Source: an uncultured Ectothiorhodospiraceae bacterium (GTDB lineage Bacteria; Pseudomonadota; Gammaproteobacteria; UBA9214). Taken from it: a stretch of DNA of 64,000 nucleotides. The stretch is from NCBI GenBank assembly GCA_947259415.1, contig CAMYMI010000001.1, positions 33,842 through 97,841 on the forward strand, given 5' to 3'. Under the pieces are notes generated by a model. That model did no database searches, was not told the DNA's origin, and saw only the letters and a program-made list of their open reading frames with translations. The translations under genes were made by a program, and so were the position numbers. This document shows positions 1-64,000 of this stretch, in pieces. How positions within the stretch are numbered: position 1 is the first letter of the stretch; the number at the start of each line of letters is the position of its first letter.

Positions 1-288
1 TACATGTTTGACTTGATTCCAGAGAAGGATTTTGGGGTGATCCTTAGTGAGTTCAAAAGAGTCCTTCGAAAAGATGGACGTATCGTATTAGTCAACATGA
101 CAAAGGGGCCGCGTTGGTTCAATGCAGTCTGGGAATGGCTCTACAAGATCCGGCCTACACTCCTGGGTGGCTGTCGAGGAATAGAACTTAGTCCTTACTT
201 AGAAAGGGTGGGTTTTGAAAAGATACGAAGGGAGTATTTAGTCCAGATGTCTTTTCCTTCCGAGGTTATCTACGGTATGAAACCATAA
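1..288 (+). CDS. Class I SAM-dependent methyltransferase, C-terminal fragment (5' end lies upstream of window)
   Basis: Open frame runs from nt 1; translation ...VLRKDGRIVLVNMTKGPRWFN... resembles the C-terminal part of a methyltransferase-domain protein; low-GC (~40%) island. Confidence 0.45.
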   Translation, partial: YMFDLIPEKDFGVILSEFKRVLRKDGRIVLVNMTKGPRWFNAVWEWLYKIRPTLLGGCRGIELSPYLERVGFEKIRREYLVQMSFPSEVIYGMKP

Positions 289-303
289 TATTGGCTAGCT
301 TCA

Positions 304-525
304 TTGTGCGACTCAGCTGTTAGTCCTGCTAATCCGCTTAAGAACACGAGCACAGTAAACTCTGATGGTACTGTTACCACCGGAGGCACAACGACAATGT
401 CTGGTTACACTATAATTGAAGCGGATTCCATGGAGGCGGCACTGTCGATTGCGAAGGCTTGCCCTTTTCTTGATATTGGCGGTTCACTTGAGGTATCAGA
501 GTTAGCAGAGATGCCAGGCCAATAA
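304..525 (+). pseudogene. YciI-like (dimeric alpha/beta-barrel) domain remnant
   Basis: Only the C-terminal half (..DGTVTTGG..GYTIIEADSMEAALSIAKACPFLDIGGSLEVSEL) matches the YciI/DGPF-type domain; the N-terminal half is missing and replaced by low-complexity T/G-rich sequence. Confidence 0.3.
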
Positions 526-635
526 TAAACATAACAATCGCATTGAATCGGACCGCAAAATGCGCCGCTCGTGCCTCGTTCTGCTTTTGGCTCCCGGTGA
601 TGCGAGGCGTTGGACACTAAATTGAAGAAGACTTT

Positions 636-1124
636 ATGCCATCTTATGACATTCTCCTTTTTGCCTTGACGGTTCTCGCATCGCTCGGCTGCGGGTTGAT
701 GGCTGGACTCTTCTTTGTCTTCTCGGTTGCCGTGATGAAGGCGTTCGGTCACCTCCCTTCAGCCGAAGGAATCGCCGCCATGCAATCCATCAATGTGGCG
801 ATCATCAATCCGATTTTTCTGTCGGTCTTCTTCGGCACAGCTGTGACATGCATCCTTGTAATTATCGCCTCGCTGTTGCGCTGGGGCGAACCAGGTGTCA
901 TCTACTTGATTTTAGGCAGCATACTCTATCTAGCTGGCAGCTTTCTGGTGACAGCTGTGTTCAACGTGCCTAAGAATAACGCGCTGGCTTCGGTTTCGCC
1001 GACCGACCCCGACAGTAGCGCCCTGTGGGCCAGCTATCTCGACAAGTGGACCGCCTGGAACCACGTTAGAACAGTCGCGGCGCTTGCGGCAATGGCATTT
1101 CTTATCATAGGGCTATGCTATTAG
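636..1124 (+). CDS. DUF1772 family (anthrone-oxygenase-like) integral membrane protein
   Basis: 162 aa, 4 predicted TM helices, GLMAGLFFVFSVAVM..NPIFLSVFFGTA pattern typical of DUF1772. Confidence 0.55.
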   Translation: MPSYDILLFALTVLASLGCGLMAGLFFVFSVAVMKAFGHLPSAEGIAAMQSINVAIINPIFLSVFFGTAVTCILVIIASLLRWGEPGVIYLILGSILYLAGSFLVTAVFNVPKNNALASVSPTDPDSSALWASYLDKWTAWNHVRTVAALAAMAFLIIGLCY

Positions 1125-1166
1125 AGGACGGAATAAGATAGCCGCATGCCAAACGGAGGCAATGAA

Positions 1167-1790
1167 ATGAGACTACTTATCTTTGGATCAACAGGCAGTA
1201 TAGGTCGCCAGCTCGTCAAACAGGCTCTTGAGCAGGGACACATTGTCACCGCATTCGTACGCGATGCCACGAAGGTGAACATCAAACATAACAACCTGCA
1301 GATTGCTCAGGGCGATGTAATGGATCCGGAGGCGGTAAGGAAAGCGGTGCAAGGCCACGAAGCAGTGTTGTGTTCACTCGGTGCGGGCAGGAAGGGTACG
1401 GTCCGCTCAGAGGGAACACGGAATATCATCAACGCGATGGAACAGGCCGGCATCCGGCGTTTTATCTGCCAATCGTCTCTTGGGGTCGGAGACAGTCGGG
1501 GTAATCTGAGCATCTTCTGGAAATACATCATGTTTGGACTCCTCCTGCGTCCAGCGTACGCCGACCATGCAAGCCAGGAGAATTACGTCAGGCAAAGCCA
1601 TCTGGACTGGACGATCGTCCGTCCGGGAGCCTTCACCGACGGTGAACGCACCGGCCAGTACCGGCACGGCTTTTCCAACACTGACAAGACGACAAAACTG
1701 AAAATCTCTCGCGCCGATGTTGCGGACTTCATGTTGAAACAGTTGACCGACGATACGTACCTCCACAAGGCACCGGGACTATCGTATTGA
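1167..1790 (+). CDS. NAD(P)H-binding oxidoreductase, NmrA-like / atypical SDR
   Basis: MRLLIFGSTGSIGRQLVKQALEQGH Rossmann motif (GxxGxxG); GGAGG RBS 8 nt upstream of ATG at 1167 (ORF track starts at 1146). Confidence 0.7.
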   Translation: MRLLIFGSTGSIGRQLVKQALEQGHIVTAFVRDATKVNIKHNNLQIAQGDVMDPEAVRKAVQGHEAVLCSLGAGRKGTVRSEGTRNIINAMEQAGIRRFICQSSLGVGDSRGNLSIFWKYIMFGLLLRPAYADHASQENYVRQSHLDWTIVRPGAFTDGERTGQYRHGFSNTDKTTKLKISRADVADFMLKQLTDDTYLHKAPGLSY

Positions 1791-1857
1791 ATAAGCAGCT
1801 GTAACTTGATAAGGCGCTGCCCAACAAGGCGACCCAACCTGACGCCGCAGTGCCGAT

Positions 1858-1944
1858 ATGCCACCAGGTACATTATCGCGCATCCTCAACCAGGCTGGTC
1901 TAATATTGTTGCGAGGTAAGTTGCATGAGATAAAGGGTAATTAG
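1858..1944 (+). pseudogene. hicA: hicA-like toxin remnant (C-terminal ~28 codons only)
   Basis: MPPGTLSRILNQAGLILLRGKLHEIKGN* matches the conserved HicA C-terminus (..GTLRxILKQAGL..) but the N-terminal mRNA-interferase portion is absent. Confidence 0.35.
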
Positions 1945-1975
1945 CGAAAAAGGCGAAACCGGTTATGGTGCACAT

Positions 1976-2215
1976 GTGCTTGATTTGCCTGGCTGTATTG
2001 CCGCGGGTGGAACCCGTGAAGAGGTTATGGAGTTAATCAAGGGTGCCATTGAATGCCATATAGAGGACCTTATAGAAGCTGGTGAACCAGCTCCTCCCCC
2101 TCCTCGTTCAGCGAACTCATTGAGGTTAACGCCGCATGAAAAATCACTCCCGCCGATTGCCTACGTTGCTGGCGTCCCTCCGGCGCCAGCTGGGTTCAAC
2201 CGTCATGCCTACTAA
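1976..2215 (+). CDS. hicB: HicB-family antitoxin-like protein, N-terminally truncated/degraded
   Basis: ..YGAHVLDLPGCIAAGGTREEVMELIKGAIECHIEDLIEAG.. = HicB/UPF0150 fold. The frame opens only 14 codons upstream (after a TAA), has no ATG (GTG at 1976), and the preceding M-R-stop suggests decay. Confidence 0.4.
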   Translation: MLDLPGCIAAGGTREEVMELIKGAIECHIEDLIEAGEPAPPPPRSANSLRLTPHEKSLPPIAYVAGVPPAPAGFNRHAY

Positions 2216-2230
2216 CTGACAGGAAGCAAG

Positions 2231-2728
2231 ATGATAGTTAAATCTGAATGCAGGCTTGCTGACGGTTTCAGTATCTGGGAGAAAATCTATGCCCAGTCTT
2301 CATTCATTGCAATGGGTCTTATTGGCACAACTGGAATAATACTCGTGGATTGGATTTGGGTCATTCCATACATCATTATCTATTGGTATGGAATTCCGGG
2401 GATAGTGATGAGGCATTTGAATTGTCCCAGATGTCCTCACCTATATGAATATGGAGATTGCCTTCAAGCCTCTCCAATGATAACAAAGTGGCTTGTTAAA
2501 AAACGAAAAACGACTCCCTTCAGTGCTTCTGAAAAGTTTTTATTCTACGCAATATTTATTCTTATTCCGACTTATCCCATCTACTGGTTGCTGTCACATC
2601 CAGCACTGTTGATCGCCTTTATAATTGCCGCAGTCATGTGGTATTCGGGGCAGTTTCTCTATTTTTGCAGGAGATGCAGAGTCAAGGAATGCCCTTTTAA
2701 CCGAGCCAAGCTAATTAATATTGATTAA
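2231..2728 (+). CDS. Hypothetical membrane protein with two CxxC pairs
   Basis: 165 aa, about 4 hydrophobic helices, CPRCP and CRRCRVKEC motifs; very low GC (~37%). Confidence 0.4.
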   Translation: MIVKSECRLADGFSIWEKIYAQSSFIAMGLIGTTGIILVDWIWVIPYIIIYWYGIPGIVMRHLNCPRCPHLYEYGDCLQASPMITKWLVKKRKTTPFSASEKFLFYAIFILIPTYPIYWLLSHPALLIAFIIAAVMWYSGQFLYFCRRCRVKECPFNRAKLINID

Positions 2729-2786
2729 TACACAGGAAAAGCTATGGGATTAACCCATCTAGAGAGGCCCAGGCATAACAAGCGCA

Positions 2787-3240
2787 TTGAGTCTTCCGCT
2801 GCCACTCACTGGGACGCGCGAAAATGCGTACTCTAAATGCTTCACGTTATGCGCCAGGAGACCGGCGTTGAATCGAGATATAGCGACTAGCTTTTCGGTT
2901 TCAGCAGTACTGTGTGCGGCTATCTGGGCGTTAACACCTGTAGTTGCCAAGGCAACTGAGCCGTGGGATGCGGAATTACCCTATTACTTCGTGGCCTTGC
3001 TCATGGCCGGCGCCATCGTGGGTATATTGTGTCCGCGGCCTATTTGGACAGATTTCTTAGGTATTTAGATCGGCCAGCTGGTCTATATGCTTGTGTTTTT
3101 CCCTTTGGGTCCGCTGTTGCCGCTGGGTAGACTATATTTGCTGGGCTATGGTTTACTTTCACTCCTTGGCATGGCATTGGCATCGCGAGAACGGCATGCT
3201 CTGGACAGCTCTAATTCAGCAGGTGGAAATGGCACATAAT
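2787..3240 (+). pseudogene. Membrane protein ORF interrupted by in-frame TAG (3066-3068)
   Basis: Frame 0 reads hydrophobically ..IWTDFLGI*IGQLVYMLVFFPLGPLLPLG.. across the amber codon; this suggests a disrupted gene or stop-codon read-through. Confidence 0.3.
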
Positions 3241-3322
3241 CAATGGCTCGAGCACCAGGCGCCCAGTGCCATTGGTTCGACATCAATTTTTCAAATACAT
3301 ACAATCGATGCAGGAACGATCA

Positions 3323-3766
3323 ATGAATTGGAATATATATCTTTCAGGGGAAATTCACACCGATTGGCGGCAACAGATCATTGATGGTGCCAGGGAACAC
3401 GATTTACCCACCACTTTTACGTCAGCCGTGACAAACCATGAAGCCAGTGACGCGGCAGGCGACATACTAGGGGCTGAAGCCAGCAGCTTTTGGCGTGATC
3501 ATAAGTCTTCAAAGGTCAACGGAATCCGTACCAGGACTCTCCTCGACAAGTGTGATGTTGCGATCGTGCGTTTCGGGGACAGATACAAACAGTGGAATGC
3601 GGCGTTTGACGCCGGATACTGCGCGGCTATCGGCAAGCCCTATATCACTTTGCACGACGAAGACATCATTCACCCGCTCAAGGAAGTCGATGCTGCTGCG
3701 ATGGCTTGGGCCAGAACTCCAGCGCAAGTCGTGGAGATACTGAATTATGTCATTTGCGCGAGGTGA
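3323..3766 (+). CDS. YtoQ family protein (nucleoside 2-deoxyribosyltransferase-like fold)
   Basis: MNWNIYLSGEIHTDWR..RFGDRYKQWNAAFDAGYCAAIGKPYITLH..HPLKEVD closely follows the Bacillus YtoQ pattern (MEFTVYLAGEIHSGWR..). Confidence 0.65.
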   Translation: MNWNIYLSGEIHTDWRQQIIDGAREHDLPTTFTSAVTNHEASDAAGDILGAEASSFWRDHKSSKVNGIRTRTLLDKCDVAIVRFGDRYKQWNAAFDAGYCAAIGKPYITLHDEDIIHPLKEVDAAAMAWARTPAQVVEILNYVICAR

Positions 3767-3881
3767 AGAGGCGCCTGATAACGGCATCGAAGCGTGTGTT
3801 GTGCACACGGACCAGCGTAGCGCTGTGCAGTTCGCAGGCCGCTCATACTGAACGTTATGTGACACGGCGCTCCAAGCTATT

Positions 3882-4307
3882 GTGATTTATGAGATGGGCC
3901 CTAAAGATAACGTTGTTGTTCTGAAGACAGCCTTTCTTACAGGTGCTGCGGCTGATGGTGTGATAGCAATCGAATGGTTCTTGATTAGTCTTGGGCTAGC
4001 AGATATGCCAGTCCATCCGAGCTTTTTCGTGGGTAGTGGCCAGGATTTCAGGTTTGTATTGAGTAGCGGCGGTCTCTTTATGATGGGCTGGGCTTTTCTG
4101 CTTTACTGGGGTAGTTTGCGCCCAATCGAGCGAAGAGGTGTTCTGCTACTGACAGCGGCAATGCTATTTATTGCCATACTCTCTGACGGGATTCTTTTCG
4201 GACACCTCTTTTCAACAAAACAAATCGTTCTGGGCACATCTGTAAAACTTTTCCTTGTTATTTTATTTGCTGGCAGTTACTGGCACTCAAAGAGGATACA
4301 TGGCTGA
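3882..4307 (+). CDS. Hypothetical integral membrane protein
   Basis: 141 aa, 4 hydrophobic segments; no recognisable family. Confidence 0.35.
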   Translation: MIYEMGPKDNVVVLKTAFLTGAAADGVIAIEWFLISLGLADMPVHPSFFVGSGQDFRFVLSSGGLFMMGWAFLLYWGSLRPIERRGVLLLTAAMLFIAILSDGILFGHLFSTKQIVLGTSVKLFLVILFAGSYWHSKRIHG

Positions 4308-4451
4308 TGGTCCAGTCACACCACATTTTGGTCAAGTTGATCTGTTCCGCTCTGCGTGCGTGCAATTTCGGCGAGTATACTGTCCCCGGATATCTTTTTT
4401 TTCAAATCTTATATTTTTTTCTTTGCGACCTTTGCGCCTTTGCGGTGAGGT

Positions 4452-5933
4452 TCAGTGTTTCTTTCGAGTGCAGAACCAGCCCCCCAGCAGACTAGCAAGG
4501 GCCAGCACCGGCAGGTTACCGAATCTCACGTAGGGTGTGGCACCCTGGCGCGGGGCCACTGCGCCGCTCACCACGGCCTCCTCGAACTGCCGGCTGCGTG
4601 CCGTGATGCGTCCGGTGTGGTCGATGATGGCCGAGATACCGGTATTGGTGGCCCGCAGCATGGGTCGCCCGGTCTCTTTCGCACGCATCCGTGCCATCTC
4701 CAGGTGCTGGTGCGGCGCCAGTGAATCTCCGAACCAGGCATCGTTGCTCACATTGACCAGCAGGGCCGCTTCCGGCAGGTCCCGGATGATCTCCGCGCCG
4801 AACACAACCTCAAAACAGATCGAGGATGACACCGGTACACCCGCGGCCGATAGCAGTGCCTGGTCATCTTCACCTGCCGAGAAATCCGCATCCGGTACCG
4901 CCAGCGCATCCAGCCGGTCCCCCAACAGCCAACGCAACGGCAGGTATTCCCCGAACGGCACCAAGTGCTGCTTGTGGTAAAAACGACGCGCCCCACCAAT
5001 GGTCATGACGCCGTTGTAGTAACGCCATTCGGTCATGTCGAGCACCGGGATCCCGGTCAGCAGCGTAATGCCGCTTGCCTGCAGTTCCGTCTCCAGATAG
5101 GGAATGTAGGTGTCTGCAACCTGGTGGTAGAACGCGGGTATTGCCGTTTCCGGCCAGACAATCAGGTCCATGTCGTGCTGTTCAAAGGTGAGTGCCGAGT
5201 AACGCTCCAGGGTGTGCAGCAGGTTCTCCGGCGCCCATTTGTTCTCCTGGGAAATATTGCCCTGCACCAGGGCAACTTGCAGCGGCGCACCGCGTGGCCC
5301 GGTCCATTCCAGCCGATCAGCGAAATAACCGCCTGCCCAGAGCGCACCCAGCAGGACCAGGCTGGGGATGGGCGCCAGCCTCCTCAACAGTGCGAGCAGC
5401 AGGGCCGCACTCAGCGCCGTGGCCCAGCCCACGCCGTAGTTTCCCAGCAGCGCGGCAAAACCGGCCAGCGGACTGTCAATCTGGCTGGTGCCGATCGTCA
5501 ACCAGGGGAAGCCGGTGAACAGCCAGCCGCGCAGCCATTCGGCAAGTATCCAGCCGGCGGGAAACACAGCCACCACGACCAGCCAGGACCTGCCCGGTGC
5601 AATGCGTTTCAGGAGGTACCCGAGTACGGCAGGATACAGGGCCATGAAGAGGATCAGCGCGATGGCCACCAGGCTGGCGGGCACCAGCGGCACATGACCG
5701 TAGGTATGAATGCTGACATACACCCACGAGATGCCCGCGCCAAAGAAGCCGAGCCCGAACAGGGCGCCGTTCCGGAAGGCCTGGCGCGGGGTATCCACCA
5801 GCCACTGGTTGAACAGGATGGCCAGCGCAAGAATGGCGAGCGGGAACCAGCCCAGCGGGGCGAAGGCCGTCACGGCCATGGCCCCGGCGATCAATACAAA
5901 CAGCCCGCCGAATCGCTGTGCCAGGCTAATCAC
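4452..5933 (-). CDS. lnt: Apolipoprotein N-acyltransferase
   Basis: 493 aa; N-terminal polytopic membrane domain followed by CN-hydrolase domain (..LVLWPETAIP.., ..ICFEVVF..); GTG start; 4-nt overlap with corC stop. Confidence 0.9.
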   Translation of the reverse strand: MISLAQRFGGLFVLIAGAMAVTAFAPLGWFPLAILALAILFNQWLVDTPRQAFRNGALFGLGFFGAGISWVYVSIHTYGHVPLVPASLVAIALILFMALYPAVLGYLLKRIAPGRSWLVVVAVFPAGWILAEWLRGWLFTGFPWLTIGTSQIDSPLAGFAALLGNYGVGWATALSAALLLALLRRLAPIPSLVLLGALWAGGYFADRLEWTGPRGAPLQVALVQGNISQENKWAPENLLHTLERYSALTFEQHDMDLIVWPETAIPAFYHQVADTYIPYLETELQASGITLLTGIPVLDMTEWRYYNGVMTIGGARRFYHKQHLVPFGEYLPLRWLLGDRLDALAVPDADFSAGEDDQALLSAAGVPVSSSICFEVVFGAEIIRDLPEAALLVNVSNDAWFGDSLAPHQHLEMARMRAKETGRPMLRATNTGISAIIDHTGRITARSRQFEEAVVSGAVAPRQGATPYVRFGNLPVLALASLLGGWFCTRKKH

Positions 5934-6811
5934 GGCGTACTGCTGATTTCCGTATCCGGTTGTTCGGCAGGCCTGGGCAAAAGCGTCAGTTGCAACATGT
6001 GGATACGGCGATTATCGGCGCGCAGCACCTTGAACAGGATATTGTCGATGACCACACGCTCACCGCGTTCGGGTAGATGACCGATGCGGTGGGTCACCAG
6101 CCCGCCGATAGTATCGAACTCCTCATCTGAATGAGTGGTACCGAAATACTCATTGAAGTCCTCGACCGGAGTCAGCGCCTTGACGGTGTAGTGCACCTCG
6201 CTGTGCTTGCGGATAGTGTCCTCTTCCTCCACATCGTGTTCGTCCTCGATCTCGCCGACAATTTGCTCCAGCACATCCTCGATGGTCACCATGCCCGCCA
6301 CACCACCGTATTCATCCACAACGATGGCTATGTGATTGCGGCTGGAACGGAATTCCTTCAACAGCACGTTGAGACGCTTACTCTCCGGAATAAACACCGC
6401 CGGGCGTAACATATCGCGCACATTGAAACGGCCGTCGGTGCGCTGAAAGGCATAGAGCAGCAGATCCTTGGCCAACAGGATGCCGACGATCTCATCGCGG
6501 CTTTCACCGATCACCGGAAACCGCGAGTGGCCCGACTCGACCACTGTACGCAGCAGTATCTGCGGGTCGGCGTCACCCTCCAGCATCACCACCTGGGAAC
6601 GCGGGATCATGATATCGCGTACCTGCAGATCATCCACCTGCAACACGCCCTCGATCATCGCGAGTGCATCGGCGTCGTACAGATTGTTTCGTTGAGCGGA
6701 ACGCAGCAGCTTAACCAGCTGCTCGTTATCGGCCGGCTCCCGCAGCAGCGCCTGTTTCAGCCGGGCTGACCAGTGCCTCGCGGGACCGTTATCAGGTGGG
6801 TCATTGTTCAT
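5930..6811 (-). CDS. corC: Magnesium/cobalt efflux protein CorC (CBS pair + CorC_HlyC domain)
   Basis: Tandem CBS domains (..[12 protein letters not shown].., ..[34 protein letters not shown]) and C-terminal transporter-associated domain; conserved position in ybeZYX-lnt operon. Confidence 0.85.
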
Positions 6812-6921
6812 TTATTTTCAGTTAGTTGCGGGACATTTATAACAGTATTCTACATTTCTTCGGCGGGCGTGCAATACCACCGTAACGATATCTGTGCGCG
6901 TATTTCCAGCCCGGGCCGGCC

Positions 6922-7395
6922 CTAGTCCGGTCCTGCGTGCCTATAGGGGTCGGCATACCCGAGCGCGGCGAGCAGGCGCCTTTCCAGTTCCTCCATCGCC
7001 AGTGCCCCGGCCTCTTCAGAGTGGTCGTAGCCGAGCAGATGCAATACGCCGTGGATCACTATGTGTGCCCAGTGCGCCTCCAGTGACTTGTCCTGAGCAA
7101 TCGCCTCGGCAGCGACGACCGGTGCGCAGATCACCACATCGCCGATAAGCGCAGATTTCACCCCCGGCATGGGCTCATACGGAAATGACAACACGTTGGT
7201 CGCACCGGGCTTGCCGCGGTACTCAGTGTTGAGTACCGTGATCTCCGCCTCGTCCACGATCCGTACGGCCAGCTCGGCATCATCAGCGGCGACCTCCTTC
7301 AGGGCATGCCGCGCATACGCCCGGATGGCCTCGGCCGTGGGTATACCGCCACCGGTCACGGCGAACTGGACATCGATGTTTTCGACATTATCCAT
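6922..7395 (-). CDS. ybeY: rRNA maturation endoribonuclease YbeY
   Basis: ..HGVLHLLGYDH.. zinc-binding H3xH5xH motif; start moved to MDNVENIDV (ATG 7395) because the track ORF runs into ybeZ. Confidence 0.85.
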   Translation of the reverse strand: MDNVENIDVQFAVTGGGIPTAEAIRAYARHALKEVAADDAELAVRIVDEAEITVLNTEYRGKPGATNVLSFPYEPMPGVKSALIGDVVICAPVVAAEAIAQDKSLEAHWAHIVIHGVLHLLGYDHSEEAGALAMEELERRLLAALGYADPYRHAGPD

Positions 7396-7405
7396 CGTGT
7401 TCAAT

Positions 7406-8389
7406 TCACTGGCCCCGGCGGTTTGCCCGGTCATAGACTTCGTAAGCCGAGATGATGCGTTGCACCAGCGGATGACGCACGACATCGTGCGAGGCAAAAA
7501 AGGTGAAACTGATGCCCTTCTGCTCCTTGAGGACATCGGCAACCTGGCGCAGCCCCGATTGCGTCTGTTTGGGCAGGTCTATCTGGGTAATGTCACCGGT
7601 CACCACCGCGGTGGACCCGAAGCCAATACGGGTCAGAAACATCTTCATCTGTTCGATGGTCGTGTTCTGTGCCTCATCGAGGATAATGAACGAATCGTTC
7701 AGGCTGCGCCCACGCATAAAGGCAAGCGGCGCCACCTCGATGACATTGCGTTCAATCAGTTTCGCCACCCGGTCCAGTCCCAGCATTTCATACAAGGCGT
7801 CATACAGCGGGCGCAGGTAGGGATCTACCTTCTGCGTCATGTCCCCGGGGAGAAACCCCAGGCGCTCCCCCGCCTCCACCGCCGGACGCACCAGCACCAG
7901 GCGGCTGACCTTCTCCTGCTCCAGGGCCTGTACTGCGCAAGCCACCGCGAGATAGGTCTTGCCGGTACCGGCGGGGCCGATACCGAAGTTCAGATCATGG
8001 CGGAGTATGTTCTTCAGGTAGTGGTTCTGGTTGACACCGCGCGGGGAGATCGGCTTGCAGGGCGTATGGATCACCACCGCGTCGGGACTTCCGGCCACAC
8101 CGGCACTTGCCTGGTCAGCTCCGGACTGCTGCAGGTAGAGGTGTACCTTCTCCGGGGTCAGTGAATCCTCCCCGGTTTCTGTATACAGGCCCTCCAGGAT
8201 CTTGCTGGCATGCGCAACCGCGCCCGACTCGCCGATAATCCGGAAGTGGTTACCGCGATTGTTGATCTCCACACCGAGGCGCTGCTCAAGCTGGTGCAGG
8301 TGCTCATCGAACTGCCCGCACAAGTCCGCCAGACGCTCGTTGTCTGCCGGTTCGAGCGATATATCGATGGAATGGATCGGGGAACTCAA
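7406..8389 (-). CDS. ybeZ: PhoH-like ATPase YbeZ
   Basis: Walker A GPAGTGKTYLAVA; PhoH family; sits immediately downstream of miaB. Confidence 0.85.
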   Translation of the reverse strand: MSSPIHSIDISLEPADNERLADLCGQFDEHLHQLEQRLGVEINNRGNHFRIIGESGAVAHASKILEGLYTETGEDSLTPEKVHLYLQQSGADQASAGVAGSPDAVVIHTPCKPISPRGVNQNHYLKNILRHDLNFGIGPAGTGKTYLAVACAVQALEQEKVSRLVLVRPAVEAGERLGFLPGDMTQKVDPYLRPLYDALYEMLGLDRVAKLIERNVIEVAPLAFMRGRSLNDSFIILDEAQNTTIEQMKMFLTRIGFGSTAVVTGDITQIDLPKQTQSGLRQVADVLKEQKGISFTFFASHDVVRHPLVQRIISAYEVYDRANRRGQ

Positions 8390-8395
8390 AACAGG

Positions 8396-9766
8396 TCAGG
8401 CGCAGTTCGCTTCCGGAGCACGCTTGGTCTCGCCTTCCGCCAGCGCAACAAGCTCGCCTCGCAGCGAGTTCGGCAGCGCCTCGCTAATCCGCACATTGAC
8501 GAAGCGCCCGATCAATGCCGGATCGGCATCAAAGTTCACGACGCGGTTGTTTTCCGTACGACCGGAGAGCTGGTCGTCCCGCTTGCGTGAGGTCTTCTCG
8601 ACCAGAATGCGCTCGATATTACCGAGCATACCCGCACTGACTGCTGTGGCCATTTCGCCGATACGCGCCTGCAGGCGAGCCAGGCGTTCCTTTTTGACAC
8701 TGACAGGAACATCATCGGGCCATGCAGCCGCGGGTGTGCCAGGACGCTGGCTGTAAATGAAACTGAAGGAGTGATCAAACCCGACCTCCTCGATCAACTC
8801 CATGGTCTGCTCGAAGTCGCTCCCGGTCTCCCCGGGAAACCCGATAATGAAGTCCGATGACAGGCTGATACCGGGGCGCACCGTACGCAGCCTGCTGATG
8901 ATGGACTTGTATTCGAGCACAGTATGGTTGCGTTTCATCAGGGCCAGTACACGATCAGAGCCGCTCTGTACCGGCAGGTGCAGATGCCCTACCAGTTCCG
9001 GCACCTCGGCATACACCTGGATCAGGCTGTCGCTCATTTCCAGCGGGTGCGAGGTGGTATAGCGAATGCGGTCTATACCGTCGATCGCGGCGATATAGGT
9101 GATCAGCAACGCCAGGTCGGCAACCTCGCCATCGTGCATATCGCCGCGGTAGGCATTGACGTTCTGGCCGAGCAGGGTGATCTCGCGTACGCCCTGCTCC
9201 GCCAGGGCGACGGTCTCGGCGATAATGTCATCAAACGGCCGGCTGACCTCCTCGCCGCGGGTATAGGGCACCACGCAGAAGCTGCAGTACTTGCTACAGC
9301 CTTCCATGATTGACACAAAGGCCGTTGGTCCTTCCGCGCGCGGTGCCGGCAGGCTGTCGAATTTCTCGATTTCAGGAAAGCTGATATCGATGACCGGACG
9401 CTTTGCGCGGCGAGCTTCATCGACCATTGCCGGCAGGCGATGCAGCGTCTGCGGGCCGAATACCAGGTCGACATAGGGCGCCCGTGCACGGATAGCCTCG
9501 CCTTCCTGGCTGGCGACACAGCCACCCACCCCAATCACCAGGCCCGGCCGTGCATCCTTCAGTTCCTTCCAGCGACCGAGCTCTGAGAACACCTTTTCCT
9601 GTGCCTTCTCGCGGATGGAGCAGGTATTCAGCAGCAGCACATCGGCCGCGGCCGGGTCGGTGGTCACTTCGAGGCGATGGGAGTCGGCCAGCACGTCCGC
9701 CATCTTCGCGGAATCGTACTCGTTCATCTGGCAACCGTGTGTCTTGATGTAGAGCTTGCCTGTCAT
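8396..9766 (-). CDS. miaB: tRNA-i6A37 methylthiotransferase MiaB
   Basis: [19 protein letters not shown].. ; radical-SAM CxxxCxxC ([11 protein letters not shown]); TRAM domain at C-terminus. Confidence 0.9.
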
Positions 9767-9937
9767 GCCAATTCAATAAAGACCGGTAATTGTTTGAATA
9801 TACTTTGTTTCCACGCCGGATTCCATCCACAAAACGGCACTGGTAGCAGAATCACACGGGAATGAACATTTCACCGCACGACTCCAGGGAAGGAGGAGAT
9901 AGAGCAGTGAAGAGATGTCCTTGCAACAACACATAAT

Positions 9938-10295
9938 GAAGGGGGAGTCGGCCGGTAAGCCGGGTTCTGTCGTGGACAGCCATTCATCTGGGATACACGT
10001 CACCGTGCACCTCGAGCGACCTACCCGGGAACCATGCGGGCCGCATGATCGTTCCCCTATTTGGTCTTGCTCCGGGTGGGGTTTACCCTGCCACGCCTGT
10101 TACCAGGCGCGCGGTGCGCTCTTACCGCACCATTTCACCCTTACCCGACCACTCACGAATGAATGATCGGGCGGTATATTTTCTGTGGCACTTTCCATGG
10201 ACTCGCGTCCCCCAGGAATTACCTGGCACCCTGCCCTGTGGAGCCCGGACTTTCCTCCCCGCAAGCGGGGCGACTGCCTGGCCAACTCCCGTCCA
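9938..10295 (-). ncRNA. rnpB: RNase P RNA (bacterial type A), M1 RNA
   Basis: The minus strand reads ..GGAAAGTCCGGGCTCCACAGGGCAGGGTGCCAGGTAA..AGGGTGAAATGGTGCGGTAAGAGCGCACC..GGTAAACCCCACCCGGAGCAAGACCAAATAGGGG..ACAGAACCCGGCTTA.., the universally conserved P4/P10-12/P15 regions of E. coli M1 RNA; ends approximate (+/-10 nt). Confidence 0.8.
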
Positions 10296-10423
10296 CAATT
10301 ATAGGGAAAAACGGCAGGCAGGACGACAAAAAACGCCACTCAAGGCTCATACCCTACCTGATAAATACGCCGCAAGTGACTGATATGATGAATATCAGTT
10401 CAGTCACGGGGCATAAGGACGAC

Positions 10424-10921
10424 CTAGCCACGGGAGCGTGGCTTGCCCTGTCTGCGCAACAGCTTCCCCAGAGCCAGGTTGAGCAGGCTGTCACGCGACA
10501 ACCAGGGGATAACCGGTTTGGAAGCGCGCCGGTTGAACTCCCTGCGTAAGCGCCGCAGGTCCGGGTGTTTGTGATCTATCGCCAGACCCCGTCGCATTGC
10601 CATGTAGGCACCGCCCCTGAAGCCCAGCTGGTACTCGGCCATGGCCAGGTTGTAGTACACCTCCACATCCTCCTGTTCGGCGACAGCCGCCTGGCGGCAG
10701 AGCTTCACACCGTTCTCGTCGCCCATAAGGACGCGCACCAGCCCATGGAAGGAGGTGTATCGGTTCTGATAGATATCATCCATCTCGGCCAGTTCATCGG
10801 CAGCCCGGAACATCTCCAGCGCACCTTCAAGATCACGTCTCTCGTAGCGGCGCATCCCGTCGAGAAAGTCATCGCGCGGCCGTGTGCGGCTGCCGGTTTC
10901 CCATGGATCGTATTGTGCCAT
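10424..10921 (-). CDS. Hypothetical protein, TPR-like
   Basis: Start moved to MAQYDPWETG (ATG 10921); helical repeats (..YYNLAMAEYQLGF..); no family assignable. Confidence 0.35.
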   Translation of the reverse strand: MAQYDPWETGSRTRPRDDFLDGMRRYERRDLEGALEMFRAADELAEMDDIYQNRYTSFHGLVRVLMGDENGVKLCRQAAVAEQEDVEVYYNLAMAEYQLGFRGGAYMAMRRGLAIDHKHPDLRRLRREFNRRASKPVIPWLSRDSLLNLALGKLLRRQGKPRSRG

Positions 10922-11151
10922 CGCCACTCCCAGATAGCGTCGCGCCTGGATTATCAACCACCCGTGTTGCCGTGTCCGCCGTCTGAAGACACTACTGGGA
11001 TCAACCACAGAACTCAGGCAGTTCTGGAGCAGCGGGAAGGGTAATCCATACAGCGGAAAACGCAAGCCGGGCGTCTTGACGCGGGCAGCGACTTCGAGCA
11101 ACCTTGCGACTCGCCGAACACCCGCAAACACGCACAGGATAGAACTACGGA

Positions 11152-12639
11152 ATGAACATTCTTTTTGCCAGCAGTGAGGCCCACCCCTTGATCAAGACCG
11201 GGGGCCTGGCTGACGTGTCCGGCAGCCTGCCGCGTGCCATTTTGGGGCTGCGCCACGACATTCGCGTCATCATTCCCGCCTACCGCGAGATACTCAGGTA
11301 TGCCGAACACCTGACACTGGCCGCCTACCTGGACCTGGAGGGTGTCAGCCAGCCGGTGCGCATCCTGAGCGGACGTCTCCCCGGCGGCAACGTGAAACTC
11401 TACCTGGTCGACTCTCCGTCGCACTTCGACCGGGCCGGCAATCCCTACACCAGCAGGAGCGGCAGTCCCTGGCCAGACAACGCCGAACGCTTTACCGTAT
11501 TCTGCCGCGCCATACATGCACTTGCCGTCAATGCCGCCGGTCTCGACTGGCAGCCGGATATCGTGCATTGCAACGACTGGCAAACGGGGCTGGTGCCAGT
11601 GATGCTGCGGGAAACATCGGCGGCACCCGCATCGATTTTCACCATCCACAACCTGGCCTACCAGGGGTTGTTCGACTGGAAGACCTTCCAGTCACTTAAA
11701 CTGCCCGCGGACTGGTGGTCGGTCGATGCCCTCGAATTTCACAACAAGTTCTCCTTTATCAAGGGCGGCCTGATCTATGCGGACTGGTTGACGACCGTGA
11801 GCCCGACTTATGCCGACGAGATCTGTACCCCGGAATTCGGCTACGGGCTGGAGGGCCTGCTCAACCACCGCAAGGAGACCCTTACAGGCATCCTCAACGG
11901 CGGGGATTACACGATCTGGAATCCCGGGCGCGACCTTCACATCCCGGTGCAATTCAACCCCCGCTCGCTGTTCCACAAGACCGAGAACAAGCGGGCACTA
12001 CAGGAGCACTTTTCCCTGCCTGTTGACAATGCCGTGCCCCTGTTTGCCGTCATCAGCCGACTGGTCGAACAGAAAGGCATCGACCTGATTCTGGAAATCC
12101 TGCCGGATCTGGTAAAACAGAACGCCCAGCTGGTGATACTCGGCAGCGGTGACAACAAGCTGGAAGCCGCCCTGCGACTGGCCAGCACCCGGCACCCGGA
12201 GCATATCGGGATTCACATCGGCTATGACGAAGTGCTGGCACATCACATCGAGGCCGGCGCCGATATCTTCCTGATGCCGTCCCGGTTTGAACCCTGCGGC
12301 CTGAACCAGATCTACAGCCTGCGTTACGGGACGGTGCCTGTGGTGCGCAGCACGGGTGGGTTGGCAGACACTGTGGTCGATACCACGCCCGAGACCCTCG
12401 AGGACAAGACCGCCACCGGCTTCCGTTTTCACACGGCCTCGGCGAGCGCGCTGTGGGGCGCGGTCGAGCGCGCCCTCGATCATTACCGGAAACCCGAGAG
12501 CTGGGCACAGATCGTGATTACCGGCATGCGCCAGGACTTCAGCTGGAAACGCAGTGCACAGCAGTATGTCGAGCTCTACGCCCGGGTCATGGCCCGCCAG
12601 CAAAACGCTCAGCCCCTACGAAAGACAGTTATTCAATAA
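11152..12639 (+). CDS. glgA: Glycogen (starch) synthase
   Basis: MNILFASSEAHPLIKTGGLADV.. KTGGL motif, GT5/GT1 fold, 495 aa. Confidence 0.85.
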   Translation: MNILFASSEAHPLIKTGGLADVSGSLPRAILGLRHDIRVIIPAYREILRYAEHLTLAAYLDLEGVSQPVRILSGRLPGGNVKLYLVDSPSHFDRAGNPYTSRSGSPWPDNAERFTVFCRAIHALAVNAAGLDWQPDIVHCNDWQTGLVPVMLRETSAAPASIFTIHNLAYQGLFDWKTFQSLKLPADWWSVDALEFHNKFSFIKGGLIYADWLTTVSPTYADEICTPEFGYGLEGLLNHRKETLTGILNGGDYTIWNPGRDLHIPVQFNPRSLFHKTENKRALQEHFSLPVDNAVPLFAVISRLVEQKGIDLILEILPDLVKQNAQLVILGSGDNKLEAALRLASTRHPEHIGIHIGYDEVLAHHIEAGADIFLMPSRFEPCGLNQIYSLRYGTVPVVRSTGGLADTVVDTTPETLEDKTATGFRFHTASASALWGAVERALDHYRKPESWAQIVITGMRQDFSWKRSAQQYVELYARVMARQQNAQPLRKTVIQ

Positions 12640-12730
12640 GTTAGAGCTATATCCTCGAATCTGAGTGAATCGCTTTGATGGGCTGAGAATCCACCGCGGC
12701 AGAGTATAATCCCCTTCCCTGATTCGGAAC

Positions 12731-12757
12731 GGGCCACGCCTAGCCGTGGCCTTTTTT
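12731..12757 (+). terminator. Intrinsic-terminator-like hairpin + U-tract (GGGCCACG-CCTAGC-CGTGGCC-TTTTTT) downstream of glgA and 5 nt upstream of ppc ATG
   Basis: Perfect 7-bp GC-rich stem followed by T6, read directly. Confidence 0.5.
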
Positions 12758-12761
12758 GTAC

Positions 12762-15593
12762 ATGACAAAAACAGAAACACCGGTATTCGAACTACCCCGG
12801 GACAAGGACTTGCGCAGCCGGGTACGGCTGTTCGGCAACCTGCTGGGCGAGGTGCTGCGCGAGCAGGCCGGCGAGGAGATACTGTCCGCCGTCGAGACCC
12901 TGCGCAAGGGTTATATCAAGCTGCGCAAACAGGACAATCCCGCATTGCGTACCCGCCTCTCCAGGGTCATCGACTCCCTGGACCCGGATCAGCTGACCCA
13001 TGTGATACGGGCATTCAACCTCTATTTCAGCCTGGTGAATATCGCTGAAGAATCCTTCCAGCACGAACAACGCCGACGCCAGGTCCGCAAGAAGGAACCA
13101 TTATGGGTCGGCTCTTTCTCGCAAACATTGCAGGCATTCCATGACGAGGGGGTGGAGCCCTATCAGCTGCAGATACTGCTGAACCAGGCACTCTATTTCC
13201 CGGTGTTCACGGCACACCCGACCGAGGCTATCCGCCGCACCGTCATGTCGGCACTGCGTCGCTTCTTCGTGACCAGTGAACAACTCGACGACATGCGGCT
13301 CGGCCGCGAGGAACGCAGGGAAATCACCGAGGATCTCAAGCGCCAGATACAGGTCCTGTGGAAGACCGACGAGGTACGGGTACACAAGCCCACCGTCGAG
13401 GACGAAATACGTAACGGGCTCTACTATTTTCGTGAAAGCCTGTTCGAGGCCGTTCCGCAGACCTACCGCTACCTGGAAAAGGCCATCAGGCGTGTCTATG
13501 GATCCGGCGACGACACCCCGATCGTAACCGTTCCCGGCGGTATCATACATTTCGGTTCCTGGATCGGCGGCGATCGCGACGGCAACCCTTACGTCAAGCC
13601 GGCCACTACTGTAACCGCCCTTCGGCTGCACAGCCGCGAGGTACTGATTACCTACCTGCGCCGCATCGAGGAATTGAGTTACCGACTCACCCATTCCTCA
13701 CGCCTGTGTTCCTTCTCGCCTGCGCTGCTCGACAGTATCAGCAGCGACGAGCAGCAATTCAGCGACGCCTGCTCACTGTACCCGACCCGCTACCTGCATG
13801 AGCCCTACCGACGCAAGCTGTGCATCATGCGCCACCGCCTGAAACTGAACCTGGCAGCCATCATCGAGCGCCTGGACAATCCGGACATCGACACGTCAAC
13901 ACAGGAGATTGGCTATGCCAGTGAGCAGGGCCTGTTGCAGGACCTGCAGCTGATCCGCGACTCCCTGATAGCAAATCATGACGCAAACCTGGCGGAAGGC
14001 AGGCTGAAGGACCTGATCCGGCTGGTGGAAACCTTTGGCTTCTTCCTGATGCATCTTGATATCCGCCAGGAGTCAACGCGCCATACCGAGGCCATCAGCG
14101 AGATCTGCCACGCCCTGCCGGGCGGCATTGACTATGACGCGCTCGATGAGGGTGCACGCCAGGAGTTCCTGACCCGGGCGTTTGCAACTGCACCGCCGGC
14201 GCTTGACCGAAGCGGCCTGTCGGTAGAAACACGCGAGGTCCTGGAGGTATTCGATGTCATGCAGCGCATGCGCCAGGAAGTCAGTCCTGAGGCCTTCGGG
14301 AACTATGTGATCTCCATGACGCATACGGCCAGCCATGTGCTCGAGGTCATGTACCTCGCCTGGCTAACCGGCCTGGCCGGGAAGCAGGCGGATCAGTGGT
14401 TCTGCAATATCCGCATCAGTCCACTGTTCGAAACCATCGACGACCTTGAGCATATCGAGGAGGTGCTGGCCCAGCTGCTGGATAACACAACCTACCGCTC
14501 ACTGCTGAACTGCGCCTGCAAGTGCCAGGAGATCATGCTGGGCTACTCCGACTCCTGCAAGGATGGGGGGATACTCGCATCCAACTGGAGGCTCTACGAG
14601 GCACAGAAAAAGATCATCGCCATTGCCGACACGCATGGCATCCAGTGCCGGCTGTTTCATGGTCGTGGCGGGACCATCGGGCGCGGCGGCGGCCCTACCC
14701 ACGAGTCAATCCTGTCCCAGCCGCCAGGCACGGTGCACGGACAGATCAAGTTCACCGAACAGGGGGAGGTGTTACGCTACAAGTACAGCAACGCCGAAAC
14801 CGCTGTCTACGAGCTCTCCATGGGTGTCACCGGCCTGCTGAAGGCGAGCCGGGTCGTGATCAGGCCGCATGAGGATGACCGCCGCGACTACATGGGGATC
14901 ATGGACGAACTCATCCGCCTTGGCGAGGCGTCCTACCGCGACCTTATCGACCACACCGAGGGCCTGTTCGATTATTTCTACGAGGTCACACCCGTCACCG
15001 AAATCGGCCTGTTGAATATCGGCTCACGTCCCTCGCATCGCAAGCAGCAGGACCGTTCCAAGACCTCAATCCGGGCTATCCCCTGGGTATTCGGCTGGGC
15101 CCAGTCCCGGCATACCCTGCCGGCCTGGTACGGACTGGGTACGGCGCTTGAGCAGTGGCGCGATGCCAACCCGGGGCGCATGTCACAACTCCAGATCATG
15201 TACCGCGAATGGCCCTTCTTCCATGCCCTGCTGAGCAACATCCAGATGGCACTGTTCAAGGGCGAGATGAACATCGCACACGAATACACCCGCCTGGCCA
15301 GTGACGCCGAGTCGGCCGAACGCATCTATCGCAAGATCAGTGATGAATACCGGCGTACCGTTATGCAGGTGCTGCATGTCTGCAATCTGCACCAGTTGCT
15401 CGAGGAAAGCCCGGCACTCGGTCTGTCGCTGCATCGCCGCAATCCCTACCTCGATCCGCTGAATAACATCCAGGTCACACTGCTGGCACGCTACCGCAAC
15501 AGCAATCTGTCCGACGATCAGCGTGAACGCTGGCTGCACCCGCTGCTGCGGTCGATCAATGCAATCGCCAGCGGAATGCGCAACACCGGCTGA
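12762..15593 (+). CDS. ppc: Phosphoenolpyruvate carboxylase
   Basis: 943 aa; ..VFTAHPTE.., ..GYSDSCKDGG.., C-terminal ..QNTG; first ATG at 12762 (track ORF begins at TTG 12756). Confidence 0.9.
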   Translation: MTKTETPVFELPRDKDLRSRVRLFGNLLGEVLREQAGEEILSAVETLRKGYIKLRKQDNPALRTRLSRVIDSLDPDQLTHVIRAFNLYFSLVNIAEESFQHEQRRRQVRKKEPLWVGSFSQTLQAFHDEGVEPYQLQILLNQALYFPVFTAHPTEAIRRTVMSALRRFFVTSEQLDDMRLGREERREITEDLKRQIQVLWKTDEVRVHKPTVEDEIRNGLYYFRESLFEAVPQTYRYLEKAIRRVYGSGDDTPIVTVPGGIIHFGSWIGGDRDGNPYVKPATTVTALRLHSREVLITYLRRIEELSYRLTHSSRLCSFSPALLDSISSDEQQFSDACSLYPTRYLHEPYRRKLCIMRHRLKLNLAAIIERLDNPDIDTSTQEIGYASEQGLLQDLQLIRDSLIANHDANLAEGRLKDLIRLVETFGFFLMHLDIRQESTRHTEAISEICHALPGGIDYDALDEGARQEFLTRAFATAPPALDRSGLSVETREVLEVFDVMQRMRQEVSPEAFGNYVISMTHTASHVLEVMYLAWLTGLAGKQADQWFCNIRISPLFETIDDLEHIEEVLAQLLDNTTYRSLLNCACKCQEIMLGYSDSCKDGGILASNWRLYEAQKKIIAIADTHGIQCRLFHGRGGTIGRGGGPTHESILSQPPGTVHGQIKFTEQGEVLRYKYSNAETAVYELSMGVTGLLKASRVVIRPHEDDRRDYMGIMDELIRLGEASYRDLIDHTEGLFDYFYEVTPVTEIGLLNIGSRPSHRKQQDRSKTSIRAIPWVFGWAQSRHTLPAWYGLGTALEQWRDANPGRMSQLQIMYREWPFFHALLSNIQMALFKGEMNIAHEYTRLASDAESAERIYRKISDEYRRTVMQVLHVCNLHQLLEESPALGLSLHRRNPYLDPLNNIQVTLLARYRNSNLSDDQRERWLHPLLRSINAIASGMRNTG

Positions 15594-15684
15594 GGCCTGC
15601 CCCGGGGCATTCCAGGCAAATCACGGCCAGTCCTCGGGATGGGTTATAGTATCAGAACCTTGGTCTAGCGGAGTCAACCTGCCG

Positions 15685-17052
15685 ATGGCAAAACGGCTTG
15701 CACTGGTTGTCGATGATTCAAAAACAGCGCGCATTACCCTGCAACGCATGCTGGAGAAACAGGGCGTTGATGTCGACACTGTGGAATCCGCTCAGGATGC
15801 TCTGAATTACCTTGCCGGCAAGACCCCGAATCTGATCTTCATGGACCACATGATGCCGGGGATGGATGGCTTCCAGGCCGTTAAGGCCATCAAGAAAAAT
15901 CCTGCTACCGCTATCATCCCCATCATGATGTATACCTCCAAGGGGGGTGAGCTGTACATGAGCCAGGCGCGCGCCCTGGGTGCGGTCGGCATCATGCCCA
16001 AGGAAGTCCAGCCAGCTGAACTGTTCCAGGTGCTCAAGCGGCTCGATATGATCGAGGACCGGCGCAAGCCATCGCCCACCGGGACCAATCAGTTTGTGCT
16101 CCTCGACACGACCCCGGAAGTCAGTCCTGGTCCTGGCCCCGGCCGGGACGCGATCCAGGAGATTGCCCGGGAGGCAGCCGAGTCGATCAACCATGACAGC
16201 GAGCTGCAGCTGCATCTTGGTGACCTGCTGGAGCGCTACCACAACGACCTCCGGGAAGAGATCCAGCGGCTCCGCGACGACCTGGGGCAACCGGTGGCCA
16301 GGGCCACGGGGCTCGGTGCACTGCGGCGAACAGTCCGCACCGGCGGCGTATTCATCCCTCTGGTGGTCCTGCTGATCCTGCTGATCCCGCTACTCTGGAT
16401 GTACCGTTTCAGTGATGAAACACTCCAGGAACTGGAAGACGCCCGGGAGTTGATCGCCAGCTTGCAGGCCCGGCAACAGCAACAGGTTCAACTGGCGAGC
16501 ACGGAAAGCGCCACCTTGCGCAGCCGGCTGGATGAACAGCAAAACCGCAACAATGAACAGTCAGCGCTGCTGTACAAGAGCATCACCTGGGCCATCAACC
16601 AGAGCAGTCCCTACGATATTCAACAAGAGGCCTTCAGCGACCGGCGCCTGGCCATTGTGCACGAACTGGTATCACGCCTGCAGGCCCTGGGATTCAAGGG
16701 GACGCTCAGGCTGGAGTCACACCTGGGGGAATTCTGCCTGGTCGGCTCTGAGGCCGATGGCTACACACTCGCCCCCGCTGATCTGCCGGTGCGTGACTGT
16801 GCTGTCTACGGACACCCGTTGCAGCACCTGCCGGCGATCGGCGAACGGCAGTCGATCGCATTTGCCAATTTTCTTGCCACTTCCCCGCTGGTCAACGACA
16901 GTGATATCAGCATCGAGATCGTCTCCCACAACTACAACCAGCCGCGGGTACCCTACCCGGCACGGCATTCCGATATCACTGCCTATGAATGGAACCGTAT
17001 CGCCGCGACCAACAACCGCGTGGAGATCAACCTGGTGCCGTCGGGCTCCTGA
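15685..17052 (+). CDS. Response-regulator receiver (CheY-like) fused to a TM helix, coiled coil and OmpA/MotB-like C-terminal domain
   Basis: Receiver signature LALVVDDSKTARITL..IFMDHMMPGMDG..MMYTSKGG; PGPGPG linker; hydrophobic GGVFIPLVVLLILLIPLLWMY; Q-rich coiled coil; C-terminus ..ERQSIAFANFL..NNRVEINLV resembles the end of OmpA_C-like domains. Confidence 0.6.
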   Translation: MAKRLALVVDDSKTARITLQRMLEKQGVDVDTVESAQDALNYLAGKTPNLIFMDHMMPGMDGFQAVKAIKKNPATAIIPIMMYTSKGGELYMSQARALGAVGIMPKEVQPAELFQVLKRLDMIEDRRKPSPTGTNQFVLLDTTPEVSPGPGPGRDAIQEIAREAAESINHDSELQLHLGDLLERYHNDLREEIQRLRDDLGQPVARATGLGALRRTVRTGGVFIPLVVLLILLIPLLWMYRFSDETLQELEDARELIASLQARQQQQVQLASTESATLRSRLDEQQNRNNEQSALLYKSITWAINQSSPYDIQQEAFSDRRLAIVHELVSRLQALGFKGTLRLESHLGEFCLVGSEADGYTLAPADLPVRDCAVYGHPLQHLPAIGERQSIAFANFLATSPLVNDSDISIEIVSHNYNQPRVPYPARHSDITAYEWNRIAATNNRVEINLVPSGS

Positions 17053-17082
17053 CCAGCCCACTTCTGCCCGCCCGCGCCGCCT

Positions 17083-19032
17083 TCAGCCCTCCTCATCGGC
17101 TGGCGGCCCTTCCATCAATTCCTTCCACCTGATGATCAGGTAGGGCATGGACTCCGGCGAGTCCTGCAACTGGGCACCGGCCCAGGCAGCGGTTTTGAAT
17201 GCCTTCCCGGTATAGTCCCGGTTACCTCCCAGACGTCCCAGGTCCAGCAGGGTATGGACCGCGATCCCGTTGGCCGACAGTATCGCCCCGTCACTGGCCT
17301 CTTTCTCACGCAGCCATAGTTCGGTATTCGCCGGGGTACGGTAAAACCCGCCATTTTCGGCATCCCAGTAAATGGCAAGCAGTGAATCGGCCAGCTGCCG
17401 CGCCTGCAGCAGGTAGGGCTTCTCACCCGTCACCTTGAAGAGGCCCAACAGCCCCTGGGCGAGCGCAGCGTAATCATCGCTGAAGCCCGGCACGCCCCGC
17501 ACACCGTGGCGCCAGTCCCGGTAAAGCACACCGTCCTTCTCGTCATAGAGTTCATCCATGACAAACGCCGCCGTGGCAGTAGCCACCTCGATATAACGCG
17601 GCTCATCCAGCAGGCGTCCGGCCATGGCCAGTGTCGTGATCATGTAGCCATTCCATGCCGTCACAACCTTGTCATCCAGCGGCACGGGGGGACGCTCCCG
17701 GCGCGCCTCGAGCAGTCGCTGTTTCACCCCGGTATCGCGCTTGCTGGCACTGGCCAGGTCGAGCTTGAACTGCTGGGCCAGGGCCGCGCTATCCAGCGCC
17801 AGGTAAGGCACATTGCGGCCGCCCATCTCGCCCAGCGGGTCACTCAGTGCATTGCCCTGCTCTGTCATGCCATAACGTGCTGCTGCCCAATCGCGTAAAT
17901 CACCGTCACCGAGCGCCTCGGTGAGTTGTTGCCAGGTCCAGGTGTAATACACCCCCTCCTCCATGTGCCCGGAGCGGTCATGACCGGCATAGCTGTCTGC
18001 ACTCAGCGCAGAATGGAAACCACCCCGGTCGTCATGCAGCTGTGCAAGGGAAAAATCGAGGATCTCGCGTGCAACCCCGGCATGGCGCTCATCCCGGGTA
18101 AGCCGGTAGGCCGCCAGGTAGGCGCGCGCCACCAGCGCCTGGTCATAGAGCATCTTCTCGAAATGCGGCACCCGCCACTCGAGATCTGTGGAATAGCGGT
18201 GTATACCGCCCTCGAGCTGGTCGTAGATGCCACCCGCCGCCATCTTGTCCAGGGTATGCAGCGCCATATCTACGCTGGCCGGTTCCCCCGACTGCAACAG
18301 GAACAGCAGGCGCCCCGGCTGCGGGAACTTGGGCGACGGGCCAAAGCCCCCATGGAACTCATCGTAGTTGGCGGCGAATTGCTTGTGGGCCCGGGTGGGG
18401 ATGTCATCCGTCAGCCTGGACAGGGGGGTGACCGAAGACCCGATCTCGCGCAGTATGGCCACGGCATTCTGCGCCGACTCCTGGATGCGCTCGGGTGCCT
18501 CTCTCCAGAGTTCATCCAGCGTGGACAGGATCTGTGTCATGCCGGGCCGGCCCAGGCCGGGTTCCGGTGGGTAATAGGTGCCGCCCATGAACGGATGGCC
18601 CTCCGGTGTGGCCCACACAGACATCGGCCAGCCGCCCTGCCCGCTCGTTGCCATCACATAATTCATGTAGACCGCATCCACATCCGGGCGCTGCTCACGG
18701 TCAACCTTGATGGACACGAAGCCCTTATTCAGCAACGCAGCGATTTTGGGATTGCTGAACGACTCGCGTGCCATGACATGGCACCAGTGACAGGTGAAAT
18801 AACCGATCGAGATGAATACCGGCTTGTTCTCCCGGCGCGCCTTGGCGAACGCCTCCTCGCCCCAGGGGTACCACTCCACCGGGTTATCGGCATGCAGACG
18901 CAAGTAGGGACTGGACTCCAGCGCCAGCCGCCAGCCACCGGTTTTTCCCCCGGTCACGGCATCGCTGGCCGGCACCAGCAGAATAGCAGCGACCAGGCAG
19001 GCCCGGAGATGGCGACCCAGCGTAACGGTCAT
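17083..19032 (-). CDS. Thioredoxin-domain protein, DUF255/YyaL family (thioredoxin-like + six-hairpin glycosidase-like domain)
   Basis: ..[50 protein letters not shown].. is the diagnostic DUF255 block; signal peptide from ATG 19032. Confidence 0.75.
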
Positions 19033-19105
19033 TGTGTGCAAGGAGCTGTTTCGGTCATGCCTGATTGGAGCCCCGCCAGCGGGAATGGTTCCTGCCACCG
19101 GGGAG

Positions 19106-19387
19106 TTAGCCTGTCTCGAAGCGGTAATGCTTGGAGACGGGTGCGGTCACCTCCCAGACACAGGACATGCCCCGTGGAAAAGTCACCAGGTCACCCGGTA
19201 CGATGGAGACGGGATCGCCGCCTTCAGGCGTCACGGTGATCGCACCCTCGAGGATGTAGCAGGTCTCCTGGTTGTCATAGGTCCAGTCGAATCGCGACAC
19301 CTCCTTGGTCCAGATCGGCCAGTCGTTGATGCCGAGCGATTCCAGTTCCTCCGGGCTCAGTCCTTTTTTAATAGTGATTGTCTGCAT
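19106..19387 (-). CDS. Cupin-domain protein (DUF861/cupin_3-like)
   Basis: 93 aa, ..[33 protein letters not shown].. cupin motifs. Confidence 0.55.
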
Positions 19388-19423
19388 GAAGCACCTGGGT
19401 TGTAAAATTTAAATCTGCGGCGA

Positions 19424-19639
19424 CTAGCGCCGAAAGAACAGGTTGATAATGAGGGTCAGCAGCACACTGACGATGATCATCGAGGTGATGGGTATGAAGA
19501 TCCGGCTGTTGCCGCGCTCGATGCGGATATCCCCCGGCAGGTGTCCGAACCAGCCCAACAGCCATGGCGCATAGGTCAGTATCAGCCCGATGAAGGTAAT
19601 TACCAGGCCAAGCATCAGTAACACTTTGCCGATGGTCAT
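19424..19639 (-). CDS. DUF2905 family small membrane protein
   Basis: 71 aa, two TM helices, ..HLPGDIRIERGNSRIFIPITSMII.. pattern. Confidence 0.55.
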   Translation of the reverse strand: MTIGKVLLMLGLVITFIGLILTYAPWLLGWFGHLPGDIRIERGNSRIFIPITSMIIVSVLLTLIINLFFRR

Positions 19640-19642
19640 GGA

Positions 19643-20155
19643 CTAGCCCGAAGACAGGAACCGTGGTCTGCGGGTCTGCACAGCACGACCCGACAATGCC
19701 TTTCTTACGAATGGCGCCAGGTGTTCCTCCGCAAAGACATCGCTGCGCCAGATCTCGTTGCTGACCACCCTCAGCTTGTTTGGTGCAACGACATAAGCCC
19801 AGGCGCGACGCGGCTTCCCTCCCGTCTCGCTGGCACGCACCTGGTGCCGGTGATAATAGTCGCCTTCAAAGCGGTCCAGCAGCCGCAACAGTCGCCTGCC
19901 GATACCCCGATAGATAACACCGGCAGTAGACGTTCCGTGCTGGCCGACGATTCCCGGGAATAACTCTCCGCGAAGGGTATAACAGGCATAGTCGGGCAGG
20001 ACGGCAGGATGGCCATAAACGCGCAGCCCGGTCAGCGCCTGCATCACGTCCGGGAACTGCAGGGTGCCATAACAGAACAGCAACAAGATCGGACCCTTTC
20101 TGGTTAGTCGCCAAGCCGGCCCGGTGATCTGGACCCCGGCTCGACCATAGGACAA
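19643..20155 (-). CDS. Gamma-glutamylcyclotransferase-like (AIG2/GGCT fold) protein
   Basis: ..LLFCYGTLQFPDVMQAL.. YGTL motif; exact start uncertain. Confidence 0.5.
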   Translation of the reverse strand: MSYGRAGVQITGPAWRLTRKGPILLLFCYGTLQFPDVMQALTGLRVYGHPAVLPDYACYTLRGELFPGIVGQHGTSTAGVIYRGIGRRLLRLLDRFEGDYYHRHQVRASETGGKPRRAWAYVVAPNKLRVVSNEIWRSDVFAEEHLAPFVRKALSGRAVQTRRPRFLSSG

Positions 20156-20277
20156 CGGCGAGCGCTTCGCAATATCCCGCTGCCAGCGGTACCCGGACGC
20201 TACGGCATTGGGGATGGGAATGCATGCCGGCCCGGATTGACAGGCATGCGCCGGATACCAACGGTGAGACCGCCGGA

Positions 20278-21063
20278 TCAGCCTGTCCGCCAGTCATCCA
20301 GCGCCAGCACCGCCCGCGCATTGGCGCTGGTCTGCTGTGCCACCCGTTCAGCCGGCTCGCCGCGCACCCCGGCCAGTGCTGCCAGGCAGTCAGGCAGGTA
20401 CTCGGGGCTGTTGCGCTCACCCCGATGTTGCGCCACGACCAGGTCGGGTGCATCGGTCTCCAGCACCAGGGCCTCCAGCGGCAGCCCGCGCGCCAGGGTG
20501 CGCAGCCGGGTCGAGCGTTCGTAGGTCAGCATCCCGCCAAACCCCAGCTTGAAACCGAGATCGATGTAATGTTGCGCCTGCTGCAGACTGCCGTTGAAGG
20601 CATGGGCAATCCCCCCCGGCACCCCGACCCGCTTGAGGATGGCCAGTACCGGATCATGGGCCTTGCGCACATGCAGGATCACCGGCAGCCGGGCATCCCG
20701 CGCGATCACGAGCTGCGCCTCAAACAATGACTGCTGACGGTCACGATCGAGATCGGCGATAAAATAATCCAGCCCGATCTCGCCGACGGCAACCGGGCGC
20801 CGGCTGGCCACCAGCGCCTCGAGTGTCGCCAGGTCGGCCTCACGATGCTGCTCCAGGTAAACGGGATGTAAGCCGAAGGCGGGAAACAGGTCGGGTTCCG
20901 CTGCACACAGGTGCCACAGACCGTCCCAGCCCTTTGCCTCGATCCCCGGTACCACAATCCCAGCGACCCCGCCCCTGCGTGCCCGCGCCAGTACGGCTTG
21001 GCGGTCCACATCGAATTGCGCGACATCGAGGTGACAGTGGGTATCGATGATTTCCATGAACAT
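20278..21063 (-). CDS. tatD: TatD-family metal-dependent hydrolase (DNase)
   Basis: MFMEIIDTHCHLD.., ..GEIGLDY.., ..ILHVRKAHD.., ..LVLETDAPDL.. conserved TatD metal-binding motifs. Confidence 0.8.
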   Translation of the reverse strand: MFMEIIDTHCHLDVAQFDVDRQAVLARARRGGVAGIVVPGIEAKGWDGLWHLCAAEPDLFPAFGLHPVYLEQHREADLATLEALVASRRPVAVGEIGLDYFIADLDRDRQQSLFEAQLVIARDARLPVILHVRKAHDPVLAILKRVGVPGGIAHAFNGSLQQAQHYIDLGFKLGFGGMLTYERSTRLRTLARGLPLEALVLETDAPDLVVAQHRGERNSPEYLPDCLAALAGVRGEPAERVAQQTSANARAVLALDDWRTG

Positions 21064-21140
21064 GATTGTATGCCGGTGCCGCGATCAAACACAGTCGATT
21101 TCTGGTATGTTTGTTGTTTAGAACGCGTGTCAGTACCACC

Positions 21141-21947
21141 ATGAGTGCAAGCGGACAGGATCTTCCTATCATCCCCACAGACCCGGAACGCCGCTTCGGT
21201 GGTATCCGCCGCCTCTATGGGGCAGGTGCACTCGTCAGGTTCAGGCAGGCGCATGTCAGCGTAATCGGCATCGGCGGCGTCGGTTCCTGGGCAGCCGAGG
21301 CACTGGCACGCAGCGCCATCGGACGAATCACCCTCATTGATCTCGACCACGTCGCCGAGTCCAACATCAACCGCCAGCTACACGCCCTCACAGGGACCCT
21401 CGGCATGGCGAAGGTGCAGGTCATGGCCGAGCGTATCCGCGAGATCAACCCGGACTGCCAGGTGGCGGCGATCGAGGAATTCCTGTCGCAGGACAATCTT
21501 GATTCATTGCTTGGACGGGACTACGACTACGTGATTGACTGTATCGACGGCTTTCGCATCAAGGCGGCGCTGATTGCCTGGTGCCGGCGCCACAAGGTCC
21601 GCCTGATCACGGTCGGCGGTGCCGGCGGACAGACCGACCCGACGCGGATCAGGGTCGCCGACCTCAGCCGCACCGAACATGACGCCCTGTTCTCGAAGAC
21701 CCGCAAGCTGCTGCGCCAGGACTACGGGTTCCCCAGGAATCTGAAACGGCGTTTCGACATCCCCTGTGTGTATTCCGATGAGCAGCCGCTGTATCCCGCC
21801 GAAGACGGCAGTGTCTGTCATGACAAACCGCACGACCCGCGTGCAGGGCGCCTCAATTGTGCCGGTGGTATGGGCTCCGCCATGAGCGTCACCGCCTGCT
21901 TCGGCCTGGTGGCCGCGGCACATGTCCTGAAAAGACTGGCGGGGTAA
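21141..21947 (+). CDS. tcdA: tRNA threonylcarbamoyladenosine dehydratase (ThiF/MoeB-like E1)
   Basis: ..HVSVIGIGGVGSWAAEALARSAIGRITLIDLDHVAESNINRQ.. ; start at ATG 21141 (track ORF begins upstream). Confidence 0.8.
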   Translation: MSASGQDLPIIPTDPERRFGGIRRLYGAGALVRFRQAHVSVIGIGGVGSWAAEALARSAIGRITLIDLDHVAESNINRQLHALTGTLGMAKVQVMAERIREINPDCQVAAIEEFLSQDNLDSLLGRDYDYVIDCIDGFRIKAALIAWCRRHKVRLITVGGAGGQTDPTRIRVADLSRTEHDALFSKTRKLLRQDYGFPRNLKRRFDIPCVYSDEQPLYPAEDGSVCHDKPHDPRAGRLNCAGGMGSAMSVTACFGLVAAAHVLKRLAG

Positions 21948-22192
21948 GACCGCTTCCCTGCCAGGAGGGGAGCGCGCGGCATCGGGTTCTCGCGGATTCA
22001 GCACTCGGACATCAAACCCGAACAGGGCTGCCACAGTACCGCTGCTGTCTTTTATTTTGGGGACTGAGTCAGGCAGCCCGCCCCGGGCCAACAATTACTA
22101 ACTGCCGTAATCCTCTATAACTATCCGGCACCAACAGGACTGGAATTCGGGGGAGGCCGCGCCGAGGACGTCGGAAATCCAACTTCTAAGTG

Positions 22193-22639
22193 CTATGGCT
22201 GGGTCGCGGTAATCACACTGCAGACAACCCGCCTGTCGTGTCGCGGACCATCGAACTCACAGAAGAAGATGTTCTGCCATCTGGAAAGGCCCAGCTGACC
22301 ATCGATCAGGGGGACAGTCTCCGATGGGCCCACCAGCCCGGCCTTGAGATGCGCGTCACCGTTGCCGTCCTGGGCATCATGCAGCCACACGCCCCGGGGG
22401 ATCAGCTTGCGCAGCAGATTGACTACGTCCGTCTGCACGCTCTCATCCCAGTTCTCCTGGATCATGATCGCAGCCGTGGCACCCTGGGCATAGATGGAGA
22501 CGATCCCCTCGCGCACCCCGCTGCGCTCGACTACGGCCCTGACCTGCCCGGTGATATCGACGAGGGTCTCGCGGGTATCGGTTGCCAGTGTGATGATCTC
22601 GCCCATCAGGAACTGAACGCTCCCGGAGAAGTCAGCCAT
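22193..22639 (-). CDS. yjbQ: YjbQ/UPF0047 family protein (secondary thiamine-phosphate synthase-like)
   Basis: 148 aa; ..GEIITLATDTRETLVDITGQV..GATAAIMIQENWD.. aligns with E. coli YjbQ. Confidence 0.7.
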   Translation of the reverse strand: MADFSGSVQFLMGEIITLATDTRETLVDITGQVRAVVERSGVREGIVSIYAQGATAAIMIQENWDESVQTDVVNLLRKLIPRGVWLHDAQDGNGDAHLKAGLVGPSETVPLIDGQLGLSRWQNIFFCEFDGPRHDRRVVCSVITATQP

Positions 22640-22894
22640 TCGGTTTCATCGGGTCTATTGGTACGCCCCGGGATGGTATTGCGGTTGGGGAAACACCCGG
22701 ATAGCCGGACAATTTCCCGGCGCTGCCGGGCCCGTTCGAGGATTTCCTCCAGACCGGCGCGCTCGCATATAAACACGTTGAGGACCTGCCTGCCCTGACT
22801 ATCGACGACGACCCGATTCACGGGTCGTCACAACACAACCACTGCCCGAATATCAGAGTCACGCCGAAACCGGGCGGCGTCAGTCGATGGATGG

Positions 22895-23263
22895 TTACTG
22901 GACGCTGCCGAAGCCGCAGTCCTTGCTGCCGGCCGGTGGTTCGATGCCGGCCAAGCGACAGCCCTGGGATACTGGCCCGCCCGGGAACAGGGTGTATAAA
23001 TACTTCAGACCACCCTTGGAATGGAATTTTTCATCCAGGGCGTCACACAACTCACGTGCGTTGATGCCAGGACTGTCATGACGCGCAAAATACTCCTGCA
23101 GTGCACGAACTGCATCCCAGTGATCAGTACCCAGTTCCAGGCCCTCTGCGGTGGCTGTCGTTTCGGCATTCTGGCGTGTCCAGTCCTCTGGGGCATTGGG
23201 AAATTCCGAACTGCCAGCACTACCACCACGCGGGTGCATGATATTGTTCATTGATTGGGTCAC
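22895..23263 (-). CDS. TusE/DsrC/DsvC-family sulfur-relay protein with extended C-terminus
   Basis: ..HWDAVRALQEYFARHDSPGINARELCDALDEKFHSKGGLKYLYTLFPGGPVSQGCRLAGIEPPAGSKDCGFGSVQ ; aligns to TusE/DsrC through ..YLYxLFPxGPxxQ..AG.. and carries two Cys in the C-terminal arm. Confidence 0.6.
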   Translation of the reverse strand: MTQSMNNIMHPRGGSAGSSEFPNAPEDWTRQNAETTATAEGLELGTDHWDAVRALQEYFARHDSPGINARELCDALDEKFHSKGGLKYLYTLFPGGPVSQGCRLAGIEPPAGSKDCGFGSVQ

Positions 23264-23405
23264 GTTTTTGCTCCTCTATACACTGTTTGATATTTATTGC
23301 TTGTTCTCGGTATTGACTTTAGCCCGCCTTAGCCCGTCTATCAAGTCAGCCACACAGTCCCTGCCGGGCCATGACGTTACACAGGCGCGTGCGCGACCGG
23401 CCCAA

Positions 23406-23867
23406 TCAGATCAGCAGGAAGCGCCCGCCCGAGGCGATGGCGGTGGTGACCAGGCCCAGCACGAGGTTGATACCGATCAGCATGCGGATCTGCCCCAGGG
23501 CCTTCCCGCCGGATTGCCAGTCTTCCGCGGCAATCGCACGCTGCAGGCGCTTGTAAGCGGCAAAAAACACGTGAAAGAAGATCAGCATCATGGTTATCCC
23601 GATGCCCAGCATCAGGTCAATATGCAGGCCGGCTGGCCCGAACCCGCCAAACACGGCAAGTACCATCCACAGGCCGGTGGCCAGAATTAACACCACGGCC
23701 GCCCACACCCATGGAAAAAACCGTGCAAACACCCCGGCCCACAGACGCAGGCGCTGCGCTGGCTCCAGCTGGCTGGCTGCCACCGGGCGCAGGGCCATGT
23801 AGGCAAAAAACATCCCGCCCACCCAGACTACAACTGACACTACGTGAAGCAGCATTGCAATTCCCAT
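23406..23867 (-). CDS. 4-TM membrane protein, CopD/HemJ-like (family uncertain)
   Basis: 153 aa; N-terminal ..LLHVVSVVVWVGGMFFAYMALRP.. resembles the His-containing first helix of HemJ/CopD-type proteins. Confidence 0.35.
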   Translation of the reverse strand: MGIAMLLHVVSVVVWVGGMFFAYMALRPVAASQLEPAQRLRLWAGVFARFFPWVWAAVVLILATGLWMVLAVFGGFGPAGLHIDLMLGIGITMMLIFFHVFFAAYKRLQRAIAAEDWQSGGKALGQIRMLIGINLVLGLVTTAIASGGRFLLI

Positions 23868-24032
23868 CGTGATTCCTCTTGATATGCTGATTGGATAATT
23901 CAGCGGATTTTCTCACAGACCTGTGACGATTGCTGCGCCCTGCCGGTAACACCAGCAATTATATTCTGCGATACCGTCAAGGCATGTACAATGAACCACA
24001 ATATGTCTCTCTCAGCATAAAGGATAGAAACC

Positions 24033-24563
24033 ATGTCACAGGATGCCGATGCCAACGTCGTCATCAATCAGTCCGTAGCCATCCTGGTCGACGGCAATAA
24101 CATCGAGCGCAGCATTCATGCGGAAACCAATAAGCCAAACACCATGCTGAACTTTGATACCCTGGTACCAAGGTTACTTGGCAATCGTGGTCTCAATCGC
24201 CTGGTGTACTTTCGTGAGGGCCGGCAGATCTCGTCAAAGCTGAAGGAACGCCTGCACAGCAACTACCATGGTTCGGTCCGCCCCTGCCATAAAAGCGCCG
24301 ATATTCCCCTATCCATCAAGGCGACCCAGCTTGCCAGCAAGGTCGACACCATCATCATTATGTCGGGTGATTCCGACTACGTGGAACTGGTCAGCCACCT
24401 GAAATCAGAGGGCGTGCGCGTCGAAATCGCGGCAGTTCCCGCCACCACCTCAAAACTGCTGATTGACGAGGCCGATTATTTCCACGAAATCACCCGGGAG
24501 GACTGGTTCACCCTGGAATCGAAAAAGAGTACCCAGAAAAAATCCACCCGAAAGCGTAAATAG
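24033..24563 (+). CDS. NYN-domain (LabA-like PIN-fold) protein
   Basis: ..AILVDGNNI.., ..IIIMSGDSDYVELVSHL.. acidic-residue pattern of NYN/LabA; lysine-rich tail. Confidence 0.6.
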   Translation: MSQDADANVVINQSVAILVDGNNIERSIHAETNKPNTMLNFDTLVPRLLGNRGLNRLVYFREGRQISSKLKERLHSNYHGSVRPCHKSADIPLSIKATQLASKVDTIIIMSGDSDYVELVSHLKSEGVRVEIAAVPATTSKLLIDEADYFHEITREDWFTLESKKSTQKKSTRKRK

Positions 24564-24572
24564 GTCGACAAC

Positions 24573-25427
24573 CTATTCCCGCGCCAACCGCGCCTTGACC
24601 CGCGCGATCTCCATGCGTTCCATGTCGACCACAGCCGGGATCAGCGGATAGATAGCGTCCAGGACAGAGTACTGCTCAACCGCGAGCACCTCGAGCCGGT
24701 CACGCAGTTCCCGGGTGAGGTAAGGCAGGGTCAGCAGGTAGGGCGCCATGAAAGCAGTGTAATCATCGAACAGCGCCTGCTGTGCAGCCACCGGCCAGTT
24801 CGCCCGCCACGGGAGTTCCGGCAGCGCGGCAGAGTCCGCATCCGGAGTACGTGCAAACCACTGCGGCCGGCCGGACATGCCGGCCCGATTGACCAGTTGC
24901 TCCAGTGCCTGGCCAGGTATCAGGCCGTGTTCTGCCGGGTAGGTCGAGACCGAATGAAAACCCTCGGCCATGGCCGGCAGGCTGCGCCAGTCCGCGCCAC
25001 CGGCCTGTGTGCGGTCCTCGTCCGGCAAGGCAGTATCGATCAGCGCCAGCGGCACTCTGGCCGCATCGCACAACCATGCCTCGTAGGCATCCTGCAGGGT
25101 AAACGGCAATTCGGGCCGCAGTGCCAGCGCATCCAGCAGCCCCGGCAAGGCAGGGTGCTGTGACGGATCGCCCACTAGTGGGTTCACCGGTACCCGCTCA
25201 ATTGCATCCGCTGATTCACAACTCCCGTAGACAAACCAGCGACGCCTGACCTCGCGCGGCCCGATATTTCCCCAGACCTGCTCCGCCAAGGCCTCCTGGC
25301 TGAACAACTGCAACTGCCAACGGCGCCCGTCCACAGAGATCGCGCGCGCTTCCTCCAGCTCGATCACCTGTACCACGCCAAGAAACGGCGAAATCCGGCG
25401 GCGGCCGTAGTAACGCGTCACCGGCAT
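24573..25427 (-). CDS. Hypothetical protein (284 aa)
   Basis: Well-formed ORF with GC3-biased codon usage; no family recognised; immediately downstream of the 58-aa acidic ORF. Confidence 0.4.
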   Translation of the reverse strand: MPVTRYYGRRRISPFLGVVQVIELEEARAISVDGRRWQLQLFSQEALAEQVWGNIGPREVRRRWFVYGSCESADAIERVPVNPLVGDPSQHPALPGLLDALALRPELPFTLQDAYEAWLCDAARVPLALIDTALPDEDRTQAGGADWRSLPAMAEGFHSVSTYPAEHGLIPGQALEQLVNRAGMSGRPQWFARTPDADSAALPELPWRANWPVAAQQALFDDYTAFMAPYLLTLPYLTRELRDRLEVLAVEQYSVLDAIYPLIPAVVDMERMEIARVKARLARE

Positions 25428-25431
25428 GCAG

Positions 25432-25608
25432 TCAGTCCTGCGAGCGCAGACGCTCCTCGAGCAGTGACATCAGCCGTGAACAGGCATCCTGCTGTTCCTC
25501 GTCCAGCGCCTCGAAGAGAAACTCCAGCTCGTCCAGGATGCGCATGATCTCCTCGCGCGACTGGTAATTGTCGATCTGCCGGGAAACTTCAACAATAAAC
25601 GGGTCCAT
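25432..25608 (-). CDS. Small acidic hypothetical protein (58 aa)
   Basis: MDPFIVEVSRQIDNYQSREEIMRILDELEFLFEALDEEQQDACSRLMSLLEERLRSQD; 4-nt spacing to the downstream 284-aa gene suggests an operon. Confidence 0.3.
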   Translation of the reverse strand: MDPFIVEVSRQIDNYQSREEIMRILDELEFLFEALDEEQQDACSRLMSLLEERLRSQD

Positions 25609-25862
25609 GGTGTCCCCCCGGGATAGGCACAGGCCACTGATAACAGTGACACGCCGGTTTGAAATCAACTCCCTGCTTGCCAGATTCAGGGTTACAACCG
25701 ATGCTAAGTGATCTATCCGAACGAATCCAGCACGCCCCATGAACAATACCGAACAAGCTATGGTCGAGGCCTGCATCAACTGGCACACCCGGAAGGCGAT
25801 AATTACGCAGGACAGCGCGCCTGGGCCGATACCGTGTTCCCCGTCCATGGACGGGCGACAGG

Positions 25863-26228
25863 TTAATCCTGCTCGGCCAAACCGGCCAGCAGTTCCACAA
25901 TCCCGGCCGACGCTCCCAGGTAGGAGGCCAGCGTGATGTTTACGTCCGGGTACTCGGCCCTCACCACGTCCACCACATCCGGGATATCCGTTACCACGTG
26001 CCTGCCGGCTGACAGGAAATACGGTACTACAACGACCGCCCTGGCCCCGGCATGAATGGCCTGGCGCAGGCCGTCCGGTATCGATGGCTCCGCCAACTCG
26101 AGAAAGGCGCAGTCCACACGGCCGTAGGTGCCGTTCGTGTGTGCCTCCAGGCGGTAGGCGAGCTCACGAACTTCGTCGTTCGAGGCCATGCGCCGGCTGC
26201 CATGTGCCACCAGCAACAGACTTTTCAT
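25863..26228 (-). CDS. cbiX: Sirohydrochlorin chelatase, small CbiX-type
   Basis: MKSLLLVAHGSR..; 121 aa, CbiXS signature. Confidence 0.65.
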   Translation of the reverse strand: MKSLLLVAHGSRRMASNDEVRELAYRLEAHTNGTYGRVDCAFLELAEPSIPDGLRQAIHAGARAVVVVPYFLSAGRHVVTDIPDVVDVVRAEYPDVNITLASYLGASAGIVELLAGLAEQD

Positions 26229-26568
26229 GAGCCGAGTCTACTCTTTTTTTAAACCGTTTAACCAGTCAGCTGCACCCTTTTTGTGCAATCATTGATACAC
26301 GATCAGCGTCAAGTTCCCGCGCTGATAATTCAGTCTTTTCTTATACTTTAATCTTGCCATATAAACAGTGCTGCCGGATGTGCGATCACCCGCGTTGCGG
26401 CAGAGAACGTCATCCAGAAAGAGTATTGTTGTTTCCTGCCATTCTGGTTAGAATTCGACTGGTTGCACATTTCAGGTTATTTCGGAGTTCCAAGTTGTAT
26501 CTGCTGTAAATTGCCTTTGATGATTTGCAATTGAACATTTTTCTTTTTTATTAGTAGAGGTAATTTAC

Positions 26569-26772
26569 ATGGCTACAGGTACCGTCAAGTGGTTTAACGA
26601 GTCCAAGGGATTTGGTTTTATAGCGCCTTCCGATGGCGGAGAAGACGTCTTCGTGCATTTCTCAGCAATTGAAGGCGATGGCTTCAAGACCCTGGTAGAG
26701 GGTCAGACGGTCAACTTCGAAGTCCAGAAGGGACCCAAGGGACTGCAGGCCGCTCACGTAACACCGGCCTAG
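26569..26772 (+). CDS. Cold-shock protein (CspA family)
   Basis: [29 protein letters not shown].. RNP1/RNP2 motifs; long AT-rich 5' leader. Confidence 0.9.
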
Positions 26773-26803
26773 TTTCACCCATTTGTAACACGCAACACCA
26801 GAA

Positions 26804-26831
26804 CCCCGCAGCTTGCTGCGGGGTTTTTTTC
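26804..26831 (+). terminator. Rho-independent terminator of the csp gene (CCCCGCAGC-TTGC-TGCGGGG-TTTTTTT)
   Basis: Perfect GC-rich hairpin plus T7, read directly. Confidence 0.8.
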
Positions 26832-26875
26832 CGCCACCATAGAGCCCTCCGGACAGACTATTCATTACGCTTTCC

Positions 26876-28321
26876 TCACATTCGCGGGAGATCACTGGTA
26901 TCGGAAAGCCAGGCATCAACCGCGCGTGCGCACTGACGGCCTTCACGTATAGCCCATACAACAAGCGACTGCCCACGCCGGACATCACCGCAGGCGAATA
27001 CTCCGGGCACACTCGTCTGGAAGTCATCATCGGTTGCAGCCGCATTACCCCGTTCATCGAAATCAAGATCCAGCTGACCGAGGAGGCCGTCATGTACCGG
27101 GTGCGCGTAACCCATCGCCAGCAGCACGAGCTGCACCGGCAGGTGCCGGACCTGCCCGGGCGCGGCCTGCTTGTGCCAGGTACCGTCTGAACCCCGCACC
27201 CACTGCAGATGCTGCAGGACCAGCCCGGCGACATGGCCGTGATGACACTCAAAGGCCACGGTGTCAAATCCCCAGATGTGCTGACAGCCCTCCAGCTCAT
27301 GGTCACCCTCACGCCATGCCGGCACAGGCTCCGGCCAGTGCCTGAGGATATTAGCTTTTGCGGGTGGGCGTTCGTGGTACTGGACCTGCACCACCCGCCG
27401 CGCCCCCTGCCGAATCGCAGTACCCACACAGTCACACCCGGTATCACCGCCACCGATGACCACCACGTCCTTGCCGTGGGCATCGATGGCATTTTCAGGA
27501 TGAATGCGATCACCGGCCACTCGCCGGTTCTGCTGGGCCAGGTAATCCAGCGCAAAGTGGATACCCCGTAGTTCACGTCCCGGCACCGTGAGATCACGCG
27601 GTTGTTCCGAGCCGCAGGCCAGCACCAGGGCGTCCCCCGTACGCCGCAATTCGTCAATATTCAGGTTCACACCGGCGTGAACACCGCGTCGGAACAGCAC
27701 ACCCTCGGCCTCGAGCTGTGCGAGCCGGCGATCCAGCACACTCTTCTCCAGGCGAAAGTCCGGGATACCGTAACGCAGCAGGCCGCCGATGCGGTCGGCC
27801 TTCTCGTAAACCGTGACGCCGTAACCGGCGCGCGCCAGTTGCTGGGCACAGGCCAGGCCGGCAGGTCCTGAACCGATAATCGCGACCCATTGGGGCAGGC
27901 GCCGGATGCCGCGCTGCGGCCTGACCCAGTTCTCCTCCCAGGCACGCTCGACCACCGCCAGTTCAATTGACCGGATAGTGACTGCTGCACTGCCGATACT
28001 CAGCGTGCAGGCCGATTCGCAGGGCGCCGCGCAGATGCGTCCGGTGAACTCGGGGAAGTTATTGGTTGAGTCAAGCTGCTCGAAGGCGCGGCGCCAGTCA
28101 GTGTTGGTGACCAGCGCATTCCACTCGGGAATCAAGTTATGAACAGGGCAATAACTATGACAATAGGGGGTTCCACAATCCATGCAGCGGTTGGCCTGCC
28201 GGGTCGCTTGCCCGTCCGGCATAACCTGCTCGTATTCCCGCCAGTGCCGGATGCGTTGTTTCGGATATTGTTTTACGGCCTCTGTACGCGGGTAATGTAA
28301 AAATCCAAGAAGATCTTCCAT
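26876..28321 (-). CDS. Glutamate-synthase small-subunit-like NAD(P)H-dependent oxidoreductase (GltD/AegA-type), no adjacent large subunit
   Basis: N-terminal Fe-S Cys cluster (..CMDCGTPYCHSYCPVHNLIPEWN..), ..AIIGSGPAGLACAQQLARAGYGVTVYEK.. FAD motif, and a second nucleotide fold. Confidence 0.75.
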   Translation of the reverse strand: MEDLLGFLHYPRTEAVKQYPKQRIRHWREYEQVMPDGQATRQANRCMDCGTPYCHSYCPVHNLIPEWNALVTNTDWRRAFEQLDSTNNFPEFTGRICAAPCESACTLSIGSAAVTIRSIELAVVERAWEENWVRPQRGIRRLPQWVAIIGSGPAGLACAQQLARAGYGVTVYEKADRIGGLLRYGIPDFRLEKSVLDRRLAQLEAEGVLFRRGVHAGVNLNIDELRRTGDALVLACGSEQPRDLTVPGRELRGIHFALDYLAQQNRRVAGDRIHPENAIDAHGKDVVVIGGGDTGCDCVGTAIRQGARRVVQVQYHERPPAKANILRHWPEPVPAWREGDHELEGCQHIWGFDTVAFECHHGHVAGLVLQHLQWVRGSDGTWHKQAAPGQVRHLPVQLVLLAMGYAHPVHDGLLGQLDLDFDERGNAAATDDDFQTSVPGVFACGDVRRGQSLVVWAIREGRQCARAVDAWLSDTSDLPRM

Positions 28322-28491
28322 CGGTGATCAGGCGCTGTCACTGTTTCCATAAGTCTAGTTCAGACCCGCTGCAAGTTAAGACAATTTAATGTAAATGACT
28401 GATATATAATGCATATTATCTTCGAGCAGGCCTCCCCCGGTCAGCGGTGCTCAGCCCGATGCTGTGCAATAGGGCCCTGACAGGTGATTCA

Positions 28492-28647
28492 TTAACGCTG
28501 TTTGAATGTCGGATCAGTCTCCGCCATGTGGTGCACAATCTTGAAGAGGACGTAATTGAGCCCCTTCAGCTTCCTGCTTGCCTCGGCCATCTCGGCCTCT
28601 ATCTTTTCAACCTGTTGCGGCGTTGCCTCATGCGGACTCGTCAGCAT
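28492..28647 (-). CDS. Small hypothetical protein (51 aa from second Met)
   Basis: MLTSPHEATPQQVEKIEAEMAEASRKLKGLNYVLFKIVHHMAETDPTFKQR; overlaps antiporter 3' end by ~20 nt; weak. Confidence 0.25.
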   Translation of the reverse strand: MLTSPHEATPQQVEKIEAEMAEASRKLKGLNYVLFKIVHHMAETDPTFKQR

Positions 28648-30475
28648 CGGGCTCCGTAGCAGCGGTTTCTGCTGCCAGCCTTTCAGCCTCCTTCGGCTCA
28701 ACCAGGCTGAGCAGGGTCCATCCCGGCCCGGGTTTCACCTTGTAACCGGGGGTCAGGATATACAAACGCTCCTTGGGATCGACAGCAAACAGCGGGATCG
28801 CCTTCTTGTAGTGGCGACGGTGGTAGGCATCGAAGTCGAAGTTCTCGGTCAGGGCCGTCTCTCGAATCTCCGCACCCATGCCGAGAGCGTTAGCCAGTCG
28901 CTCGTAGGTCACGTCATCACCGAAGGCGACATTACCGGCTGGCAGCGGCGTTGTCTGCTTGCTGTTCACAGCGGCCTCGCTGGCTTGCAGGGCAAACAAA
29001 TGGCTGTCTCCGAACTCACGTCGGTAGCGGTGTATGGCGAGCACATTGAGTTCCTGCTGAGGCGACAGCGCCAGCAAGCGTCCCAGGCCTATCAGGTCCA
29101 GGCTCCGGTCGGCATATTCCGACACCGCGCTGCCGTAGAAGGTCGTTAGCCCGTGCATGCGCGCGGCACTGACGTTGGCCCAGGTAGTGTCGCACAATAC
29201 GCTGTTGTAACCGCGCTTCAGCAGTGCATGTGCTATCACCCGTGCGACCGGGTTGGCACCGACGATCAGGAAGCCACGCGGCTCCGGTTCTGCAACGCCC
29301 AGAGCTCTCGCCAGCAACCCGGCAGTAGCGCTTTGTAACACCACGGTGCCGATGATCACCATGAAGGTCAGCGGCACCAGCAGCTCGGCTTGCGGGTATC
29401 CGGCAGCCTGCAGCCTCAAGGAGAACAGCGCAGCAACGGCAGCCGCCACGATACCGCGTGGCCCGATCCAGGCCAGCAGGGCACGCTCCTGCCAGCGCAA
29501 TGATGAACCCCAGGTCGCCAGTGCTATCTTGACGGGCCGGGCAACAAACTGGATGACCGCAAGGATGCCCAGCGCCCCCCAGCCCAGTGCCTGCAGCTGG
29601 GTGAAATCGATGCGTGCTGCAAGGATGATAAACAGGGCCGAGATCAGGACCACCGACAGGCTTTCCTTGAAATCCAGGATGTGCTCGACAGATACATTGC
29701 GCATGTTCGCCAGGCGGATACCCATGACAGTGACCGTCAGCAGACCTGCCTCTGCCTCTACGACGTTCGACAGCGCGAATACTGTAAACACAAGTGCCAG
29801 GGTGGCCACGTTATGCAGGAACTCAGGGAGCCAGTGGTTACGCAGTGCCAGCCCCAGGAACTGGCCACTAAGGATGCCGATCACCACCCCTACGCCAATA
29901 ATCCGGGTGAAGCTGATCAGTGTGTGTCCGAGTGCCTCACCGCCCTGACCCGAGATGATGAATTCGAACACAAGCACCGCCAGCAATGCACCAATCGGGT
30001 CGATGACGATACCTTCCCAGCGCAGGATATTTGCTACATGCGCCGTCGGCCGCACGGTGCGCAACAGCGGCACAATCACGGTCGGACCCGTCACCACGAT
30101 GAAGGCGCCGAACAGCAGGGCCAGCTCCAGCGGGAAGTTCAGCAGCGTGTAGGCAGCCAGCGCAGCCACGGCCCAGGTCACCACCAGCCCGGAAGTCACC
30201 ATGCGCCGCACTATCCTTTCGAGACCCGCAATCTCGGAGAACTTCAGGGTCAGACTGCCCTCGAACAGGATGACCGCGACGGAGAGCGATACAAACGGGA
30301 ACAGCAGCTCGCCGAACAGGGCATCCGGGTGCAGCAGCCCGAGAACCGGCCCGACAAAGATGCCGCTCAGCAGCAGGAACAGGATCGCGGGCAGCTTGAC
30401 CCACCAGGCAAACCACTGGCAGGCAATGGCGAGCGCGCCAATCCCCGCAATGCTCAGGACGACGTGTTCTTCCAT
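28628..30475 (-). CDS. Na+/H+ antiporter, CPA1 (NhaP-type) with cytoplasmic C-terminal regulatory domain
   Basis: 615 aa, about 12 TM helices, ..VATLALVFTVFALSNV.., C-terminal ..GFLIVGANPVARVIAHALLKRGYNSVLCD.. TrkA-N-like fold. Confidence 0.8.
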   Translation of the reverse strand: MEEHVVLSIAGIGALAIACQWFAWWVKLPAILFLLLSGIFVGPVLGLLHPDALFGELLFPFVSLSVAVILFEGSLTLKFSEIAGLERIVRRMVTSGLVVTWAVAALAAYTLLNFPLELALLFGAFIVVTGPTVIVPLLRTVRPTAHVANILRWEGIVIDPIGALLAVLVFEFIISGQGGEALGHTLISFTRIIGVGVVIGILSGQFLGLALRNHWLPEFLHNVATLALVFTVFALSNVVEAEAGLLTVTVMGIRLANMRNVSVEHILDFKESLSVVLISALFIILAARIDFTQLQALGWGALGILAVIQFVARPVKIALATWGSSLRWQERALLAWIGPRGIVAAAVAALFSLRLQAAGYPQAELLVPLTFMVIIGTVVLQSATAGLLARALGVAEPEPRGFLIVGANPVARVIAHALLKRGYNSVLCDTTWANVSAARMHGLTTFYGSAVSEYADRSLDLIGLGRLLALSPQQELNVLAIHRYRREFGDSHLFALQASEAAVNSKQTTPLPAGNVAFGDDVTYERLANALGMGAEIRETALTENFDFDAYHRRHYKKAIPLFAVDPKERLYILTPGYKVKPGPGWTLLSLVEPKEAERLAAETAATEPDADESA

Positions 30476-30535
30476 GAGGACAGGTCTGGAGAATCAACCG
30501 GTACAGTTGCGGTAACCCGACCGCCTACAGCACCC

Positions 30536-31120
30536 CTATTGCAGGTCACTGAATTCCCTCCTCAGCTTTTCCAGATCTGCTACGTAGCCTTCCGCGTTTC
30601 CGTAGGGCAGGAACATGTAATAACGTGAATGAACATCCTTCAAACGTTGCGCGTGCTTGATCGGACACCAGTATTGTTCGGTCCTGGCGGCGATTTCCCG
30701 GACATAGGCGATCAGACCGGTAGCATAGCTGCAGAACAGGCAGTGGGTACGCTCGATGGGGTTGAGATATTTGAGCTGGTGACGATCCAGCACAAAGTAA
30801 TCCGAGCGCCTTACCCTCGGCACGCGGTATACCGGGAAGCACAGCAGCTGGTAGATCCAGACACACCCGTCCAGCAGCATCAACGGGAAGAGCAGACTGT
30901 AGACCAGCGGCGCCGTAGCTGCTGCCAGCAGGGAGGACTCTGCCAGGTAGCGGCTTATCCTGCTGGCCAGATCACGATGACGCGCGATGATCTCCTTATC
31001 GAAGACCGCGCGCCCGTTTCGCAGGCTATAGCCGAACTCCTCCACATCCCGGGTGACTTCTTCCGCGACCCGTTCCTCCAGTAGGCGTATTTCCTGCAAC
31101 AATCCTTGCAACCCTGCCAT
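30536..31120 (-). CDS. Hypothetical membrane protein (194 aa)
   Basis: Start at ATG 31120 with GAAGGGGGG RBS; 2 TM helices; no family recognised. Confidence 0.4.
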   Translation of the reverse strand: MAGLQGLLQEIRLLEERVAEEVTRDVEEFGYSLRNGRAVFDKEIIARHRDLASRISRYLAESSLLAAATAPLVYSLLFPLMLLDGCVWIYQLLCFPVYRVPRVRRSDYFVLDRHQLKYLNPIERTHCLFCSYATGLIAYVREIAARTEQYWCPIKHAQRLKDVHSRYYMFLPYGNAEGYVADLEKLRREFSDLQ

Positions 31121-31180
31121 GCCGCCCCCCTTCCTGATGTACTGCCTGACGCTGATGACACTGCCATGAAGCATGCCAGA

Positions 31181-31447
31181 TTATCGTCCGACTATTTCGT
31201 TACGGCCCGATTCAAGCAGACACAACTTGTCAATCCGTGCCAGCTTCTTGATTTCGGCCTCACGCTTGCTGGCCGTACTCCGGGTATGCCCGCTTTCCAG
31301 GTATACCAGCTGCTGCGGTCTGCGGCCCCGGAAATACCGGGCACCCTGCTGGCCACCATGCTGGGACAGGCGCCGCTCCATATTGTTTGTGATTCCTGTG
31401 TAGAGCGAATTATCCGTACAGAGGATGATGTAGACCTGCCAATTCAT
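31181..31447 (-). CDS. GIY-YIG nuclease-family protein (UPF0213/YhbQ-like)
   Basis: MNWQVYIILCTDNSLYTGITNNMERRLSQH.. GIY..YIG motifs. Confidence 0.65.
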   Translation of the reverse strand: MNWQVYIILCTDNSLYTGITNNMERRLSQHGGQQGARYFRGRRPQQLVYLESGHTRSTASKREAEIKKLARIDKLCLLESGRNEIVGR

Positions 31448-31508
31448 GGCGCCATGATAGCAAATGATAGTGCGCGGCATTTAAACTCACTGACCGGGGT
31501 ATACCGGC

Positions 31509-31538
31509 TTGACAGCCTGTCCTGGATACCCGTTTATT
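31509..31538 (+). promoter_or_regulatory. Candidate sigma70 promoter for slyD (TTGACA-18-TTTATT)
   Basis: Consensus -35 hexamer at 31509-31514 and AT-rich -10 at 31533-31538, ~135 nt upstream of slyD. Confidence 0.25.
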
Positions 31539-31674
31539 CGGTTTTCCCGGGTTTATGTTAGGATATGCGCCGCCTGTTCTTCTCGTTGCCGCATCCCGCG
31601 CCGATCCGGCGTCCGTTTGCATCCAGAAATGCAGGAACCTGACTTACATTATCCGATATAGAAGGAGCCTGCAT

Positions 31675-32157
31675 ATGCAGATAGAAAAACACCGTGTGGT
31701 GACCCTCACCTACACCCTGAAAGACAATGATGACAACATCATTGACAAATCCGACGATGGCAGCTTTTGTTATCTGCATGGCGCCGGCAACATCATCTCT
31801 GGTCTGGAAAACGCGCTGACAGGCAAGATCGCCGGCGACGAACTGAGTGTTGCCGTGTCACCTGAAGAGGCATATGGCGTTCACGATGCCGAGAAGACCC
31901 AGAAGGTACCACGTGACATGTTCCCGCCCGAGCAGGAGATCGAGCCCGGCATGCAGTTCCATGCACAGAGCCCGGAGGGCCAGCCGTTTGTGGTCACCAT
32001 CGCCAGTGTCGATGAAGACGGCATCCTCGTTGACGGCAATCACCCGCTGGCCGGCGTGCATCTCAATTTCGATGTGAAGGTTATGGAAGTGCGAGAGGCC
32101 AGTAGCGAAGAGATCGAGCACGGCCATGTACACGGGCCGGACGGACACCACCACTAG
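31675..32157 (+). CDS. slyD: FKBP-type peptidyl-prolyl isomerase / metallochaperone SlyD
   Basis: MQIEKHRVVTLTYTLKDNDDNIIDKSD.. FKBP + IF domain, His-rich tail (HGHVHGPDGHHH); GAAGGAG RBS. Confidence 0.85.
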   Translation: MQIEKHRVVTLTYTLKDNDDNIIDKSDDGSFCYLHGAGNIISGLENALTGKIAGDELSVAVSPEEAYGVHDAEKTQKVPRDMFPPEQEIEPGMQFHAQSPEGQPFVVTIASVDEDGILVDGNHPLAGVHLNFDVKVMEVREASSEEIEHGHVHGPDGHHH

Positions 32158-32240
32158 GCTGACATGCCACTACGACAGCGGCTACATACCCGACGGTCAT
32201 GCACCATACCGTTTGTGGCCGCTGAAACGGTGATGCGCGC

Positions 32241-32804
32241 ATGAAAGCGAGTGACCTCAAGCGCGGCACTGTCCTCGACATTGACGGACGCAAGATCATT
32301 ATAAAGCAGCTGGAGGTGCAGAGCCCGTCGTCGAGAAGTGGCAGCACTCTCTATAAGGTCCGCGGCCACGACATTGTCAACAAGCAGAAGTTTGAGGCCC
32401 GTTTCAAGGGTGACGAAAACCTGCAGAGCGTTGAATTCGGGCGCCGCCCCTTACAGTACCTGTTCCGGGACGCAGACAGTTGCACCTTCATGGACAAGGA
32501 GACGTACGAGCAGCACACCCTGTCTGTCGAGTCGCTGGAAGAAGAACTGCGGTACCTTGAGGAAAACCTGGACGGCATCCTGGGCATGGTCGCTGACGAT
32601 GTCATCCTCGGTATTGAGCTACCTGCCACGGTCAGCCTCGAGATCGTGGACACCGCACCCGGGATGAAGGCGGCCTCGTCATCGGCACGCACCAAACCGG
32701 CCACCCTCACGACCGGCCTGGTCGTACAGGTGCCCGAATACTTAACCCCCGGTGAAGTCATCAAGGTCAACACCGGGACCGGCGAGTTCGTCTCGCGCGC
32801 CTGA
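32241..32804 (+). CDS. yeiP: Elongation factor P-like protein YeiP (EfpL)
   Basis: 187 aa; ..KFMDKETYEQ..LEIVDTAPGMKAASSSARTKPATLTTGLVVQVPEYL.. aligns closely with E. coli YeiP. Confidence 0.85.
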   Translation: MKASDLKRGTVLDIDGRKIIIKQLEVQSPSSRSGSTLYKVRGHDIVNKQKFEARFKGDENLQSVEFGRRPLQYLFRDADSCTFMDKETYEQHTLSVESLEEELRYLEENLDGILGMVADDVILGIELPATVSLEIVDTAPGMKAASSSARTKPATLTTGLVVQVPEYLTPGEVIKVNTGTGEFVSRA

Positions 32805-32900
32805 TTGATCGCCCGCTGACAGGAGAGACCAGTTATTTTCACCGCTCAATCTCAGAAAGAACATATGAACAAATTTGCTTTGGCACCTTAATTTTCTATT

Positions 32901-33662
32901 TTACTGCTTCAACCGATACCCGGTCTTGAACATCCACCACACGACAAGCAGACAAGCGGCCAGGAACATCAGAACCATGGACAGGCTCAACCCCACGCTC
33001 ACGTCGGAGACTTCGAAAAAGCTCCAGCGAAAACCGCTGATCAGGTAAACCACCGGGTTGAACAGAGTTACGGTCTGCCAGGCGGGTGGCAGCATGCTGA
33101 CCGAGTAAAAGCTGCCGCCGAGAAACACCAGCGGCGTGATAACCAACAGCGGGATGAGCTGCAGTTTTTCAAAATTATCAGCCCATAGCCCGATGATGAA
33201 TCCGAACAGGCTGAAAGAAATACATGTCAGTACAAGGAATCCCATCATCCACACTGGATGAGCAACCTCCAGGGGTACAAAGAAGCCGGCTGTCGCCAGG
33301 ATGATCAGACCGATGAGCAGGGACTTGGTCGCTGCAGCTCCCACGTAGCCCAGCAGGATTTCAAAAAAAGATACCGGTGCTGACATAACTTCGTAAATCG
33401 TGCCTGTGAACTTGGGAAAGTAAATACCAAACGAGGCGTTGGAAATGCTCTGGGTCAGCAGCGCCAGCATCATCAGCCCGGGCACGATGAATGATCCGTA
33501 GGACACACCTTCAATCTGTTCAATACGTGAGCCGATAGCCGAGCCGAACACTACAAAGTAGAGCGATGTGGACAGTACCGGTGAGGCGAAACTCTGCAGC
33601 AGGGTTTCCCAGGCACGTAGCATTTCATACTTGTAGATCACTCTGACGGCGTATGTGTTCAT
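32901..33662 (-). CDS. ABC-2 type transporter permease (YadH-like)
   Basis: 253 aa, 6 TM, ABC-2 family pattern. Confidence 0.75.
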
Positions 33663-34585
33663 TACTTGGATTTCACCAGATTGACAAATATTTCTTCCAG
33701 AGAACTTTGCGTAGTTCTCAGGTCTTTTAGCACCATACCGGCCTCCCTGATCGCCTGCAGCAAGCCGCTGATGCCGGTGTGTGTATTGTGGGGATCATAG
33801 GTATAGGTCAGCCGGCTGCCATCAGCCGACAGATCCAGAGACCAGTGGGCCAACGCATCGGGCACGGAATCCACGGCCTGTTCTAGCTCAGCGATAAGTT
33901 GCCTTTTCCCGAGTTTATGCATTAATGCCAGCTTGTCATCTACCAGCAGCAGTTCACCGTCGTTGATGACGCCCACACGGTCAGCAATCGCCTCGGCCTC
34001 TTCGATATAGTGAGTGGTCAGGATGATGGTGACACCGGACTCGCGCAGGCGCCGCACCAGCGCCCACATGTCCTTGCGTAATTCAACATCCACGCCCGCC
34101 GTGGGTTCGTCCAGGAACAGGACTGAAGGCTCGTGCGACAGGGCCTTGCCGATCAGCACCCGCCGTTTCATACCACCCGACAGTGTCATCAGCTCGCTGT
34201 CTTTCTTACCCCACAGCGAGAGATCCCTGAGCAACCGCTCGAGGTGCTCAGGGTTGGGTTTTTTACCGAACAGGCCGCGGCTGAAACACAGCGTGTTCCA
34301 CACCGTATCGAATGCGCCGAGTGTGAGTTCCTGCGGAACCAGTCCGATCATGCTGCGCGTGGCGCGGTAGTCTGTGACGATGTCATGTCCTCCCACCGTT
34401 ACTGAGCCCGAACTTGCCTTTACAATCCCGCAGATAATCGATATGAGGGTTGTCTTGCCGGCCCCGTTGGGACCAAGCAACGCCAGGATTTCACCGGGCG
34501 CGATATCCAGGGTCACATCCTTGAGGGCATGGTGGCCGCCGGCATAAGTCTTGGACAGGTTCGATATGGAGACTATGGACTGCAT
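33662..34585 (-). CDS. ABC transporter ATP-binding protein (YadG-like)
   Basis: Walker [10 protein letters not shown], signature LSGGMKRR, Walker B LFLDEPT; start at [12 protein letters not shown]. Confidence 0.8.
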
Positions 34586-35109
34586 TTTTGTATTCACATG
34601 CACCCGCGCTTGACAGTTATATTGTGTCAATTATGCAGAGAAGGTGTGAAACCGTTCTTTATACAATCAACGTTATAGACACCGCCCGCCACCCTAGGCT
34701 TCATCCCATTGCGCACTCTTATAATCAATCCTTCCATGATATTTTAAGATATGCCGAGGGATTCTTTCGCCGCTCCAGTATCGGCATAATACTTTGCGCT
34801 CCAGCGAATCTTCTCGAGCATTGCCTGGGCTGAATCAAGGCCCTTATTCGTCAAACAGCACGTAACCGGATTATTCTGAATAACAAGAAAGTGGCCCGAA
34901 CCTGACATGACGGGTTATACCGGATATTACCAAAGTACAAACGTCTCAGAACAGCCAGAACCGGAAGTTTATGACGATAAAATAACGCTCCCGAAGATAC
35001 AGTCAGGCAAATTGCTAGAGAAGGATCATACAGGTAAATTAACGGCTGTGTACTTCTACAGACTGGATTGCCGCCTGCACAGACGGCAAAATGTAAAAAT
35101 CACAGGCTG

Positions 35110-36051
35110 CTACGCTGGCAAGAAGTCGATCGGGTAGGTAATGGTAATCTCTGTTACGTCCTTGGCGCCAAAGTCGAACAACTTGACGCGACTGGCGATC
35201 TTGGAACCCAGTGCAGGATCACCCAGTTCGCTGGAGACCAGGTCGCAGCGGGTAACCTTCCCGGAAGGGGCAATGGTCAGGCGCAACACGATCTTGCCTT
35301 TCAGGGTGGGATCCTTGCGCAGGGCGCGGTTGTAGACGCTATAGATCGAACCCTTGTTGCGATCGAAGACCATCTGAATCTCCTCGATGCTGCGGCCGGC
35401 CGACTTTGTGCCCTTGCCCTTGCCGCCCACCGAGCCACCCGGTGCATTGCCGGTCGGACTGCGGATCTTCGTGGAGCTGCGCCCGGACAATTCTCCCCCA
35501 CCGGTGTTGCGGCTCAGGTTCGAGGTCTGTATGCCACCGCTGCCACGCGCGGTGCCGGCCGTAAGGATCGCGCGCTCGGTCTTCTTCGCTGCACCCACGG
35601 ACTGCGACAGATTGTTGGTCTTGCTGAAACTAGTCGAGACCGTGTTTTGCCGCATGTCAGCCAGCGAATCCTTCAGTGCCAGCAGTCCGGACTTCTCGGC
35701 CTGTTGGCGCGCGCTGATTTTGGGCTTCACCGGCACCGGTTTCTTTACTACGACCTGCTTTTTCTTCACCGGCTTCGGAGTCTCAACCTTCTTCGGCAGC
35801 AGCTCCGGCTTTTTCTTCACCGGTTTTGGCGGTGGCGGCGGTTTAATCTCCTCTTTCTCGAAAATCAGCTGAGCGAGACGTGGCGGCTCGTCTATCACCG
35901 GTTTTTCGATCTCCGGCAACGGCAGGAGCGGAATAACGATACCCAGCACGAGCGCAATCAGCAGGTTGGTGCGCACAATGCGCTTGAAACGGGCATCGTC
36001 GGGGTTGGTGAAGCCCCAGGACATGTTGTAGCTCAGTACAGTAGCAGACAT
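35110..36051 (-). CDS. tonB: Energy transducer TonB
   Basis: N-terminal TM anchor, Pro/Lys-rich spacer (PPPPPKPVKKKPE..), C-terminal TonB_C domain (..GKIVLRLTIAPSGKVTRCDLV..). Confidence 0.75.
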   Translation of the reverse strand: MSATVLSYNMSWGFTNPDDARFKRIVRTNLLIALVLGIVIPLLPLPEIEKPVIDEPPRLAQLIFEKEEIKPPPPPKPVKKKPELLPKKVETPKPVKKKQVVVKKPVPVKPKISARQQAEKSGLLALKDSLADMRQNTVSTSFSKTNNLSQSVGAAKKTERAILTAGTARGSGGIQTSNLSRNTGGGELSGRSSTKIRSPTGNAPGGSVGGKGKGTKSAGRSIEEIQMVFDRNKGSIYSVYNRALRKDPTLKGKIVLRLTIAPSGKVTRCDLVSSELGDPALGSKIASRVKLFDFGAKDVTEITITYPIDFLPA

Positions 36052-36053
36052 GC

Positions 36054-36554
36054 TCAGCTTTCCAGTGGTTTCTGCAGTACGGCCAGCGAGATACGATTAA
36101 AGCCGGCCTGTGTGCAGGAGGCCATGACCTTTTTCAGGAGGCGAAACGGAATGTCCTTGTCACCCATGATAGTCGCCTCGCGACGTTCGGCTGGGTCACC
36201 ACCGACACTCAGCGTATTACCGGCCTGTTTGATGAGCGCGGCCTGCAACACCTTCGAATAGTTACCCTGCTCTTTCATGACGTTTGCCACAGAGGCGATC
36301 ACCTGACCATGCATCAGTATATTATCCTCGTTGACCATGACGGTGACAGTCACGCGTGGCTGTTGCTCGGAAATGGACTCCGGCAGCTCAACAGACTTGT
36401 GTGTCGGCAGGATCTCTCCGTCCGAGGCATTAACCAGAAGGAAGAACACCAGGATGGTGAAGATGTCCATCAATGATACGAGATTCAGGGCCATACCACG
36501 CCCGTGACGCACGTGCTGGCGCTCCATTCGTTTGGCGCGTCTTGACATCTTCAT
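36054..36554 (-). CDS. exbD: Biopolymer transport protein ExbD/TolR (paralog 2)
   Basis: 166 aa, single TM ..LNLVSLMDIFTILVFFLL.., ExbD periplasmic domain. Confidence 0.8.
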   Translation of the reverse strand: MKMSRRAKRMERQHVRHGRGMALNLVSLMDIFTILVFFLLVNASDGEILPTHKSVELPESISEQQPRVTVTVMVNEDNILMHGQVIASVANVMKEQGNYSKVLQAALIKQAGNTLSVGGDPAERREATIMGDKDIPFRLLKKVMASCTQAGFNRISLAVLQKPLES

Positions 36555-37069
36555 TTGGTGGCCACCTTCATGCGTGTACCCGGTGCATCACCGATGGAGA
36601 TCTCCGGGAACAGTTCGGCACTGACCACGCTGCCGGCCTGCACCACACGCGCGCTACGTACGCTGTCCATGGTCTGTACTACGGTTTCATAGTCGGTATC
36701 GGGTTCCAGCAGCAACGTAGCATCCAGCTTGTCAGGGAAGCGTGCCTTGATCTGCTGCAGCAATTGTGAGAGTTGTTGATAGTCATGGGCACCATCTTTC
36801 AATGGCAGCCGCTTAACGAGTCCACCATTCCGGTCACCCACTTCAATCCCATCATCACGCACGATGACCTCCAGGTGGAATTCCTGTGGCTTGTTAGCCA
36901 GCGCATTGCTGGCGGCGGCCGGCAGGTTCAGTTCCAGGATGGTAATGCGCGAAAATACTGCCGTAATCAGCAGGAACGGCACCAGAATCACCATAAGGTT
37001 CATGAACGCGGTGATATTTATATCACCTGAGTCCTGTGAACGTCGGCGGCGATTGAAGCGATTTCTCAT
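36551..37069 (-). CDS. exbD: Biopolymer transport protein ExbD/TolR (paralog 1)
   Basis: 172 aa, ..INITAFMNLMVILVPFLLIT..; 4-nt overlap with the downstream exbD. Confidence 0.8.
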   Translation of the reverse strand: MRNRFNRRRRSQDSGDINITAFMNLMVILVPFLLITAVFSRITILELNLPAAASNALANKPQEFHLEVIVRDDGIEVGDRNGGLVKRLPLKDGAHDYQQLSQLLQQIKARFPDKLDATLLLEPDTDYETVVQTMDSVRSARVVQAGSVVSAELFPEISIGDAPGTRMKVATK

Positions 37070-37716
37070 CAGGCCTTACCTTCGAGCGGTCTCTCGGTAA
37101 TGCTGTTGAGAAACTTTACCGAGGCCATCTCCAGGCTGTCGATCAGCTGCGTGGTCTTAGTCTGCAACACGGCATAGATCAGCAGCAGCGGAATAGCGAC
37201 CATCAGGCCAAATGCTGTGGTGTTCATGGCTACCGATATACTGGCGGATAACATATCGGCCTTCTCGGTAGGATTGGCCGACGCCACCGCTGTGAATGCC
37301 TTGATCAGGCCGATAATCGTGCCTAGCAGTCCGAGTAGCGTGGCTATGTTGGCAAAGGTAGCCAGGTAGGCGGTGCGCTTCTCGAGATTCGGTACGGTCT
37401 CCATCAGCCCTTCTTCCATTGCGATCTCGACATCGTCACGGCGGCGCGAAGTCTTGGCACGGTTCAGACCGTAGCTGAAGATGTGGCTGATGGCCGAACG
37501 GGACTTTTCAGTGAGCATGGCCACTCGCAGGTAATCGCCCTTGGCGAGGTGCGGGGCCATTTTTTTCCACAGTCGGTTGTTGCTACTGCTGGCCGCGCTG
37601 AGATAGATGTAGCGTTCTACAGCAATGGCCAGGCCCAGTGCGAGCACCAGCACAATCGGGTACATGAAAAAGCCACCCGACTGAAAGAACCCGACGAATG
37701 TGTTGTAATAATCCAT
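37069..37716 (-). CDS. exbB: MotA/TolQ/ExbB proton-channel protein
   Basis: 215 aa, 3 TM, ..LATFANIATLLGLLGTIIGLIKAF.. ExbB signature. Confidence 0.8.
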   Translation of the reverse strand: MDYYNTFVGFFQSGGFFMYPIVLVLALGLAIAVERYIYLSAASSSNNRLWKKMAPHLAKGDYLRVAMLTEKSRSAISHIFSYGLNRAKTSRRRDDVEIAMEEGLMETVPNLEKRTAYLATFANIATLLGLLGTIIGLIKAFTAVASANPTEKADMLSASISVAMNTTAFGLMVAIPLLLIYAVLQTKTTQLIDSLEMASVKFLNSITERPLEGKA

Positions 37717-37828
37717 AACAATACTCCTGTTGCTTCCCCAGTAATTAACGATTCATTGCGCAATGGCGCAGATTATCCCTGCCCATCGGCATGGCCCGGC
37801 ATGAGTTTAATAACCTTATATTTACTAC

Positions 37829-38137
37829 TCATTTAGTACTGTGAACTGCTTCGTAGTATTCAAGCTCCCTGAGAAATACGTCACGGTCTATAGGTGCAAG
37901 GATCTCATCGACGAGACTGTTCATGGGGCGCGCGGCCAGTTCGCCAGCCTCGGCAGGTTTCCACGGTACGATATGCAGGGCCTTGGGCAGTTCCTGGTTA
38001 CCGGTGATGGTGGTGCCCTCAAGATCCACTCTGTCTGCGGCTTGTGCACAGGTGGCCAGCCAGAACACTCCGAGCAGACATGCGACAACCTGCAGATACG
38101 ATCCGCTCCGGCAGATACAGATATTCAGGTGTCTCAT
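37829..38137 (-). CDS. Small secreted protein (102 aa)
   Basis: Signal peptide ..VACLLGVFWLATCAQA; 4-nt overlap with the upstream TPR lipoprotein gene. Confidence 0.4.
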   Translation of the reverse strand: MRHLNICICRSGSYLQVVACLLGVFWLATCAQAADRVDLEGTTITGNQELPKALHIVPWKPAEAGELAARPMNSLVDEILAPIDRDVFLRELEYYEAVHSTK

Positions 38138-38760
38138 CGATTTGCTCCGGTGGCGACGTTGTTCTGGCTGATCTGTTCACGCAATTCACTGATCCACGAA
38201 AGCAGTTGTCTGTCTTGCGACTGCGTCAACTGCTGGTAATTCTGGTAGTGGGTCAGGGCCTGTGCCGGGTTTGCCAGGTAACGATCGTTGAGGATGCCGA
38301 GGTTCCAGTGGATGCGCTCATCATTCGGATTAATTTTGAGTCCCTGGTTGTACATTGAGGCGGCTTCTTCCAGCCGGCCGCTGCGGCGATACAGGATGCC
38401 CAACTCGTTGTATGCCACGATCTGTCTGTCATTTACATCGATTGCCTTTATAAAGGCTGCCTCGGCACCGACCATATCTCCTATCTTGTTGCGTGCAATG
38501 CCGAGATTCGTCCACGGGCCGGACAGCCGTGGGTTTGCTGCGGTGATTGCGGCAAGCTTGTCTGTGGCAAGGTGCCAGTCCTCGGCCTTCATCAATTCCA
38601 GGGCGACCTGGAATTCGCCCTCAATGTCTGTGACTGTTGCCGTTTCCACTACCGTGGCACCGGAGGCAGGCACCATGGCGTGTTCCTGCGGTGCACTGGC
38701 GCAACCAGCAAGCATGATTACGACAGTAAATATCAGTACATTAACGTAGCGCAGTGGCAT
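38134..38760 (-). CDS. TPR-repeat lipoprotein (208 aa)
   Basis: Lipobox VIMLAGCAS after ATG 38760; TPR repeats (..AAFIKAIDVNDRQIVAYNELGILYRRSGRLEEAASMYNQGLKINP..). Confidence 0.55.
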   Translation of the reverse strand: MPLRYVNVLIFTVVIMLAGCASAPQEHAMVPASGATVVETATVTDIEGEFQVALELMKAEDWHLATDKLAAITAANPRLSGPWTNLGIARNKIGDMVGAEAAFIKAIDVNDRQIVAYNELGILYRRSGRLEEAASMYNQGLKINPNDERIHWNLGILNDRYLANPAQALTHYQNYQQLTQSQDRQLLSWISELREQISQNNVATGANR

Positions 38761-41539
38761 AGTCTGTGCTCCTTTCCAGCTTGGCGAATTTGCCCGGCAC
38801 CAGTTGAGCCAGTGCCTTGAGGCTTTTCTCGATCCAGGCGTCGTACAGACCTGACTCGATACGCACGGCATTGGTCTCGTGCAGCGCGATGGCCTGTTCT
38901 TCGAACGGGTATGCCAGATCTTCCAGCAGGATGTTGTATTCCTCTAGTGCCTCGGTGTTGAGATTGCTCGGACGCTCGGATTCCATCAGTGCCTCGGCAA
39001 GATGGGTGTAGAGTTGTGCGGTGTGGTAGGCGGCGGCTGTAGTGATTTCGGCCACGTTGTAGGCGGCAGCCTGCTCATACTGCGCCAGGGTCGATTCCAG
39101 CAGTTGCTTCTTGGTGGCGAGTGTCTTGTCCAGTGGCAGCTTCAATGCGATCGCACTGTACTGAGCATTTTGTGCACCAGCCAGAACCAGTCGCGCCTGT
39201 GCAGCAAGGTAACGCGTACGATCGGTGCGACCACGACCAGCCTGTGCATCGGCCATGATGATGGAATTCAGCCATTGGTGCCACTGCAGGCTGTCACCAG
39301 ACGATTTATAGTACAGTGCGATGCGATGACGTGCCTCGATGGCATCTTCCACCGGCTGCGGGAACTGCTCGACATAATAGACATATACTGCTGTCGATTG
39401 TGCAGTGTGCCCGGCATTTGTATACATCTCGGCAGCCTGCCACAGAGCATCACTGCGCATCTTCACATCGCCGCTTGTGCGCCCGATGCGTTCGAATTCC
39501 TGTGCGGCCAGCAACGGTCGGGCGCTGCCGAGATAGGCCGTAGCAAGCCGGCGTGTGACCTCCGCCTGGCGGGGATCATCCGGATAAGCATCACGGAATT
39601 GTTCCAGTGTTCTGGCAGCGGCGGAAAAGTCATTTAGACTCATCAGACCGGCAGCGGCATCGTATTCCGCGGTGGCGACGATACCTGCGGTCGGTGCGGC
39701 ATTGCGCACACGCTGGAAGTGGCCCACAGCGACTCGGGTGTCACCGGCGGCCTGCGCAGCCTCTCCCTGTTTGTAGATGCAAGCTGCAAGTCTCTCGGTA
39801 TAAACGGAATTATTCTTGCTGTTTGATGCTGTACGGGCGAGCACCTGCTGGTAGGCCTGTTCGGCATGCAGGAAGTCCTCGAGATCGAAATAGGCATGCG
39901 CCTGGACCGTCCAGCTCACGCGTTGCTGTACGTCCGTGGCCGCCTTGTTATCGATGACCAACTGTGCAACCTGAATGGCACGCGGGTTCTCGTTGATCGC
40001 CAGTAACTGTTCCGCAGAGCGTGTCAATACTGCCAGTGACTGCGGATGTCGCGGGAAACTTGCAGCAAAGCGTAGTGCATTTTCAATGGAGCCGCGATGC
40101 CAGGCTGCTTTTTCAGTCCCGGACAGATGCGCCTCTTCCTTGTCGAAGGCAAGCACGGAGGCATAACCAGCCTCGGCGGCCTTGTCATGCTGGCCGTAGT
40201 CATAGGCAGTATGCACGAACTCCACACCTGCTTCACGGTACTTGCCTGATTCGTCGAGAAGTTCAGCCAGCAGGAAGTTCATATCCGGTGCGGCCGGGTC
40301 ATCCGAAAACGAGCCCAGCCAGGTGCGATACCAGTGTGTGGCCTCGGCGTAGTCTTGCGGCTTGCGGGTTAACTGTGCCTGTGCGTGATAGTGGCGCGAC
40401 AGGTCGGTCATGGTTACCTTAAGGAAGCCGAGCACCTGGCCTGCATCAGCCTTGTCGTGATGTTTCCAGTATTCGCCCAGTAGATTATAGCGGTCAACAA
40501 ATGCCTTCTTGCCTTTCAGCACCAGCGTGGGGAAATTGCCGGCCTGGTAGGCATCGATCACCCGCATCTGAAAGGCCGGTGCCTGGCGGTGGATCGGGTT
40601 GCTGGCTACGAATGACTGAAAGGTCTCGGCAGCATCAGTATAACGCTCCTTGTCGAGGTACAGCTTGCCGAGGCGGTCGTACACCAGGTCTTCATAGTTG
40701 CGCGGGCCGTGCTGAGCAAATAAGCCAGCCACTGTGCGCGCACCATCTTCATAGGAAAAACTCAGGCTCATCACACGCAGGGTGTCATCCACCATTTCAC
40801 GTTCTGCTCTTCCCAGCCCTGCCAGCAGCTCGTCGCTATCCGTGTTCTGCGGGAGCTTGCTGTCAAGCAATCCAGTGAAGGTATCGAGTCCCGCGCTGAA
40901 CAGCCCCTGTTTGAAGTAGCACCAGCCCAGCTTGTAGAGCGACTGCTGAAAAAACGGGTTGTCACCGCCGGAATCGACGACGGCCTTGTAGGCGTTCTCG
41001 GCTCCGTGGTAGTCCTTCTTCACGAACAGGATTTCACCTCGCCGGAACTGTGCCTCGAGCCGACGATGGCTTTCCGGGTATTGCGCTACCAGTTGCTCCA
41101 GTGCAACCAGTGACTTGTCCGGTTCACCCCCGAGTTCATAGGCGCGTGCCAGCTGGTAAAGCACGAAATCATTGTCGGAGCGCCCCGGATAGGTTTCCAG
41201 CACCTGCTGGTAGAGATATATCGAATCCTGAACCTGCTGCGGATAGTCAGATACCAGCGCAGACCTGTCAGGTTCAGATTCCGGCAGAGCTTCGGCTTCC
41301 AGGTTGATGTCTGCTAGCCGGCGCATGGCCAGCGGACGTGCGTCGGTCTGATCATCGGTTTCCAGGAAGCGGCGATAGGCGTTCATGGCCTGCTGTTCAC
41401 TGGACTCGATTGGCACATCATCCAGTTTGTTCGGGTGCCTGCTGAGATCACCAATGGTCGCTACATTATCACCACGAAACATCGAGCAACCGCTGCTGGC
41501 TAGTACGGCCGTCAAAAGGAGTACCAGCCAGCGTATCAC
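38741..41539 (-). CDS. Large TPR-repeat lipoprotein (932 aa)
   Basis: Lipobox LASSGCS; TPR-like helical repeats throughout (..YKLGWCYFKQGLFSAG.., ..ALWQAAEMYTNAGH..). Confidence 0.6.
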   Translation of the reverse strand: MIRWLVLLLTAVLASSGCSMFRGDNVATIGDLSRHPNKLDDVPIESSEQQAMNAYRRFLETDDQTDARPLAMRRLADINLEAEALPESEPDRSALVSDYPQQVQDSIYLYQQVLETYPGRSDNDFVLYQLARAYELGGEPDKSLVALEQLVAQYPESHRRLEAQFRRGEILFVKKDYHGAENAYKAVVDSGGDNPFFQQSLYKLGWCYFKQGLFSAGLDTFTGLLDSKLPQNTDSDELLAGLGRAEREMVDDTLRVMSLSFSYEDGARTVAGLFAQHGPRNYEDLVYDRLGKLYLDKERYTDAAETFQSFVASNPIHRQAPAFQMRVIDAYQAGNFPTLVLKGKKAFVDRYNLLGEYWKHHDKADAGQVLGFLKVTMTDLSRHYHAQAQLTRKPQDYAEATHWYRTWLGSFSDDPAAPDMNFLLAELLDESGKYREAGVEFVHTAYDYGQHDKAAEAGYASVLAFDKEEAHLSGTEKAAWHRGSIENALRFAASFPRHPQSLAVLTRSAEQLLAINENPRAIQVAQLVIDNKAATDVQQRVSWTVQAHAYFDLEDFLHAEQAYQQVLARTASNSKNNSVYTERLAACIYKQGEAAQAAGDTRVAVGHFQRVRNAAPTAGIVATAEYDAAAGLMSLNDFSAAARTLEQFRDAYPDDPRQAEVTRRLATAYLGSARPLLAAQEFERIGRTSGDVKMRSDALWQAAEMYTNAGHTAQSTAVYVYYVEQFPQPVEDAIEARHRIALYYKSSGDSLQWHQWLNSIIMADAQAGRGRTDRTRYLAAQARLVLAGAQNAQYSAIALKLPLDKTLATKKQLLESTLAQYEQAAAYNVAEITTAAAYHTAQLYTHLAEALMESERPSNLNTEALEEYNILLEDLAYPFEEQAIALHETNAVRIESGLYDAWIEKSLKALAQLVPGKFAKLERSTDYATALR

Positions 41540-43404
41540 TGAACACCGTCCTTACCGGGATACAGGGCACTGTCAAGGGTTTGCGCCAACGAAAAACGCG
41601 CCTGCACGATGTAGGAATCAAGGCGTTTCTTCTGCTGTTCGAGTTCATTCATGGCCAGCTGCTCAATGAGCTCACCCTGCACCAGATAGACCAATTCGGT
41701 GCGTTCCAGCAGCGCCTTTATGAGCATCCGGTTAGTATCGATGCGCTGGTTGAACGCATCGAAACCTGACGGTGTGGTGATACGGGCCGAGTTGAGTGAT
41801 TGCAGTACCCGCGTGGACTCGTCCAGCAGGTCGGCCACTTGTGACAGCTGACGCTTTACCTGCCACAGGCGAGGCTTGTACTGGCTGCTGAGTTGCCAGT
41901 ATAGCGCTCCCTCCACACGCGCCTGGCGTTCACGCAGTGTATCTGTATCAGGATTCACTGGAAGTCCAGACAGCTTTACTTTTATATCCTCGAGTTTATT
42001 CCACTGTTCAGCTTCTGAGGTATCCGCCAGTCCGACCGGATCGTTGGCACCCTCGACCTGAGCCAGACGCACCCTGAGTTGGCGATGACGCTGCTCTATA
42101 GTTTCGCGGTCTTCGGATCGCAGCGCGCGTTCGGCCGCGGGTTGCTTGTCTGCAAAGCGATGCTCGCGCGCGGATAGCATATCGTCATAGGCATCGATAT
42201 TGGTGGCCCAGGTCTGCAGGTTGTTACGCAGGATCGACAGGTCACGGTAGTTCTTGACTGCTTCCTGAAATTCATGTGTTGCCATCAGCGCAACCTGGTA
42301 GCGCAGTGCCGGTGACTGGCTGTCCATTGTCAGCTCCTGTAGCCAGCCGGAACCGGTACGCGGGTCCTGTCCCTGCAGTGTCTCCAGCAACTCGCCATTT
42401 CTGATTGCATCAATCGACTCGTTGAGCTTGTCCTTTTCGTCAAACAGCGTGTCAATAACATCATTGTATTGCTGCACTGCCCGGCCATGCAGATTCATCC
42501 TGGTCATGGCATACGGCACCGCCAATAATGCTTCCTGTACGGCCGGATCGGTGGCATTACGCCTGCCGAGCTCACTCCATGGCACCAGTGCATGGCCGAA
42601 TTCATCCGCTTCCGCATTCGCCCAGCCAGCACCAAGCAATGCCTTGTTGGAGAGTGGTCCCTCGAGTCGGACACGCTCGAGTATTTCGCGTGATTGCTGC
42701 GCAGCTCCACCCTGAAGATAGCTGTAACCGAGTGCCAGGTTTGCCTTGTCGCGCAGCAGCCTTAATTCCTCACTGCGACCGGAGAGTTCACCCAGGGTAT
42801 CCAGTTCCTTCGCGCCGCGTTCCAGTTGACCATTGCGAATATAGGCGACACCCAGGTTATAAGCGAGATATGGAGACCAGACATTATTGTCTTTTGACGC
42901 CTCCAGAACCTCGATGGCCGCATCATTCTGGCCGAGCTGCAGCAACAGCAGGCTGTGCAGCTGTGAAACCTCGACGCGCGTGGTGCGCGTCATGTCGCCG
43001 CTGACCCGAGACAGTGCCTGCAGCGCGTTGACAGTGTCGCCGCGCTGATATGAGATCTTGGCAAGATAGAACCAGGCACGGTTGCGGATCTGTTCGTCGG
43101 CGTGCTCGTTTGTCAGCAGGCGTTCGAAAATCGTGCTGGCCAAGTTACGCAGCCCATAGGACAAGTCAAGTCCGCCCAGCAGTAACTCAGCCTCATCGGC
43201 ATGATTGGGCAGCCGCTCCTGTGTCTTTGCGATTTGCAGACGAACAATGCTGTTGAACCAGTCATCCTGATAATAGTAATAAAGCACTTCCCCGTACTGG
43301 AGGTCCTGCGCCGTTGAGGGTGATATGCGGTCAGCTGCGGTTGCTTGCATCATCAGCAGCGTTAGCGACAACAGCAGAATGAATCTGCGGGCAACGCACT
43401 GCAT
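41536..43404 (-). CDS. Secreted TPR + coiled-coil protein (622 aa)
   Basis: Signal peptide LLMMQATAADR; N-terminal TPRs (..AWFYLAKISYQRGD.., ..YNLGVAYIRNGQLERG..) then long coiled-coil C-terminal half. Confidence 0.55.
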   Translation of the reverse strand: MQCVARRFILLLSLTLLMMQATAADRISPSTAQDLQYGEVLYYYYQDDWFNSIVRLQIAKTQERLPNHADEAELLLGGLDLSYGLRNLASTIFERLLTNEHADEQIRNRAWFYLAKISYQRGDTVNALQALSRVSGDMTRTTRVEVSQLHSLLLLQLGQNDAAIEVLEASKDNNVWSPYLAYNLGVAYIRNGQLERGAKELDTLGELSGRSEELRLLRDKANLALGYSYLQGGAAQQSREILERVRLEGPLSNKALLGAGWANAEADEFGHALVPWSELGRRNATDPAVQEALLAVPYAMTRMNLHGRAVQQYNDVIDTLFDEKDKLNESIDAIRNGELLETLQGQDPRTGSGWLQELTMDSQSPALRYQVALMATHEFQEAVKNYRDLSILRNNLQTWATNIDAYDDMLSAREHRFADKQPAAERALRSEDRETIEQRHRQLRVRLAQVEGANDPVGLADTSEAEQWNKLEDIKVKLSGLPVNPDTDTLRERQARVEGALYWQLSSQYKPRLWQVKRQLSQVADLLDESTRVLQSLNSARITTPSGFDAFNQRIDTNRMLIKALLERTELVYLVQGELIEQLAMNELEQQKKRLDSYIVQARFSLAQTLDSALYPGKDGVQ

Positions 43405-43407
43405 TGC

Positions 43408-43953
43408 TTATTCCCATTCCCTGATACTGAAGTCCGGTTGTTCACTGCTCGGGTTATCCACGATTTTTAGTTCAACATACTTCGCACCGAGGCTCTTGTT
43501 GATGACCAGACTGGCGCCACGGCGGTAATCACGCCCTTTCGGGCCCACCCCCGTATAGATGGCGACAATCTCGTGCTCACCGGCCTTGAGGTTACCCATG
43601 TAGAGGCGTTGAATGCCGCCCCGATGCAAGGCATCGACCTCGCGCTGGGTGTATAGGTAATTGGAAACAGCCTTGCCATCCACCTTGAGCTGCACTGAAT
43701 CGAGCTTGAAAAACTCGCCTACATCGAGTGACACAAACACGGCCAGCTGCGTGTTGGCCGGGTATAGCAGCTCTTCCTCGAGTATGAACAGATCGCGGTT
43801 GAGTGCAATTACGTCCTGTTTAAGCAACTGGATGCTCTCGTCCAGGCTGACCGTGGCGGACGATTCTGCCTGAGCAACACTGAACACCAGCATCATGAAT
43901 ATGCCGACAAGTAGTATTTTGACAGAACAATTAGGAAGAATTGAATTCAACAT
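43408..43953 (-). CDS. Secreted protein of unknown function (181 aa)
   Basis: Signal peptide MLNSILPNCSVKILLVGIFMMLVFSVAQA; first gene of the TPR/TonB gene string. Confidence 0.45.
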   Translation of the reverse strand: MLNSILPNCSVKILLVGIFMMLVFSVAQAESSATVSLDESIQLLKQDVIALNRDLFILEEELLYPANTQLAVFVSLDVGEFFKLDSVQLKVDGKAVSNYLYTQREVDALHRGGIQRLYMGNLKAGEHEIVAIYTGVGPKGRDYRRGASLVINKSLGAKYVELKIVDNPSSEQPDFSIREWE

Positions 43954-44239
43954 CTTGGACCTCTGTGTTTCAGCGCCGGACAATCTGCCTATCTGTAAAT
44001 ATGTCGGTCCGCACAGCAAAAGATTGACTAAATTTCAGGAGTAAATTGACTACCAGATAGTCTTATGCAGGTGGTATCTGCAAAGTGTGCGCTGGTTCAC
44101 AATCCGGCTGTCACAGGAAGCCATGCCTCCCCTGCATTACGTGGCTAATCTGATGACCGGAGAAACGAAGCTATTAGTGGACAGGGATACCCACTTTGAT
44201 CTAGCGCAGGCCAGTTCTTACAGGTATTAAATCAGAAGT

Positions 44240-45220
44240 CTATTGTGTGACCCGGGCCAGTCCTTCCGAATAGTGCATCCTGCCACGGTTGTCGATGATG
44301 ATTGCCTCGGTATCCGGAAGCGAATTAACCAGCTTCAAGCCCTTGTCCACGCCCATGACGAATACGCTGGTGGAAAGTGCATCGGTATCAGTAGCATTGT
44401 TGCCAATGATACTGGCGCTGTGGATCTCGCGCGACGAATCCCCGGTCCCCGGATTGAGGATGTGGTGGTAACGCACACCGTCTTCCTCAAAATAGCGTTC
44501 ATAGTCACCGGAAGTGGAAATGGCAGCATCTTCCAGCGGGATCGTGGAGACGAGACCGTCGCGGTTGCGTGGATCACGGATGCCAACCTTCCAGGGATGA
44601 TCCCAGTGCCTGCCGATCACCCGTGTGTCTCCACCGGCACTGACCAGCGCATTTCTGACACCGGCGGCCTGCAGAATTGCAATGCTGCGGTCGACAGCAT
44701 AGCCCTTTGCAATACCACCGAGATCGATACGCACGTCAGGTTGCAGAAACTCTATGGTCGACTGCACTGTATCCAGCCTGACATGGTGATAGCTGATTGC
44801 CGGCAATACATCGGCGAGCTGTTTACCGTCCGGTTTCCTGCCCTTGCGGTAATCGTAATATTGCCCGGCACTGGCATAGGTGACATCGAAGGCACCATGC
44901 GTGATATCGGAAAACATCAACGCCTGCCCGATCAGCATCAGCAGCTCATTGTCGACCGTGATCGGGCCCCTCGCTGCATTGCCATTGACGCTCGACAACT
45001 CGCTGTCGGGTTTGTAGGTGCTCATCAGATCGTCGATACGGCGCATTTCATCCATGACCGCCTCGATCAATACCCTGCCCTGCTTCACGTCGCCATGCCA
45101 CAGCTCCACATTGATGGCTGTGCCCATAATGGCGGCCTCCTCGTGCAGCCAGTCGGCGCTCGCCAAGGAAGGTATCAACAACACAGGGAGGAGAGACGTG
45201 AGAATTATTAGTGGCTTCAT
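44240..45220 (-). CDS. apbE: FAD:protein FMN transferase (flavin transferase ApbE), exported
   Basis: Signal peptide; ..IDLGGIAKGYAVD.., ..ALVSAGGD.., ..TSGDYERY.. ApbE motifs; 71 nt downstream of the DUF1501-like gene on the same strand. Confidence 0.85.
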   Translation of the reverse strand: MKPLIILTSLLPVLLIPSLASADWLHEEAAIMGTAINVELWHGDVKQGRVLIEAVMDEMRRIDDLMSTYKPDSELSSVNGNAARGPITVDNELLMLIGQALMFSDITHGAFDVTYASAGQYYDYRKGRKPDGKQLADVLPAISYHHVRLDTVQSTIEFLQPDVRIDLGGIAKGYAVDRSIAILQAAGVRNALVSAGGDTRVIGRHWDHPWKVGIRDPRNRDGLVSTIPLEDAAISTSGDYERYFEEDGVRYHHILNPGTGDSSREIHSASIIGNNATDTDALSTSVFVMGVDKGLKLVNSLPDTEAIIIDNRGRMHYSEGLARVTQ

Positions 45221-45291
45221 GGCGGGACTTATCGGCCAGCGCCTGATTACATTTAATGCTGCAGCCCGAATGAAGCAAAGACAGTAACCGC

Positions 45292-46884
45292 CTAGACCAC
45301 CCCGTTCACAATGGCATTGAACGCGGTCAGGCTGTCCATCATCGAGGCATTGCCGAGGCCATGACCGGGAAACAGATTTGGGAAATTGGCTGCCTCTCCA
45401 TGCAGGGCCATATAGTTGAGGATGACCGTCTCGACCAGCAGGTTGACCTGGTTGGCTGCGGGAGTTGCGGTGGTTTCAACCGATGCGTCCGGGCGCATCC
45501 AGCCGATCTGCTGGTGCATTGCCTGTTCTGCAGCGCCCAAACCAAGCAATGTCGGGCGTCCTCCGGGGTTGTAGACCAGGAAGAACGAGGCTGCGGTAGA
45601 CGAGTTATCACCGGTCCAGACACCCTTGCCGCCAGCCGCACCGTCGGTCATGCCGTTACTGAATACCGAGCCGTCACTGCAGACGTAGATCATCAGAGGT
45701 ACGCCGGCACCATTGTTGGCGCGTGCGGCATATTCCAGGCAGGCACCGATACAGCGTCCGGCGCGCAGGTCGCGAAGTTCGCCTGTAATACGGTCACCGG
45801 TGTGGTAGTCATAGCCGCCCATGGTGATGGTACCGGCGCCGGAAAAGCCGTTAATCACCATCTTCATAACTGAGGCGGTCTTTCGAAATTCGTTGTCGCT
45901 GTCGAACTCTGCCTGGCTGAAGATACCTGCCGGGCCGACGATGTCCGGATCAAGCGCGGGGTTTAGTGTAGATGGATCGCCAAAGCGATCGGCGATATCA
46001 GCCGCCTTGACGTAGCCGCAGCGCACCAGGTCCTTGATGACGGCATCGGCAGTAAGCTTGGTGTCGACCTTGTCGAGTTTCATCTTGCTGATACGCTCGA
46101 TGGATTCCATGACTGCAACCGCGTCATCCTGGGTCAGCGCGCCGATCAGCTGACCGGTATCGACCATGCCGGTGACATCCGAGGGGCGATCCACCTTGGT
46201 CGGGCGGATACTCGGATCTATCATCATGGTTGGCGCCATGGAGTTGCCACCGGAATCTGAACTGCGCGAACCAATCAGGGTCAGCAGACTGCCGTCAGCG
46301 CCGGCCCTGGCAATGCCATACATTGGGTTATGCGGATTGTTGCCGGTATCGTTGTCAGAGCGTGCAGGAATGATTGCGCCATTGATCAATGCACTGCGCC
46401 CCTGCGCCTTTTCGCCGATACCCTGCAACATGGCACTGGTGGAATGAAAGGCTAGCCCGAAGTCAGTATTGATGAAACTGGTGCCGGTATTCGGATCAAT
46501 AGAGGCCGGCGTCATGTCACCCGGAAGACCCAGCTTGCTGTAACCGGCGGTGCTCAAAAAATCCAGCTGACCACCCTGCTGTCCTACCAGTACGTTGGAG
46601 CCGGAAATATTAGCGCCACCGGCCAGATCGAAACAGATAAACGGGATCTTGCCGGCACCAAGCGATTTGATACCACAGGACGTTTTTAACGCTTCGATAT
46701 CGGGAGACAGTGCAGCGGCAGCCGAGCGCGGGTTGGCAAACAGCCCGAACAGCGAGGGCGCAGTCACCAGTCCGACGCCGGCAATCAGACCTTGCCCTAT
46801 AAAATCACGGCGCGTCAGCGGTCGGCCGTGGTCATTCAGACACAGCGGCTCGTCCGGTAAGCGTATATTGCGTTTTCGCGTCAT
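45292..46884 (-). CDS. Tat-exported protein, DUF1501-like (sulfatase/alkaline-phosphatase-like fold, tentative)
   Basis: Twin-arginine signal LTRRDFIGQGLIAGVGLVTAPSLFG; ..IPFICFDLAGGANISGS.. and ..MGGYDYHTGDR.. resemble the DUF1501 conserved blocks (GGxD, GGxDxH); start taken at MTRKRNIRL. Confidence 0.55.
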   Translation of the reverse strand: MTRKRNIRLPDEPLCLNDHGRPLTRRDFIGQGLIAGVGLVTAPSLFGLFANPRSAAAALSPDIEALKTSCGIKSLGAGKIPFICFDLAGGANISGSNVLVGQQGGQLDFLSTAGYSKLGLPGDMTPASIDPNTGTSFINTDFGLAFHSTSAMLQGIGEKAQGRSALINGAIIPARSDNDTGNNPHNPMYGIARAGADGSLLTLIGSRSSDSGGNSMAPTMMIDPSIRPTKVDRPSDVTGMVDTGQLIGALTQDDAVAVMESIERISKMKLDKVDTKLTADAVIKDLVRCGYVKAADIADRFGDPSTLNPALDPDIVGPAGIFSQAEFDSDNEFRKTASVMKMVINGFSGAGTITMGGYDYHTGDRITGELRDLRAGRCIGACLEYAARANNGAGVPLMIYVCSDGSVFSNGMTDGAAGGKGVWTGDNSSTAASFFLVYNPGGRPTLLGLGAAEQAMHQQIGWMRPDASVETTATPAANQVNLLVETVILNYMALHGEAANFPNLFPGHGLGNASMMDSLTAFNAIVNGVV

Positions 46885-46906
46885 GAGATTAACCTCGTTT
46901 TGGTTC

Positions 46907-49435
46907 CTACTGCAGCAGCATCGCAGCACTGCCCAGTATTGCTGCGCAACTTGCCTTGACTATTTCCTCTGTACGCGCGGGTGTCGCACACGTCGGTGAT
47001 GATCCTGTTGCGCAGCCGGTCAGGATCAGGATGAGATCATCAATCTCACTGGTCACGTTTGCCGGATCAGGCTGCACTGTCAGTCCCGTATTCATCACCC
47101 TGTCGATCAACGGTACGATCATCAGGTCACGCTTGGTCGGTGTATCAAATGCGGTATCGGCACTTTCTGGCGGTAAACCGCTGGTGAAGAACCCGGGGAA
47201 ATAGCTCTCACGTGAGATCGTGCCATTGTTATCGACCAGTGCACTGCAGTATTCAATCGCCATCTGCGAGATCGCCATCTGATGTGCAGACAGGAAGCCC
47301 TCGATATTCTCTACAGTCGGCAACTGCTGCATGACCGTCTGGTACACCGTCTTGACATCGACCTGCCCGGTACTCACGCCGGTGATCGCTGCCAGCGTGG
47401 CATTGATCTCGTGAAAGTTGCGCAGGCCGATATCGGATGCCTCCGGCAGATCGGGTGGTGGTGCCGGTGCAATGGGTGCGGGCTCTACCACGACATTGTT
47501 AGCATTGCCGAATACTTCGAATGTCAGGAAGAACTGATCGGCACTAGATCCCTTCTCGAGCGCGATAACAGTACCTAAATCCGAGAGTGTCTGGCCAACA
47601 CTGGGCGTGTAAAGTGCGCTGCTGATCGTGGTGTTGAGATGCTTGTAGGCCTGGCCTACAGTCGCTTCCTTGCCGTTTATTCCGATACGCATGCCGGCGA
47701 CCGGGATGCCGTCCGGTGCTGCGTTCGGATCAAGACTGATGAAGCGCGGATTATTGAACAGGTAACTGTAGCTGTCGAACTGGCTTACCTCAAACAGAAC
47801 ATAGCTGTCGGTAATGCCGCTGTGATCGTCGACGTTGAACAGCAGGTAGAATTTCTCGCCAACGCCGACCGAAAAGTTCTGGGTGATCTGTTCCTGGGTC
47901 AATGCACGGTTGTGAATAGCCACCATGCGCAGCATGCCCTGCCACTGGCGGTCGCCTGAAACCTCGTTTCCCAGCACGAAGGCAAAGCTATTATCCCAGT
48001 CAATCAGGGTTCCTCCCTGGACCAGATCGACATCGTCGGTGAACACGCCATTGACGAAGATGCGACGACCGTTGACCGGGTCGTAGGTGGCAACCACATG
48101 CTGCAGCGTCGCCTGGAGGTCTTCATCGGCATCGGCCGTATCCAGCGACGGATCGCCATTGGCGTCCGTCGTCGTGCTGCGGTTCATAACGTTGTAGCTA
48201 TACAGGGTCTGCCCGAGCGTGAAGTTACGCTCTGTTGTACCGGCGGAATAGCTTATGATGCGCGCCGGTCCCTGTTGCGACACATTGGCCGGAGCGACCC
48301 AGGCCTCAATAGTGTATTCACCGGTGGCAGTAATAAGGTTATACAGTTTCTGACTGCTGGTGGTAGTTGCCTGGGCCTTGCCGCTGGTGACATTAATTCC
48401 CCAGCCGCCGACCCAGTCGACGCCACCGCTCAGGGTGAGGTGCATGTCCGGCGCTACGCCACTGGTATCAAATGCGATATTACCCGAGCCGGTCTTGAAC
48501 TGGTACATGGCAATGACGTTGTTATCGTAGCGATTGCCACCACTGGCAACGATACCGTCGGGCAGGGTCAATGCCTTGCTTGTTACCAGGTTCGGATCGA
48601 TTGTGGTCACACTGATCGAGCTGGCATATGCCGTAATTGCATTTTCCATTGCAATCGCAGACGCAGCGCAGTCGGAACTGCCACTATTGTTCGGGTCCCA
48701 GCAATTGTGGAATTCATCGCGCAGTCGCACCACGAACCGAGAATTGTCCGGTGCATCCAGATCGATCTTCGGCTTTGCCGCCTCATAGGCGGAGTCCGGG
48801 TCACTGTTGGCAAAGAACGGTGACTGTGCGTCGGTGGATGAGTCTGTATGACAGCCTGCACAATTTGCGGTAAGTACAGGATGCACTGTCGCTGCAAAAC
48901 CGGATGAGTCGGCCGGAAACGATTTGCTGTCGCCCGGATCCTTCAGTGGTGGCGCGGTCAGCGGGATAACCGTGCCGGAACCTGCCAGACCACCGGCCCA
49001 GGCAGTGATATAGGCGGTAATCACGTCGGCACAGGCCTGATCACTGGCCAGCCAGCAGTTATGCCCGGCAGCCACCTTGGTGGCCATGAGAGAATTAGCC
49101 GGCGTAATCATGTCCACTATGGCGTTGGCATCAGCATACGCCAGATTGATATCGTCATCGCGCACGAAGGTCGGGGCCTGGCCAGCGGTGGCGTGACAGT
49201 TACCGCAACGATTACTCGGACTGAGGTTATCCCAGACGTTCAGCTTGAAGGCCTGCACATCCGTAGTCGCCGGTGGCGGCCCGCTGTAATTCGAGGTCGA
49301 CGCTACCGCGGCGGTATTCGGGATTTGGGAGGTACTCTCCCCGCCACCACAGGCCGTCAAACCGGCAGCTATGCCAACGATGACCGCCTGCACAAGGATG
49401 TTATCAAGCAACCTGGGAAGAATTGGGTATTTCAT
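46907..49435 (-). CDS. Lipoprotein with two c-type haem motifs (CGNCH, CAGCH), LamG/ConA-like jelly-roll domain and C-terminal domain (PSCyt-like architecture)
   Basis: Lipobox AAGLTACGG; CxxCH at ~aa 77 and ~aa 192; ..EAWVAPANVSQQGPARIISY..WQGMLRMVAIHNRALTQEQI.. typical Laminin_G_3; 842 aa. Confidence 0.6.
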   Translation of the reverse strand: MKYPILPRLLDNILVQAVIVGIAAGLTACGGGESTSQIPNTAAVASTSNYSGPPPATTDVQAFKLNVWDNLSPSNRCGNCHATAGQAPTFVRDDDINLAYADANAIVDMITPANSLMATKVAAGHNCWLASDQACADVITAYITAWAGGLAGSGTVIPLTAPPLKDPGDSKSFPADSSGFAATVHPVLTANCAGCHTDSSTDAQSPFFANSDPDSAYEAAKPKIDLDAPDNSRFVVRLRDEFHNCWDPNNSGSSDCAASAIAMENAITAYASSISVTTIDPNLVTSKALTLPDGIVASGGNRYDNNVIAMYQFKTGSGNIAFDTSGVAPDMHLTLSGGVDWVGGWGINVTSGKAQATTTSSQKLYNLITATGEYTIEAWVAPANVSQQGPARIISYSAGTTERNFTLGQTLYSYNVMNRSTTTDANGDPSLDTADADEDLQATLQHVVATYDPVNGRRIFVNGVFTDDVDLVQGGTLIDWDNSFAFVLGNEVSGDRQWQGMLRMVAIHNRALTQEQITQNFSVGVGEKFYLLFNVDDHSGITDSYVLFEVSQFDSYSYLFNNPRFISLDPNAAPDGIPVAGMRIGINGKEATVGQAYKHLNTTISSALYTPSVGQTLSDLGTVIALEKGSSADQFFLTFEVFGNANNVVVEPAPIAPAPPPDLPEASDIGLRNFHEINATLAAITGVSTGQVDVKTVYQTVMQQLPTVENIEGFLSAHQMAISQMAIEYCSALVDNNGTISRESYFPGFFTSGLPPESADTAFDTPTKRDLMIVPLIDRVMNTGLTVQPDPANVTSEIDDLILILTGCATGSSPTCATPARTEEIVKASCAAILGSAAMLLQ

Positions 49436-49438
49436 GCC

Positions 49439-50632
49439 TCAGTCACCCTTGCAGTAGACAGCGGTTTCCGCGAACACTGTCTTCATGTTGTAGTTGCTGG
49501 CCTTGAAATCGGCCGTGATAGTCGCAACCTCGTTTCGATCCGCACTGTTGCCCGGTTCACGCAGGCACACTGCCCGAAATACCTTCTCTACTTGGCAACT
49601 GGCAAAGACATCGCTGTTGGCGAGTTCATTACCCAGCGACTTGGCGCCATTGCCGCTTCCCGGAAGCACCGTGTCCCAGCCAAGCAGGGAGTTCTGACCA
49701 GAGCGCCAGTAGTTATCCCAGCTGTCATCCGGTGTAATAAAACCGTACTTGAACGTGTCGGCGTTGATGAAGTACTTGGGCTGAACGATGCCGGGGGTGT
49801 ATTCGATGCTGCCGGTGGCCTCGTTGAAGTTGTAATAGGCAAATGCCTGGGCCATCGGGTCCATCCCGCTGTGGCAACCGACACAGGAGTTCAGAAAGAT
49901 ACGGCTGTCTCCGCCGGGGCTGCGTGATACGTCCTGGCGAATCCGGTCCGGTGAGCGGCTGTTGTCTTTGACCTGCTCGAGGTCGTTGCACATGTGGTTC
50001 AGCAGGGTGAAGCGGAACATGGCGCGATTGGTTCCAGCGACAAAAAAGGCCTCGGCACCGGCACGCGTGGTCATAACGCCGGCCGTGGCCGCTGCCGGCA
50101 GGCTGGTGATCTCGGATTGTGCAATCGGAACCAGATTTGTCTTCAAATCAATACCCTGGTCTTCCATCGCAGCATAGTGCGTGTTATCCGTCATCGAGTA
50201 GGCCGGGATTGATAATGACGACGCACCGATGTAGACAAGATCGGCAGACAGCAGCGTATTGAACGGAACATCGTCGCGAATCATACCTATGACAGTGGCT
50301 GTGTAGTCGTTCAGTGGCGCAAACACGGTCTGCTCACGGTTCGTCCATGGTGTGGCAAAGTTTTTCAGCGTGACGTTGTAAAACGCGCTGTCATCTATCG
50401 CCATCATGGCGGCACTGATGGCATTACCGGCTACGATCGCCGTTTCCATGGCATCCAGCACCGTTTCTGACGGCGGTATGCCTGCCAGGCGATCATGCAT
50501 GCGCTTTGCCTGACGGCGTTCCTGGTCACCCGCCAGCGCATGCGTTGCGAAAACGCTGGCCAGCCCAAGGACTGCAACGGCACGACCAAGACTTCGAAAA
50601 AACTCAGCACCCAGATCAGTTTGAAAACACAT
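49439..50632 (-). CDS. Secreted protein with one CxxCH haem motif (CVGCHSGMDP), DUF1585/DUF1588-like (tentative)
   Basis: Signal peptide ..AVAVLGLASVFATHALAG; single CxxCH; 397 aa; 3-nt gap to downstream 842-aa gene. Confidence 0.55.
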   Translation of the reverse strand: MCFQTDLGAEFFRSLGRAVAVLGLASVFATHALAGDQERRQAKRMHDRLAGIPPSETVLDAMETAIVAGNAISAAMMAIDDSAFYNVTLKNFATPWTNREQTVFAPLNDYTATVIGMIRDDVPFNTLLSADLVYIGASSLSIPAYSMTDNTHYAAMEDQGIDLKTNLVPIAQSEITSLPAAATAGVMTTRAGAEAFFVAGTNRAMFRFTLLNHMCNDLEQVKDNSRSPDRIRQDVSRSPGGDSRIFLNSCVGCHSGMDPMAQAFAYYNFNEATGSIEYTPGIVQPKYFINADTFKYGFITPDDSWDNYWRSGQNSLLGWDTVLPGSGNGAKSLGNELANSDVFASCQVEKVFRAVCLREPGNSADRNEVATITADFKASNYNMKTVFAETAVYCKGD

Positions 50633-50795
50633 GCGCTCTATCCCGGCTTGTTATGGTTTCAGGACCTGTCTTCGGCCCGTGCAGGCAGATACTGATGCGA
50701 TAAGCGTTTTTTTTCTATGACGTGGTTCGCGGAATGGGTCTCCGCACCAACCTATAGTTGAGCTGCGAGCAACGGGGATCGATTAGTGTGCACCA

Positions 50796-50813
50796 GGTCA
50801 CAGTTATGTGACC
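50796..50813. promoter_or_regulatory. Perfect palindrome GGTCACA-GTTA-TGTGACC in the divergent promoter region
   Basis: 7-bp inverted repeat with 4-bp spacer, ~48 nt upstream of the 892-aa gene ATG and ~165 nt upstream of the 397-aa gene start. Confidence 0.3.
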
Positions 50814-50860
50814 CGTACCGTCCCACGTATCAGGTTTACCGCCCGGAGGGCCGATCAGCT

Positions 50861-53464
50861 ATGAATATGCATGCACTTTCCGGAATACCCCCCATGAGAC
50901 CAAGCTTCCGCAGCCTTGCTGCATCGTTGCTGGCAGGAGTGTTGCTGGGGGGCTGTGGCGGGGGTGATGGTCAGGATCCGGACCCATTGGTGGAGGATTT
51001 CGGCATCGCCTTTGTCAGGCGCCCGCTGGAGCTGGACAATACCGGCGTGGCAGTTCAGTCGGACATCCGCGAAATGGAATCCTTCACCCCCGGTGGTGAC
51101 CTGTTCTATCGCGATCTCGCCTCACCGAGTGCAGCGGAGCGCAATATTACAGGTGCCATCACCCAGGACATGGGCGACGTCAGGGACGTGGAAGTGTCCT
51201 ACGATGGCACCAGGCTGCTGTTTTCCCTGCATCAGCCGGATATTCCCAACGCGACACCGGCAGATCAGAACAAGTGGGACATCTGGGAATACGACATAAC
51301 AGCCGATTCGCTGCGCCGCGTGACAGCAACGGATAACACGGCAAAGGCCGGCGATGACGTGGCACCGCATTACCTGCCGGACGGGCGCATCATCTTTTCC
51401 TCCACGCGCCAACGTCAGTCACGCGCCACCTTACTGGATGAGGGCAAGACTGCATTCTCCGCAGTGGATGAAAATCGTAACGAGCCTGCCTTCGTGTTGC
51501 ACGTCATGGACAGTGATGGCAGCAACATCCACCAGGTTTCGTACAACCAGAGCCATGACCTCGATCCCATGGTGCTGGCTGCCGGTCTGGACTCCGGCCA
51601 GATAGTGTTCAGCCGCTGGGATAACATGGGTAGCCGTAATGCCATCAGCCTCTACAAGATGCATCCCGACGGCTCGGAACTGCAACTGTATTACGGCGCG
51701 CACAGCCATGATACTGGCACCAGCGGCGCAGAGGTGCACTTCCTGCAGCCGCGCGAGACGTTTGATGGTCGCCTCATGACCGTGATGCTGCCGTTCACCA
51801 ATTCCTGGCGCGGCGGTGAACTGGTGCTGATCGATTCCGGAAATTATCTGGACAACGCCTCCCCGACGGCCGCGAACCAGGGGGTCCTTTCCGGTCCAGC
51901 CCAGCAGGGTGCAACAGTTAACGACGTACATACCGATAACACCATATCCCCTGGCGGTCGTTTCATGAGTGCCTGGCCGCTGCTGGATGGTACTAACCGG
52001 GCCCTGGTCAGCTGGAGCAGTTGCCGGCTGATCGAGAATACTCAGATCGTACCCTGTACACCGGCCGGACTGGCTAACCCGGCGGCCGTGGAAGCGAACC
52101 CGATTTACGGAATATTCATCTACGACATGGATAACGACACGCAAATACCGATTGTCATCCCCCAGGAAGGCTTTGCGTTCACTGATGTCGTCGCGGCTGC
52201 ACCGCGTCCGTTGCCATCTCTCATCTTCGACAAAACACCTGGCACCGGTCTTGACCAGCAGGCGTACGATGAAGGTGTAGGTATCCTCGATATCCGCAGC
52301 GTCTATGACGAGGACGGCGTCGACACAACGCCATTGGGTATTGCATCGCTGGCCGATCCGGCGCAGGCAGTGGCTGACGACCGCCCTGCCCGTTTCCTGC
52401 GCATTGTCAAGGCTGTCGGTATTCCCGACAATGACACCCTGATGCTGCAGGGCACGGCCTTTGGCGCAAGCAGTGCGCAGTTGATGCGCGAGATTATCGG
52501 TTATGCGCCGGTGCAGCCGGACGGGTCCGTCAGGGTCAAGGTACCCGCGAACGTGCCACTCGCTATCAGCGTACTGGACAAGGACGCTCGCCGCATCGGT
52601 GCGCGTCACCAGAACTGGCTGCAGGTGCGTGCGGGAGAGACCCTGACATGCATCGGTTGCCACGACCACAGCAGCGGTACCCCGCACGGCCAGCCGGCTG
52701 ACCCGATGTCGCGTGGCCTCGCATCCTTGTATCCCGGTGCGCCGGTGACCGGCCTGCCGTTCCCGAATACGGTCTCCACACTCTGGGCGGATGCCGGCGA
52801 GACCATGGCACAGGCCCTGACGCGAATCGATCCAGACCAGCTACTGCCGACAGTTGACCTGTTCTACGACGATATCTGGACCGACGAGACGGCTGCAGGA
52901 CGACTGAAGGATGCCAGTTTTTCATACACCTATGCAGCGCTGGACACCCCGGCACCGGTCACACCGGCGTGCCAGACCAGCTGGAACAATATCTGTCGAA
53001 CAGTAATTCATTACGAACAGCATATCCATCCGCTGTGGAGCCGTGACCGGGGTGCGGATACCTGCGTCAATTGCCATACGCCGACCGATGCCGCTGGCAT
53101 GCTGATGGTTCCGGATGAGCAGCTGGACCTCACTGATGGCCTGGATTCCCAGGTGCCAGAGCATTTCAAGTCCTACCGCGAACTGCTGTTCAACGACTTC
53201 GCTCAGGAGATCGGCCCCAACGGGCTGCAGGACATCATGATTCCAGGTCCGGTTGACCCGAATACCGGGCTGCCGACACAGGTACCGGTTCCGGTGGCAG
53301 CGTCCATGAATGCAGCGGGGGCTAACGCCAGCACTACTTTTTTCTCGCGCTTTGCCGCAGGCGGTACACATGCCGGCAGGCTCGAGCCGGATGAACTGCG
53401 ACTGCTGTCCGAATGGATGGATATCGGTGCACAGTACTACAACGACCCATTTGCCGCGCCATAA
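50861..53464 (+). CDS. Lipoprotein with TolB-like (PD40) beta-propeller and two C-terminal CxxCH haem motifs; hydrazine-synthase-alpha-like middle-domain architecture (tentative)
   Basis: Lipobox LLGGCGGG; PD40-type repeats (..LPDGRIIFSSTR.., ..MDSDGSNIHQVS..); CIGCHDHSSGTPHG and CVNCHTPTD; start at ATG 50861 with GGAGGG RBS. Confidence 0.6.
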   Translation: MNMHALSGIPPMRPSFRSLAASLLAGVLLGGCGGGDGQDPDPLVEDFGIAFVRRPLELDNTGVAVQSDIREMESFTPGGDLFYRDLASPSAAERNITGAITQDMGDVRDVEVSYDGTRLLFSLHQPDIPNATPADQNKWDIWEYDITADSLRRVTATDNTAKAGDDVAPHYLPDGRIIFSSTRQRQSRATLLDEGKTAFSAVDENRNEPAFVLHVMDSDGSNIHQVSYNQSHDLDPMVLAAGLDSGQIVFSRWDNMGSRNAISLYKMHPDGSELQLYYGAHSHDTGTSGAEVHFLQPRETFDGRLMTVMLPFTNSWRGGELVLIDSGNYLDNASPTAANQGVLSGPAQQGATVNDVHTDNTISPGGRFMSAWPLLDGTNRALVSWSSCRLIENTQIVPCTPAGLANPAAVEANPIYGIFIYDMDNDTQIPIVIPQEGFAFTDVVAAAPRPLPSLIFDKTPGTGLDQQAYDEGVGILDIRSVYDEDGVDTTPLGIASLADPAQAVADDRPARFLRIVKAVGIPDNDTLMLQGTAFGASSAQLMREIIGYAPVQPDGSVRVKVPANVPLAISVLDKDARRIGARHQNWLQVRAGETLTCIGCHDHSSGTPHGQPADPMSRGLASLYPGAPVTGLPFPNTVSTLWADAGETMAQALTRIDPDQLLPTVDLFYDDIWTDETAAGRLKDASFSYTYAALDTPAPVTPACQTSWNNICRTVIHYEQHIHPLWSRDRGADTCVNCHTPTDAAGMLMVPDEQLDLTDGLDSQVPEHFKSYRELLFNDFAQEIGPNGLQDIMIPGPVDPNTGLPTQVPVPVAASMNAAGANASTTFFSRFAAGGTHAGRLEPDELRLLSEWMDIGAQYYNDPFAAP

Positions 53465-53484
53465 GGCCGGAAAGATGAACGCAA

Positions 53485-54252
53485 GTGATCACTAATGCCT
53501 GGCCTCACTCCTGCAAGCTCGTACTCGTCAGCATCCTGCTGCTGGAGAGCCTGTTTTGCGCGCCTGCCCTTGCGGAGGAGGAATTCTTCGAGGTACGGGT
53601 CGCCGAACCGTACCTCGAGATGCACACCGGTCCGGGACGTGGCTACCCGGTATACCACGTGGTGGATCGGGGCGAACTGGTTAAAGTTATCAAGCGTCGC
53701 ACCGACTGGTTCATGGTACGCACAAAGCGCGGCAAGGAAGGCTGGGGCAAGCGTGCGGAAATGGAGCTTACCTTGACCCCGAACGGCGAATCGACAAAAT
53801 TTGCCGAGGCGGAATTCGGTGATTTCACGCGCCGTCGCTGGGAGGCCGGTTTCCTCGCGGGAGATTTCGAGGGGGCGAACATAGTCTCGGCGTATGCAGG
53901 CTATTACCTGACGCAGAACCTTTCCGTTGAACTGGCAATGTCGCAGGTATTCGGCAATTTCTCCGATGCACTAACGGCTAGCGCCAATCTGCTGGCACAG
54001 CCGTTTCCGGAATGGCGCCTGTCACCGTATTTCCTGCTTGGCATCGGTGCAATCTATACCGACCCGAATGTAACGCTAGTGAACGAACAGGACCGTACCG
54101 AACAGATCAGCAATGTCGGTGTGGGTGTGCGCTGGTACCTGACGCGGCGCTTTATTCTGCGAGCTGAATACCAGAATCATGTCATCTTTCAGAACAAGGA
54201 TGACAACCAGGAGATAAACGAATGGAAAGCCGGATTCGCATTTTTCTTTTGA
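53485..54252 (+). CDS. Outer-membrane beta-barrel protein with N-terminal bacterial SH3 domain
   Basis: Signal peptide; SH3_3-like ..YLEMHTGPGRGYPVYHVVDRGELVKVIKRRTDWFMVRTKRGKEGW..; alternating-hydrophobic beta-strands ending ..WKAGFAFFF (C-terminal Phe). Confidence 0.55.
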   Translation: MITNAWPHSCKLVLVSILLLESLFCAPALAEEEFFEVRVAEPYLEMHTGPGRGYPVYHVVDRGELVKVIKRRTDWFMVRTKRGKEGWGKRAEMELTLTPNGESTKFAEAEFGDFTRRRWEAGFLAGDFEGANIVSAYAGYYLTQNLSVELAMSQVFGNFSDALTASANLLAQPFPEWRLSPYFLLGIGAIYTDPNVTLVNEQDRTEQISNVGVGVRWYLTRRFILRAEYQNHVIFQNKDDNQEINEWKAGFAFFF

Positions 54253-54893
54253 AGTCGTTGTCATGTCTGGTGGTACTTGGTCTGTCGAGTGGCTGTTCAC
54301 TGCTGCGTACCGAGGAACCAACGGTATACAGCGAGTCTGAACCGGTAATCAAGCCGGGTATCGAGCGACGCACCATAACCGAGGCGGATATCGACAGCGA
54401 GGACTTCGAGGTCGGGGCGTTCGTCGGGGTGATGAGCATCGAAGACTTCGGCAGCAACGCCGTGTACGGTGTGCGGGCAGCCTACCATGCCACCGAGGAT
54501 TTCTTTTTCGAGGCTGCTGCGGGTGCAACCGAGGCCGACGAGACCAGCTATGAAACCCTCAGCGGCGGAGCCCAGCTGCTGACCGGCAGCCAACGTGATC
54601 TTTATTACTATAACCTTTCGCTGGGCTATAACATCCTGCCGGGCGAGAGTTTCATCGGCAGCCGCTATGCCTTCAACAGCGCGCTCTATCTTATTGCCGG
54701 TGTCGGCAATACCGAGTTTGCCGACGACAGTCACTTTACCTACAACGTCGGTGCAGGCTACCGTTTTCTGCTTAATGACTGGGTCACACTGCACCTGGAT
54801 ATCAAGGATCACGTGTTCGAGTCGGACCTGCTGGGTACCGACAAGTATACCCACAATCTGGAAGCCACCGTTGGCCTTTCCATGTTCTTTTGA
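54222..54893 (+). CDS. Outer-membrane beta-barrel lipoprotein
   Basis: Lipobox LSSGCS; amphipathic strands; C-terminal ..TVGLSMFF. Confidence 0.5.
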   Translation: MESRIRIFLLKSLSCLVVLGLSSGCSLLRTEEPTVYSESEPVIKPGIERRTITEADIDSEDFEVGAFVGVMSIEDFGSNAVYGVRAAYHATEDFFFEAAAGATEADETSYETLSGGAQLLTGSQRDLYYYNLSLGYNILPGESFIGSRYAFNSALYLIAGVGNTEFADDSHFTYNVGAGYRFLLNDWVTLHLDIKDHVFESDLLGTDKYTHNLEATVGLSMFF

Positions 54894-54903
54894 GGAGTCC
54901 GTT

Positions 54904-55410
54904 ATGCATAACACACAATTTGGTTTCTTGAAACATACACTGGCAGCGGTGCTGGTACTGTTTACAACCGCGGTAACTGCCACTACCGCCCAGGCGCCTG
55001 CGCCAGACTTCACCCTGAAGAGCAACAGCGGCGAGAACATCAGGCTCAGTGAATTGCGTGGCGAGGTGGTGTTGATCAATTTTTGGGCATCCTGGTGCGG
55101 ACCCTGCCGCCAGGAGATGCCGATACTGAGCGAGCTGCATGACAAGTACAAGACCATGGGCTTCACCGTGCTGGGTGTCAACGTGGAGGAAAACTCCAGC
55201 GCGGCCCGCAAGCTGCTGAAGGACATGCCGGTCAGCTTTCCTGTGCTGTTCGACAACGACAGCAGCGTCAGCAAGCAGTATGACGTGGCCGCCATGCCAA
55301 GCACTGTACTGGTCGATCGCAACGGCAATATGCGGTACCTGCACAGGGGCTACAAGCCCGGGCTCGAAGACACCTATGTCGAGCAGGTGCGTAACCTGAT
55401 CAAGGAGTAA
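54904..55410 (+). CDS. TlpA-like periplasmic thiol:disulfide oxidoreductase (thioredoxin fold, WCGPC)
   Basis: Signal peptide; ..VVLINFWASWCGPCRQEMP.. ; GAGGAG RBS before ATG 54904. Confidence 0.75.
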   Translation: MHNTQFGFLKHTLAAVLVLFTTAVTATTAQAPAPDFTLKSNSGENIRLSELRGEVVLINFWASWCGPCRQEMPILSELHDKYKTMGFTVLGVNVEENSSAARKLLKDMPVSFPVLFDNDSSVSKQYDVAAMPSTVLVDRNGNMRYLHRGYKPGLEDTYVEQVRNLIKE

Positions 55411-55643
55411 TGCCGCTTATGTGTCTGCGCGCCCGTTGTCTACTGCTAACTGCCCTGTTGCTGGCGGGCTGCAGTTCGATCGAGCCCTGGGTGAAGCCCT
55501 ATGAACGGGCCCATCTGGCCGATCCGATCATGAGCTTTGACCGCGATCCGGTTTCCGGGGCCTATATGACCCATGTATACCAGGCACGCGAGGCGGCACG
55601 TGGCGCCGAGGGCGGACACGGTGGTGGCTGTGGCTGTAACTAG
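55410..55643 (+). CDS. DUF4266 family lipoprotein
   Basis: Lipobox LLAGCSS; ..ERAHLADPIMSFDRDP...THVYQAREAARGAEGGHGGGCGCN C-terminal GGGCGCN signature. Confidence 0.7.
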   Translation: MPLMCLRARCLLLTALLLAGCSSIEPWVKPYERAHLADPIMSFDRDPVSGAYMTHVYQAREAARGAEGGHGGGCGCN

Positions 55644-56778
55644 ACAAGTAACCGGCTGGCTGGCAGGTTCCGCGTTGCTCTGCTGCAGTCTGCTGATCCG
55701 GGCCGGCGTGCTGCCCGAAGACCGGGCCGACGCACTGTATCACTCCTATGAAGGTGGCGGTGTCGAGATCACCGGTCCCTCGCTGATGGTATTGAAGAAG
55801 TTCGGACAGAACGTGGCGGTCAGTGGCAACTACTACGTCGATTCCATCAGCAGCGCCTCGATCGACGTTGTGACCAGTGGCGCGAGCGCCTATTCGGAAG
55901 ACCGCACCGAGTTCTCGGGTGGCGTTGACTACATGCACAACAACTCGATCATGAGCCTGTCCTACACCAACAGCTCGGAAGATGATTACGATGCCAATAC
56001 CGCGAGTTTTGGCATCAGTATGGATATGTTCGGCAACATGACCACAGTGTCGATGGGCTATTCACGCGGCTGGGATACGGTCATGAACAACCAGGACAGC
56101 AGCTTTTCGCGTGACCTCGACCGTCAGAACTACAAGCTGGGCCTGACGCAGGTGATCACCAAAGACATGCTGCTTGAGCTGAACTACGAGGGGATCACCG
56201 ATGAAGGGTTTCTGAACAATCCCTACCGATCGGTGCGCTTTCTTAACCCCGACGGTGTCAGCTACGGAACCGAAGCCGAACGGTACCCCAACACTCGCAC
56301 CAGTAACGCGGTCGCGATCCGTTCGCTTTATTACCTGCCCTACCGTGCCGCCGTCTCCGGTGAATACCGCTTCTTCGACGACACCTGGGGTATTGACGCG
56401 CACAACGTGAAAATCGGCTACATCCATCCGCTGCAAGGCGGCTGGACTCTGGAAGGCAGTTACCGCTACTACACACAGAAAGCGGCCGACTTCTACAGCG
56501 ATCTGTTCCCGTATCAGAACGCACAGAACTTCCTGGCTCGCGACAAGGAGCTGAGCGAATTTTCGAGCCACACCTTCGGTGTCAAGCTAAGCTATGATTT
56601 CATAGAGAATGGCTGGCGTTCGATTGACAAGGGTACGATCAACGTCGCCTGGGACCATATCCTGTTCGACTACGAAGACTTCCGTGACCTTAGAGTCACG
56701 ACAGCACTGCCGGGTGAAGAGCCTCTGTACAGTTTCAGTGCCGATGTGCTGCAGCTGTATGTCTCGGTCTGGTTCTGA
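55621..56778 (+). CDS. DUF3570 family protein
   Basis: Frame opens at ATG 55573 but that overlaps the DUF4266 gene by 70 nt; likely GTG start ~55621-55630 giving signal peptide ..WLAGSALLCCSLLIRAGV; ..YHSYEGGGVEITGPSLMV.. typical DUF3570 N-terminus; contains ..DVVTSGAS.. Confidence 0.6.
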   Translation: MVAVAVTRQVTGWLAGSALLCCSLLIRAGVLPEDRADALYHSYEGGGVEITGPSLMVLKKFGQNVAVSGNYYVDSISSASIDVVTSGASAYSEDRTEFSGGVDYMHNNSIMSLSYTNSSEDDYDANTASFGISMDMFGNMTTVSMGYSRGWDTVMNNQDSSFSRDLDRQNYKLGLTQVITKDMLLELNYEGITDEGFLNNPYRSVRFLNPDGVSYGTEAERYPNTRTSNAVAIRSLYYLPYRAAVSGEYRFFDDTWGIDAHNVKIGYIHPLQGGWTLEGSYRYYTQKAADFYSDLFPYQNAQNFLARDKELSEFSSHTFGVKLSYDFIENGWRSIDKGTINVAWDHILFDYEDFRDLRVTTALPGEEPLYSFSADVLQLYVSVWF

Positions 56779-57015
56779 ATAATAATCCGCAACACTCTGC
56801 AAGAAGATATACCGTATTTATGAGCAGGTTGGTGCGCAGGTATAAGTCAATTCGGCTGCCTGATTAACCTGCCATGATTCATGATCTCGCACATACATCC
56901 TGAAAATCTACAGGATCTTCCACGGCACCGGTACAGCTGATGCGTATGACAATCACGGCTAGACGCCGAGACCGTACCGACGGATCGACACCCTAGAGCG
57001 ACGGGTGCTGCACGT

Positions 57016-58914
57016 TCACCCTGTGGTCAGCGCCTCGAGATCCTCCCAGCGAACATAACAGGCCTCGAGTTCGCCGCTTACTGTTTCCAGGCGCGCCAGG
57101 GTCGTGGCGATCCCTTCACCCGGCTGCTGGTAAAAACCGGGATCGCTGACAGCTGCCTGCAACTTGGCCTGCTCCGCTTCCAGTGCTTCAATTTTTGCAG
57201 GCAGGGTGTCCAGTTCCCGCTGGTCCTTGTAGGACAGCTTACGCACCTTCCCTGCCGGTGGTTCCGCCCGGGCTGGTGCCAGCCGCCTTGCAGGTTTTGC
57301 TGCGGCAGGGGCTTTTGCAGACTTGCGTTGGCGCAGCCAGTCGCTGTAGCCGCCGACATATTCTCCGATGCGGCCCTCACCCTCGAAGACCAGCGTACTG
57401 GTCACCACATTATCCAGGAAGGCACGGTCGTGGCTTACCAGCAACAGCGTGCCCTGGTAATCCATCAGCAACTCCTCCAGCAACTCCAGCGTCTCCACGT
57501 CGAGGTCATTAGTGGGTTCGTCGAGAATCAGCAGATTTGCCGGCTGGGCAAACAGCCGCGCCAGCAGCAGGCGGTTACGCTCACCGCCTGACAGGGTACT
57601 CACGGGCGATTGCAGACGTTCCGCGGGAAACAGGAAATCCTGCAGGTAACCGGCCGCATGCCGACTGCGGCCATTGATGGTCACGCGCTGACTGCCATCG
57701 CCGACGTTGTCCATCACCGAGGCATCCGGATTCAGCTGGGAGCGCTGCTGGTCGAAATACGCGTTCTGCAGCCGGGTACCGCGCCGGATGCGGCCGCTGT
57801 CCGGTGATAAATCGCCGAGCAGCAACTTGATCAGGGTGGACTTGCCGGCACCGTTTGGCCCGATAATGCCCACGCGGTCGCCGCGCAGGATGTTCACCGA
57901 GAAGTTCCGTATGACCGTAGATTCGCCAAAACCGAAGTTGACGTCTTCGGCCTCGAACACCAGTTTGCCGGAGAGTTCGCCCTCTGCCAGCCTCAGGTTG
58001 ACCTTGCCGATCCGGTCGCGGCGCAGGCGACGCTGTTCCCGCAGGGCCTTGAGTGCACGCACCCGGCCTTCATTGCGGGTGCGGCGCGCCTTGATACCCT
58101 GGCGGATCCAGGCCTCTTCCCGGGACAGCTTCTTGTCGAATTGCGCGTTGTGCTGGGCCTCCACCTCGAGCTGCTCCGCCTTGCGGCGCAGGTAGTCGTC
58201 GTAGTTGCCCGGCCACGAGGTCAACTGGCCACGGTCCAGTTCGATGATGCGCGTTGCCAGCCGGCGCACGAAGGCGCGGTCGTGGCTGATGAACAGCAGG
58301 GCACCGGAAAACTCCGCCATGAAATCTTCCAGCCAGGTGATCGCCTCGATGTCCAGGTGGTTGGTAGGCTCGTCCAGCAACAGCACGTCCGGTTCACACA
58401 CCAGCGCGCGTGCCAGCATCACCCGCCGCCGCCAGCCCCCGGATAGCGACTGAAAGGCGGCCTCACCATCCAGGCCCAGGCGCGACAGCACCGTCTCGAC
58501 CCGCTGCTCCAGCTGCCAGCCGTCAACAGCCTCGAGCTCGTGCTGCAACTCGGCAAGGCGCTGGAGCGCGGCCGGGGTGTGCGCCTGTTCCAGTGCAGTG
58601 GCGGTGTGGTGGTATGCGCAGATCAACTGGCCCAGTTCGGGCACTCCCCCGGCCACGACATCAAAGACGGAATCATTGCTGTCAAGGGCGACTTCCTGCG
58701 CCAGGTAGGCGATGCGTGTTGCCGGGCGCACCCAGAGACTGCCATCGTCCGGCACGATCTCGCCGTTGACGATGCGCATCAGGGACGACTTGCCCTCGCC
58801 ATTGCGCCCCACCAGGCAGACGCGCTCGCCCCGCCTCAGCTCCAGGTCCGCCTCATCCAGCAGGGGACGGTGGCCGAAGGCGAGGGAAACCTTGTCTAGT
58901 CGCAGCAGTGGCAT
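57016..58914 (-). CDS. uup: ABC-F family ATPase Uup
   Basis: 632 aa, two ABC cassettes (Walker A GRNGEGKS / GPNGAGKS), C-terminal coiled-coil DNA-binding tail. Confidence 0.85.
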   Translation of the reverse strand: MPLLRLDKVSLAFGHRPLLDEADLELRRGERVCLVGRNGEGKSSLMRIVNGEIVPDDGSLWVRPATRIAYLAQEVALDSNDSVFDVVAGGVPELGQLICAYHHTATALEQAHTPAALQRLAELQHELEAVDGWQLEQRVETVLSRLGLDGEAAFQSLSGGWRRRVMLARALVCEPDVLLLDEPTNHLDIEAITWLEDFMAEFSGALLFISHDRAFVRRLATRIIELDRGQLTSWPGNYDDYLRRKAEQLEVEAQHNAQFDKKLSREEAWIRQGIKARRTRNEGRVRALKALREQRRLRRDRIGKVNLRLAEGELSGKLVFEAEDVNFGFGESTVIRNFSVNILRGDRVGIIGPNGAGKSTLIKLLLGDLSPDSGRIRRGTRLQNAYFDQQRSQLNPDASVMDNVGDGSQRVTINGRSRHAAGYLQDFLFPAERLQSPVSTLSGGERNRLLLARLFAQPANLLILDEPTNDLDVETLELLEELLMDYQGTLLLVSHDRAFLDNVVTSTLVFEGEGRIGEYVGGYSDWLRQRKSAKAPAAAKPARRLAPARAEPPAGKVRKLSYKDQRELDTLPAKIEALEAEQAKLQAAVSDPGFYQQPGEGIATTLARLETVSGELEACYVRWEDLEALTTG

Positions 58915-59040
58915 ATGGGTAGCGAGCGTGTGATTAACAGGATATGACGATGGATGGAAACACAGTGATCACTGTGGTGTCATTTTAGCGCAAGCGACAG
59001 GGAATGGGGCGCACGGCAGCGCGGCGCCCCATTCCGCGGT

Positions 59041-60084
59041 TCACCGCCAGTCGGCAATGAACACATTGGTCTCCCCCCTCACCTTGCCGAAGCGGTTGGA
59101 CGCGAACACCAGCTGCTTGCCGTCGTGGGAAAACATCGGGAACCCGTCAAAGCCCTCGTAGCTGGTGACACGCTCGGTCTCGCGGGTCTCGATATCGATC
59201 AGATAAAGATCGAAGTTGCGCCCCTTGGGGTCGTGCATATTGGACGAAAAGATGATGCGCCTGCCATCAGGGTGCCAGTAGGGACCGAAATTGGCCGCCC
59301 CGTTGCGGGTGATCTGGATGGGCAAGCGTTCCTCGAGGTTCATGATAAACAGCTCAAGTTTACCGGGACGGATCAGGCCCCTGGCCAGCAGTGCCCGGTA
59401 ATCCTCCAGAGCCTGCCCGTCAGGTCGGGAGGCACGCCAGACGATCCATTTGCCGTCCAGGGAGAAAAACGCCCCGCCGTCGTAACCGGCTGCATGGGTC
59501 AACTGCTCGACAGCGCTGCCGTCCGGGTTCATCAGGTAAAGTTCCAGATCGCCGCTACGCAGCGAGGTGAATACGATTTTGTCACCTATGGGCGAGTACA
59601 CGGCCTCGGCATCGTAGCCCTCGGAGCGGGTCAAGGGCACGGGATCTTCTCCACCAGGTCCCGCTGTAAAGATGTCATAGCTGCTGTAGAGGGGCCATAC
59701 ATAGCCATTCGAGTGGTCCGGCCGGGGCGGGCATTGCGTGTTCTCGAGGTGGGTCGAGGCATAGATAATCGAGCGGTTATCGGGCGCAATAAAGGCGCAG
59801 GTGGTCACGCCCTGCCCTGAGGATAGCTGGCGCACATCACTGCCATCGCTTTGCATGCGGAAGATCGCATCACACTGCAGTTCATCGCGCGTTGACTGGA
59901 AGATCAGTTCGCGGCCGTCGTGAGAGAAATAGGCCTCCGCATTCTGGCCGCCGAAGGTGAGCTGGCGCACGTTGGCAAGATGTCCCTCGTCGGGATAGGC
60001 CAAATCCACCCCGGTTATTCCATTAGCACACACCCCGGCTGCCAGGGCGGACAGTGTGATGGTGATGATGCCGTGAGCCGTCAT
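59041..60084 (-). CDS. Periplasmic PD40/WD40-like beta-propeller protein (TolB-like, no TolB N-domain)
   Basis: Signal peptide; repeated ..DG..I.F.S.R.. PD40 blades (..SHDGRELIFQSTRD.., ..SPIGDKIVFTSLRSG.., ..HPDGRRIIFSSN.., ..SHDGKQLVFASNR..). Confidence 0.65.
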   Translation of the reverse strand: MTAHGIITITLSALAAGVCANGITGVDLAYPDEGHLANVRQLTFGGQNAEAYFSHDGRELIFQSTRDELQCDAIFRMQSDGSDVRQLSSGQGVTTCAFIAPDNRSIIYASTHLENTQCPPRPDHSNGYVWPLYSSYDIFTAGPGGEDPVPLTRSEGYDAEAVYSPIGDKIVFTSLRSGDLELYLMNPDGSAVEQLTHAAGYDGGAFFSLDGKWIVWRASRPDGQALEDYRALLARGLIRPGKLELFIMNLEERLPIQITRNGAANFGPYWHPDGRRIIFSSNMHDPKGRNFDLYLIDIETRETERVTSYEGFDGFPMFSHDGKQLVFASNRFGKVRGETNVFIADWR

Positions 60085-60107
60085 TGCGTATCCCCTGTTT
60101 CTAAATG

Positions 60108-63100
60108 TCAGCGATCGACCACGCGGGCGGTGGCCCGGGCCTCGGCACCATTACGTCGATAGCGGATTCTGAGTTCATCGCCCGGTGTCAGTTGCTTCAG
60201 CACCCGCGAATAATCGCGCAGGTTGTTGACCGCCGTTTCGTTCAACTCGAGGATAACATCGCCGGCCGCGAGCCCGGCCTGTGCAGCCGGTGTCCCTGCG
60301 CTCACCCCGTCGAGTCGCACCCCCGCCCCGCTCCAGCCATAATCCGGGAGCGTACCCAGGCTCACCCGGCGTGGTGTTTCCACTGCCGTTGCAGCGATGC
60401 CCTGTTGTGTCCCGCCCGGCATGGCGCTCAGGGGCCGCGGCCGCCGCGCGAGGTAGTCCGCCGTTTCTTTCAGTATCCTGGCGACCTTCACGAGGCCCGC
60501 GGCATCGATAGCTTCCGGGGTGTCGCCGGGGCGGTGAAAATCCGCATGGGCGCCGCTGAAGAACTGCACGGCCGGCACACCGGCGGCAATGAAGCTGGTC
60601 TGGTCGCTGGACCCGATGTCATCGGCCAGCTGGCGTACCGGGACCCCGGTGACGTAACCGGCCCCGCGCAGGATGTGCACCCATTCATCCGCCGTACCCG
60701 TGCCGAACACCGTCAGGGGTTGTTCGCCGAGACGCCCGACGGTATCCAGGTTGAGCATCGCGATCATCTTCTCCACCGGATAGCCGACGGCAGCGGCCTG
60801 CTCCAGGTAGTGCCGTGAACCTTGGCGGCCGGTCTCCTCACCGGTAAAGGCAACGAAGACGATACTGCGCGGACGCGGCTGGCCGGCCAGCACCCGTGCC
60901 AGCTCCAGCATCACGGCCACACCGCTGGCATTGTCGTCGGCGCCGGGGTGCAGCCGACCCCGGTCTTCGGCACGTGCCCCGGTTTCCCCGTAGCCGAGGT
61001 GGTCATAGTGGGCACCGATCACCAGACTTTCGCCGGCTCGCCGGGGGTCGTTCCCGGGCAGGATGCCGATGACATTCTTCAACATGGCCCCGGGTCGGGA
61101 TTCATCCTCCGGGACCTCCCAGGACTGCAGGAAGGCATCACCGCCAGCAGCGCCCGGCTGTAAACCCGCGGCCTTGAACTGGGCCGCGATGTAATCCGCC
61201 GCCCGGTCCAATCCGGGTGTGCCAGGGCCCCGGCCTTGCAGGGATTCGGATGCCAGCAGCGCAATGTCGCGCTGCATGCGGGTAGTCGAGAACAGCGTTT
61301 GCGGGGCAACCAGCGGAGTGCGCGGTGCCAGGCGCGCCGGCCCGGCGGCATCCGCCAGGATGACCGACAGCGGTGAATCCAGCACCGCCCACTGCCCCTT
61401 GAGGACATTGTCAGGCCCGCTGCCGGTAAAGGCGAGGTAGCTGTAGCGACCGTAATGCGGCAGCTTGCGGCCCAGACCCACCAGTGCCGCGGGGTCATCC
61501 GCGGCCAGCCAGCCCAGCGCCTGGTCGGAATTGCCGGGGTGGCGCGCCATGACGACCACGGTATGTTGGGTGCGCGACAGCGGCGTGTCTGCGATCGTCA
61601 GCGTGTCACCCGCAGCGCTGAAGGCATAACCGGTGAGGGCATCAACCGGCTGTTTACGAAAGCGGTTGTCCCAGCCGAACAACCATACCGCACGGTCATC
61701 CGGCAGCTTCTCCAGGTCACGGTCCATGGCATGGCTGAATTTGTCCGGATCACCCGCCTGCCAGGCGGCAGCCAGCGCCTCGTAGGCCGCAAGCAACGCC
61801 GCCGGTGCCGCGGCCGGCAACACCATCATCACCCGGTCGGCACCCATGGCCTGGCTGATGGCCGGAGGGATCTCGTTACGGTCCAGGCGGCGAAACACAT
61901 CGAATTCCGGGTCGATGTCGAGTCGCAGCGGCGCCGCCGGCAGTTCCAGCTCCAGGTTCACCGCTTTTTTATCAAGCAGCAGTTCGGTCTGCCAGGCCAC
62001 TTCCTCGCCCTCAAGCTGCACGGCCAGCGGTACCCGCAGTGTATAGCTCGGCCCGGGCTGCGTTTGTTCGATCACAGCGGTGAGCAGGTTGCGCCCGCCT
62101 TCACGCCGCGCGCTGGCTTCGCTGACCCGCAGTGACGGGGCCCCGCTGCGCTCCACCCACTGCTCGAAGAAATCCTGCAGCGGGTGTCCCGCCACCGTGC
62201 TGAAAACGGCCTCCACGTCGGTAAAACCGGTCACCTGGTAGCGTTGCTGACGGTACAGTGCCTGCAGTGCCTCTCTGAATGCAGCGTCACCCAGCTGTCG
62301 GCGCAGCATGTGGAACAGCATCAGTGTCTTGCCATAACCAACGGCCTCGCTCACCGCGCTGTGGCGTCCACGGAAGGCCGTCAGGGGAAATTCCTGCTGG
62401 TGACGCACGTGATCGGTGTATTTCTGGAGTACACCGCGGCGGTAGTCGGCGCCCTGCCCGCGCTGTTCCTTGATCAGGTGATCGGCCAGGTAGCTGGTCA
62501 GTCCCTCCGCCCAATTACCGCTTTCATAATCGACGTAGACACTGTTGCCCCACCAGTTGTGCAGGATCTCGTGGGGGTAGGATGAATGCAGGATGAAGGG
62601 AAAACGGATCACCTTCTGGCCAAGCAGGGTAAACGACGGCATGCCGTAGCCGGTCTCCCAGAAATTTTCCACCAGCGCAAACTTGCTATAGGGATAGGGT
62701 CCTATCAGGTCACTGTAGAGCCGCACGTACTCAGCCGTCGCATCCAGGTATTGCTGTGCCAGTGCCGTGTCGGGTTCGCGCAGCAGGACCATGGCCTGTA
62801 CTCTCTCGGTCGTCCGGGTGTATTCGCTGAAACGACCGGCAATCAGGTAGATCTCCTCCTGCAGGGAGGTGCAGCGCCAGTGTTCCTGCGCGTACGCCTC
62901 ACCGGCATCCCGCAGCAGGCGCTCGCCCTGGGTCATGCCGTTCCAGCCCGACGGCAGCTGTACATGGAGGTCGAAGCTGACCCGTTCTCCCTCGACACGC
63001 GGGTACCAGTAACTCTGCCCGGCAAGAAACACGCCCTGGGCAGCGATCATCCCGGATGTCTCGCGAAAACCGCGCGCGTACTCCTCTCCCTGCTGCCGCA

Positions 63101-63491
63101 GGGCATGGTGGATGCGACCCTGGTAGCGCAGTACAAAGCGCTCCTGGCCGGCAGGCAACACCACACGGTAGCGGCGCGGGACCAGGCCGGCATTGTGTGA
63201 GGAGATATTCAGCGTGGACAGCTCCCCTCCGGCCTGTGCGGGCAGGACCTCAAGACGACCCGCGCTGCCGACCAGCTCGGGGGTCAGGTCGGGATGCAGC
63301 TGGAATTCCAGGTTGGTGGTCGCGGTATCCGTTCTGGTGATAGTGTCGATCACCACGATGCTGTGTTGTTGCGGATTGAGCTGCACCTCCAGTCGGTGAT
63401 GCAGCCGGGCCTGCAGCGACAGCGGCAGCAGACAGGTGGCCAGCAGCAAGTACTGCAGGACGCGGTGACGGGTCATTGCGGCGTTACCCAT
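60108..63491 (-). CDS. Secreted multidomain peptidase: M1-like gluzincin domain + M28 aminopeptidase domain + C-terminal PDZ
   Basis: Signal peptide; HEILHNWWGNSV..(18)..WAEGLTSY = HExxH+E gluzincin motif; ..GAHYDHLGYGE..GADDNASGVAVMLELAR..FVAFTGEE.. M28 zinc ligands; PDZ ..VRLDGVSAGTPAAQAGLAAGDVILELNET.. Confidence 0.7.
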   Translation of the reverse strand: MGNAAMTRHRVLQYLLLATCLLPLSLQARLHHRLEVQLNPQQHSIVVIDTITRTDTATTNLEFQLHPDLTPELVGSAGRLEVLPAQAGGELSTLNISSHNAGLVPRRYRVVLPAGQERFVLRYQGRIHHALRQQGEEYARGFRETSGMIAAQGVFLAGQSYWYPRVEGERVSFDLHVQLPSGWNGMTQGERLLRDAGEAYAQEHWRCTSLQEEIYLIAGRFSEYTRTTERVQAMVLLREPDTALAQQYLDATAEYVRLYSDLIGPYPYSKFALVENFWETGYGMPSFTLLGQKVIRFPFILHSSYPHEILHNWWGNSVYVDYESGNWAEGLTSYLADHLIKEQRGQGADYRRGVLQKYTDHVRHQQEFPLTAFRGRHSAVSEAVGYGKTLMLFHMLRRQLGDAAFREALQALYRQQRYQVTGFTDVEAVFSTVAGHPLQDFFEQWVERSGAPSLRVSEASARREGGRNLLTAVIEQTQPGPSYTLRVPLAVQLEGEEVAWQTELLLDKKAVNLELELPAAPLRLDIDPEFDVFRRLDRNEIPPAISQAMGADRVMMVLPAAAPAALLAAYEALAAAWQAGDPDKFSHAMDRDLEKLPDDRAVWLFGWDNRFRKQPVDALTGYAFSAAGDTLTIADTPLSRTQHTVVVMARHPGNSDQALGWLAADDPAALVGLGRKLPHYGRYSYLAFTGSGPDNVLKGQWAVLDSPLSVILADAAGPARLAPRTPLVAPQTLFSTTRMQRDIALLASESLQGRGPGTPGLDRAADYIAAQFKAAGLQPGAAGGDAFLQSWEVPEDESRPGAMLKNVIGILPGNDPRRAGESLVIGAHYDHLGYGETGARAEDRGRLHPGADDNASGVAVMLELARVLAGQPRPRSIVFVAFTGEETGRQGSRHYLEQAAAVGYPVEKMIAMLNLDTVGRLGEQPLTVFGTGTADEWVHILRGAGYVTGVPVRQLADDIGSSDQTSFIAAGVPAVQFFSGAHADFHRPGDTPEAIDAAGLVKVARILKETADYLARRPRPLSAMPGGTQQGIAATAVETPRRVSLGTLPDYGWSGAGVRLDGVSAGTPAAQAGLAAGDVILELNETAVNNLRDYSRVLKQLTPGDELRIRYRRNGAEARATARVVDR

Positions 63492-63505
63492 ACAGCTCAG
63501 GACAC

Positions 63506-64000
63506 CTAGTAGAGCACCATCTCGTGACTCAGCGCTTGCGTATCACCCAACCAGCGCCGGCGCTTCAGCGTAAGCGTGATGCTGTCGCCCGGCTTCAGGT
63601 TCCACATGATGATACGCAGGTCGGCCAGGTCGTTAACGGGCAGGTCATTGATGGACAGGATTCGGTCACCCGGTCTGATTCCGGCCTGCTCACAGGGGCT
63701 GTCCGCCAGGCACTGTTTGATCAGGAGCTCGTCTTCATGCTCCTCAAGCAGGGCACCGAACTTGCCGGCCGGCGGCAACGACTGCTGTTGCGGCAACAAC
63801 AGGTAGTCGGCCAGCCCCGGTTTCAACTGGCCGTGCCAGTCGTTCAGGATGATGGCCATGCCGCCCCCCAGGCGTCGCTGCAACCGTTGGGGTATACCGC
63901 TGCCATAGGCCAGGTGTCCGGCCCCGGCGAGCAACACCATGCGGGTGTCGGGATGCGCCTCGAGGTACTCGGCAGCACGCTCCGCCATGCCCTCATCCCA
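63506..64000 (-). CDS. ChaN-like (haem-binding/Tiki superfamily) + PDZ protein, C-terminal part (5' end beyond window)
   Basis: ..RMVLLAGAGHLAYGSGIPQRL.. matches the ChaN family C-terminus; followed by PDZ ..GIRPGDRILSINDLPVNDLADL..; ORF open to window edge. Confidence 0.5.
   Translation of the reverse strand, partial: WDEGMAERAAEYLEAHPDTRMVLLAGAGHLAYGSGIPQRLQRRLGGGMAIILNDWHGQLKPGLADYLLLPQQQSLPPAGKFGALLEEHEDELLIKQCLADSPCEQAGIRPGDRILSINDLPVNDLADLRIIMWNLKPGDSITLTLKRRRWLGDTQALSHEMVLY

What the first reader, a model, noticed from the sequence alone, without database searches (positions are those of the whole stretch)
15685..17052. CheY-like receiver domain fused to a TM helix, coiled coil and an OmpA/MotB-like (..NNRVEI) C-terminal domain
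The predicted topology is a cytoplasmic phospho-receiver, a single TM span (GGVFIPLVVLLILLIPLLWMY), then a periplasmic Gln-rich coiled coil and a C-terminal domain whose last block (..ERQSIAFANFL...NNRVEINLV) resembles peptidoglycan-binding OmpA_C domains. A response regulator with a periplasmic PG-anchor-like output instead of a DNA-binding domain would be a phosphorylation-controlled envelope tether. No cognate histidine kinase is adjacent (orphan regulator).
Basis: partly seen in the sequence, partly recalled or inferred. Interest (0 to 1): 0.5.

Follow-up and report, generated by a model that had tools for sequence, protein, structure and literature searches.

The report
Membrane-spanning response regulator, periplasmic OmpA-like domain
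This gene encodes a phosphorylation-switch protein that, instead of binding DNA, crosses the inner membrane and carries a divergent cell-wall-anchor-type domain in the periplasm; it belongs to an uncharacterised family in marine-sediment Gammaproteobacteria that could carry a two-component signal from inside the cell out to the envelope.

Summary
Window 15685-17052 (+) is a real 455-aa gene. It has a receiver domain (Pfam E=1.5e-24), one strong TM helix (residues ~219-240), a long periplasmic helix and a ~160-aa C-terminal domain.

It is not a canonical OmpA_C member:
- PF00691 is not hit even at E≤10.
- The DAP-binding Arg is replaced by a conserved Gln (Q389).
- No conserved Asp occupies the "HTD" position (invariant Gly348 in the best register).
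- A 25-residue insertion with two invariant Cys sits in the ligand loop.

The four-part architecture is fixed in about 726 clusters at 50% identity and in at least 194 species genomes, all Gammaproteobacteria, including cultured Lentisalinibacter. Databases call these proteins only "response regulator". All five phospho-acceptor residues are invariant, and no kinase is adjacent.

The most likely mechanism, which is inferred, is inside-out signalling: receiver phosphorylation is relayed across the membrane to change what the periplasmic domain binds. Canonical peptidoglycan anchoring is not supported. I rate this a new variant of a known kind, of moderate interest.

The parts
15685..17052 (+). 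Complete CDS (455 aa plus stop) of the REC-TM-helix-OmpA-like protein
   Evidence: full-length homologs
15670..15673 (+). GGAG, a possible ribosome-binding site 11 nt before the ATG
   Evidence: sequence printed; inference only
15703..16035 (+). Receiver (REC) domain, residues 7-117; the phospho-acceptor Asp54 codon is 15844-15846
   Evidence: PF00072 E=1.5e-24; PDB CheY/RR468-type hits; D10, D11, D54, T84 and K106 invariant in 67 homologs
16045..16143 (+). Pro/Gly-rich, poorly conserved, low-confidence cytoplasmic linker (residues 121-153)
   Evidence: pLDDT below 50; mean majority fraction 0.32
16144..16305 (+). Long cytoplasmic amphipathic helix (residues 154-207) between REC and the TM segment; candidate signal-relay helix
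   Evidence: AlphaFold helix 154-207; present in the full-length members aligned; periodicity
16339..16404 (+). Single transmembrane helix (residues ~219-240) with no acidic residue
   Evidence: KD 2.78; family-wide hydrophobic maximum; part of continuous helix 223-307
16405..16572 (+). Periplasmic stalk helix (residues 241-296), Gln-rich in this protein; length constrained, sequence not conserved
   Evidence: pLDDT ~80-93; TM-to-W302 spacing of 53-66 residues in 67 homologs; heptad signal weak
16573..17049 (+). C-terminal divergent OmpA-like domain (residues 297-455)
16732..16806 (+). 25-residue beta insertion (residues 350-374) carrying the two invariant Cys (C351, C372), located where OmpA-like domains have the ligand loop after strand beta2
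   Evidence: gap opposite Pal/OmpA/MotB in hhalign; Cys invariant 67/67 and exactly 2 Cys in the periplasmic part of every homolog. The disulfide is inferred; no coordinates were available
16849..16851 (+). Gln389 codon, at the position of the DAP-binding Arg of the OmpA-like 'LSxxRA' motif
   Evidence: hhalign against the Pal/OmpA/MotB profile and against OmpA and a Pseudomonadales Pal singly; Q in 62/67 homologs
16726..16728 (+). Gly348 codon, at the position of the Asp of the '(H/N)TD' motif in the best-supported register
   Evidence: hhalign (same register with MotB; the first half agrees); G in 67/67; other single-sequence alignments give a different register
12756..15593 (+). ppc (PEP carboxylase) directly upstream on the same strand, 91-bp gap. 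This is context only and probably not part of the system
   Evidence: PF00311; conserved upstream in every member at >=50% identity with enough flank, absent from the <50% clade; no terminator-like site on the + strand between the genes

Best explanation
The gene encodes a bitopic inner-membrane response regulator. Shown here: an N-terminal receiver domain with an intact phospho-acceptor site; one TM helix; a length-constrained periplasmic helix of about 55-65 residues; and a C-terminal domain with the OmpA-like fold. The pocket of that domain is remodelled relative to peptidoglycan-binding OmpA_C domains: the key Arg is Gln, there is no conserved Asp, and a Cys-bridged 25-residue insertion sits in the ligand loop. 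Inferred: the receiver sits in the cytoplasm and is phosphorylated on Asp54 by a kinase encoded elsewhere. Phosphorylation changes the packing, probably the dimerisation, of the receiver and the cytoplasmic helix. That change is passed through the TM and stalk helices to the periplasmic domain and alters what it binds in the envelope, either the cell wall in a non-canonical way or another envelope partner. This would be 'inside-out' two-component signalling, analogous in logic to LapD, with a periplasmic output rather than DNA binding.
Confidence: 0.5

Rival explanations
1. Canonical phosphorylation-controlled peptidoglycan tether. The C-domain binds the diaminopimelate of peptidoglycan as Pal, OmpA and MotB do, and the receiver switches that anchoring on or off.
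For: OmpA-like fold. The C-terminal NNRVEI and the ERxSxxFxxFL helix resemble OmpA_C motifs. A stalk of ~60 helical residues (about 9 nm at 1.5 A per residue, by inference) could reach the wall, as the MotB linker does.
Against: PF00691 gives no hit at E<=10. The Arg equivalent to AbOmpA Arg286 is Gln in 62/67 homologs, and the Asp271 equivalent is an invariant Gly or a variable loop. Those two residues are the ones reported to bind DAP (PMC12108004). A 25-residue insertion occupies the ligand loop.
Confidence: 0.15
2. Outside-in sensor. The periplasmic OmpA-like domain senses the state of the envelope or cell wall and controls the accessibility, phosphorylation or dephosphorylation of the membrane-tethered receiver, which acts as a phosphate sink or as a docking site in a phosphorelay.
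For: The receiver has no cytoplasmic output domain and resembles stand-alone CheY/RR468-type receivers, and some single-domain receivers are known to act as phosphate sinks (own knowledge). The periplasmic pocket residues are conserved, which suggests ligand binding. YfiB shows that an OmpA-like domain can sense envelope state (fold hit).
Against: In nearly all multidomain response regulators the N-terminal receiver is the input (established knowledge). Nothing cytoplasmic lies downstream of it here except a helix. No partner is encoded nearby.
Confidence: 0.2
3. Stator-like or energy-transducer-like subunit (MotB, PomB, ZorB, ExbD or TolR analogue) whose ion-channel partner is regulated by phosphorylation.
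For: MotB, PomB, MotS and ZorB are among the fold hits, and they share the layout of one TM helix, a linker and an OmpA-like domain.
Against: The TM helix has no acidic residue, whereas stators need one (own knowledge). No MotA/ExbB/TolQ/ZorA-like gene is next to it in the window or is conserved in 80 loci. PADLOC gives no ZorB hit. The N-terminal part is a 120-aa receiver plus a 100-aa linker, unlike stator B subunits.
Confidence: 0.05
4. Pseudo-receiver scaffold. The receiver is not phosphorylated and the protein is a static envelope-spanning structural element.
For: No cognate kinase is adjacent.
Against: All five catalytic and switch residues are invariant in 67 homologs, and REC is the most conserved region. 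Degenerate receivers usually lose these residues (own knowledge).
Confidence: 0.05

Closest known systems
OmpA-like (OmpA_C, PF00691) peptidoglycan-binding domains: Pal, OmpA C-domain, PorE, OprF
   Different: No PF00691 match. The DAP-binding Arg is Gln and there is no conserved Asp. A 25-residue Cys-bridged insertion sits in the ligand loop. The domain is attached to an inner-membrane response regulator rather than to an outer-membrane barrel or a lipid anchor.
MotB / PomB / MotS stator B subunits
   Same: One TM helix, a periplasmic linker and a C-terminal OmpA-like domain, with wall binding thought to be conformationally gated (own knowledge). They are fold hits.
   Different: No conserved acidic residue in the TM helix, no MotA partner gene, a large N-terminal receiver and altered pocket residues.
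YfiB (YfiBNR system)
   Same: An OmpA-like domain used as a signalling module in the periplasm rather than as a purely structural anchor (fold hit).
   Different: YfiB is an outer-membrane lipoprotein acting outside-in on YfiR/YfiN (own knowledge). It has no receiver and no inner-membrane TM helix.
LapD (c-di-GMP inside-out receptor)
   Same: Same logic only: a cytoplasmic signal-binding module is coupled through TM helices to a periplasmic output domain that captures an envelope partner (PMC3032553, PMC3032545).
   Different: No homology. LapD uses HAMP and degenerate GGDEF/EAL domains with a LapD_MoxY_N periplasmic domain and two TM helices; this protein uses REC, one TM helix and an OmpA-like domain.
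Stand-alone CheY-like receivers / RR468
   Same: The receiver is closest to single-domain receivers (4ja2, 3dge, CheY; E~1e-17), and public databases name the protein 'CheY-like chemotaxis protein' or 'response regulator'.
   Different: It is followed by about 335 further residues that span the membrane, and there is no chemotaxis gene context.

Membership tests
Response regulator receiver (PF00072) | HMM match above the curated threshold | tested here: met
   86.7 bits against a 30.2 cutoff, residues 7-117
Response regulator receiver (PF00072) | Acidic pocket (DD), phospho-acceptor Asp, switch Thr/Ser and Lys | tested here: met
   D10, D11, D54, T84 and K106 present and invariant in 67 homologs
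Response regulator receiver (PF00072) | Phosphorylation by a histidine kinase or phosphodonor | not testable with these tools
   No kinase adjacent; needs biochemistry
OmpA family C-terminal domain (PF00691) | HMM match to PF00691 | tested here: not met
   No hit at E<=10 with the full protein or with the C-terminal part alone. Precomputed Pfam annotations of homologs show none, and ten diverse members scanned at E<=0.01 match only REC-type families in the N-terminal part
OmpA family C-terminal domain (PF00691) | OmpA-like alpha/beta fold | tested here: met
OmpA family C-terminal domain (PF00691) | Conserved Arg of 'LSxxRA' that binds diaminopimelate (AbOmpA Arg286; PMC12108004) | tested here: not met
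   Aligned position is Gln389, Q in 62/67. The neighbouring Arg388 is retained in 59/67 but is one position out of register
OmpA family C-terminal domain (PF00691) | Conserved Asp of '(H/N)TD' that binds diaminopimelate (AbOmpA Asp271) | tested here: not met
   The best register gives an invariant Gly348. An alternative register falls in a variable loop. No register gives a family-wide Asp, and the alignment confidence is low
OmpA family C-terminal domain (PF00691) | C-terminal (N/D)RRVE strand | tested here: met
   NNRVEI aligns with DRRVEI of OmpA; N443, N444 and R445 are nearly invariant. One Arg is replaced by Asn
OmpA family C-terminal domain (PF00691) | Non-covalent binding to peptidoglycan | not testable with these tools
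   Needs sacculus pull-down or muropeptide binding assays
MotB/ExbD/TolR-type stator B subunit | Conserved protonatable Asp in the TM helix and an adjacent MotA/ExbB/TolQ-type partner gene | tested here: not met
   The TM sequence GGVFIPLVVLLILLIPLLWMY has no acidic residue. The neighbours are ppc and a DUF255 gene, and no conserved partner appears in 80 loci
ZorB (Zorya defence) | Match to PADLOC ZorB models and a ZorA neighbour | tested here: not met
   PADLOC gives only weak REC-region hits
LapD-type inside-out receptor | HAMP plus degenerate GGDEF/EAL and a LapD-type periplasmic domain | tested here: not met
   Pfam finds only REC. The resemblance is one of logic, not of membership

The most novel reading that the evidence does not exclude
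This family would be the first described two-component response regulator whose output acts in the periplasm. Asp phosphorylation in the cytoplasm would be transmitted through a single TM helix and a fixed-length stalk to a repurposed OmpA-like domain. The remodelled, disulfide-braced pocket of that domain would bind something other than canonical DAP-peptidoglycan, such as a modified wall component, an outer-membrane or periplasmic protein, or a protease. That would give direct post-translational control of the envelope by a kinase, without transcription.
Probability: 0.35. Interest if true: 0.75.

Novelty: new variant of a known kind. Interest (0 to 1): 0.55.

Why it matters
Response regulators are nearly always cytoplasmic, with outputs such as DNA binding, enzymes or protein binding. 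A conserved and fairly widespread family that places the output on the far side of the inner membrane would extend two-component signalling to direct, fast, inside-out control of the cell envelope. It would also add a ligand-shifted branch to the OmpA-like fold. The C-terminal domain is not in Pfam or NCBIfam, and the proteins are labelled only 'response regulator', so the family is invisible to routine annotation. Cultured Lentisalinibacter species carry it, which makes experiments feasible. The family is abundant in Woeseiaceae and Ectothiorhodospiraceae-type bacteria that are typical of marine sediments.

Tried and rejected
(1) Pfam and NCBIfam scans of the full protein and of three sub-fragments gave only REC hits; the weak NMD3_OB, syntaxin, YabA and TetR_C hits (E>0.1) are noise.
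(2) Sequence searches against PDB with the C-terminal part gave nothing. The family profile A2 gave a marginal FopA OmpA-like hit (E=0.086) whose second segment aligned the family's alpha1 with OmpA's alpha2. I rejected that register because it cannot account for ~100 structurally aligned residues. The more diverse profile A3 lost that hit and gave only chance F5/8-type-C hits.
(3) Regex and jackhmmer searches for canonical OmpA_C proteins in the window and 80 loci found only one Pal and one barrel fragment. The first hhalign run was polluted by that barrel fragment.
(4) I spent a large database search on a Pal/OmpA/MotB profile to build a diverse OmpA_C reference. It returned almost only enterobacterial Pal, so it was a poor use of the search and the reference profile stayed at four sequences.
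(5) The AFDB Foldseek library was unavailable.
(7) Functional linkage to ppc is rejected as a family-wide feature, because the synteny is limited to the >=50% identity clade.
(8) A neighbourhood search for a conserved kinase or any other partner found none.
(9) The heptad test for a coiled coil was not significant, and the K+R positive-inside test was not discriminating family-wide.
(10) Literature searches for REC plus OmpA-like architectures found no precedent. The one paper holding all the terms is unrelated, and one search failed on term syntax.
(11) No model coordinates are exposed, so I could not measure the Cys351-Cys372 distance or the pocket geometry.

Full report
OBSERVATION. Window 15685-17052 (+) is an open reading frame of 455 codons. 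A longer GTG-initiated version from 15523 exists, but homologs start at the MAKR/MAHR methionine and a GGAG lies 11 nt upstream (sequence), so ATG 15685 is the start. The gene is real: full-length relatives at 35-80% identity were found in 80 retained genomic loci, out of 194 species genomes with a confirmed match.

DOMAINS.
(i) Residues 7-117 are a receiver domain (PF00072, E=1.5e-24, 86.7 bits against a cutoff of 30.2). The closest solved sequences are single-domain receivers of the RR468/CheY type. D10, D11, D54, T84 and K106 are present and invariant in 67 full-length genomic homologs. REC is the most conserved part of the protein.
(ii) Residues 121-153 form a Pro/Gly-rich, non-conserved, low-confidence linker. 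Residues 154-207 form a long predicted helix.
(iii) Residues ~219-240 (GGVFIPLVVLLILLIPLLWMY) are the only strongly hydrophobic stretch (Kyte-Doolittle 2.78 over 19 residues). Every homolog has such a segment (minimum 1.63, median 2.45).
(iv) AlphaFold runs the TM helix straight into a periplasmic helix that ends at residue 307, with pLDDT about 80-93 beyond the membrane. In this protein the helix is Gln-rich (10 of 60 residues). Its sequence is poorly conserved, while its length is held to 53-66 residues. Family-averaged heptad periodicity is not significant (p~0.1) and the 3.6-residue signal is stronger, so 'coiled coil' is plausible but unproven.
(v) Residues ~297-455 are a conserved domain (mean majority fraction 0.61) with no Pfam, NCBIfam or PDB sequence match.

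TOPOLOGY. There is no signal peptide and the N-terminal domain is a receiver, which needs cytoplasmic phosphodonors. The N-in, C-out orientation is therefore inferred. In support, the C-terminal part contains exactly two Cys in 67 of 67 homologs, both invariant (C351, C372), whereas the N-terminal part usually has none. That is the pattern expected for a structural disulfide in the periplasm. Acidic residues are twice as frequent on the C-side flank of the TM helix, but K+R counts do not differ family-wide. In this particular protein the N-flank carries four Arg (RATGLGALRRTVRTG) and the C-flank is acidic.

THE C-TERMINAL DOMAIN. Modelled alone with a 25-sequence alignment, it reaches pLDDT 89 and pTM 0.81.
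- Foldseek independently returns only OmpA-like domains in its top 50, with best E=7e-4 and TM-score normalised to the target of 0.5-0.64.
At the fold level, and probably as a very distant homolog, this is an OmpA-like domain.

NOT A CANONICAL OmpA_C MEMBER. PF00691 is not hit at E<=10, either by the whole protein or by the C-terminal part alone. None of the homologs carries that annotation. A profile-profile comparison of 50 diverse family members (A3) with Pal, OmpA, MotB and a Pseudomonadales Pal (A4) has low probability (5%, E=0.007). Its register nevertheless matches the predicted secondary structure:
- PYDIQQEAFSDRRLAIVHELVSRLQALGFKGTLRLESHLGE aligns with [40 protein letters not shown].
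- Residues 350-374 have no counterpart.
- GER-QSIAFANFL aligns with GER-RANAVKMYL.
Single-sequence alignments with OmpA and with the second Pal reproduce the second half, and they align NNRVEI with DRRVEI. The helix pattern fixes the register: S390 corresponds to Ala, F393 to Val, F396 to Tyr and L397 to Leu. The Arg that binds diaminopimelate (AbOmpA Arg286; PMC12108004) therefore corresponds to Gln389, which is Gln in 62 of 67 homologs. The Asp partner (AbOmpA Asp271) corresponds to the invariant Gly348 in the best register (the Pal profile and MotB), or to a variable loop after GHP in another. No register yields a conserved Asp. The 25-residue insertion carrying both Cys sits exactly where OmpA-like domains have their ligand loop. 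Residues conserved within the family surround this region (H346, E349, R388, Q389, F393, W436, N437, R438, N443, N444, R445), which suggests a functional pocket that has been altered. An early HMMER mini-alignment paired the family's alpha1 (DRRLAIV) with FopA's alpha2 (EKRAQAV). I reject that register because it cannot explain about 100 structurally aligned residues.

THE FAMILY. A word-indexed search found only 40 relatives, most of them gene fragments. An exhaustive profile search of 1.84 billion representatives found 726 clusters at E<=1e-3 and 588 at E<=1e-10, mostly 420-490 aa with the domain at the extreme C-terminus. Ten diverse members all show REC as their only significant Pfam domain. 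Nearly all genomic loci encode the full four-part protein. All named hosts are Gammaproteobacteria: Ectothiorhodospiraceae MAGs (closest, with 87% identity in the C-domain), Woeseiaceae, Pseudomonadales MAGs, Thiogranum, Thiohalobacter and the cultured Lentisalinibacter. Public names are 'response regulator' or 'CheY-like chemotaxis protein', and C-terminal fragments are called 'hypothetical protein'.

CONTEXT. Upstream on the same strand are glgA and ppc. Downstream and convergent is a DUF255 thioredoxin-like gene, followed by cupin, DUF2905, GGACT, TatD and ThiF genes. ppc lies directly upstream in every member at >=50% identity that has enough flank, and in none of the more distant members, so this is clade-level synteny rather than a family-wide functional link. 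De novo clustering of neighbours found no conserved partner and no kinase. None of the 20 window ORFs I scanned is a kinase. There is no terminator-like site on the + strand between ppc and the gene. PADLOC gives no defence-system match.

MECHANISM. Shown: the architecture, an intact phospho-acceptor site, the OmpA-like fold, the remodelled pocket and the fixed stalk length. Inferred: the receiver is phosphorylated by a kinase encoded elsewhere, and the resulting change in receiver and helix packing is relayed through the TM and stalk helices to the periplasmic domain, altering its binding to an envelope target. The logic matches inside-out signalling by LapD (PMC3032553, PMC3032545) and the conformational gating of OmpA-like domains in MotB/PomB and YfiB, which are fold hits. 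I put this at about 0.5. The rivals are an outside-in sensor with the receiver as a sink or docking site (0.2), a canonical peptidoglycan tether (0.15), a stator-like subunit (0.05) and a pseudo-receiver scaffold (0.05).

COMPARISON AND NOVELTY. The protein is a bona fide receiver-domain protein. It shares the fold of OmpA_C domains and may work somewhat like them, but it fails three of the family's defining tests: the HMM match, the Arg and the Asp. It lacks the stator hallmarks and has no LapD domains. Literature searches found no REC-TM-OmpA-like precedent. The nearest mention is of rare membrane-anchored archaeal response-regulator output domains (PMC5847659). I classify it as a new variant of a known kind: a response regulator with an undescribed, periplasmic, OmpA-like-derived output. 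Interest is moderate (0.55). The architecture is surprising for two-component systems and is testable in cultured hosts, but the function is entirely inferred.

Noticed in passing
window 50786-53464 (+), with neighbours 38741-43404 (-), 45292-46929 (-) and 46907-49435 (-): An 892-aa protein has a hydrazine-synthase alpha-subunit middle domain hit (PF18582, E=4e-16), which is unusual for a gammaproteobacterium. It lies beside two large TPR proteins, an 842-aa Laminin_G_3 protein and a 545-aa ORF with no Pfam match.
   Followed up: no
window 12756-15593 (+) relative to 15685-17052 (+): ppc sits directly upstream of the receiver gene on the same strand, with a 91-bp gap and no terminator-like motif. 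The arrangement is conserved in all members at >=50% identity with enough flank, but in none of the distant clade. Co-transcription is possible; the meaning is unknown.
   Followed up: partly
P0038 and P0311 (NNG13145.1, HKM88_07845), related to window 15685-17052: Near-identical fragments of this protein are deposited under a 'Halobacteria archaeon' MAG, although every full-length relative is gammaproteobacterial. The contig was probably mis-binned into an archaeal MAG.
   Followed up: partly
window 10424-11131 (-): A 235-aa ORF between the MiaB gene and glgA has no Pfam match, yet homologs occur in 11 related loci.
   Followed up: no
L081 4933-7430: In this related metagenome contig ppc is split into seven consecutive ORFs, and the receiver gene is split into two. 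The assembly is probably rich in frameshifts, which explains why many protein-database 'homologs' were short fragments.
   Followed up: partly
L043, L060, L064, L068, L073, L077 (flanks of the homolog): In several distant-clade loci a large PAS-GGDEF/EAL-type membrane protein (cluster 11; identified by motif reading only, not by HMM) lies within four genes of the homolog (five loci; eight loci overall). This is too patchy to call a partner, but it hints at c-di-GMP-related context.
   Followed up: no
window 17083-19098 (-): A convergent 671-aa DUF255/thioredoxin-like (YyaL-type) gene ends 30 bp after the target's stop codon. It is conserved downstream in roughly half of the close-clade loci.
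   Followed up: partly

Follow-up and report, generated by a model that had tools for sequence, protein, structure and literature searches.

Among published systems, the locus reported here comes closest to the "core complex" described for gammaproteobacteria by Luciano et al. 2011 (PLoS Genet 7:e1002268), and it is from such a complex that, according to these authors, the Myxococcus gliding machine evolved. Its genes follow the order GltG, AglS, AglQ, AglR, a small extra gene, GltE, GltD and GltC (Luciano et al. 2011), and the protein sizes in this order are 535/170/168/222/-/190/922/620 aa for Tgr7_0536-0543 of Thioalkalivibrio and 324/166/170/235/-/189/952/648 aa for Maqu_1807-1814 of Marinobacter, the locus tags being skipped at the position of the small gene (Table S3, PMC3169522). 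Further core clusters include Maqu_1595-1602, CJA_3313-3319 of Cellvibrio and Sde_2954-2961 of Saccharophagus, as well as those tagged Sfri, TERTU and HCH. Among the gammaproteobacterial homologues, GltG mostly measures 321-334 aa, GltE of the core clusters 162-263 aa and GltD 922-1016 aa (Table S3, PMC3169522). According to the authors of the core-complex paper, motility needs more than the core genes, and gliding is not known from most of their carriers; the same group gave the function of the complex as unknown in 2011 and in a 2020 preprint, after which we found no functional study of it in the literature. Such clusters are read by the Mignot group as a Ton/Tol-type motor acting on a TPR envelope scaffold. 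[quoted passage not shown]

In this study, a window of 64,000 nucleotides (the whole stretch of DNA analysed) from an uncultured Ectothiorhodospiraceae bacterium was investigated, and gene content, order, conservation, domain families and topology were read from the sequences. We observed that nine close-packed minus-strand ORFs fill positions 35110-43953, all of them lying where a sequence-only reading of this DNA had put nine consecutive genes:

43954..44239, minus strand: non-coding stretch of 286 nt between apbE and g1, the one gap of note ahead of the string
43408..43953, minus strand: g1, 181 aa, secreted protein with signal peptide, predicted helix and beta-sandwich
41536..43404, minus strand: g2, 622 aa, secreted protein with N-terminal TPR and charged helical C-terminal half, GltC position
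38741..41539, minus strand: g3, 932 aa, TPR lipoprotein, GltD (AgmU) position
38134..38760, minus strand: g4, 208 aa, TPR outer-membrane lipoprotein with lipobox LAGC, GltE position
37829..38137, minus strand: g5, 102 aa, secreted protein in the extra-gene slot between gltE and aglR
37069..37716, minus strand: g6, 215 aa, proton-channel protein of the TolQ/ExbB family, AglR position
36551..37069, minus strand: g7, 172 aa, TolR/ExbD family, AglQ position
36054..36554, minus strand: g8, 166 aa, TolR/ExbD family with membrane Asp30, AglS position
35110..36051, minus strand: g9, 313 aa, TonB/TolA-like transducer, GltG position

From g9 towards g1, the junctions consist of a 2-nt gap, a 4-nt overlap, a 1-nt overlap and a 112-nt gap (g6/g5), followed by a 4-nt overlap, an overlap of about 20 nt, a 4-nt overlap and a 3-nt gap; the tight packing described earlier was borne out, with the single 112-nt gap slightly exceeding the proposed range of 0-100 nt. 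Inside the string, no terminator or promoter signal rose above shuffled expectation. The 286-nt stretch is presumed to be the promoter region; a consensus scan of it identified no promoter, giving nothing above shuffled expectation, and no Rfam family matched there. For the distribution analysis, 80 loci from other species were kept, with g3 identities of 41-59%. The detected cluster genes were colinear and on one strand in all 80 loci, and the full set of nine was present in 66, a contig end interrupting 12 of the 14 incomplete ones. Of the 68 loci that reach far enough, 67 have the motor next to the five genes for scaffold and small proteins, and in locus L047 the scaffold genes stand without adjacent motor genes. 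Since homologues of each cluster gene number from hundreds to thousands and colinearity holds in 80 of 80 loci, the nine genes are not chance ORFs, and they form one gene string kept across many gammaproteobacteria. The proposed linkage of the TPR genes with the motor and g9 therefore held in this comparison, and neither a loss of synteny nor an internal promoter or terminator was found when both were looked for.

Comparatively, the sizes of the proteins from g9 to g2, 313/166/172/215/(102)/208/932/622 aa, reproduce the published GltG/AglS/AglQ/AglR/(skipped tag)/GltE/GltD/GltC clusters, and the order and strand arrangement are shared. In both, one TolQ-like and two TolR-like proteins occur and the GltG-like transducer is short; the three TPR proteins measure about 200, 930 and 620 aa, and a small gene lies between the GltE-like gene and the AglR-like one. 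We read the nine genes, with good confidence, as a probable core complex of the Agl-Glt type standing on its own: a Tol/Ton-like, proton-driven trans-envelope machine. By order, size and domain class, g2 is a putative GltC homologue, g3 a putative GltD homologue, and g6-g8 are putative counterparts of AglRQS. Points that speak against this reading are the missing FHA domains of g9, its near-threshold TonB match, the weak GltE match of g4 and the arrangement in locus L047. The architecture was already published in 2011, in work that the sequence-only reading missed, and the cluster is in all likelihood no iron-uptake TonB system. The present cluster differs from the published ones in coming from an uncultured lineage, its g3 sharing no more than 59% identity even with the closest of the 80 loci kept, and in carrying a g7 in which Asn replaces the membrane Asp. 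What it adds to the known picture is a conserved g1, a very conserved g5 and this TolR-like g7 subunit lacking the membrane Asp.

The earlier identification of one exbB and two exbD genes was upheld at the level of families, as Pfam finds one MotA/TolQ/ExbB protein and two ExbD/TolR proteins. The g6 protein (PF01618, 102 bits) shows three hydrophobic segments by hydropathy, is the most conserved of the cluster (median identity 66%), and matches TolQ and ExbB about equally in the PDB (E ~1e-8). The g7 (PF02472, 57.7 bits) and g8 (PF02472, 59.8 bits) proteins, like g9, have one hydrophobic segment apiece, N-terminal in g7. This topology, together with the Pro/Lys-rich stretch of g9 and the lipoboxes of g3 and g4, suits the core-complex reading. 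The membrane Asp of g8 is kept in 68 of 68 loci, and in g7 it is Asn24 in the source organism; at the aligned position, 46 of the 68 loci have Asp and the other 22 Asn.

TPR repeats were found by Pfam in g2, g3 and g4, so that three of the four secreted TPR/coiled-coil proteins proposed earlier stand, the fourth, g1, being a helix with a beta-sandwich. TPR matches as such are unspecific. The g2 protein has an ordinary signal peptide, as do g1 and g5, with TPR matches at residues 89-213; it was detected in 80 of 80 loci, and its size and position fit the MXAN_2541 (GltC) homologues of 550-692 aa (Table S3, PMC3169522). The lipoprotein g3, also detected in 80 of 80 loci, matches several TPR families and is presumably the central periplasmic scaffold; its lipobox Cys18 is near-invariant in close homologues, and a lipobox occurs in 15 of 77 distant ones. 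Homologues of g3 carry the JGI label "TolA-binding protein". The g4 length of 208 aa is counted from the signal-peptide Met (the longest ORF is 245 aa). TPR_1 and further TPR models match it, and its match to the NCBIfam GltE model is weak (E 2e-8, 33.6 bits against a cut-off of 225) and lies under those to PilW and MamA; the gene was detected in 77 of 80 loci, with a lipobox-like motif in 52 of 58 homologues.

The two small secreted proteins deserve separate description. The g1 protein, for which 181 aa were used out of a longest ORF of 203 aa, is strongly conserved as the ninth cluster gene, and its predicted model displays one long helix (about residues 35-63) and an eight-strand Ig/transthyretin-like beta-sandwich. 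It is absent from the 2011 homologue table, which was restricted to genes with M. xanthus homologues (Table S3, PMC3169522). The name given to it by NCBI, "AraC family transcriptional regulator", is a misnomer. The mature part of g5, about 68 aa, is very conserved (LEGTTITGNQELPKALHIVPWK...), with 34 invariant columns in 27 aligned sequences; the gene was detected in 76 of 80 loci and matches 1,504 clusters (50% identity) at E<=1e-3, while Pfam and NCBIfam give no family for it. The AF2 model of the g5 monomer has a low pLDDT of 60.7, and in the mature part it shows no more than two short C-terminal helices. Being of low confidence alone yet near-invariant, g5 is likened to the disordered GltF, and it is possibly an analogous adaptor that folds on binding.

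The transducer g9 consists of a short cytoplasmic N-terminus, one membrane helix, a Pro/Lys-rich stretch at 48-110 (16 Pro and 16 Lys in 63 residues), a Ser/Gly/Thr-rich part at 111-221 and an AgmX/PglI-type C-terminal domain at 222-313. Against NCBIfam NF033768, the model of that domain, g9 scores 69.4 bits (cut-off 40), and it can be aligned with the C-terminal ends of two gliding proteins, GltG (E 4e-11) and GltJ (E 5e-8). With TIGR01352, the TonB C-terminal model, it stays near threshold (26.1 bits, cut-off 27.1, E 8e-6), and neither Pfam, TonB_C included, nor a PDB sequence search returned a match. The earlier naming of this gene as tonB was dropped, as g9 fails the Pfam and NCBIfam TonB thresholds yet passes the AgmX/PglI model; by these sequence criteria it is TonB-like only.

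Receptor genes frequently lie apart from TonB clusters, and the cluster might on this ground be taken for a genuine TonB-ExbB-ExbD system serving receptors encoded elsewhere, with the TPR proteins as accessory factors like TtpD of Vibrio TonB2. The TonB-like anatomy of g9 (N-terminal membrane helix, Pro/Lys-rich spacer, near-threshold C-terminal domain) and the membership of g6-g8 in the ExbB and ExbD Pfam families agree with this. However, besides the C-terminal domain scores, His is missing from the g9 membrane helix, the ExbD-like genes are two distinct ones, g6 scores higher against the TolQ equivalog model (70.7 bits) than against ExbB (46.8 bits), both far under the curated cut-offs, and the motor keeps its place beside the other five genes. 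A scan of 29 ORFs of the window, the nine of the cluster and 20 of the larger ones flanking it, revealed no TonB-dependent receptor, nor does one recur in the flanking gene clusters read, in agreement with the earlier remark that none is encoded nearby. A genuine TonB system is thus quite unlikely. The Vibrio TonB2 order is ttpB-ttpC-exbB2-exbD2-tonB2-ttpD and that of Xanthomonas tonB-exbB-exbD1-exbD2, and the earlier reading had likened the locus to both. The TPR protein TtpD may have a parallel here, but equivalents of TtpC and TtpB are absent, as there is no large TtpC, only the single 215-aa MotA/ExbB-family protein, and no DUF3450 (TtpB) match; duplicated exbD is the sole apparent parallel with Xanthomonas, and neither is the closest system. 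The Pfam families and the Pro-rich transducer are common to ExbB-ExbD-TonB systems at large, whereas here the transducer comes last, the TPR genes come first and no receptor is linked.

A second, specialised Tol-Pal-like system, acting in outer-membrane constriction, envelope integrity or lipoprotein positioning, overlaps the core-complex reading in mechanism but makes a specific claim on function, and we regard it as unlikely. TolQ for g6 and TolR for g7 and g8 are the best equivalog matches, g3 reaches 117.6 bits with the YbgF/CpoB TPR model (cut-off 90.1), several repeats contributing, its homologues bear the JGI label given above, and AglRQS has been described as TolQR-like and GltG/GltJ as TolA-like. 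The motor families, the TolA/TonB-like single-pass transducer and the CpoB-type TPR of g3 are indeed shared with Tol-Pal (TolQ-TolR-TolA-TolB-Pal-CpoB). Nevertheless, the TolQ and TolR scores are all far under their cut-offs, g3 has 932 aa against 263 CpoB model positions, two different TolR-like subunits replace a homodimer, and the TPR proteins are very large. TolB and Pal genes neither occur in the cluster nor recur in the flanking clusters read, and g1, g2 and g5 are family-specific, Tol-Pal lacking them. A gliding-motility machine like the Agl-Glt of Myxococcus is highly improbable, though the motor, the GltG-like gene and the GltC/D/E-like layout are in common. Myxococcus Agl-Glt and its spore-coat paralogue Agl-Nfs share with the cluster the AgmX/PglI domain of g9 (in GltG and GltJ), a heteromeric motor of one TolQ-like and two TolR-like proteins, TPR proteins at the GltC, GltD and GltE positions, and a small periplasmic protein near the transducer gene that is largely disordered, as predicted for g5. 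On the other hand, gltA, B, F, H, I, J and K, the additions of Myxococcales/Bdellovibrionales, were not detected in the cluster or window; the cluster has no outer-membrane barrels GltA, B, H and K, no GltI or GltJ and no CglB adhesin. The g9 protein is without the cytoplasmic domains coupling GltG/GltJ to the cytoplasmic platform, including the FHA domains described for Myxococcus GltG; the Myxococcus proteins are longer (GltD to at least residue 1197, GltG about 640-650 residues), and their genes are spread over three loci rather than one string. The published insufficiency of the core genes for motility also speaks against gliding.

For the core-complex reading, TolQR, ExbBD and the Myxococcus AlphaFold model serve as analogues from which we infer stoichiometry, contacts and output. 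The g6 protein would form an inner-membrane channel ring plugged by a g7/g8 heterodimer, in which, in the source organism, only g8 offers a protonatable Asp, and proton flow would drive conformational changes of g9, a single-pass protein whose Pro/Lys-rich linker would cross the periplasm and whose TonB-like C-terminal domain may dock on a TPR scaffold beneath the outer membrane, composed of the lipoprotein g3 as central pillar, the lipoprotein g4 and the soluble g2. The g5 protein would probably fold on binding and bridge g9 to the scaffold, as modelled for GltF, and g1 is tentatively placed in the periplasmic module. The earlier interpretation was partly supported overall, and its suggestion of a Ton/Tol-like motor working on a TPR scaffold in a non-siderophore role appears reasonable by the same analogy and coincides with that of the Mignot group. 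Rather than importing nutrients in a TonB-dependent manner, the machine would more likely use energy to position, assemble or release a component of the outer membrane or of the cell surface.

The ORF listing bears out nine consecutive minus-strand genes at 35110-43953, here numbered g1 to g9 in the order of transcription, which the sequence-only reading had described as a TonB-ExbB-ExbD-ExbD energiser preceded by secreted TPR/coiled-coil proteins.

Genes of the nine-gene string
g1: 43408-43953, minus strand, 181 aa, secreted protein with a helix and a beta-sandwich
g2: 41536-43404, minus strand, 622 aa, secreted protein with TPR and a helical half
g3: 38741-41539, minus strand, 932 aa, TPR lipoprotein
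g4: 38134-38760, minus strand, 208 aa, TPR lipoprotein
g5: 37829-38137, minus strand, 102 aa, small secreted protein
g6: 37069-37716, minus strand, 215 aa, MotA/TolQ/ExbB family
g7: 36551-37069, minus strand, 172 aa, ExbD/TolR family
g8: 36054-36554, minus strand, 166 aa, ExbD/TolR family
g9: 35110-36051, minus strand, 313 aa, TonB/TolA-like

The junctions consist of overlaps of 1-20 nt and gaps of 2-3 nt, except that the g5-g6 gap measures 112 nt and slightly exceeds the 100 nt given as the upper limit. Consensus scans for internal promoters and terminators showed no signal above shuffled expectation, in line with the proposed single string; for the 112-nt gap, folding was no stronger than in shuffled versions (z -0.34), and an Rfam scan found no family.

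With regard to conservation, homologues of g3 in the databases number more than 4,000, almost all of about 930 aa and from uncultured Gammaproteobacteria. Among species-representative genomes, at least 589 candidate stretches encode a relative; a tblastn search of plasmids with g3 gave no match. For the synteny count, all nine proteins of the window were compared by tblastn with the best 80 of these at least 589 g3 matches (41-59% identity), which belong to Steroidobacteraceae, Woeseiaceae, Thiogranum, Thiohalobacter, Acidiferrobacterales and Chromatiales MAGs. The genes detected have the same order and the same strand in 80/80 loci, with the full set of nine in 66/80, and 12 of the 14 incomplete loci are cut by a contig end. 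Because the detected genes are colinear throughout, the association of the TPR genes with the motor genes stands, with no loss of synteny among these loci. The most conserved protein was g6 (median identity 66%), followed by g1 (61%) and g5 (57%), and the TPR proteins were the least conserved (32-44%). One genuine exception among the incomplete loci is a Chromatiaceae MAG (L047, 13400-20430), in which g1-g5 are followed by a ribonucleotide reductase, and the motor and GltG-like genes are absent downstream. Barring a misassembly of the contig, scaffold module and motor can thus come apart, as they do in Myxococcus. On the plus strand of the window, a 397-aa ORF (35068-36261) lies antisense to g9 and g8 and recurs in 11 loci; the simplest explanation is that it mirrors the conserved genes opposite and is not itself a gene.

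The last gene of the string, g9, had been labelled TonB, and this label did not survive the domain searches. The protein matches no Pfam family at E<=0.01, including TonB_C (PF03544), and scores 26.1 bits against TIGR01352 (TonB C-terminal), just under the cut-off of 27.1, whereas its C-terminal 90 residues pass the NCBIfam model NF033768 (AgmX/PglI C-terminal domain) with 69.4 bits against a cut-off of 40. The same C-terminus aligns with the C-termini of Myxococcus GltG (E 4e-11, model positions 557-643) and GltJ (E 5e-8), and a sequence comparison with the PDB matched no chain and no TonB at E<=1. Having a 27-residue cytoplasmic tail, one hydrophobic segment, a Pro/Lys-rich stretch at residues 48-110 (16 Pro and 16 Lys) and no FHA domains, g9 is laid out like the single-pass transducers of the GltG type, in which a Pro-rich periplasmic linker leads to a TonB-like C-terminal domain. 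The NCBIfam scan of g9 was decisive in the predicted identification of the cluster type.

Upstream of g9 in the transcript order, the motor is composed of g6, which carries PF01618 (MotA_ExbB), and of g7 and g8, which both carry PF02472 (ExbD). The three genes are adjacent and overlapping, one TolQ/ExbB-like gene being followed by two distinct TolR/ExbD-like genes, which is the arrangement of the Agl-Glt core complex (AglR, then AglQ and AglS), and hydropathy gives three hydrophobic segments for g6 and one each for g7, g8 and g9. PDB TolQ and ExbB match g6 equally; it scores 70.7 bits with the TolQ model (cut-off 221) and 46.8 and 45.7 bits with the ExbB models (cut-offs 206 and 135). The highest-scoring model for both g7 and g8 is TolR, at about 31-32 bits (cut-off 127), and the ExbD models give at most 30 bits (cut-offs 123-216). 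Since all three proteins fall far below every equivalog cut-off, the motor is not a canonical set of either the Tol or the Exb kind. The membrane aspartate is the proton carrier in TolR and ExbD and is typical also of MotB. In g8 this residue (position 30) is Asp in 68/68 loci, and the corresponding position of g7 (residue 24) is Asn in the window and in 22/68 related loci, so that one protonatable subunit per g7/g8 heterodimer seems to be enough.

The three TPR proteins, g2, g3 and g4, all contain TPR families in Pfam. A textbook lipobox (LAGC) is found in g4 and is kept in 52/58 homologues; the lipobox cysteine of g3 (Cys18) is nearly invariant in close relatives, and among distant homologues a lipobox-like motif occurs in only 15/77, the others resembling ordinary secreted proteins. 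These proteins were set against GltC, GltD and GltE by TPR content, order and size, the sizes of g4, g3 and g2 being 208, 932 and 622 aa against 162-263, 922-1016 and 550-692 aa for GltE, GltD and GltC in the core clusters of Table S3 of Luciano et al. 2011. The NCBIfam GltE match to g4 is weak, and models of GltD and GltC are absent from the NCBIfam output.

Luciano et al. 2011 (PMC3169522) described seven 'Group B' genes, gltC, gltD, gltE, gltG, aglR, aglQ and aglS, and named the set the 'core complex', of unknown function. Two of their clusters are compared below with the window, and the same pattern is present in the Cellvibrio, Saccharophagus, Shewanella frigidimarina, Teredinibacter and Hahella clusters of Table S3.

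Gene order and protein lengths (aa) in published core-complex clusters (Table S3, PMC3169522) and in the window
Thioalkalivibrio Tgr7_0536-0543: GltG 535, AglS 170, AglQ 168, AglR 222, skipped tag, GltE 190, GltD 922, GltC 620
Marinobacter Maqu_1807-1814: GltG 324, AglS 166, AglQ 170, AglR 235, skipped tag, GltE 189, GltD 952, GltC 648
Window, g9 to g2: 313, 166, 172, 215, 102, 208, 932, 622

In the published core complex all genes share one region, which includes one extra gene without a Myxococcales homologue; the nine-gene string of the window is likewise a single region, and g5 takes the place of the extra gene. By order, size and domain class, g2 and g3 are likened to GltC and GltD, and g6-g8 to AglRQS. 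The match in order and size, taken with the GltG-domain result, gives what we regard as strong evidence that the window carries a member of the Agl-Glt core-complex family. The PDB holds no sequence relative of AglR, GltG or GltD. The earlier interpretation was right in spirit, but it mislabelled the genes, and the architecture had already been published by Luciano et al. 2011.

Neither g1 nor g5 has a Pfam family, as is the case for g9. The description of g1 as a TPR/coiled-coil protein has to be given up, since AlphaFold (pLDDT 79) models it as an 8-strand beta-sandwich that comes after one long helix; no recognisable family was found for it, and the fold search matched generic beta-sandwiches only. 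NCBI records call g1 homologues 'AraC family transcriptional regulator', which for a secreted protein is very probably a widely spread annotation error. Lying between the GltE-like and the AglR-like gene, g5 occupies the place of the skipped locus tags of the published clusters. Its mature part has 34 invariant columns across 27 sequences, and the low-confidence monomer model (pLDDT 60.7) shows for this part two short C-terminal helices only; to be invariant and yet poorly modelled alone is characteristic of proteins that acquire their fold by binding a partner. The conserved N-terminal stretch LEGTTITGN bears what we take to be a loose resemblance to a TonB box. In Myxococcus, by locus-tag order, gltF (MXAN_4868) lies between gltE (MXAN_4869) and gltG (MXAN_4867), comparable to the place of g5, and by this analogy we propose that g5 may be a GltF-like adaptor.

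Other readings of the string have to be weighed against this assignment. The first is a genuine TonB system energising distant receptors. The lack of a linked TonB-dependent receptor had been pointed out and is confirmed by the absence of any among 29 scanned window ORFs; none is found either among those recurrent flanking gene clusters whose sequences were read, and receptors may sit elsewhere in the genome. This reading loses weight because the TonB and ExbB thresholds are not reached, because there are two ExbD-like genes and because the linkage to the scaffold is invariant. The likeness to the Vibrio TonB2 system (TtpB, TtpC, TtpD) that had been drawn also fails, as that system has a second large MotA/TolQ/ExbB protein, TtpC, and the DUF3450 protein TtpB, both absent here: g6 (215 aa) is the only protein with PF01618, and DUF3450 occurs in 0/9. 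A specialised Tol-Pal-like function is mechanistically close to the core-complex assignment and agrees with the CpoB-type repeats in g3, but neither a TolB- nor a Pal-like gene lies in the cluster or its immediate flanks, and the TolQ and TolR scores (70.7 against 221 bits and about 31-32 against 127) speak against it. A gliding-motility machine is unlikely: gltA, B, F, H, I, J and K, which are restricted to Myxococcales and Bdellovibrionales, are absent from the ORFs scanned in the 64 kb, the lone GltJ match being the shared C-terminal domain of g9, and the core is not sufficient for motility according to Luciano et al. 2011 (PMC3169522).

Upstream of the cluster, 44240-53464 holds an apparent periplasmic redox module. 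On the cluster strand it comprises a 397-aa protein with one CxxCH and a weak DUF1585, an 842-aa lipoprotein with two CxxCH and a LamG domain, as well as ApbE and a 545-aa protein that bears a twin-arginine signal but matches no Pfam family; divergent from these is an 892-aa lipoprotein with two CxxCH and a hydrazine-synthase-alpha-like domain. Among the 80 loci, the 842/545 pair is found upstream in 49 and ApbE in 22. In about 25 Steroidobacteraceae loci (L004 and L005 are examples), genes for PEP carboxylase and for a cation/proton antiporter are found repeatedly on the downstream side of the cluster, at distances up to about 10 kb. Both are also present in the window, farther off (12756-15593 and 28628-30475), a sign that this chromosomal region is conserved over a long range. 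Because the carboxylase and the antiporter recur nearby as well, the cytochrome/LamG, TAT-protein and ApbE genes were not counted as parts of the system, and the redox module is probably conserved neighbourhood. An ABC-2 type transporter (ATPase and permease; 32901-34630), which shares the strand of g9 and lies some 480 nt downstream of it, was rejected as a part, being syntenic in 1/80 loci. The first 4000 nt of the window have a G+C of about 0.49-0.51 against 0.55-0.66 across the remainder; this segment may be of foreign origin or atypical in some other way.

As to how the core complex might work, the AlphaFold model of Cambillau and Mignot 2025 for Myxococcus has an AglR pentamer that encloses an AglQ-AglS heterodimer and is bound by the membrane helix of GltG, whose periplasmic part wraps the central TPR pillar GltD, with the TonB-like domain at the GltD N-terminal domain. 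In the same model the GltD C-terminal domain binds GltE, GltC touches GltD via one helix, and GltF, for the most part disordered, contributes a beta-strand to the GltG domain and inserts a helix into GltC. By analogy, g6 would form the channel ring, g7 and g8 the plug and g9 the transducer, with g3 as the pillar, g4 as its outer-membrane lipoprotein partner and g2 as a GltC-like arm. The machine would spend energy on handling a component of the outer membrane or cell surface and not on nutrient import, a reading favoured by the lack of a receptor, the fixed link to the TPR platform and the family relationship. We further put forward, as a tentative and rather doubtful proposal, that the core complex has nine parts and not seven or eight. 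Neither g1 nor g5 would then be dispensable; g5, folding on binding, would act as an adaptor that lends the GltG-like C-terminal domain a TonB-box-like strand, and this would close a self-contained force path leading from a heteromeric TolR-like plug with a single Asp to a TPR platform beneath the outer membrane.

The locus adds only detail to the published architecture and, on its own, leaves existing knowledge unchanged; a literature search by locus tag and gene names, with most subscription journals outside its scope, found no later functional study of the core-complex family. The thousands of metagenomic homologues and the at least 589 genome stretches make this cluster type abundant, and an Agl-Glt-type label, in place of TonB/ExbBD, 'TolA-binding protein' and 'AraC regulator', averts a misreading as iron uptake. 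The comparison points to tractable carriers in Marinobacter, Cellvibrio, Saccharophagus and Shewanella frigidimarina, and offers several experimental handles: g1 and g5, both conserved, the replacement of Asp by Asn in one of the TolR-like subunits, and a lipidation of g3 that differs between lineages. The group that defined the core complex sees in it the ancestor from which the gliding and spore-coat machines of Myxococcus arose. If the nine-part proposal is true, a Tol-like motor that ranks among the most widespread of those uncharacterised in environmental Gammaproteobacteria would drive surface assembly or secretion, and this process would be the ancestral activity behind gliding and spore-coat assembly.

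What the first reader, a model, noticed from the sequence alone, without database searches (positions are those of the whole stretch)
44240..56778. 12.5-kb divergent locus of ten exported proteins: ApbE + DUF1501-like Tat protein + five CxxCH haem motifs + OM barrels + TlpA/DUF4266/DUF3570 - candidate uncharacterised extracytoplasmic redox system
The minus-strand operon runs 397-aa CxxCH protein -> 842-aa lipoprotein (2 x CxxCH + LamG) -> Tat-exported DUF1501-like protein -> ApbE (gaps 3, 22 and 71 nt). The plus-strand operon runs 892-aa PD40-propeller lipoprotein (2 x CxxCH) -> SH3-OM barrel -> OM barrel lipoprotein -> TlpA-like WCGPC thioredoxin -> DUF4266 -> DUF3570 (gaps <= 20 nt or overlaps). 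Every product has a Sec, Tat or lipoprotein signal. From memory of genome neighbourhoods, ApbE, TlpA-like thioredoxin, DUF4266 and DUF3570 normally sit contiguously. Here that set is split by a ~8 kb block of c-type-haem-motif proteins whose architectures (PSCyt-like CxxCH + LamG; DUF1501 partner; HzsA-middle-domain-like propeller) are mostly known from Planctomycetes and anammox bacteria, not gammaproteobacteria. The co-operonic ApbE (flavinylation of periplasmic proteins) and TlpA (reductant supply for cytochrome c maturation) match what a secreted flavo/haem redox machine would need. No function is known for any of DUF1501, DUF3570, DUF4266 or the PSCyt-like proteins.
Basis: partly seen in the sequence, partly recalled or inferred. 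Interest (0 to 1): 0.8.

Follow-up and report, generated by a model that had tools for sequence, protein, structure and literature searches.

The report
Conserved envelope flavin-haem locus with motor
The ten exported redox-type genes are real, but they are half of a 19-gene locus, conserved across many marine and soil gammaproteobacteria, that also encodes a proton-driven Tol/TonB-like motor of long-unknown function, which suggests what that motor may serve.

Summary
The genes, motifs and export signals are present as described. All five CxxCH motifs are invariant in 77-88 orthologues (39-87% identity).

The haem block is not a foreign insert splitting an ApbE/TlpA/DUF4266/DUF3570 cassette. 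[397-aa, 842-aa, 545-aa] divergent from [892-aa, two OM barrels, DUF4266, DUF3570] is a fixed unit, found in 58/58 and 61/61 loci long enough to judge (Woeseiaceae, Marinobacter, Thiodiazotropha, Ectothiorhodospiraceae-type MAGs). ApbE and TlpA move or are absent.

DUF3570 is already a proven ApbE flavinylation substrate (Méheust 2021). The 892-aa protein is a full-length homologue of hydrazine synthase alpha (Foldseek E 1e-23). The 545-aa protein has no DUF1501 hit; a low-confidence model places it in the alkaline-phosphatase superfamily. The 397-aa family is distantly PSCyt3/PSD2-like. The 842-aa protein is not PSCyt by Pfam.

The minus-strand gene string continues for nine more genes (35110-44019). 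In content, order and sizes these match the gammaproteobacterial Agl/Glt "core complex of unknown function" (Luciano 2011). In 32/32 metagenome loci this module abuts ApbE, TlpA, the 545-aa gene, DUF3570 or the 397-aa gene.

I found no paper making this link. Mechanism and substrate remain inferred.

The parts
35110..36051 (-). GltG-like TonB-type protein. It has an N-terminal transmembrane segment, a Pro/Lys-rich linker and an AgmX/PglI-type C-terminal domain.
   Evidence: NF033768 at 2.2e-19, 69.4 bits against a cutoff of 40. Weak hits to gliding_GltG (4e-11) and TonB_C. Size and position match GltG in Luciano Table S3.
36054..36554 (-). ExbD/TolR-like protein (AglS position).
   Evidence: PF02472 at 3.7e-16. 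Order and size match.
36551..37069 (-). ExbD/TolR-like protein (AglQ position).
   Evidence: PF02472 at 1.7e-15. Matches.
37069..37716 (-). MotA/TolQ/ExbB-like proton channel (AglR position).
   Evidence: PF01618 at 1.9e-29; TolQ at 1.4e-19, below its cutoff.
37829..38137 (-). 102-aa secreted protein. It occupies the position of the 'additional gene' of the gammaproteobacterial core complex.
   Evidence: ORF with a signal peptide whose start overlaps the stop of the preceding (upstream) gene by 4 nt. Conserved at this position in the metagenome loci. It fills the locus tag skipped between aglR and gltE.
38134..38871 (-). TPR lipoprotein (GltE position). The probable start is M37, at about 38763.
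   Evidence: TPR_1 at 1e-12. Weak gliding_GltE hit at 2e-8. Lipobox LAGC.
38741..41539 (-). 932-aa TPR lipoprotein (GltD position) with repeated CpoB/YbgF-like TPR units.
   Evidence: TPR_6 at 2.4e-20. tol_pal_ybgF at 117.6 bits in 4 stretches. Size matches the GltD range of 933-1016 aa.
41536..43404 (-). 622-aa exported TPR protein (GltC position).
   Evidence: TPR hits. Size matches the GltC range of 550-692 aa. It travels with the locus on either side.
43408..44019 (-). 203-aa exported protein with no family hit ('u203'). It always heads the core-complex module.
   Evidence: No Pfam or NCBIfam hit. 425 relatives in metagenomes; always followed by GltC-D-E-s102-AglR-Q-S-GltG.
44240..45220 (-). 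ApbE, a periplasmic FAD:protein FMN transferase.
   Evidence: PF02424 at 5.5e-83 with a signal peptide.
45292..46929 (-). Tat-exported alkaline-phosphatase-superfamily protein ('T545'). The probable start is M16, at 46884.
46907..49435 (-). 842-aa lipoprotein with two CxxCH motifs, a LamG domain and a C-terminal domain of unknown kind.
   Evidence: Laminin_G_3 at 3.6e-21. Both CxxCH motifs are invariant in 81/81 orthologues. LamG is present in 25/25 family members and PSCyt in none.
49439..50632 (-). 397-aa secreted protein with one CxxCH motif. It is a distant PSCyt3/PSD2-type protein.
   Evidence: PSD2 at 7.6e-5, below the cutoff. 21/43 family members hit PSD2 and 6 hit PSCyt3. The CxxCH is invariant in 88/88 orthologues and lies among only 11 invariant columns at 33-53% identity.
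50786..53464 (+). Lipoprotein homologous over its full length to hydrazine synthase alpha. It has a TolB-like six-bladed propeller, the HZS middle domain and a C-terminal region with two CxxCH motifs. The probable start is M26, at 50861.
53485..54252 (+). OM beta-barrel with an N-terminal SH3 domain.
   Evidence: SH3_3 at 5.6e-8; OMP_b-brl at 4.7e-12; OprF membrane domain at 1.9e-4. The C-terminal Phe is conserved.
54222..54893 (+). OM beta-barrel lipoprotein of the TIGR04565 'OMP_myx_plus' type.
   Evidence: TIGR04565 at 2.2e-53, 180.6 bits against a cutoff of 60. Lipobox SSGC.
54904..55410 (+). TlpA/ResA-like periplasmic thiol:disulfide oxidoreductase with a WCGPC motif.
   Evidence: Redoxin at 1.7e-31; ResA at 1.1e-34 and TlpA at 1.5e-23, both below their equivalog cutoffs.
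55410..55643 (+). DUF4266 lipoprotein ending in GCGCN.
   Evidence: PF14086 at 2.6e-23. The lipobox and the C-terminal CGC are conserved.
55573..56778 (+). DUF3570, a predicted OM barrel and ApbE substrate. It carries two tandem Dxx[ST]xA[ST] motifs: DSISSAS at 90-96 and DVVTSGAS at 98-105. The start codon is uncertain.
   Evidence: PF12094 at 5.4e-45; weak Porin_4 hit. The motif Ala and Ser are invariant or nearly so in 63 orthologues. DUF3570 flavinylation was shown experimentally in Chlorobium luteolum (PMC8238504).

Best explanation
The flagged 12.5 kb is the redox and outer-membrane half of one conserved envelope locus of about 21.7 kb and 19 genes (window 35110-56778). It has three modules.

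(1) A flavinylation set: ApbE, a TlpA-like reductase, the DUF4266 lipoprotein with a C-terminal CxC, and DUF3570, an OM-barrel-type protein that ApbE loads with covalent FMN.

(2) A haem set:
- an OM-anchored full-length homologue of hydrazine-synthase alpha (TolB-like propeller plus two haem sites);
- a lipoprotein with two haem sites and a LamG domain;
- a PSCyt3/PSD2-like protein with one haem site;
- a Tat-exported alkaline-phosphatase-superfamily protein;
- two small OM barrels.

(3) Downstream on the same strand, an Agl/Glt-type 'core complex': a TolQ/ExbB-like channel, two TolR/ExbD-like proteins, a GltG-type TonB-like transducer, three TPR proteins and two small exported proteins.

Proposed working (inferred). 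The haem lipoproteins and the flavinylated DUF3570 barrel form a redox-active assembly at the outer membrane. ApbE matures it, and TlpA/DUF4266 keep it reduced or feed it from the periplasmic thiol pool. The proton-motive-force motor, acting through the TonB-like protein and the TPR scaffold, works on the OM barrels or the TolB-like propeller to assemble, gate or expose that assembly. The substrate is unknown.

Shown: gene content, homologies, motif conservation and linkage. Inferred: that haem and FMN are attached here, the electron path, the coupling to the motor, and the direction of action.
For: Linkage.
- The eight-gene kernel is present in 58/58 loci with at least 7 kb on the 892-aa side and in 61/61 loci with at least 4.7 kb on the other side. 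These span Woeseiaceae, Marinobacter, Thiodiazotropha and Ectothiorhodospiraceae-type MAGs at 39-92% identity.
- ApbE sits after the 545-aa gene, after DUF3570, or convergent to the kernel. The u203/GltC... module sits on either side of the kernel. Linkage is kept through these rearrangements.
- In loci selected only by u203, the order u203-GltC-D-E-s102-AglR-Q-S-GltG holds in the loci of at least 9 kb, apart from three where the GltE-like gene fell below my HMM threshold. In 32/32 loci with upstream sequence the neighbouring gene is ApbE, TlpA, T545, DUF3570 or divergent C397.
- Most junctions in the window's minus-strand gene string are tight: eight of the twelve are overlaps or gaps of 3 nt or less, and the others are 22, 71, 112 and 220-286 nt.

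Redox character.
- Five CxxCH motifs are invariant.
- ApbE hits at 5.5e-83.
- The DUF3570 motifs are conserved even where ApbE is not nearby.
- DUF3570 flavinylation by ApbE is experimental (PMC8238504).
- The 892-aa protein is homologous to HZS-alpha, and its first CxxCH aligns on the CSGCH of HZS-alpha.

Motor.
- Gene order and sizes equal those of the published gammaproteobacterial core complex.
- The GltG-type C-terminal domain scores above its curated cutoff.
- All products are exported.
Against: No experiment bears on this locus. In 25 of 43 genome loci with about 10 kb on both sides (the Woeseiaceae type), no core complex lies nearby. ApbE is absent from within 10 kb in 27 of the 43 and TlpA in 21, so the kernel can be encoded apart from the motor, and may work without it.

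A reduced variant has the three haem genes, an SH3 protein and a FadL-type barrel, but no 545-aa gene, DUF4266 or DUF3570.

A gap of 220-286 nt separates apbE from u203 in the window, which allows separate transcription.

No inner-membrane electron donor such as DsbD turned up among the window ORFs I annotated. The GltC-, GltD- and GltE-like genes are TPR proteins whose homology to the Myxococcus proteins I could not test directly. The model of the 545-aa protein is of low confidence (pLDDT 53.5).
Confidence: 0.5

Rival explanations
1. This is a self-contained ten-gene secreted flavo/haem redox machine, in which a Planctomycete/anammox-type haem block has been inserted into a canonical ApbE-TlpA-DUF4266-DUF3570 cassette.
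For: The ten genes and their motifs are real. The four-gene cassette is a known recurrent cluster (PMC8238504). The 892-aa and 397-aa proteins do have HZS-alpha-type and PSCyt3/PSD2-type relatives.
Against: The haem block is the constant partner of DUF4266/DUF3570 in 58/58 loci, while ApbE and TlpA are the variable parts. The families are abundant in gammaproteobacteria. Base composition across the locus is uniform at 0.55-0.60 GC. The minus-strand gene string continues into nine more conserved genes.
Confidence: 0.15
2. This is an energised uptake system. The TonB-like motor opens the OM barrels (DUF3570 and the two small barrels) to import a nutrient. The flavin and haem proteins first reduce or transform that nutrient at the outer membrane, for example in reductive iron or other metal assimilation.
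For: The TolQ/ExbB, ExbD and TonB-type components are the parts of known PMF-driven OM transport. Méheust et al. report 25 DUF3570 clusters with a VIT1 iron transporter and a general link between flavinylation and iron uptake. In one variant the barrel partner is swapped for a FadL-type channel, which suggests that something passes the OM.
Against: There is no 22-strand TonB-dependent receptor, no periplasmic binding protein or ABC importer, and no Fur-type context in the locus. The TPR scaffold and the GltG-type domain point to the Agl/Glt class, not to classical TonB uptake.
Confidence: 0.15
3. This is a secretion or surface-display device. As the Myxococcus Glt OM platform controls exposure of the lipoprotein CglB, the core complex and barrels here move the two haem lipoproteins (842 aa and 892 aa) to the cell surface. 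ApbE, TlpA, DUF4266 and DUF3570 serve as the resident redox partner.
For: The two largest haem proteins are lipoproteins. The OM barrels come as a pair, and one is of the TIGR04565 'myx_plus' type. [quoted passage not shown]
Against: The barrels did not hit any Myxococcus GltA/B model in NCBIfam at E<=0.01. In this dataset Woeseiaceae-type loci keep the lipoproteins and barrels with no motor within 10 kb. This overlaps with the best explanation and is a special case of it.
Confidence: 0.12
4. These are independent systems that merely lie side by side: a flavinylation cassette, a PSCyt-like cytochrome plus phosphatase-fold pair, and a Tol-like core complex.
For: Each module exists elsewhere on its own. 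DUF3570 clusters occur in Chlorobium and other taxa. Core complexes occur in species listed by Luciano et al.. Kernel-only loci also exist.
Against: Adjacency survives several different rearrangements, and divergence down to about 40% identity, across several families. The 32/32 and 58/58 counts are hard to reconcile with chance neighbourhood.
Confidence: 0.08

Closest known systems
ApbE / DUF3570 / DUF4266 / thioredoxin-like flavinylation-associated gene cluster (Méheust et al. 2021, eLife, PMC8238504)
   Same: All four components are present. DUF3570 carries two tandem flavinylation-type motifs, and DUF4266 ends in CxC. All are exported.
   Different: The thioredoxin is of the Redoxin/TlpA type, not the PF13899 type reported. 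No DsbD lies nearby. In this clade the first motif is SSAS, and the second is mostly TTAS rather than [ST]GA[ST]. The cassette is permanently joined to three CxxCH proteins, a phosphatase-fold protein and two barrels, and often to a Tol-like motor. None of this is mentioned in the main text of that paper; I could not check its cluster table, because the stored copy of the supplement was truncated.
Agl/Glt 'core complex' of Gammaproteobacteria (Luciano et al. 2011, PLoS Genet, PMC3169522), the ancestor-type of the Myxococcus gliding (Agl-Glt) and spore-coat (Nfs) machines
   Same: The gene order is the same: GltG-AglS-AglQ-AglR-(small gene)-GltE-GltD-GltC. The sizes are near-identical: 313/166/172/215/102/245/932/622 aa, against the ranges in Table S3. 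The TonB-like protein has the AgmX/GltG-type C-terminal domain.
   Different: Equivalog-level scores for Myxococcus GltG and GltE are far below their cutoffs. There are no GltF, H, I, J or K genes. An extra exported 203-aa gene heads the module. The module is physically joined to flavin and haem genes. The published function is 'unknown'.
Hydrazine synthase alpha subunit (Kuenenia stuttgartiensis, PDB 5c2v chain A)
   Same: The architecture is the same over the full length: six-bladed propeller, middle domain and a C-terminal region with two CxxCH motifs. The first CxxCH aligns on the CSGCH of HZS-alpha.
   Different: Identity is 16%, and the NCBIfam equivalog score is 41.7 against a cutoff of 800. 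It is a lipoprotein, and there are no beta or gamma subunit genes in the locus. It is therefore not a hydrazine synthase.
PSCyt/PSD 'Planctomycete-specific cytochrome' genes paired with a Tat-exported DUF1501 or DUF1552 gene (PVC superphylum; function unknown, PMC5615132)
   Same: CxxCH protein(s), one of them with a LamG/CBM-type domain, are followed by a Tat-exported protein of the phosphatase/sulfatase fold class. The 397-aa family gives PSD2 and PSCyt3 hits.
   Different: The 545-aa protein matches neither DUF1501 nor DUF1552 in Pfam. The 842-aa family has no PSCyt or PSD hit. The cytochrome function is split over two genes. The host is gammaproteobacterial.
Tol-Pal system
   Different: There are two TolR-like genes and no Pal. 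The propeller is fused to a domain with two haem sites and is lipid-anchored. The TPR proteins are much larger. All equivalog scores for TolQ and TolR are below their cutoffs.

Membership tests
ApbE/DUF3570 flavinylation cluster (Méheust 2021) | Exported ApbE (PF02424) encoded with a DUF3570 (PF12094) protein. | tested here: met
   5.5e-83 and 5.4e-45, in the same locus.
ApbE/DUF3570 flavinylation cluster (Méheust 2021) | Two conserved [S/T]GA[S/T] flavinylation motifs in DUF3570. | tested here: inconclusive
   The window has SSAS (93-96) and SGAS (102-105). Orthologues mostly have SSAS and TTAS. The Ala and the final Ser are invariant or nearly so in 63 sequences, but the Gly is usually replaced.
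ApbE/DUF3570 flavinylation cluster (Méheust 2021) | DUF4266 with a C-terminal CxC, plus a thioredoxin-like protein. | tested here: met
   PF14086 at 2.6e-23, ending in GCGCN. Redoxin with WCGPC, although not of the PF13899 type.
ApbE/DUF3570 flavinylation cluster (Méheust 2021) | Covalent FMN on DUF3570. | not testable with these tools
   This needs a UV-fluorescence gel or mass spectrometry.
Agl/Glt core complex (Luciano 2011) | gltC, gltD, gltE and gltG plus aglR, aglQ and aglS in one cluster, in a fixed order, with one extra small gene. | tested here: met
   The domains, order and sizes match Table S3. The order is conserved in the metagenome loci.
Agl/Glt core complex (Luciano 2011) | The TonB-like member is of the GltG/AgmX type. 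| tested here: met
   NF033768 at 69.4 bits against a cutoff of 40.
Agl/Glt core complex (Luciano 2011) | Phylogenetic placement of each gene in the clade that holds the Myxococcus glt/agl genes. | not tested
The TPR proteins give only generic TPR hits.
Myxococcus gliding machinery (equivalogs GltG, GltJ, GltE) | Score above the NCBIfam equivalog cutoff. | tested here: not met
   GltG 42 against 650; GltJ 33 against 450; GltE 34 against 225.
DUF1501 (PF07394) | Pfam model match. | tested here: not met
   No Pfam hit at E<=10. Homologues carry no precomputed Pfam domain.
Alkaline phosphatase / sulfatase superfamily | Core alpha/beta fold. Conserved Asp and DxH-type motifs at the positions where the superfamily binds metal are expected from my own knowledge of the superfamily. 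| tested here: met
PSCyt3/PSD2 (PF07627/PF07624) | Pfam match above the gathering score. | tested here: inconclusive
   The window 397-aa protein scores 22.8 against 25.8. 21/43 family members hit PSD2 (best 1.5e-10) and 6 hit PSCyt3.
PSCyt1/PSCyt2/PSD1 (842-aa protein) | Pfam match. | tested here: not met
   0/25 family members match; only Laminin_G_3 and weak generic cytochrome-motif hits are found.
Hydrazine synthase alpha | Full-length fold and collinear sequence similarity. | tested here: met
   Foldseek at 1.1e-23, TM 0.52-0.60. Profile at 8e-10 in 4 collinear stretches.
Hydrazine synthase alpha | Equivalog-level score, and partner beta and gamma subunits. | tested here: not met
   41.7 bits against a cutoff of 800. 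No such genes are among the locus products.
c-type cytochromes | CxxCH conserved in exported proteins. | tested here: met
   Five motifs: four are kept in every one of 77-88 orthologues, and the C760/C763 cysteines of the fifth in 76/77. Chance expectation is 0.008.
c-type cytochromes | Covalent haem. | not testable with these tools
   This needs haem staining or mass spectrometry.

The most novel reading that the evidence does not exclude
The gammaproteobacterial Agl/Glt 'core complex', whose function has been unknown since 2011, is the proton-motive-force engine of an outer-membrane redox machine. Through a GltG-type TonB-like arm it mechanically gates or positions a flavinylated DUF3570 barrel and a TolB-like haem propeller lipoprotein homologous to hydrazine synthase alpha. 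If so, envelope electron transfer or catalysis at the outer membrane would be coupled to inner-membrane energy. This would be a kind of system with no characterised precedent, and it would also suggest what the ancestor of the Myxococcus gliding and spore-coat machines did.
Probability: 0.25. Interest if true: 0.9.

Novelty: new variant of a known kind. Interest (0 to 1): 0.7.

Why it matters
Three sets of genes have each been published as 'function unknown': the DUF3570/DUF4266/ApbE cluster, the PSCyt-type cytochrome plus Tat-protein pairs, and the gammaproteobacterial Agl/Glt core complex. Here they turn out to be physically and evolutionarily joined in one locus.

That gives each field a concrete hypothesis. 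For the core complex, a candidate cargo or partner. For the flavinylation cluster, candidate redox partners and a motor. For the hydrazine-synthase-alpha fold, a widespread non-anammox relative.

The locus occurs in cultured isolates: Marinobacter sp. BW6, M. metalliresistant CuT 6 and Lentisalinibacter spp.. The question is therefore testable by genetics and biochemistry.

Tried and rejected
- The afdb50 fold library was not available, so only PDB libraries were used.
- PDB sequence searches found nothing for the 545-aa and 842-aa proteins.
- The stored copy of Méheust supplementary file 1 is truncated and holds no DUF3570 rows, so I could not count how many published DUF3570 clusters contain the haem genes.
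- Promoter and terminator scans gave no more sites than shuffled sequence. They say nothing about operon boundaries.
- Looking up the window's ApbE by exact sequence found no record, so the source organism is not in that collection. The nearest relatives are Ectothiorhodospiraceae-labelled MAGs, at about 85% identity for the 397-aa protein.
- No paper mentions TIGR04565, so a link between the 223-aa barrel and Myxococcus GltA/GltB remains untested.
- The 842-aa and 397-aa proteins are not detectably related to each other.
- I considered that the nine extra genes are the housekeeping Tol-Pal operon. I rejected this because there are two TolR-like genes, a GltG-type C-terminal domain, three large TPR genes and no Pal.
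- I considered horizontal insertion of the haem block. I rejected it on uniform GC content and universal synteny.

Full report
**1. What is there**

The ten ORFs exist at the stated coordinates, with the stated spacing. Pfam and NCBIfam give the following:

| Product | Hit |
|---|---|
| ApbE | PF02424, 5.5e-83 |
| 842-aa protein | Laminin_G_3, 3.6e-21 |
| 892-aa protein | HZS_alpha, 4.4e-16 |
| 255-aa protein | SH3_3 plus OMP_b-brl |
| 223-aa lipoprotein | TIGR04565 OM barrel, 2.2e-53 |
| TlpA-like protein | TlpA/ResA-like redoxin with WCGPC, 1.7e-31 |
| DUF4266 | 2.6e-23, ending in GCGCN |
| DUF3570 | 5.4e-45 |

Every product has a readable Sec, lipobox or twin-arginine signal. The three large proteins carry five CxxCH motifs, against 0.008 expected from their composition.

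Two labels did not hold. The 545-aa protein has no DUF1501 hit, or any other Pfam or NCBIfam hit, even at E<=10. The 842-aa family has no PSCyt or PSD hit in 25 diverse members.

**2. Is it a unit?**

A scan of one genome per species with the 397-aa protein returned 164 relatives, and 80 loci were kept. I mapped the window proteins onto them by tblastn and by HMMs built from the orthologues.

- The arrangement [397-842-545] divergent from [892, SH3-barrel, barrel, (TlpA), DUF4266, DUF3570] is present in 58 of 58 loci with at least 7 kb on one side. It is present in 61 of 61 loci with at least 4.7 kb on the other side.
- The hosts are labelled Woeseiaceae, Marinobacter, Candidatus Thiodiazotropha, Ectothiorhodospiraceae, Chromatiales and Steroidobacteraceae. 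Identities to the window run from 39% to 92%.
- ApbE and TlpA are the variable parts. ApbE follows the 545-aa gene (as in the window), follows DUF3570, lies convergent (Marinobacter), or is absent from the neighbourhood. The Woeseiaceae type has both flanks unrelated.
- The haem block is therefore not an insert that splits a canonical cassette. It is the constant partner of DUF4266/DUF3570.
- Four of the five CxxCH motifs are kept in every one of 77-88 orthologues; in the fifth, two cysteines are kept in 76 of 77. In a more distant set of the 397-aa family (33-53% identity), its CxxCH lies among only 11 invariant columns.

**3. What the individual proteins are**

- *DUF3570.* It is not functionless. 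Méheust et al. (eLife 2021) showed that ApbE flavinylates Chlorobium luteolum DUF3570 at two [S/T]GA[S/T] sites. They also described the recurrent ApbE/DUF3570/thioredoxin-like/DUF4266 cluster: 227 examples with DsbD and 316 without, function uncertain. The window protein has two tandem motifs, DSISSAS and DVVTSGAS. In 63 orthologues the Ala and the final Ser are invariant or nearly so. This holds even where no ApbE gene is nearby. The Gly is usually Ser or Thr.
- *The 397-aa family.* It has 1386 representatives at 50% identity. It is distantly PSCyt3/PSD2-like: 21 of 43 members hit PSD2, and 6 hit PSCyt3.
- *Background.* Published work on PSCyt genes notes that they sit next to two families of unknown genes, that some carry pfam13385 modules, and that nothing is known of their function.

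**4. The boundaries are wrong, and this is the main new point**

Downstream of apbE the minus-strand gene string continues with little or no spacing apart from a 220-286-nt gap after apbE and a 112-nt gap after the 102-aa gene:

| Coordinates | Product |
|---|---|
| 43408-44019 | exported 203-aa protein (u203) |
| 41536-43404 | 622-aa TPR protein |
| 38741-41539 | 932-aa TPR lipoprotein |
| 38134-38871 | TPR lipoprotein |
| 37829-38137 | 102-aa secreted protein |
| 37069-37716 | MotA/TolQ/ExbB protein |
| 36551-37069 | ExbD/TolR protein |
| 36054-36554 | ExbD/TolR protein |
| 35110-36051 | Pro-rich TonB-like protein |

Beyond these on both sides the genes are housekeeping.

- *Conservation.* A metagenome scan with u203 gave 425 relatives. 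In the loci of at least 9 kb the order u203-TPR-TPR-TPR-small-ExbB-ExbD-ExbD-TonB holds, apart from three where the GltE-like gene was not detected. In 32 of 32 loci with upstream sequence, the neighbouring gene is ApbE, TlpA, the 545-aa gene, DUF3570 or the divergent 397-aa gene. In the genome loci the module lies on either side of the kernel.
- *Match to a published module.* The content, order and sizes match the 'core complex' of Luciano et al. (PLoS Genet 2011). That complex comprises gltG, aglS, aglQ, aglR, one extra small gene, gltE, gltD and gltC in a single cluster. It occurs in Marinobacter, Saccharophagus, Cellvibrio, Hahella, Shewanella frigidimarina and Teredinibacter. The authors call it a functional complex of unknown function and the ancestor-type of the Myxococcus gliding and spore-coat machines.
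- *Domain evidence.* The window's TonB-like protein passes the curated cutoff of the AgmX(GltG)/PglI C-terminal domain model (69.4 against 40 bits) and weakly hits GltG and GltJ. The small TPR lipoprotein weakly hits GltE.
- *Limits.* I could not place the genes phylogenetically with the Myxococcus sequences. Equivalog-level scores are far below their cutoffs. This is the gammaproteobacterial core type, not a gliding machine.
- *Literature.* I found no paper linking this core complex to DUF3570, ApbE or these cytochromes. The search covered open-access PMC and bioRxiv only.

**5. How it probably works**

Shown: one conserved locus encodes only exported or membrane proteins. They are:
- a flavin transferase and its proven substrate family;
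- a thiol reductase and a CxC lipoprotein;
- three proteins with invariant haem-attachment motifs;
- a phosphatase-fold Tat protein;
- three OM-barrel-type proteins;
- a Tol/Exb-class motor with a TonB-like arm and a TPR scaffold.

Inferred:
- The haem lipoproteins and the flavinylated DUF3570 form a redox-active assembly at the outer membrane.
- ApbE matures that assembly.
- TlpA/DUF4266 reduce it or supply it, from a DsbD/CcdA encoded elsewhere.
- The motor, through the GltG-like protein and the TPR proteins, acts on the barrels or on the TolB-like propeller to assemble, gate or expose it.

There are two precedents. Tol-Pal has TolA acting on TolB. The Myxococcus OM platform regulates exposure of a lipoprotein.

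The substrate is unknown. The HZS-alpha fold, the LamG module and the phosphatase fold do not point to one chemistry.

Against tight coupling: 25 of 43 fully flanked genome loci have the kernel with no motor within 10 kb; ApbE is missing in 27 of the 43 and TlpA in 21. One genome has only the three haem genes with an SH3 protein and a FadL-type barrel.

**6. Verdict**

It is an exported flavin/haem system with conserved motifs and co-occurring operons. The 'foreign block in a split cassette' idea, the Planctomycete-only framing, the DUF1501 and PSCyt labels for two proteins, and the boundaries are wrong or outdated.
- The system is a new variant of known kinds: a Tol/Exb-Agl/Glt-type envelope machine joined to a flavinylation cluster and to HZS-alpha-like and PSCyt-like cytochromes.
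- Interest is 0.7. The finding connects three published 'unknown function' gene sets and gives a testable candidate role for the gammaproteobacterial core complex, in organisms that can be cultured.

Noticed in passing
L161 (CP070821.1) 5935-14238: A reduced variant of the locus. The 397-like and LamG (727 aa) genes lie divergent from an HZS-alpha-like lipoprotein, a 190-aa SH3 protein and a Toluene_X/FadL-type OM barrel. There is no 545-aa gene, DUF4266 or DUF3570 within 10 kb. A cytochrome P460 gene lies about 5 kb away (621-1136).
   Followed up: partly
window 50861-51000 (892-aa protein, residues about 33-46 counted from M26): Directly after the lipobox Cys there is a strongly conserved linear peptide (consensus GQDPDPLVED) in a low-confidence, apparently unstructured stretch of the model. 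It could be a TonB-box or TolA-box-like handle for the GltG-like protein.
   Followed up: no
window 38741-41539: The 932-aa TPR lipoprotein passes the NCBIfam cutoff for Tol-Pal protein YbgF/CpoB (117.6 against 90.1 bits) through four repeated stretches. An automatic annotation would probably misname it.
   Followed up: no
homologues of window 45292-46929 (P0056, P0087, P0095): Some NCBI records name members of the 545-aa family 'general secretion pathway protein GspF'. This looks like a propagated misannotation: the fold is alkaline-phosphatase-like and the protein is Tat-exported.
   Followed up: no
window 9940-10289 (-): Bacterial RNase P RNA class A, at 346.6 bits. It was the only Rfam hit in the window.
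   Followed up: yes
window 17083-19098 (-): A 671-aa protein with a Thioredox_DsbH (DUF255) domain at 1.2e-70. This is another thioredoxin-fold protein, but it lies 16 kb from the locus among housekeeping genes.
   Followed up: no
window 59041-63491 (-): A 347-aa PD40-repeat protein, followed by an 1127-aa fusion of peptidase M1-like, M28 and PDZ domains. Both lie just outside the locus and are not conserved with it in related loci.
   Followed up: partly
window 1-4000: GC content is 0.49-0.51 here, against 0.55-0.66 in the rest of the window. The cause was not examined.
   Followed up: no
L009, L038, L078, L079, L016: Some related loci appear to carry a duplicated small OM barrel, or a duplicated barrel plus TlpA set, next to the HZS-alpha-like gene. 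This comes from the HMM maps and could partly be an artefact of overlapping stop-to-stop ORFs.
   Followed up: no
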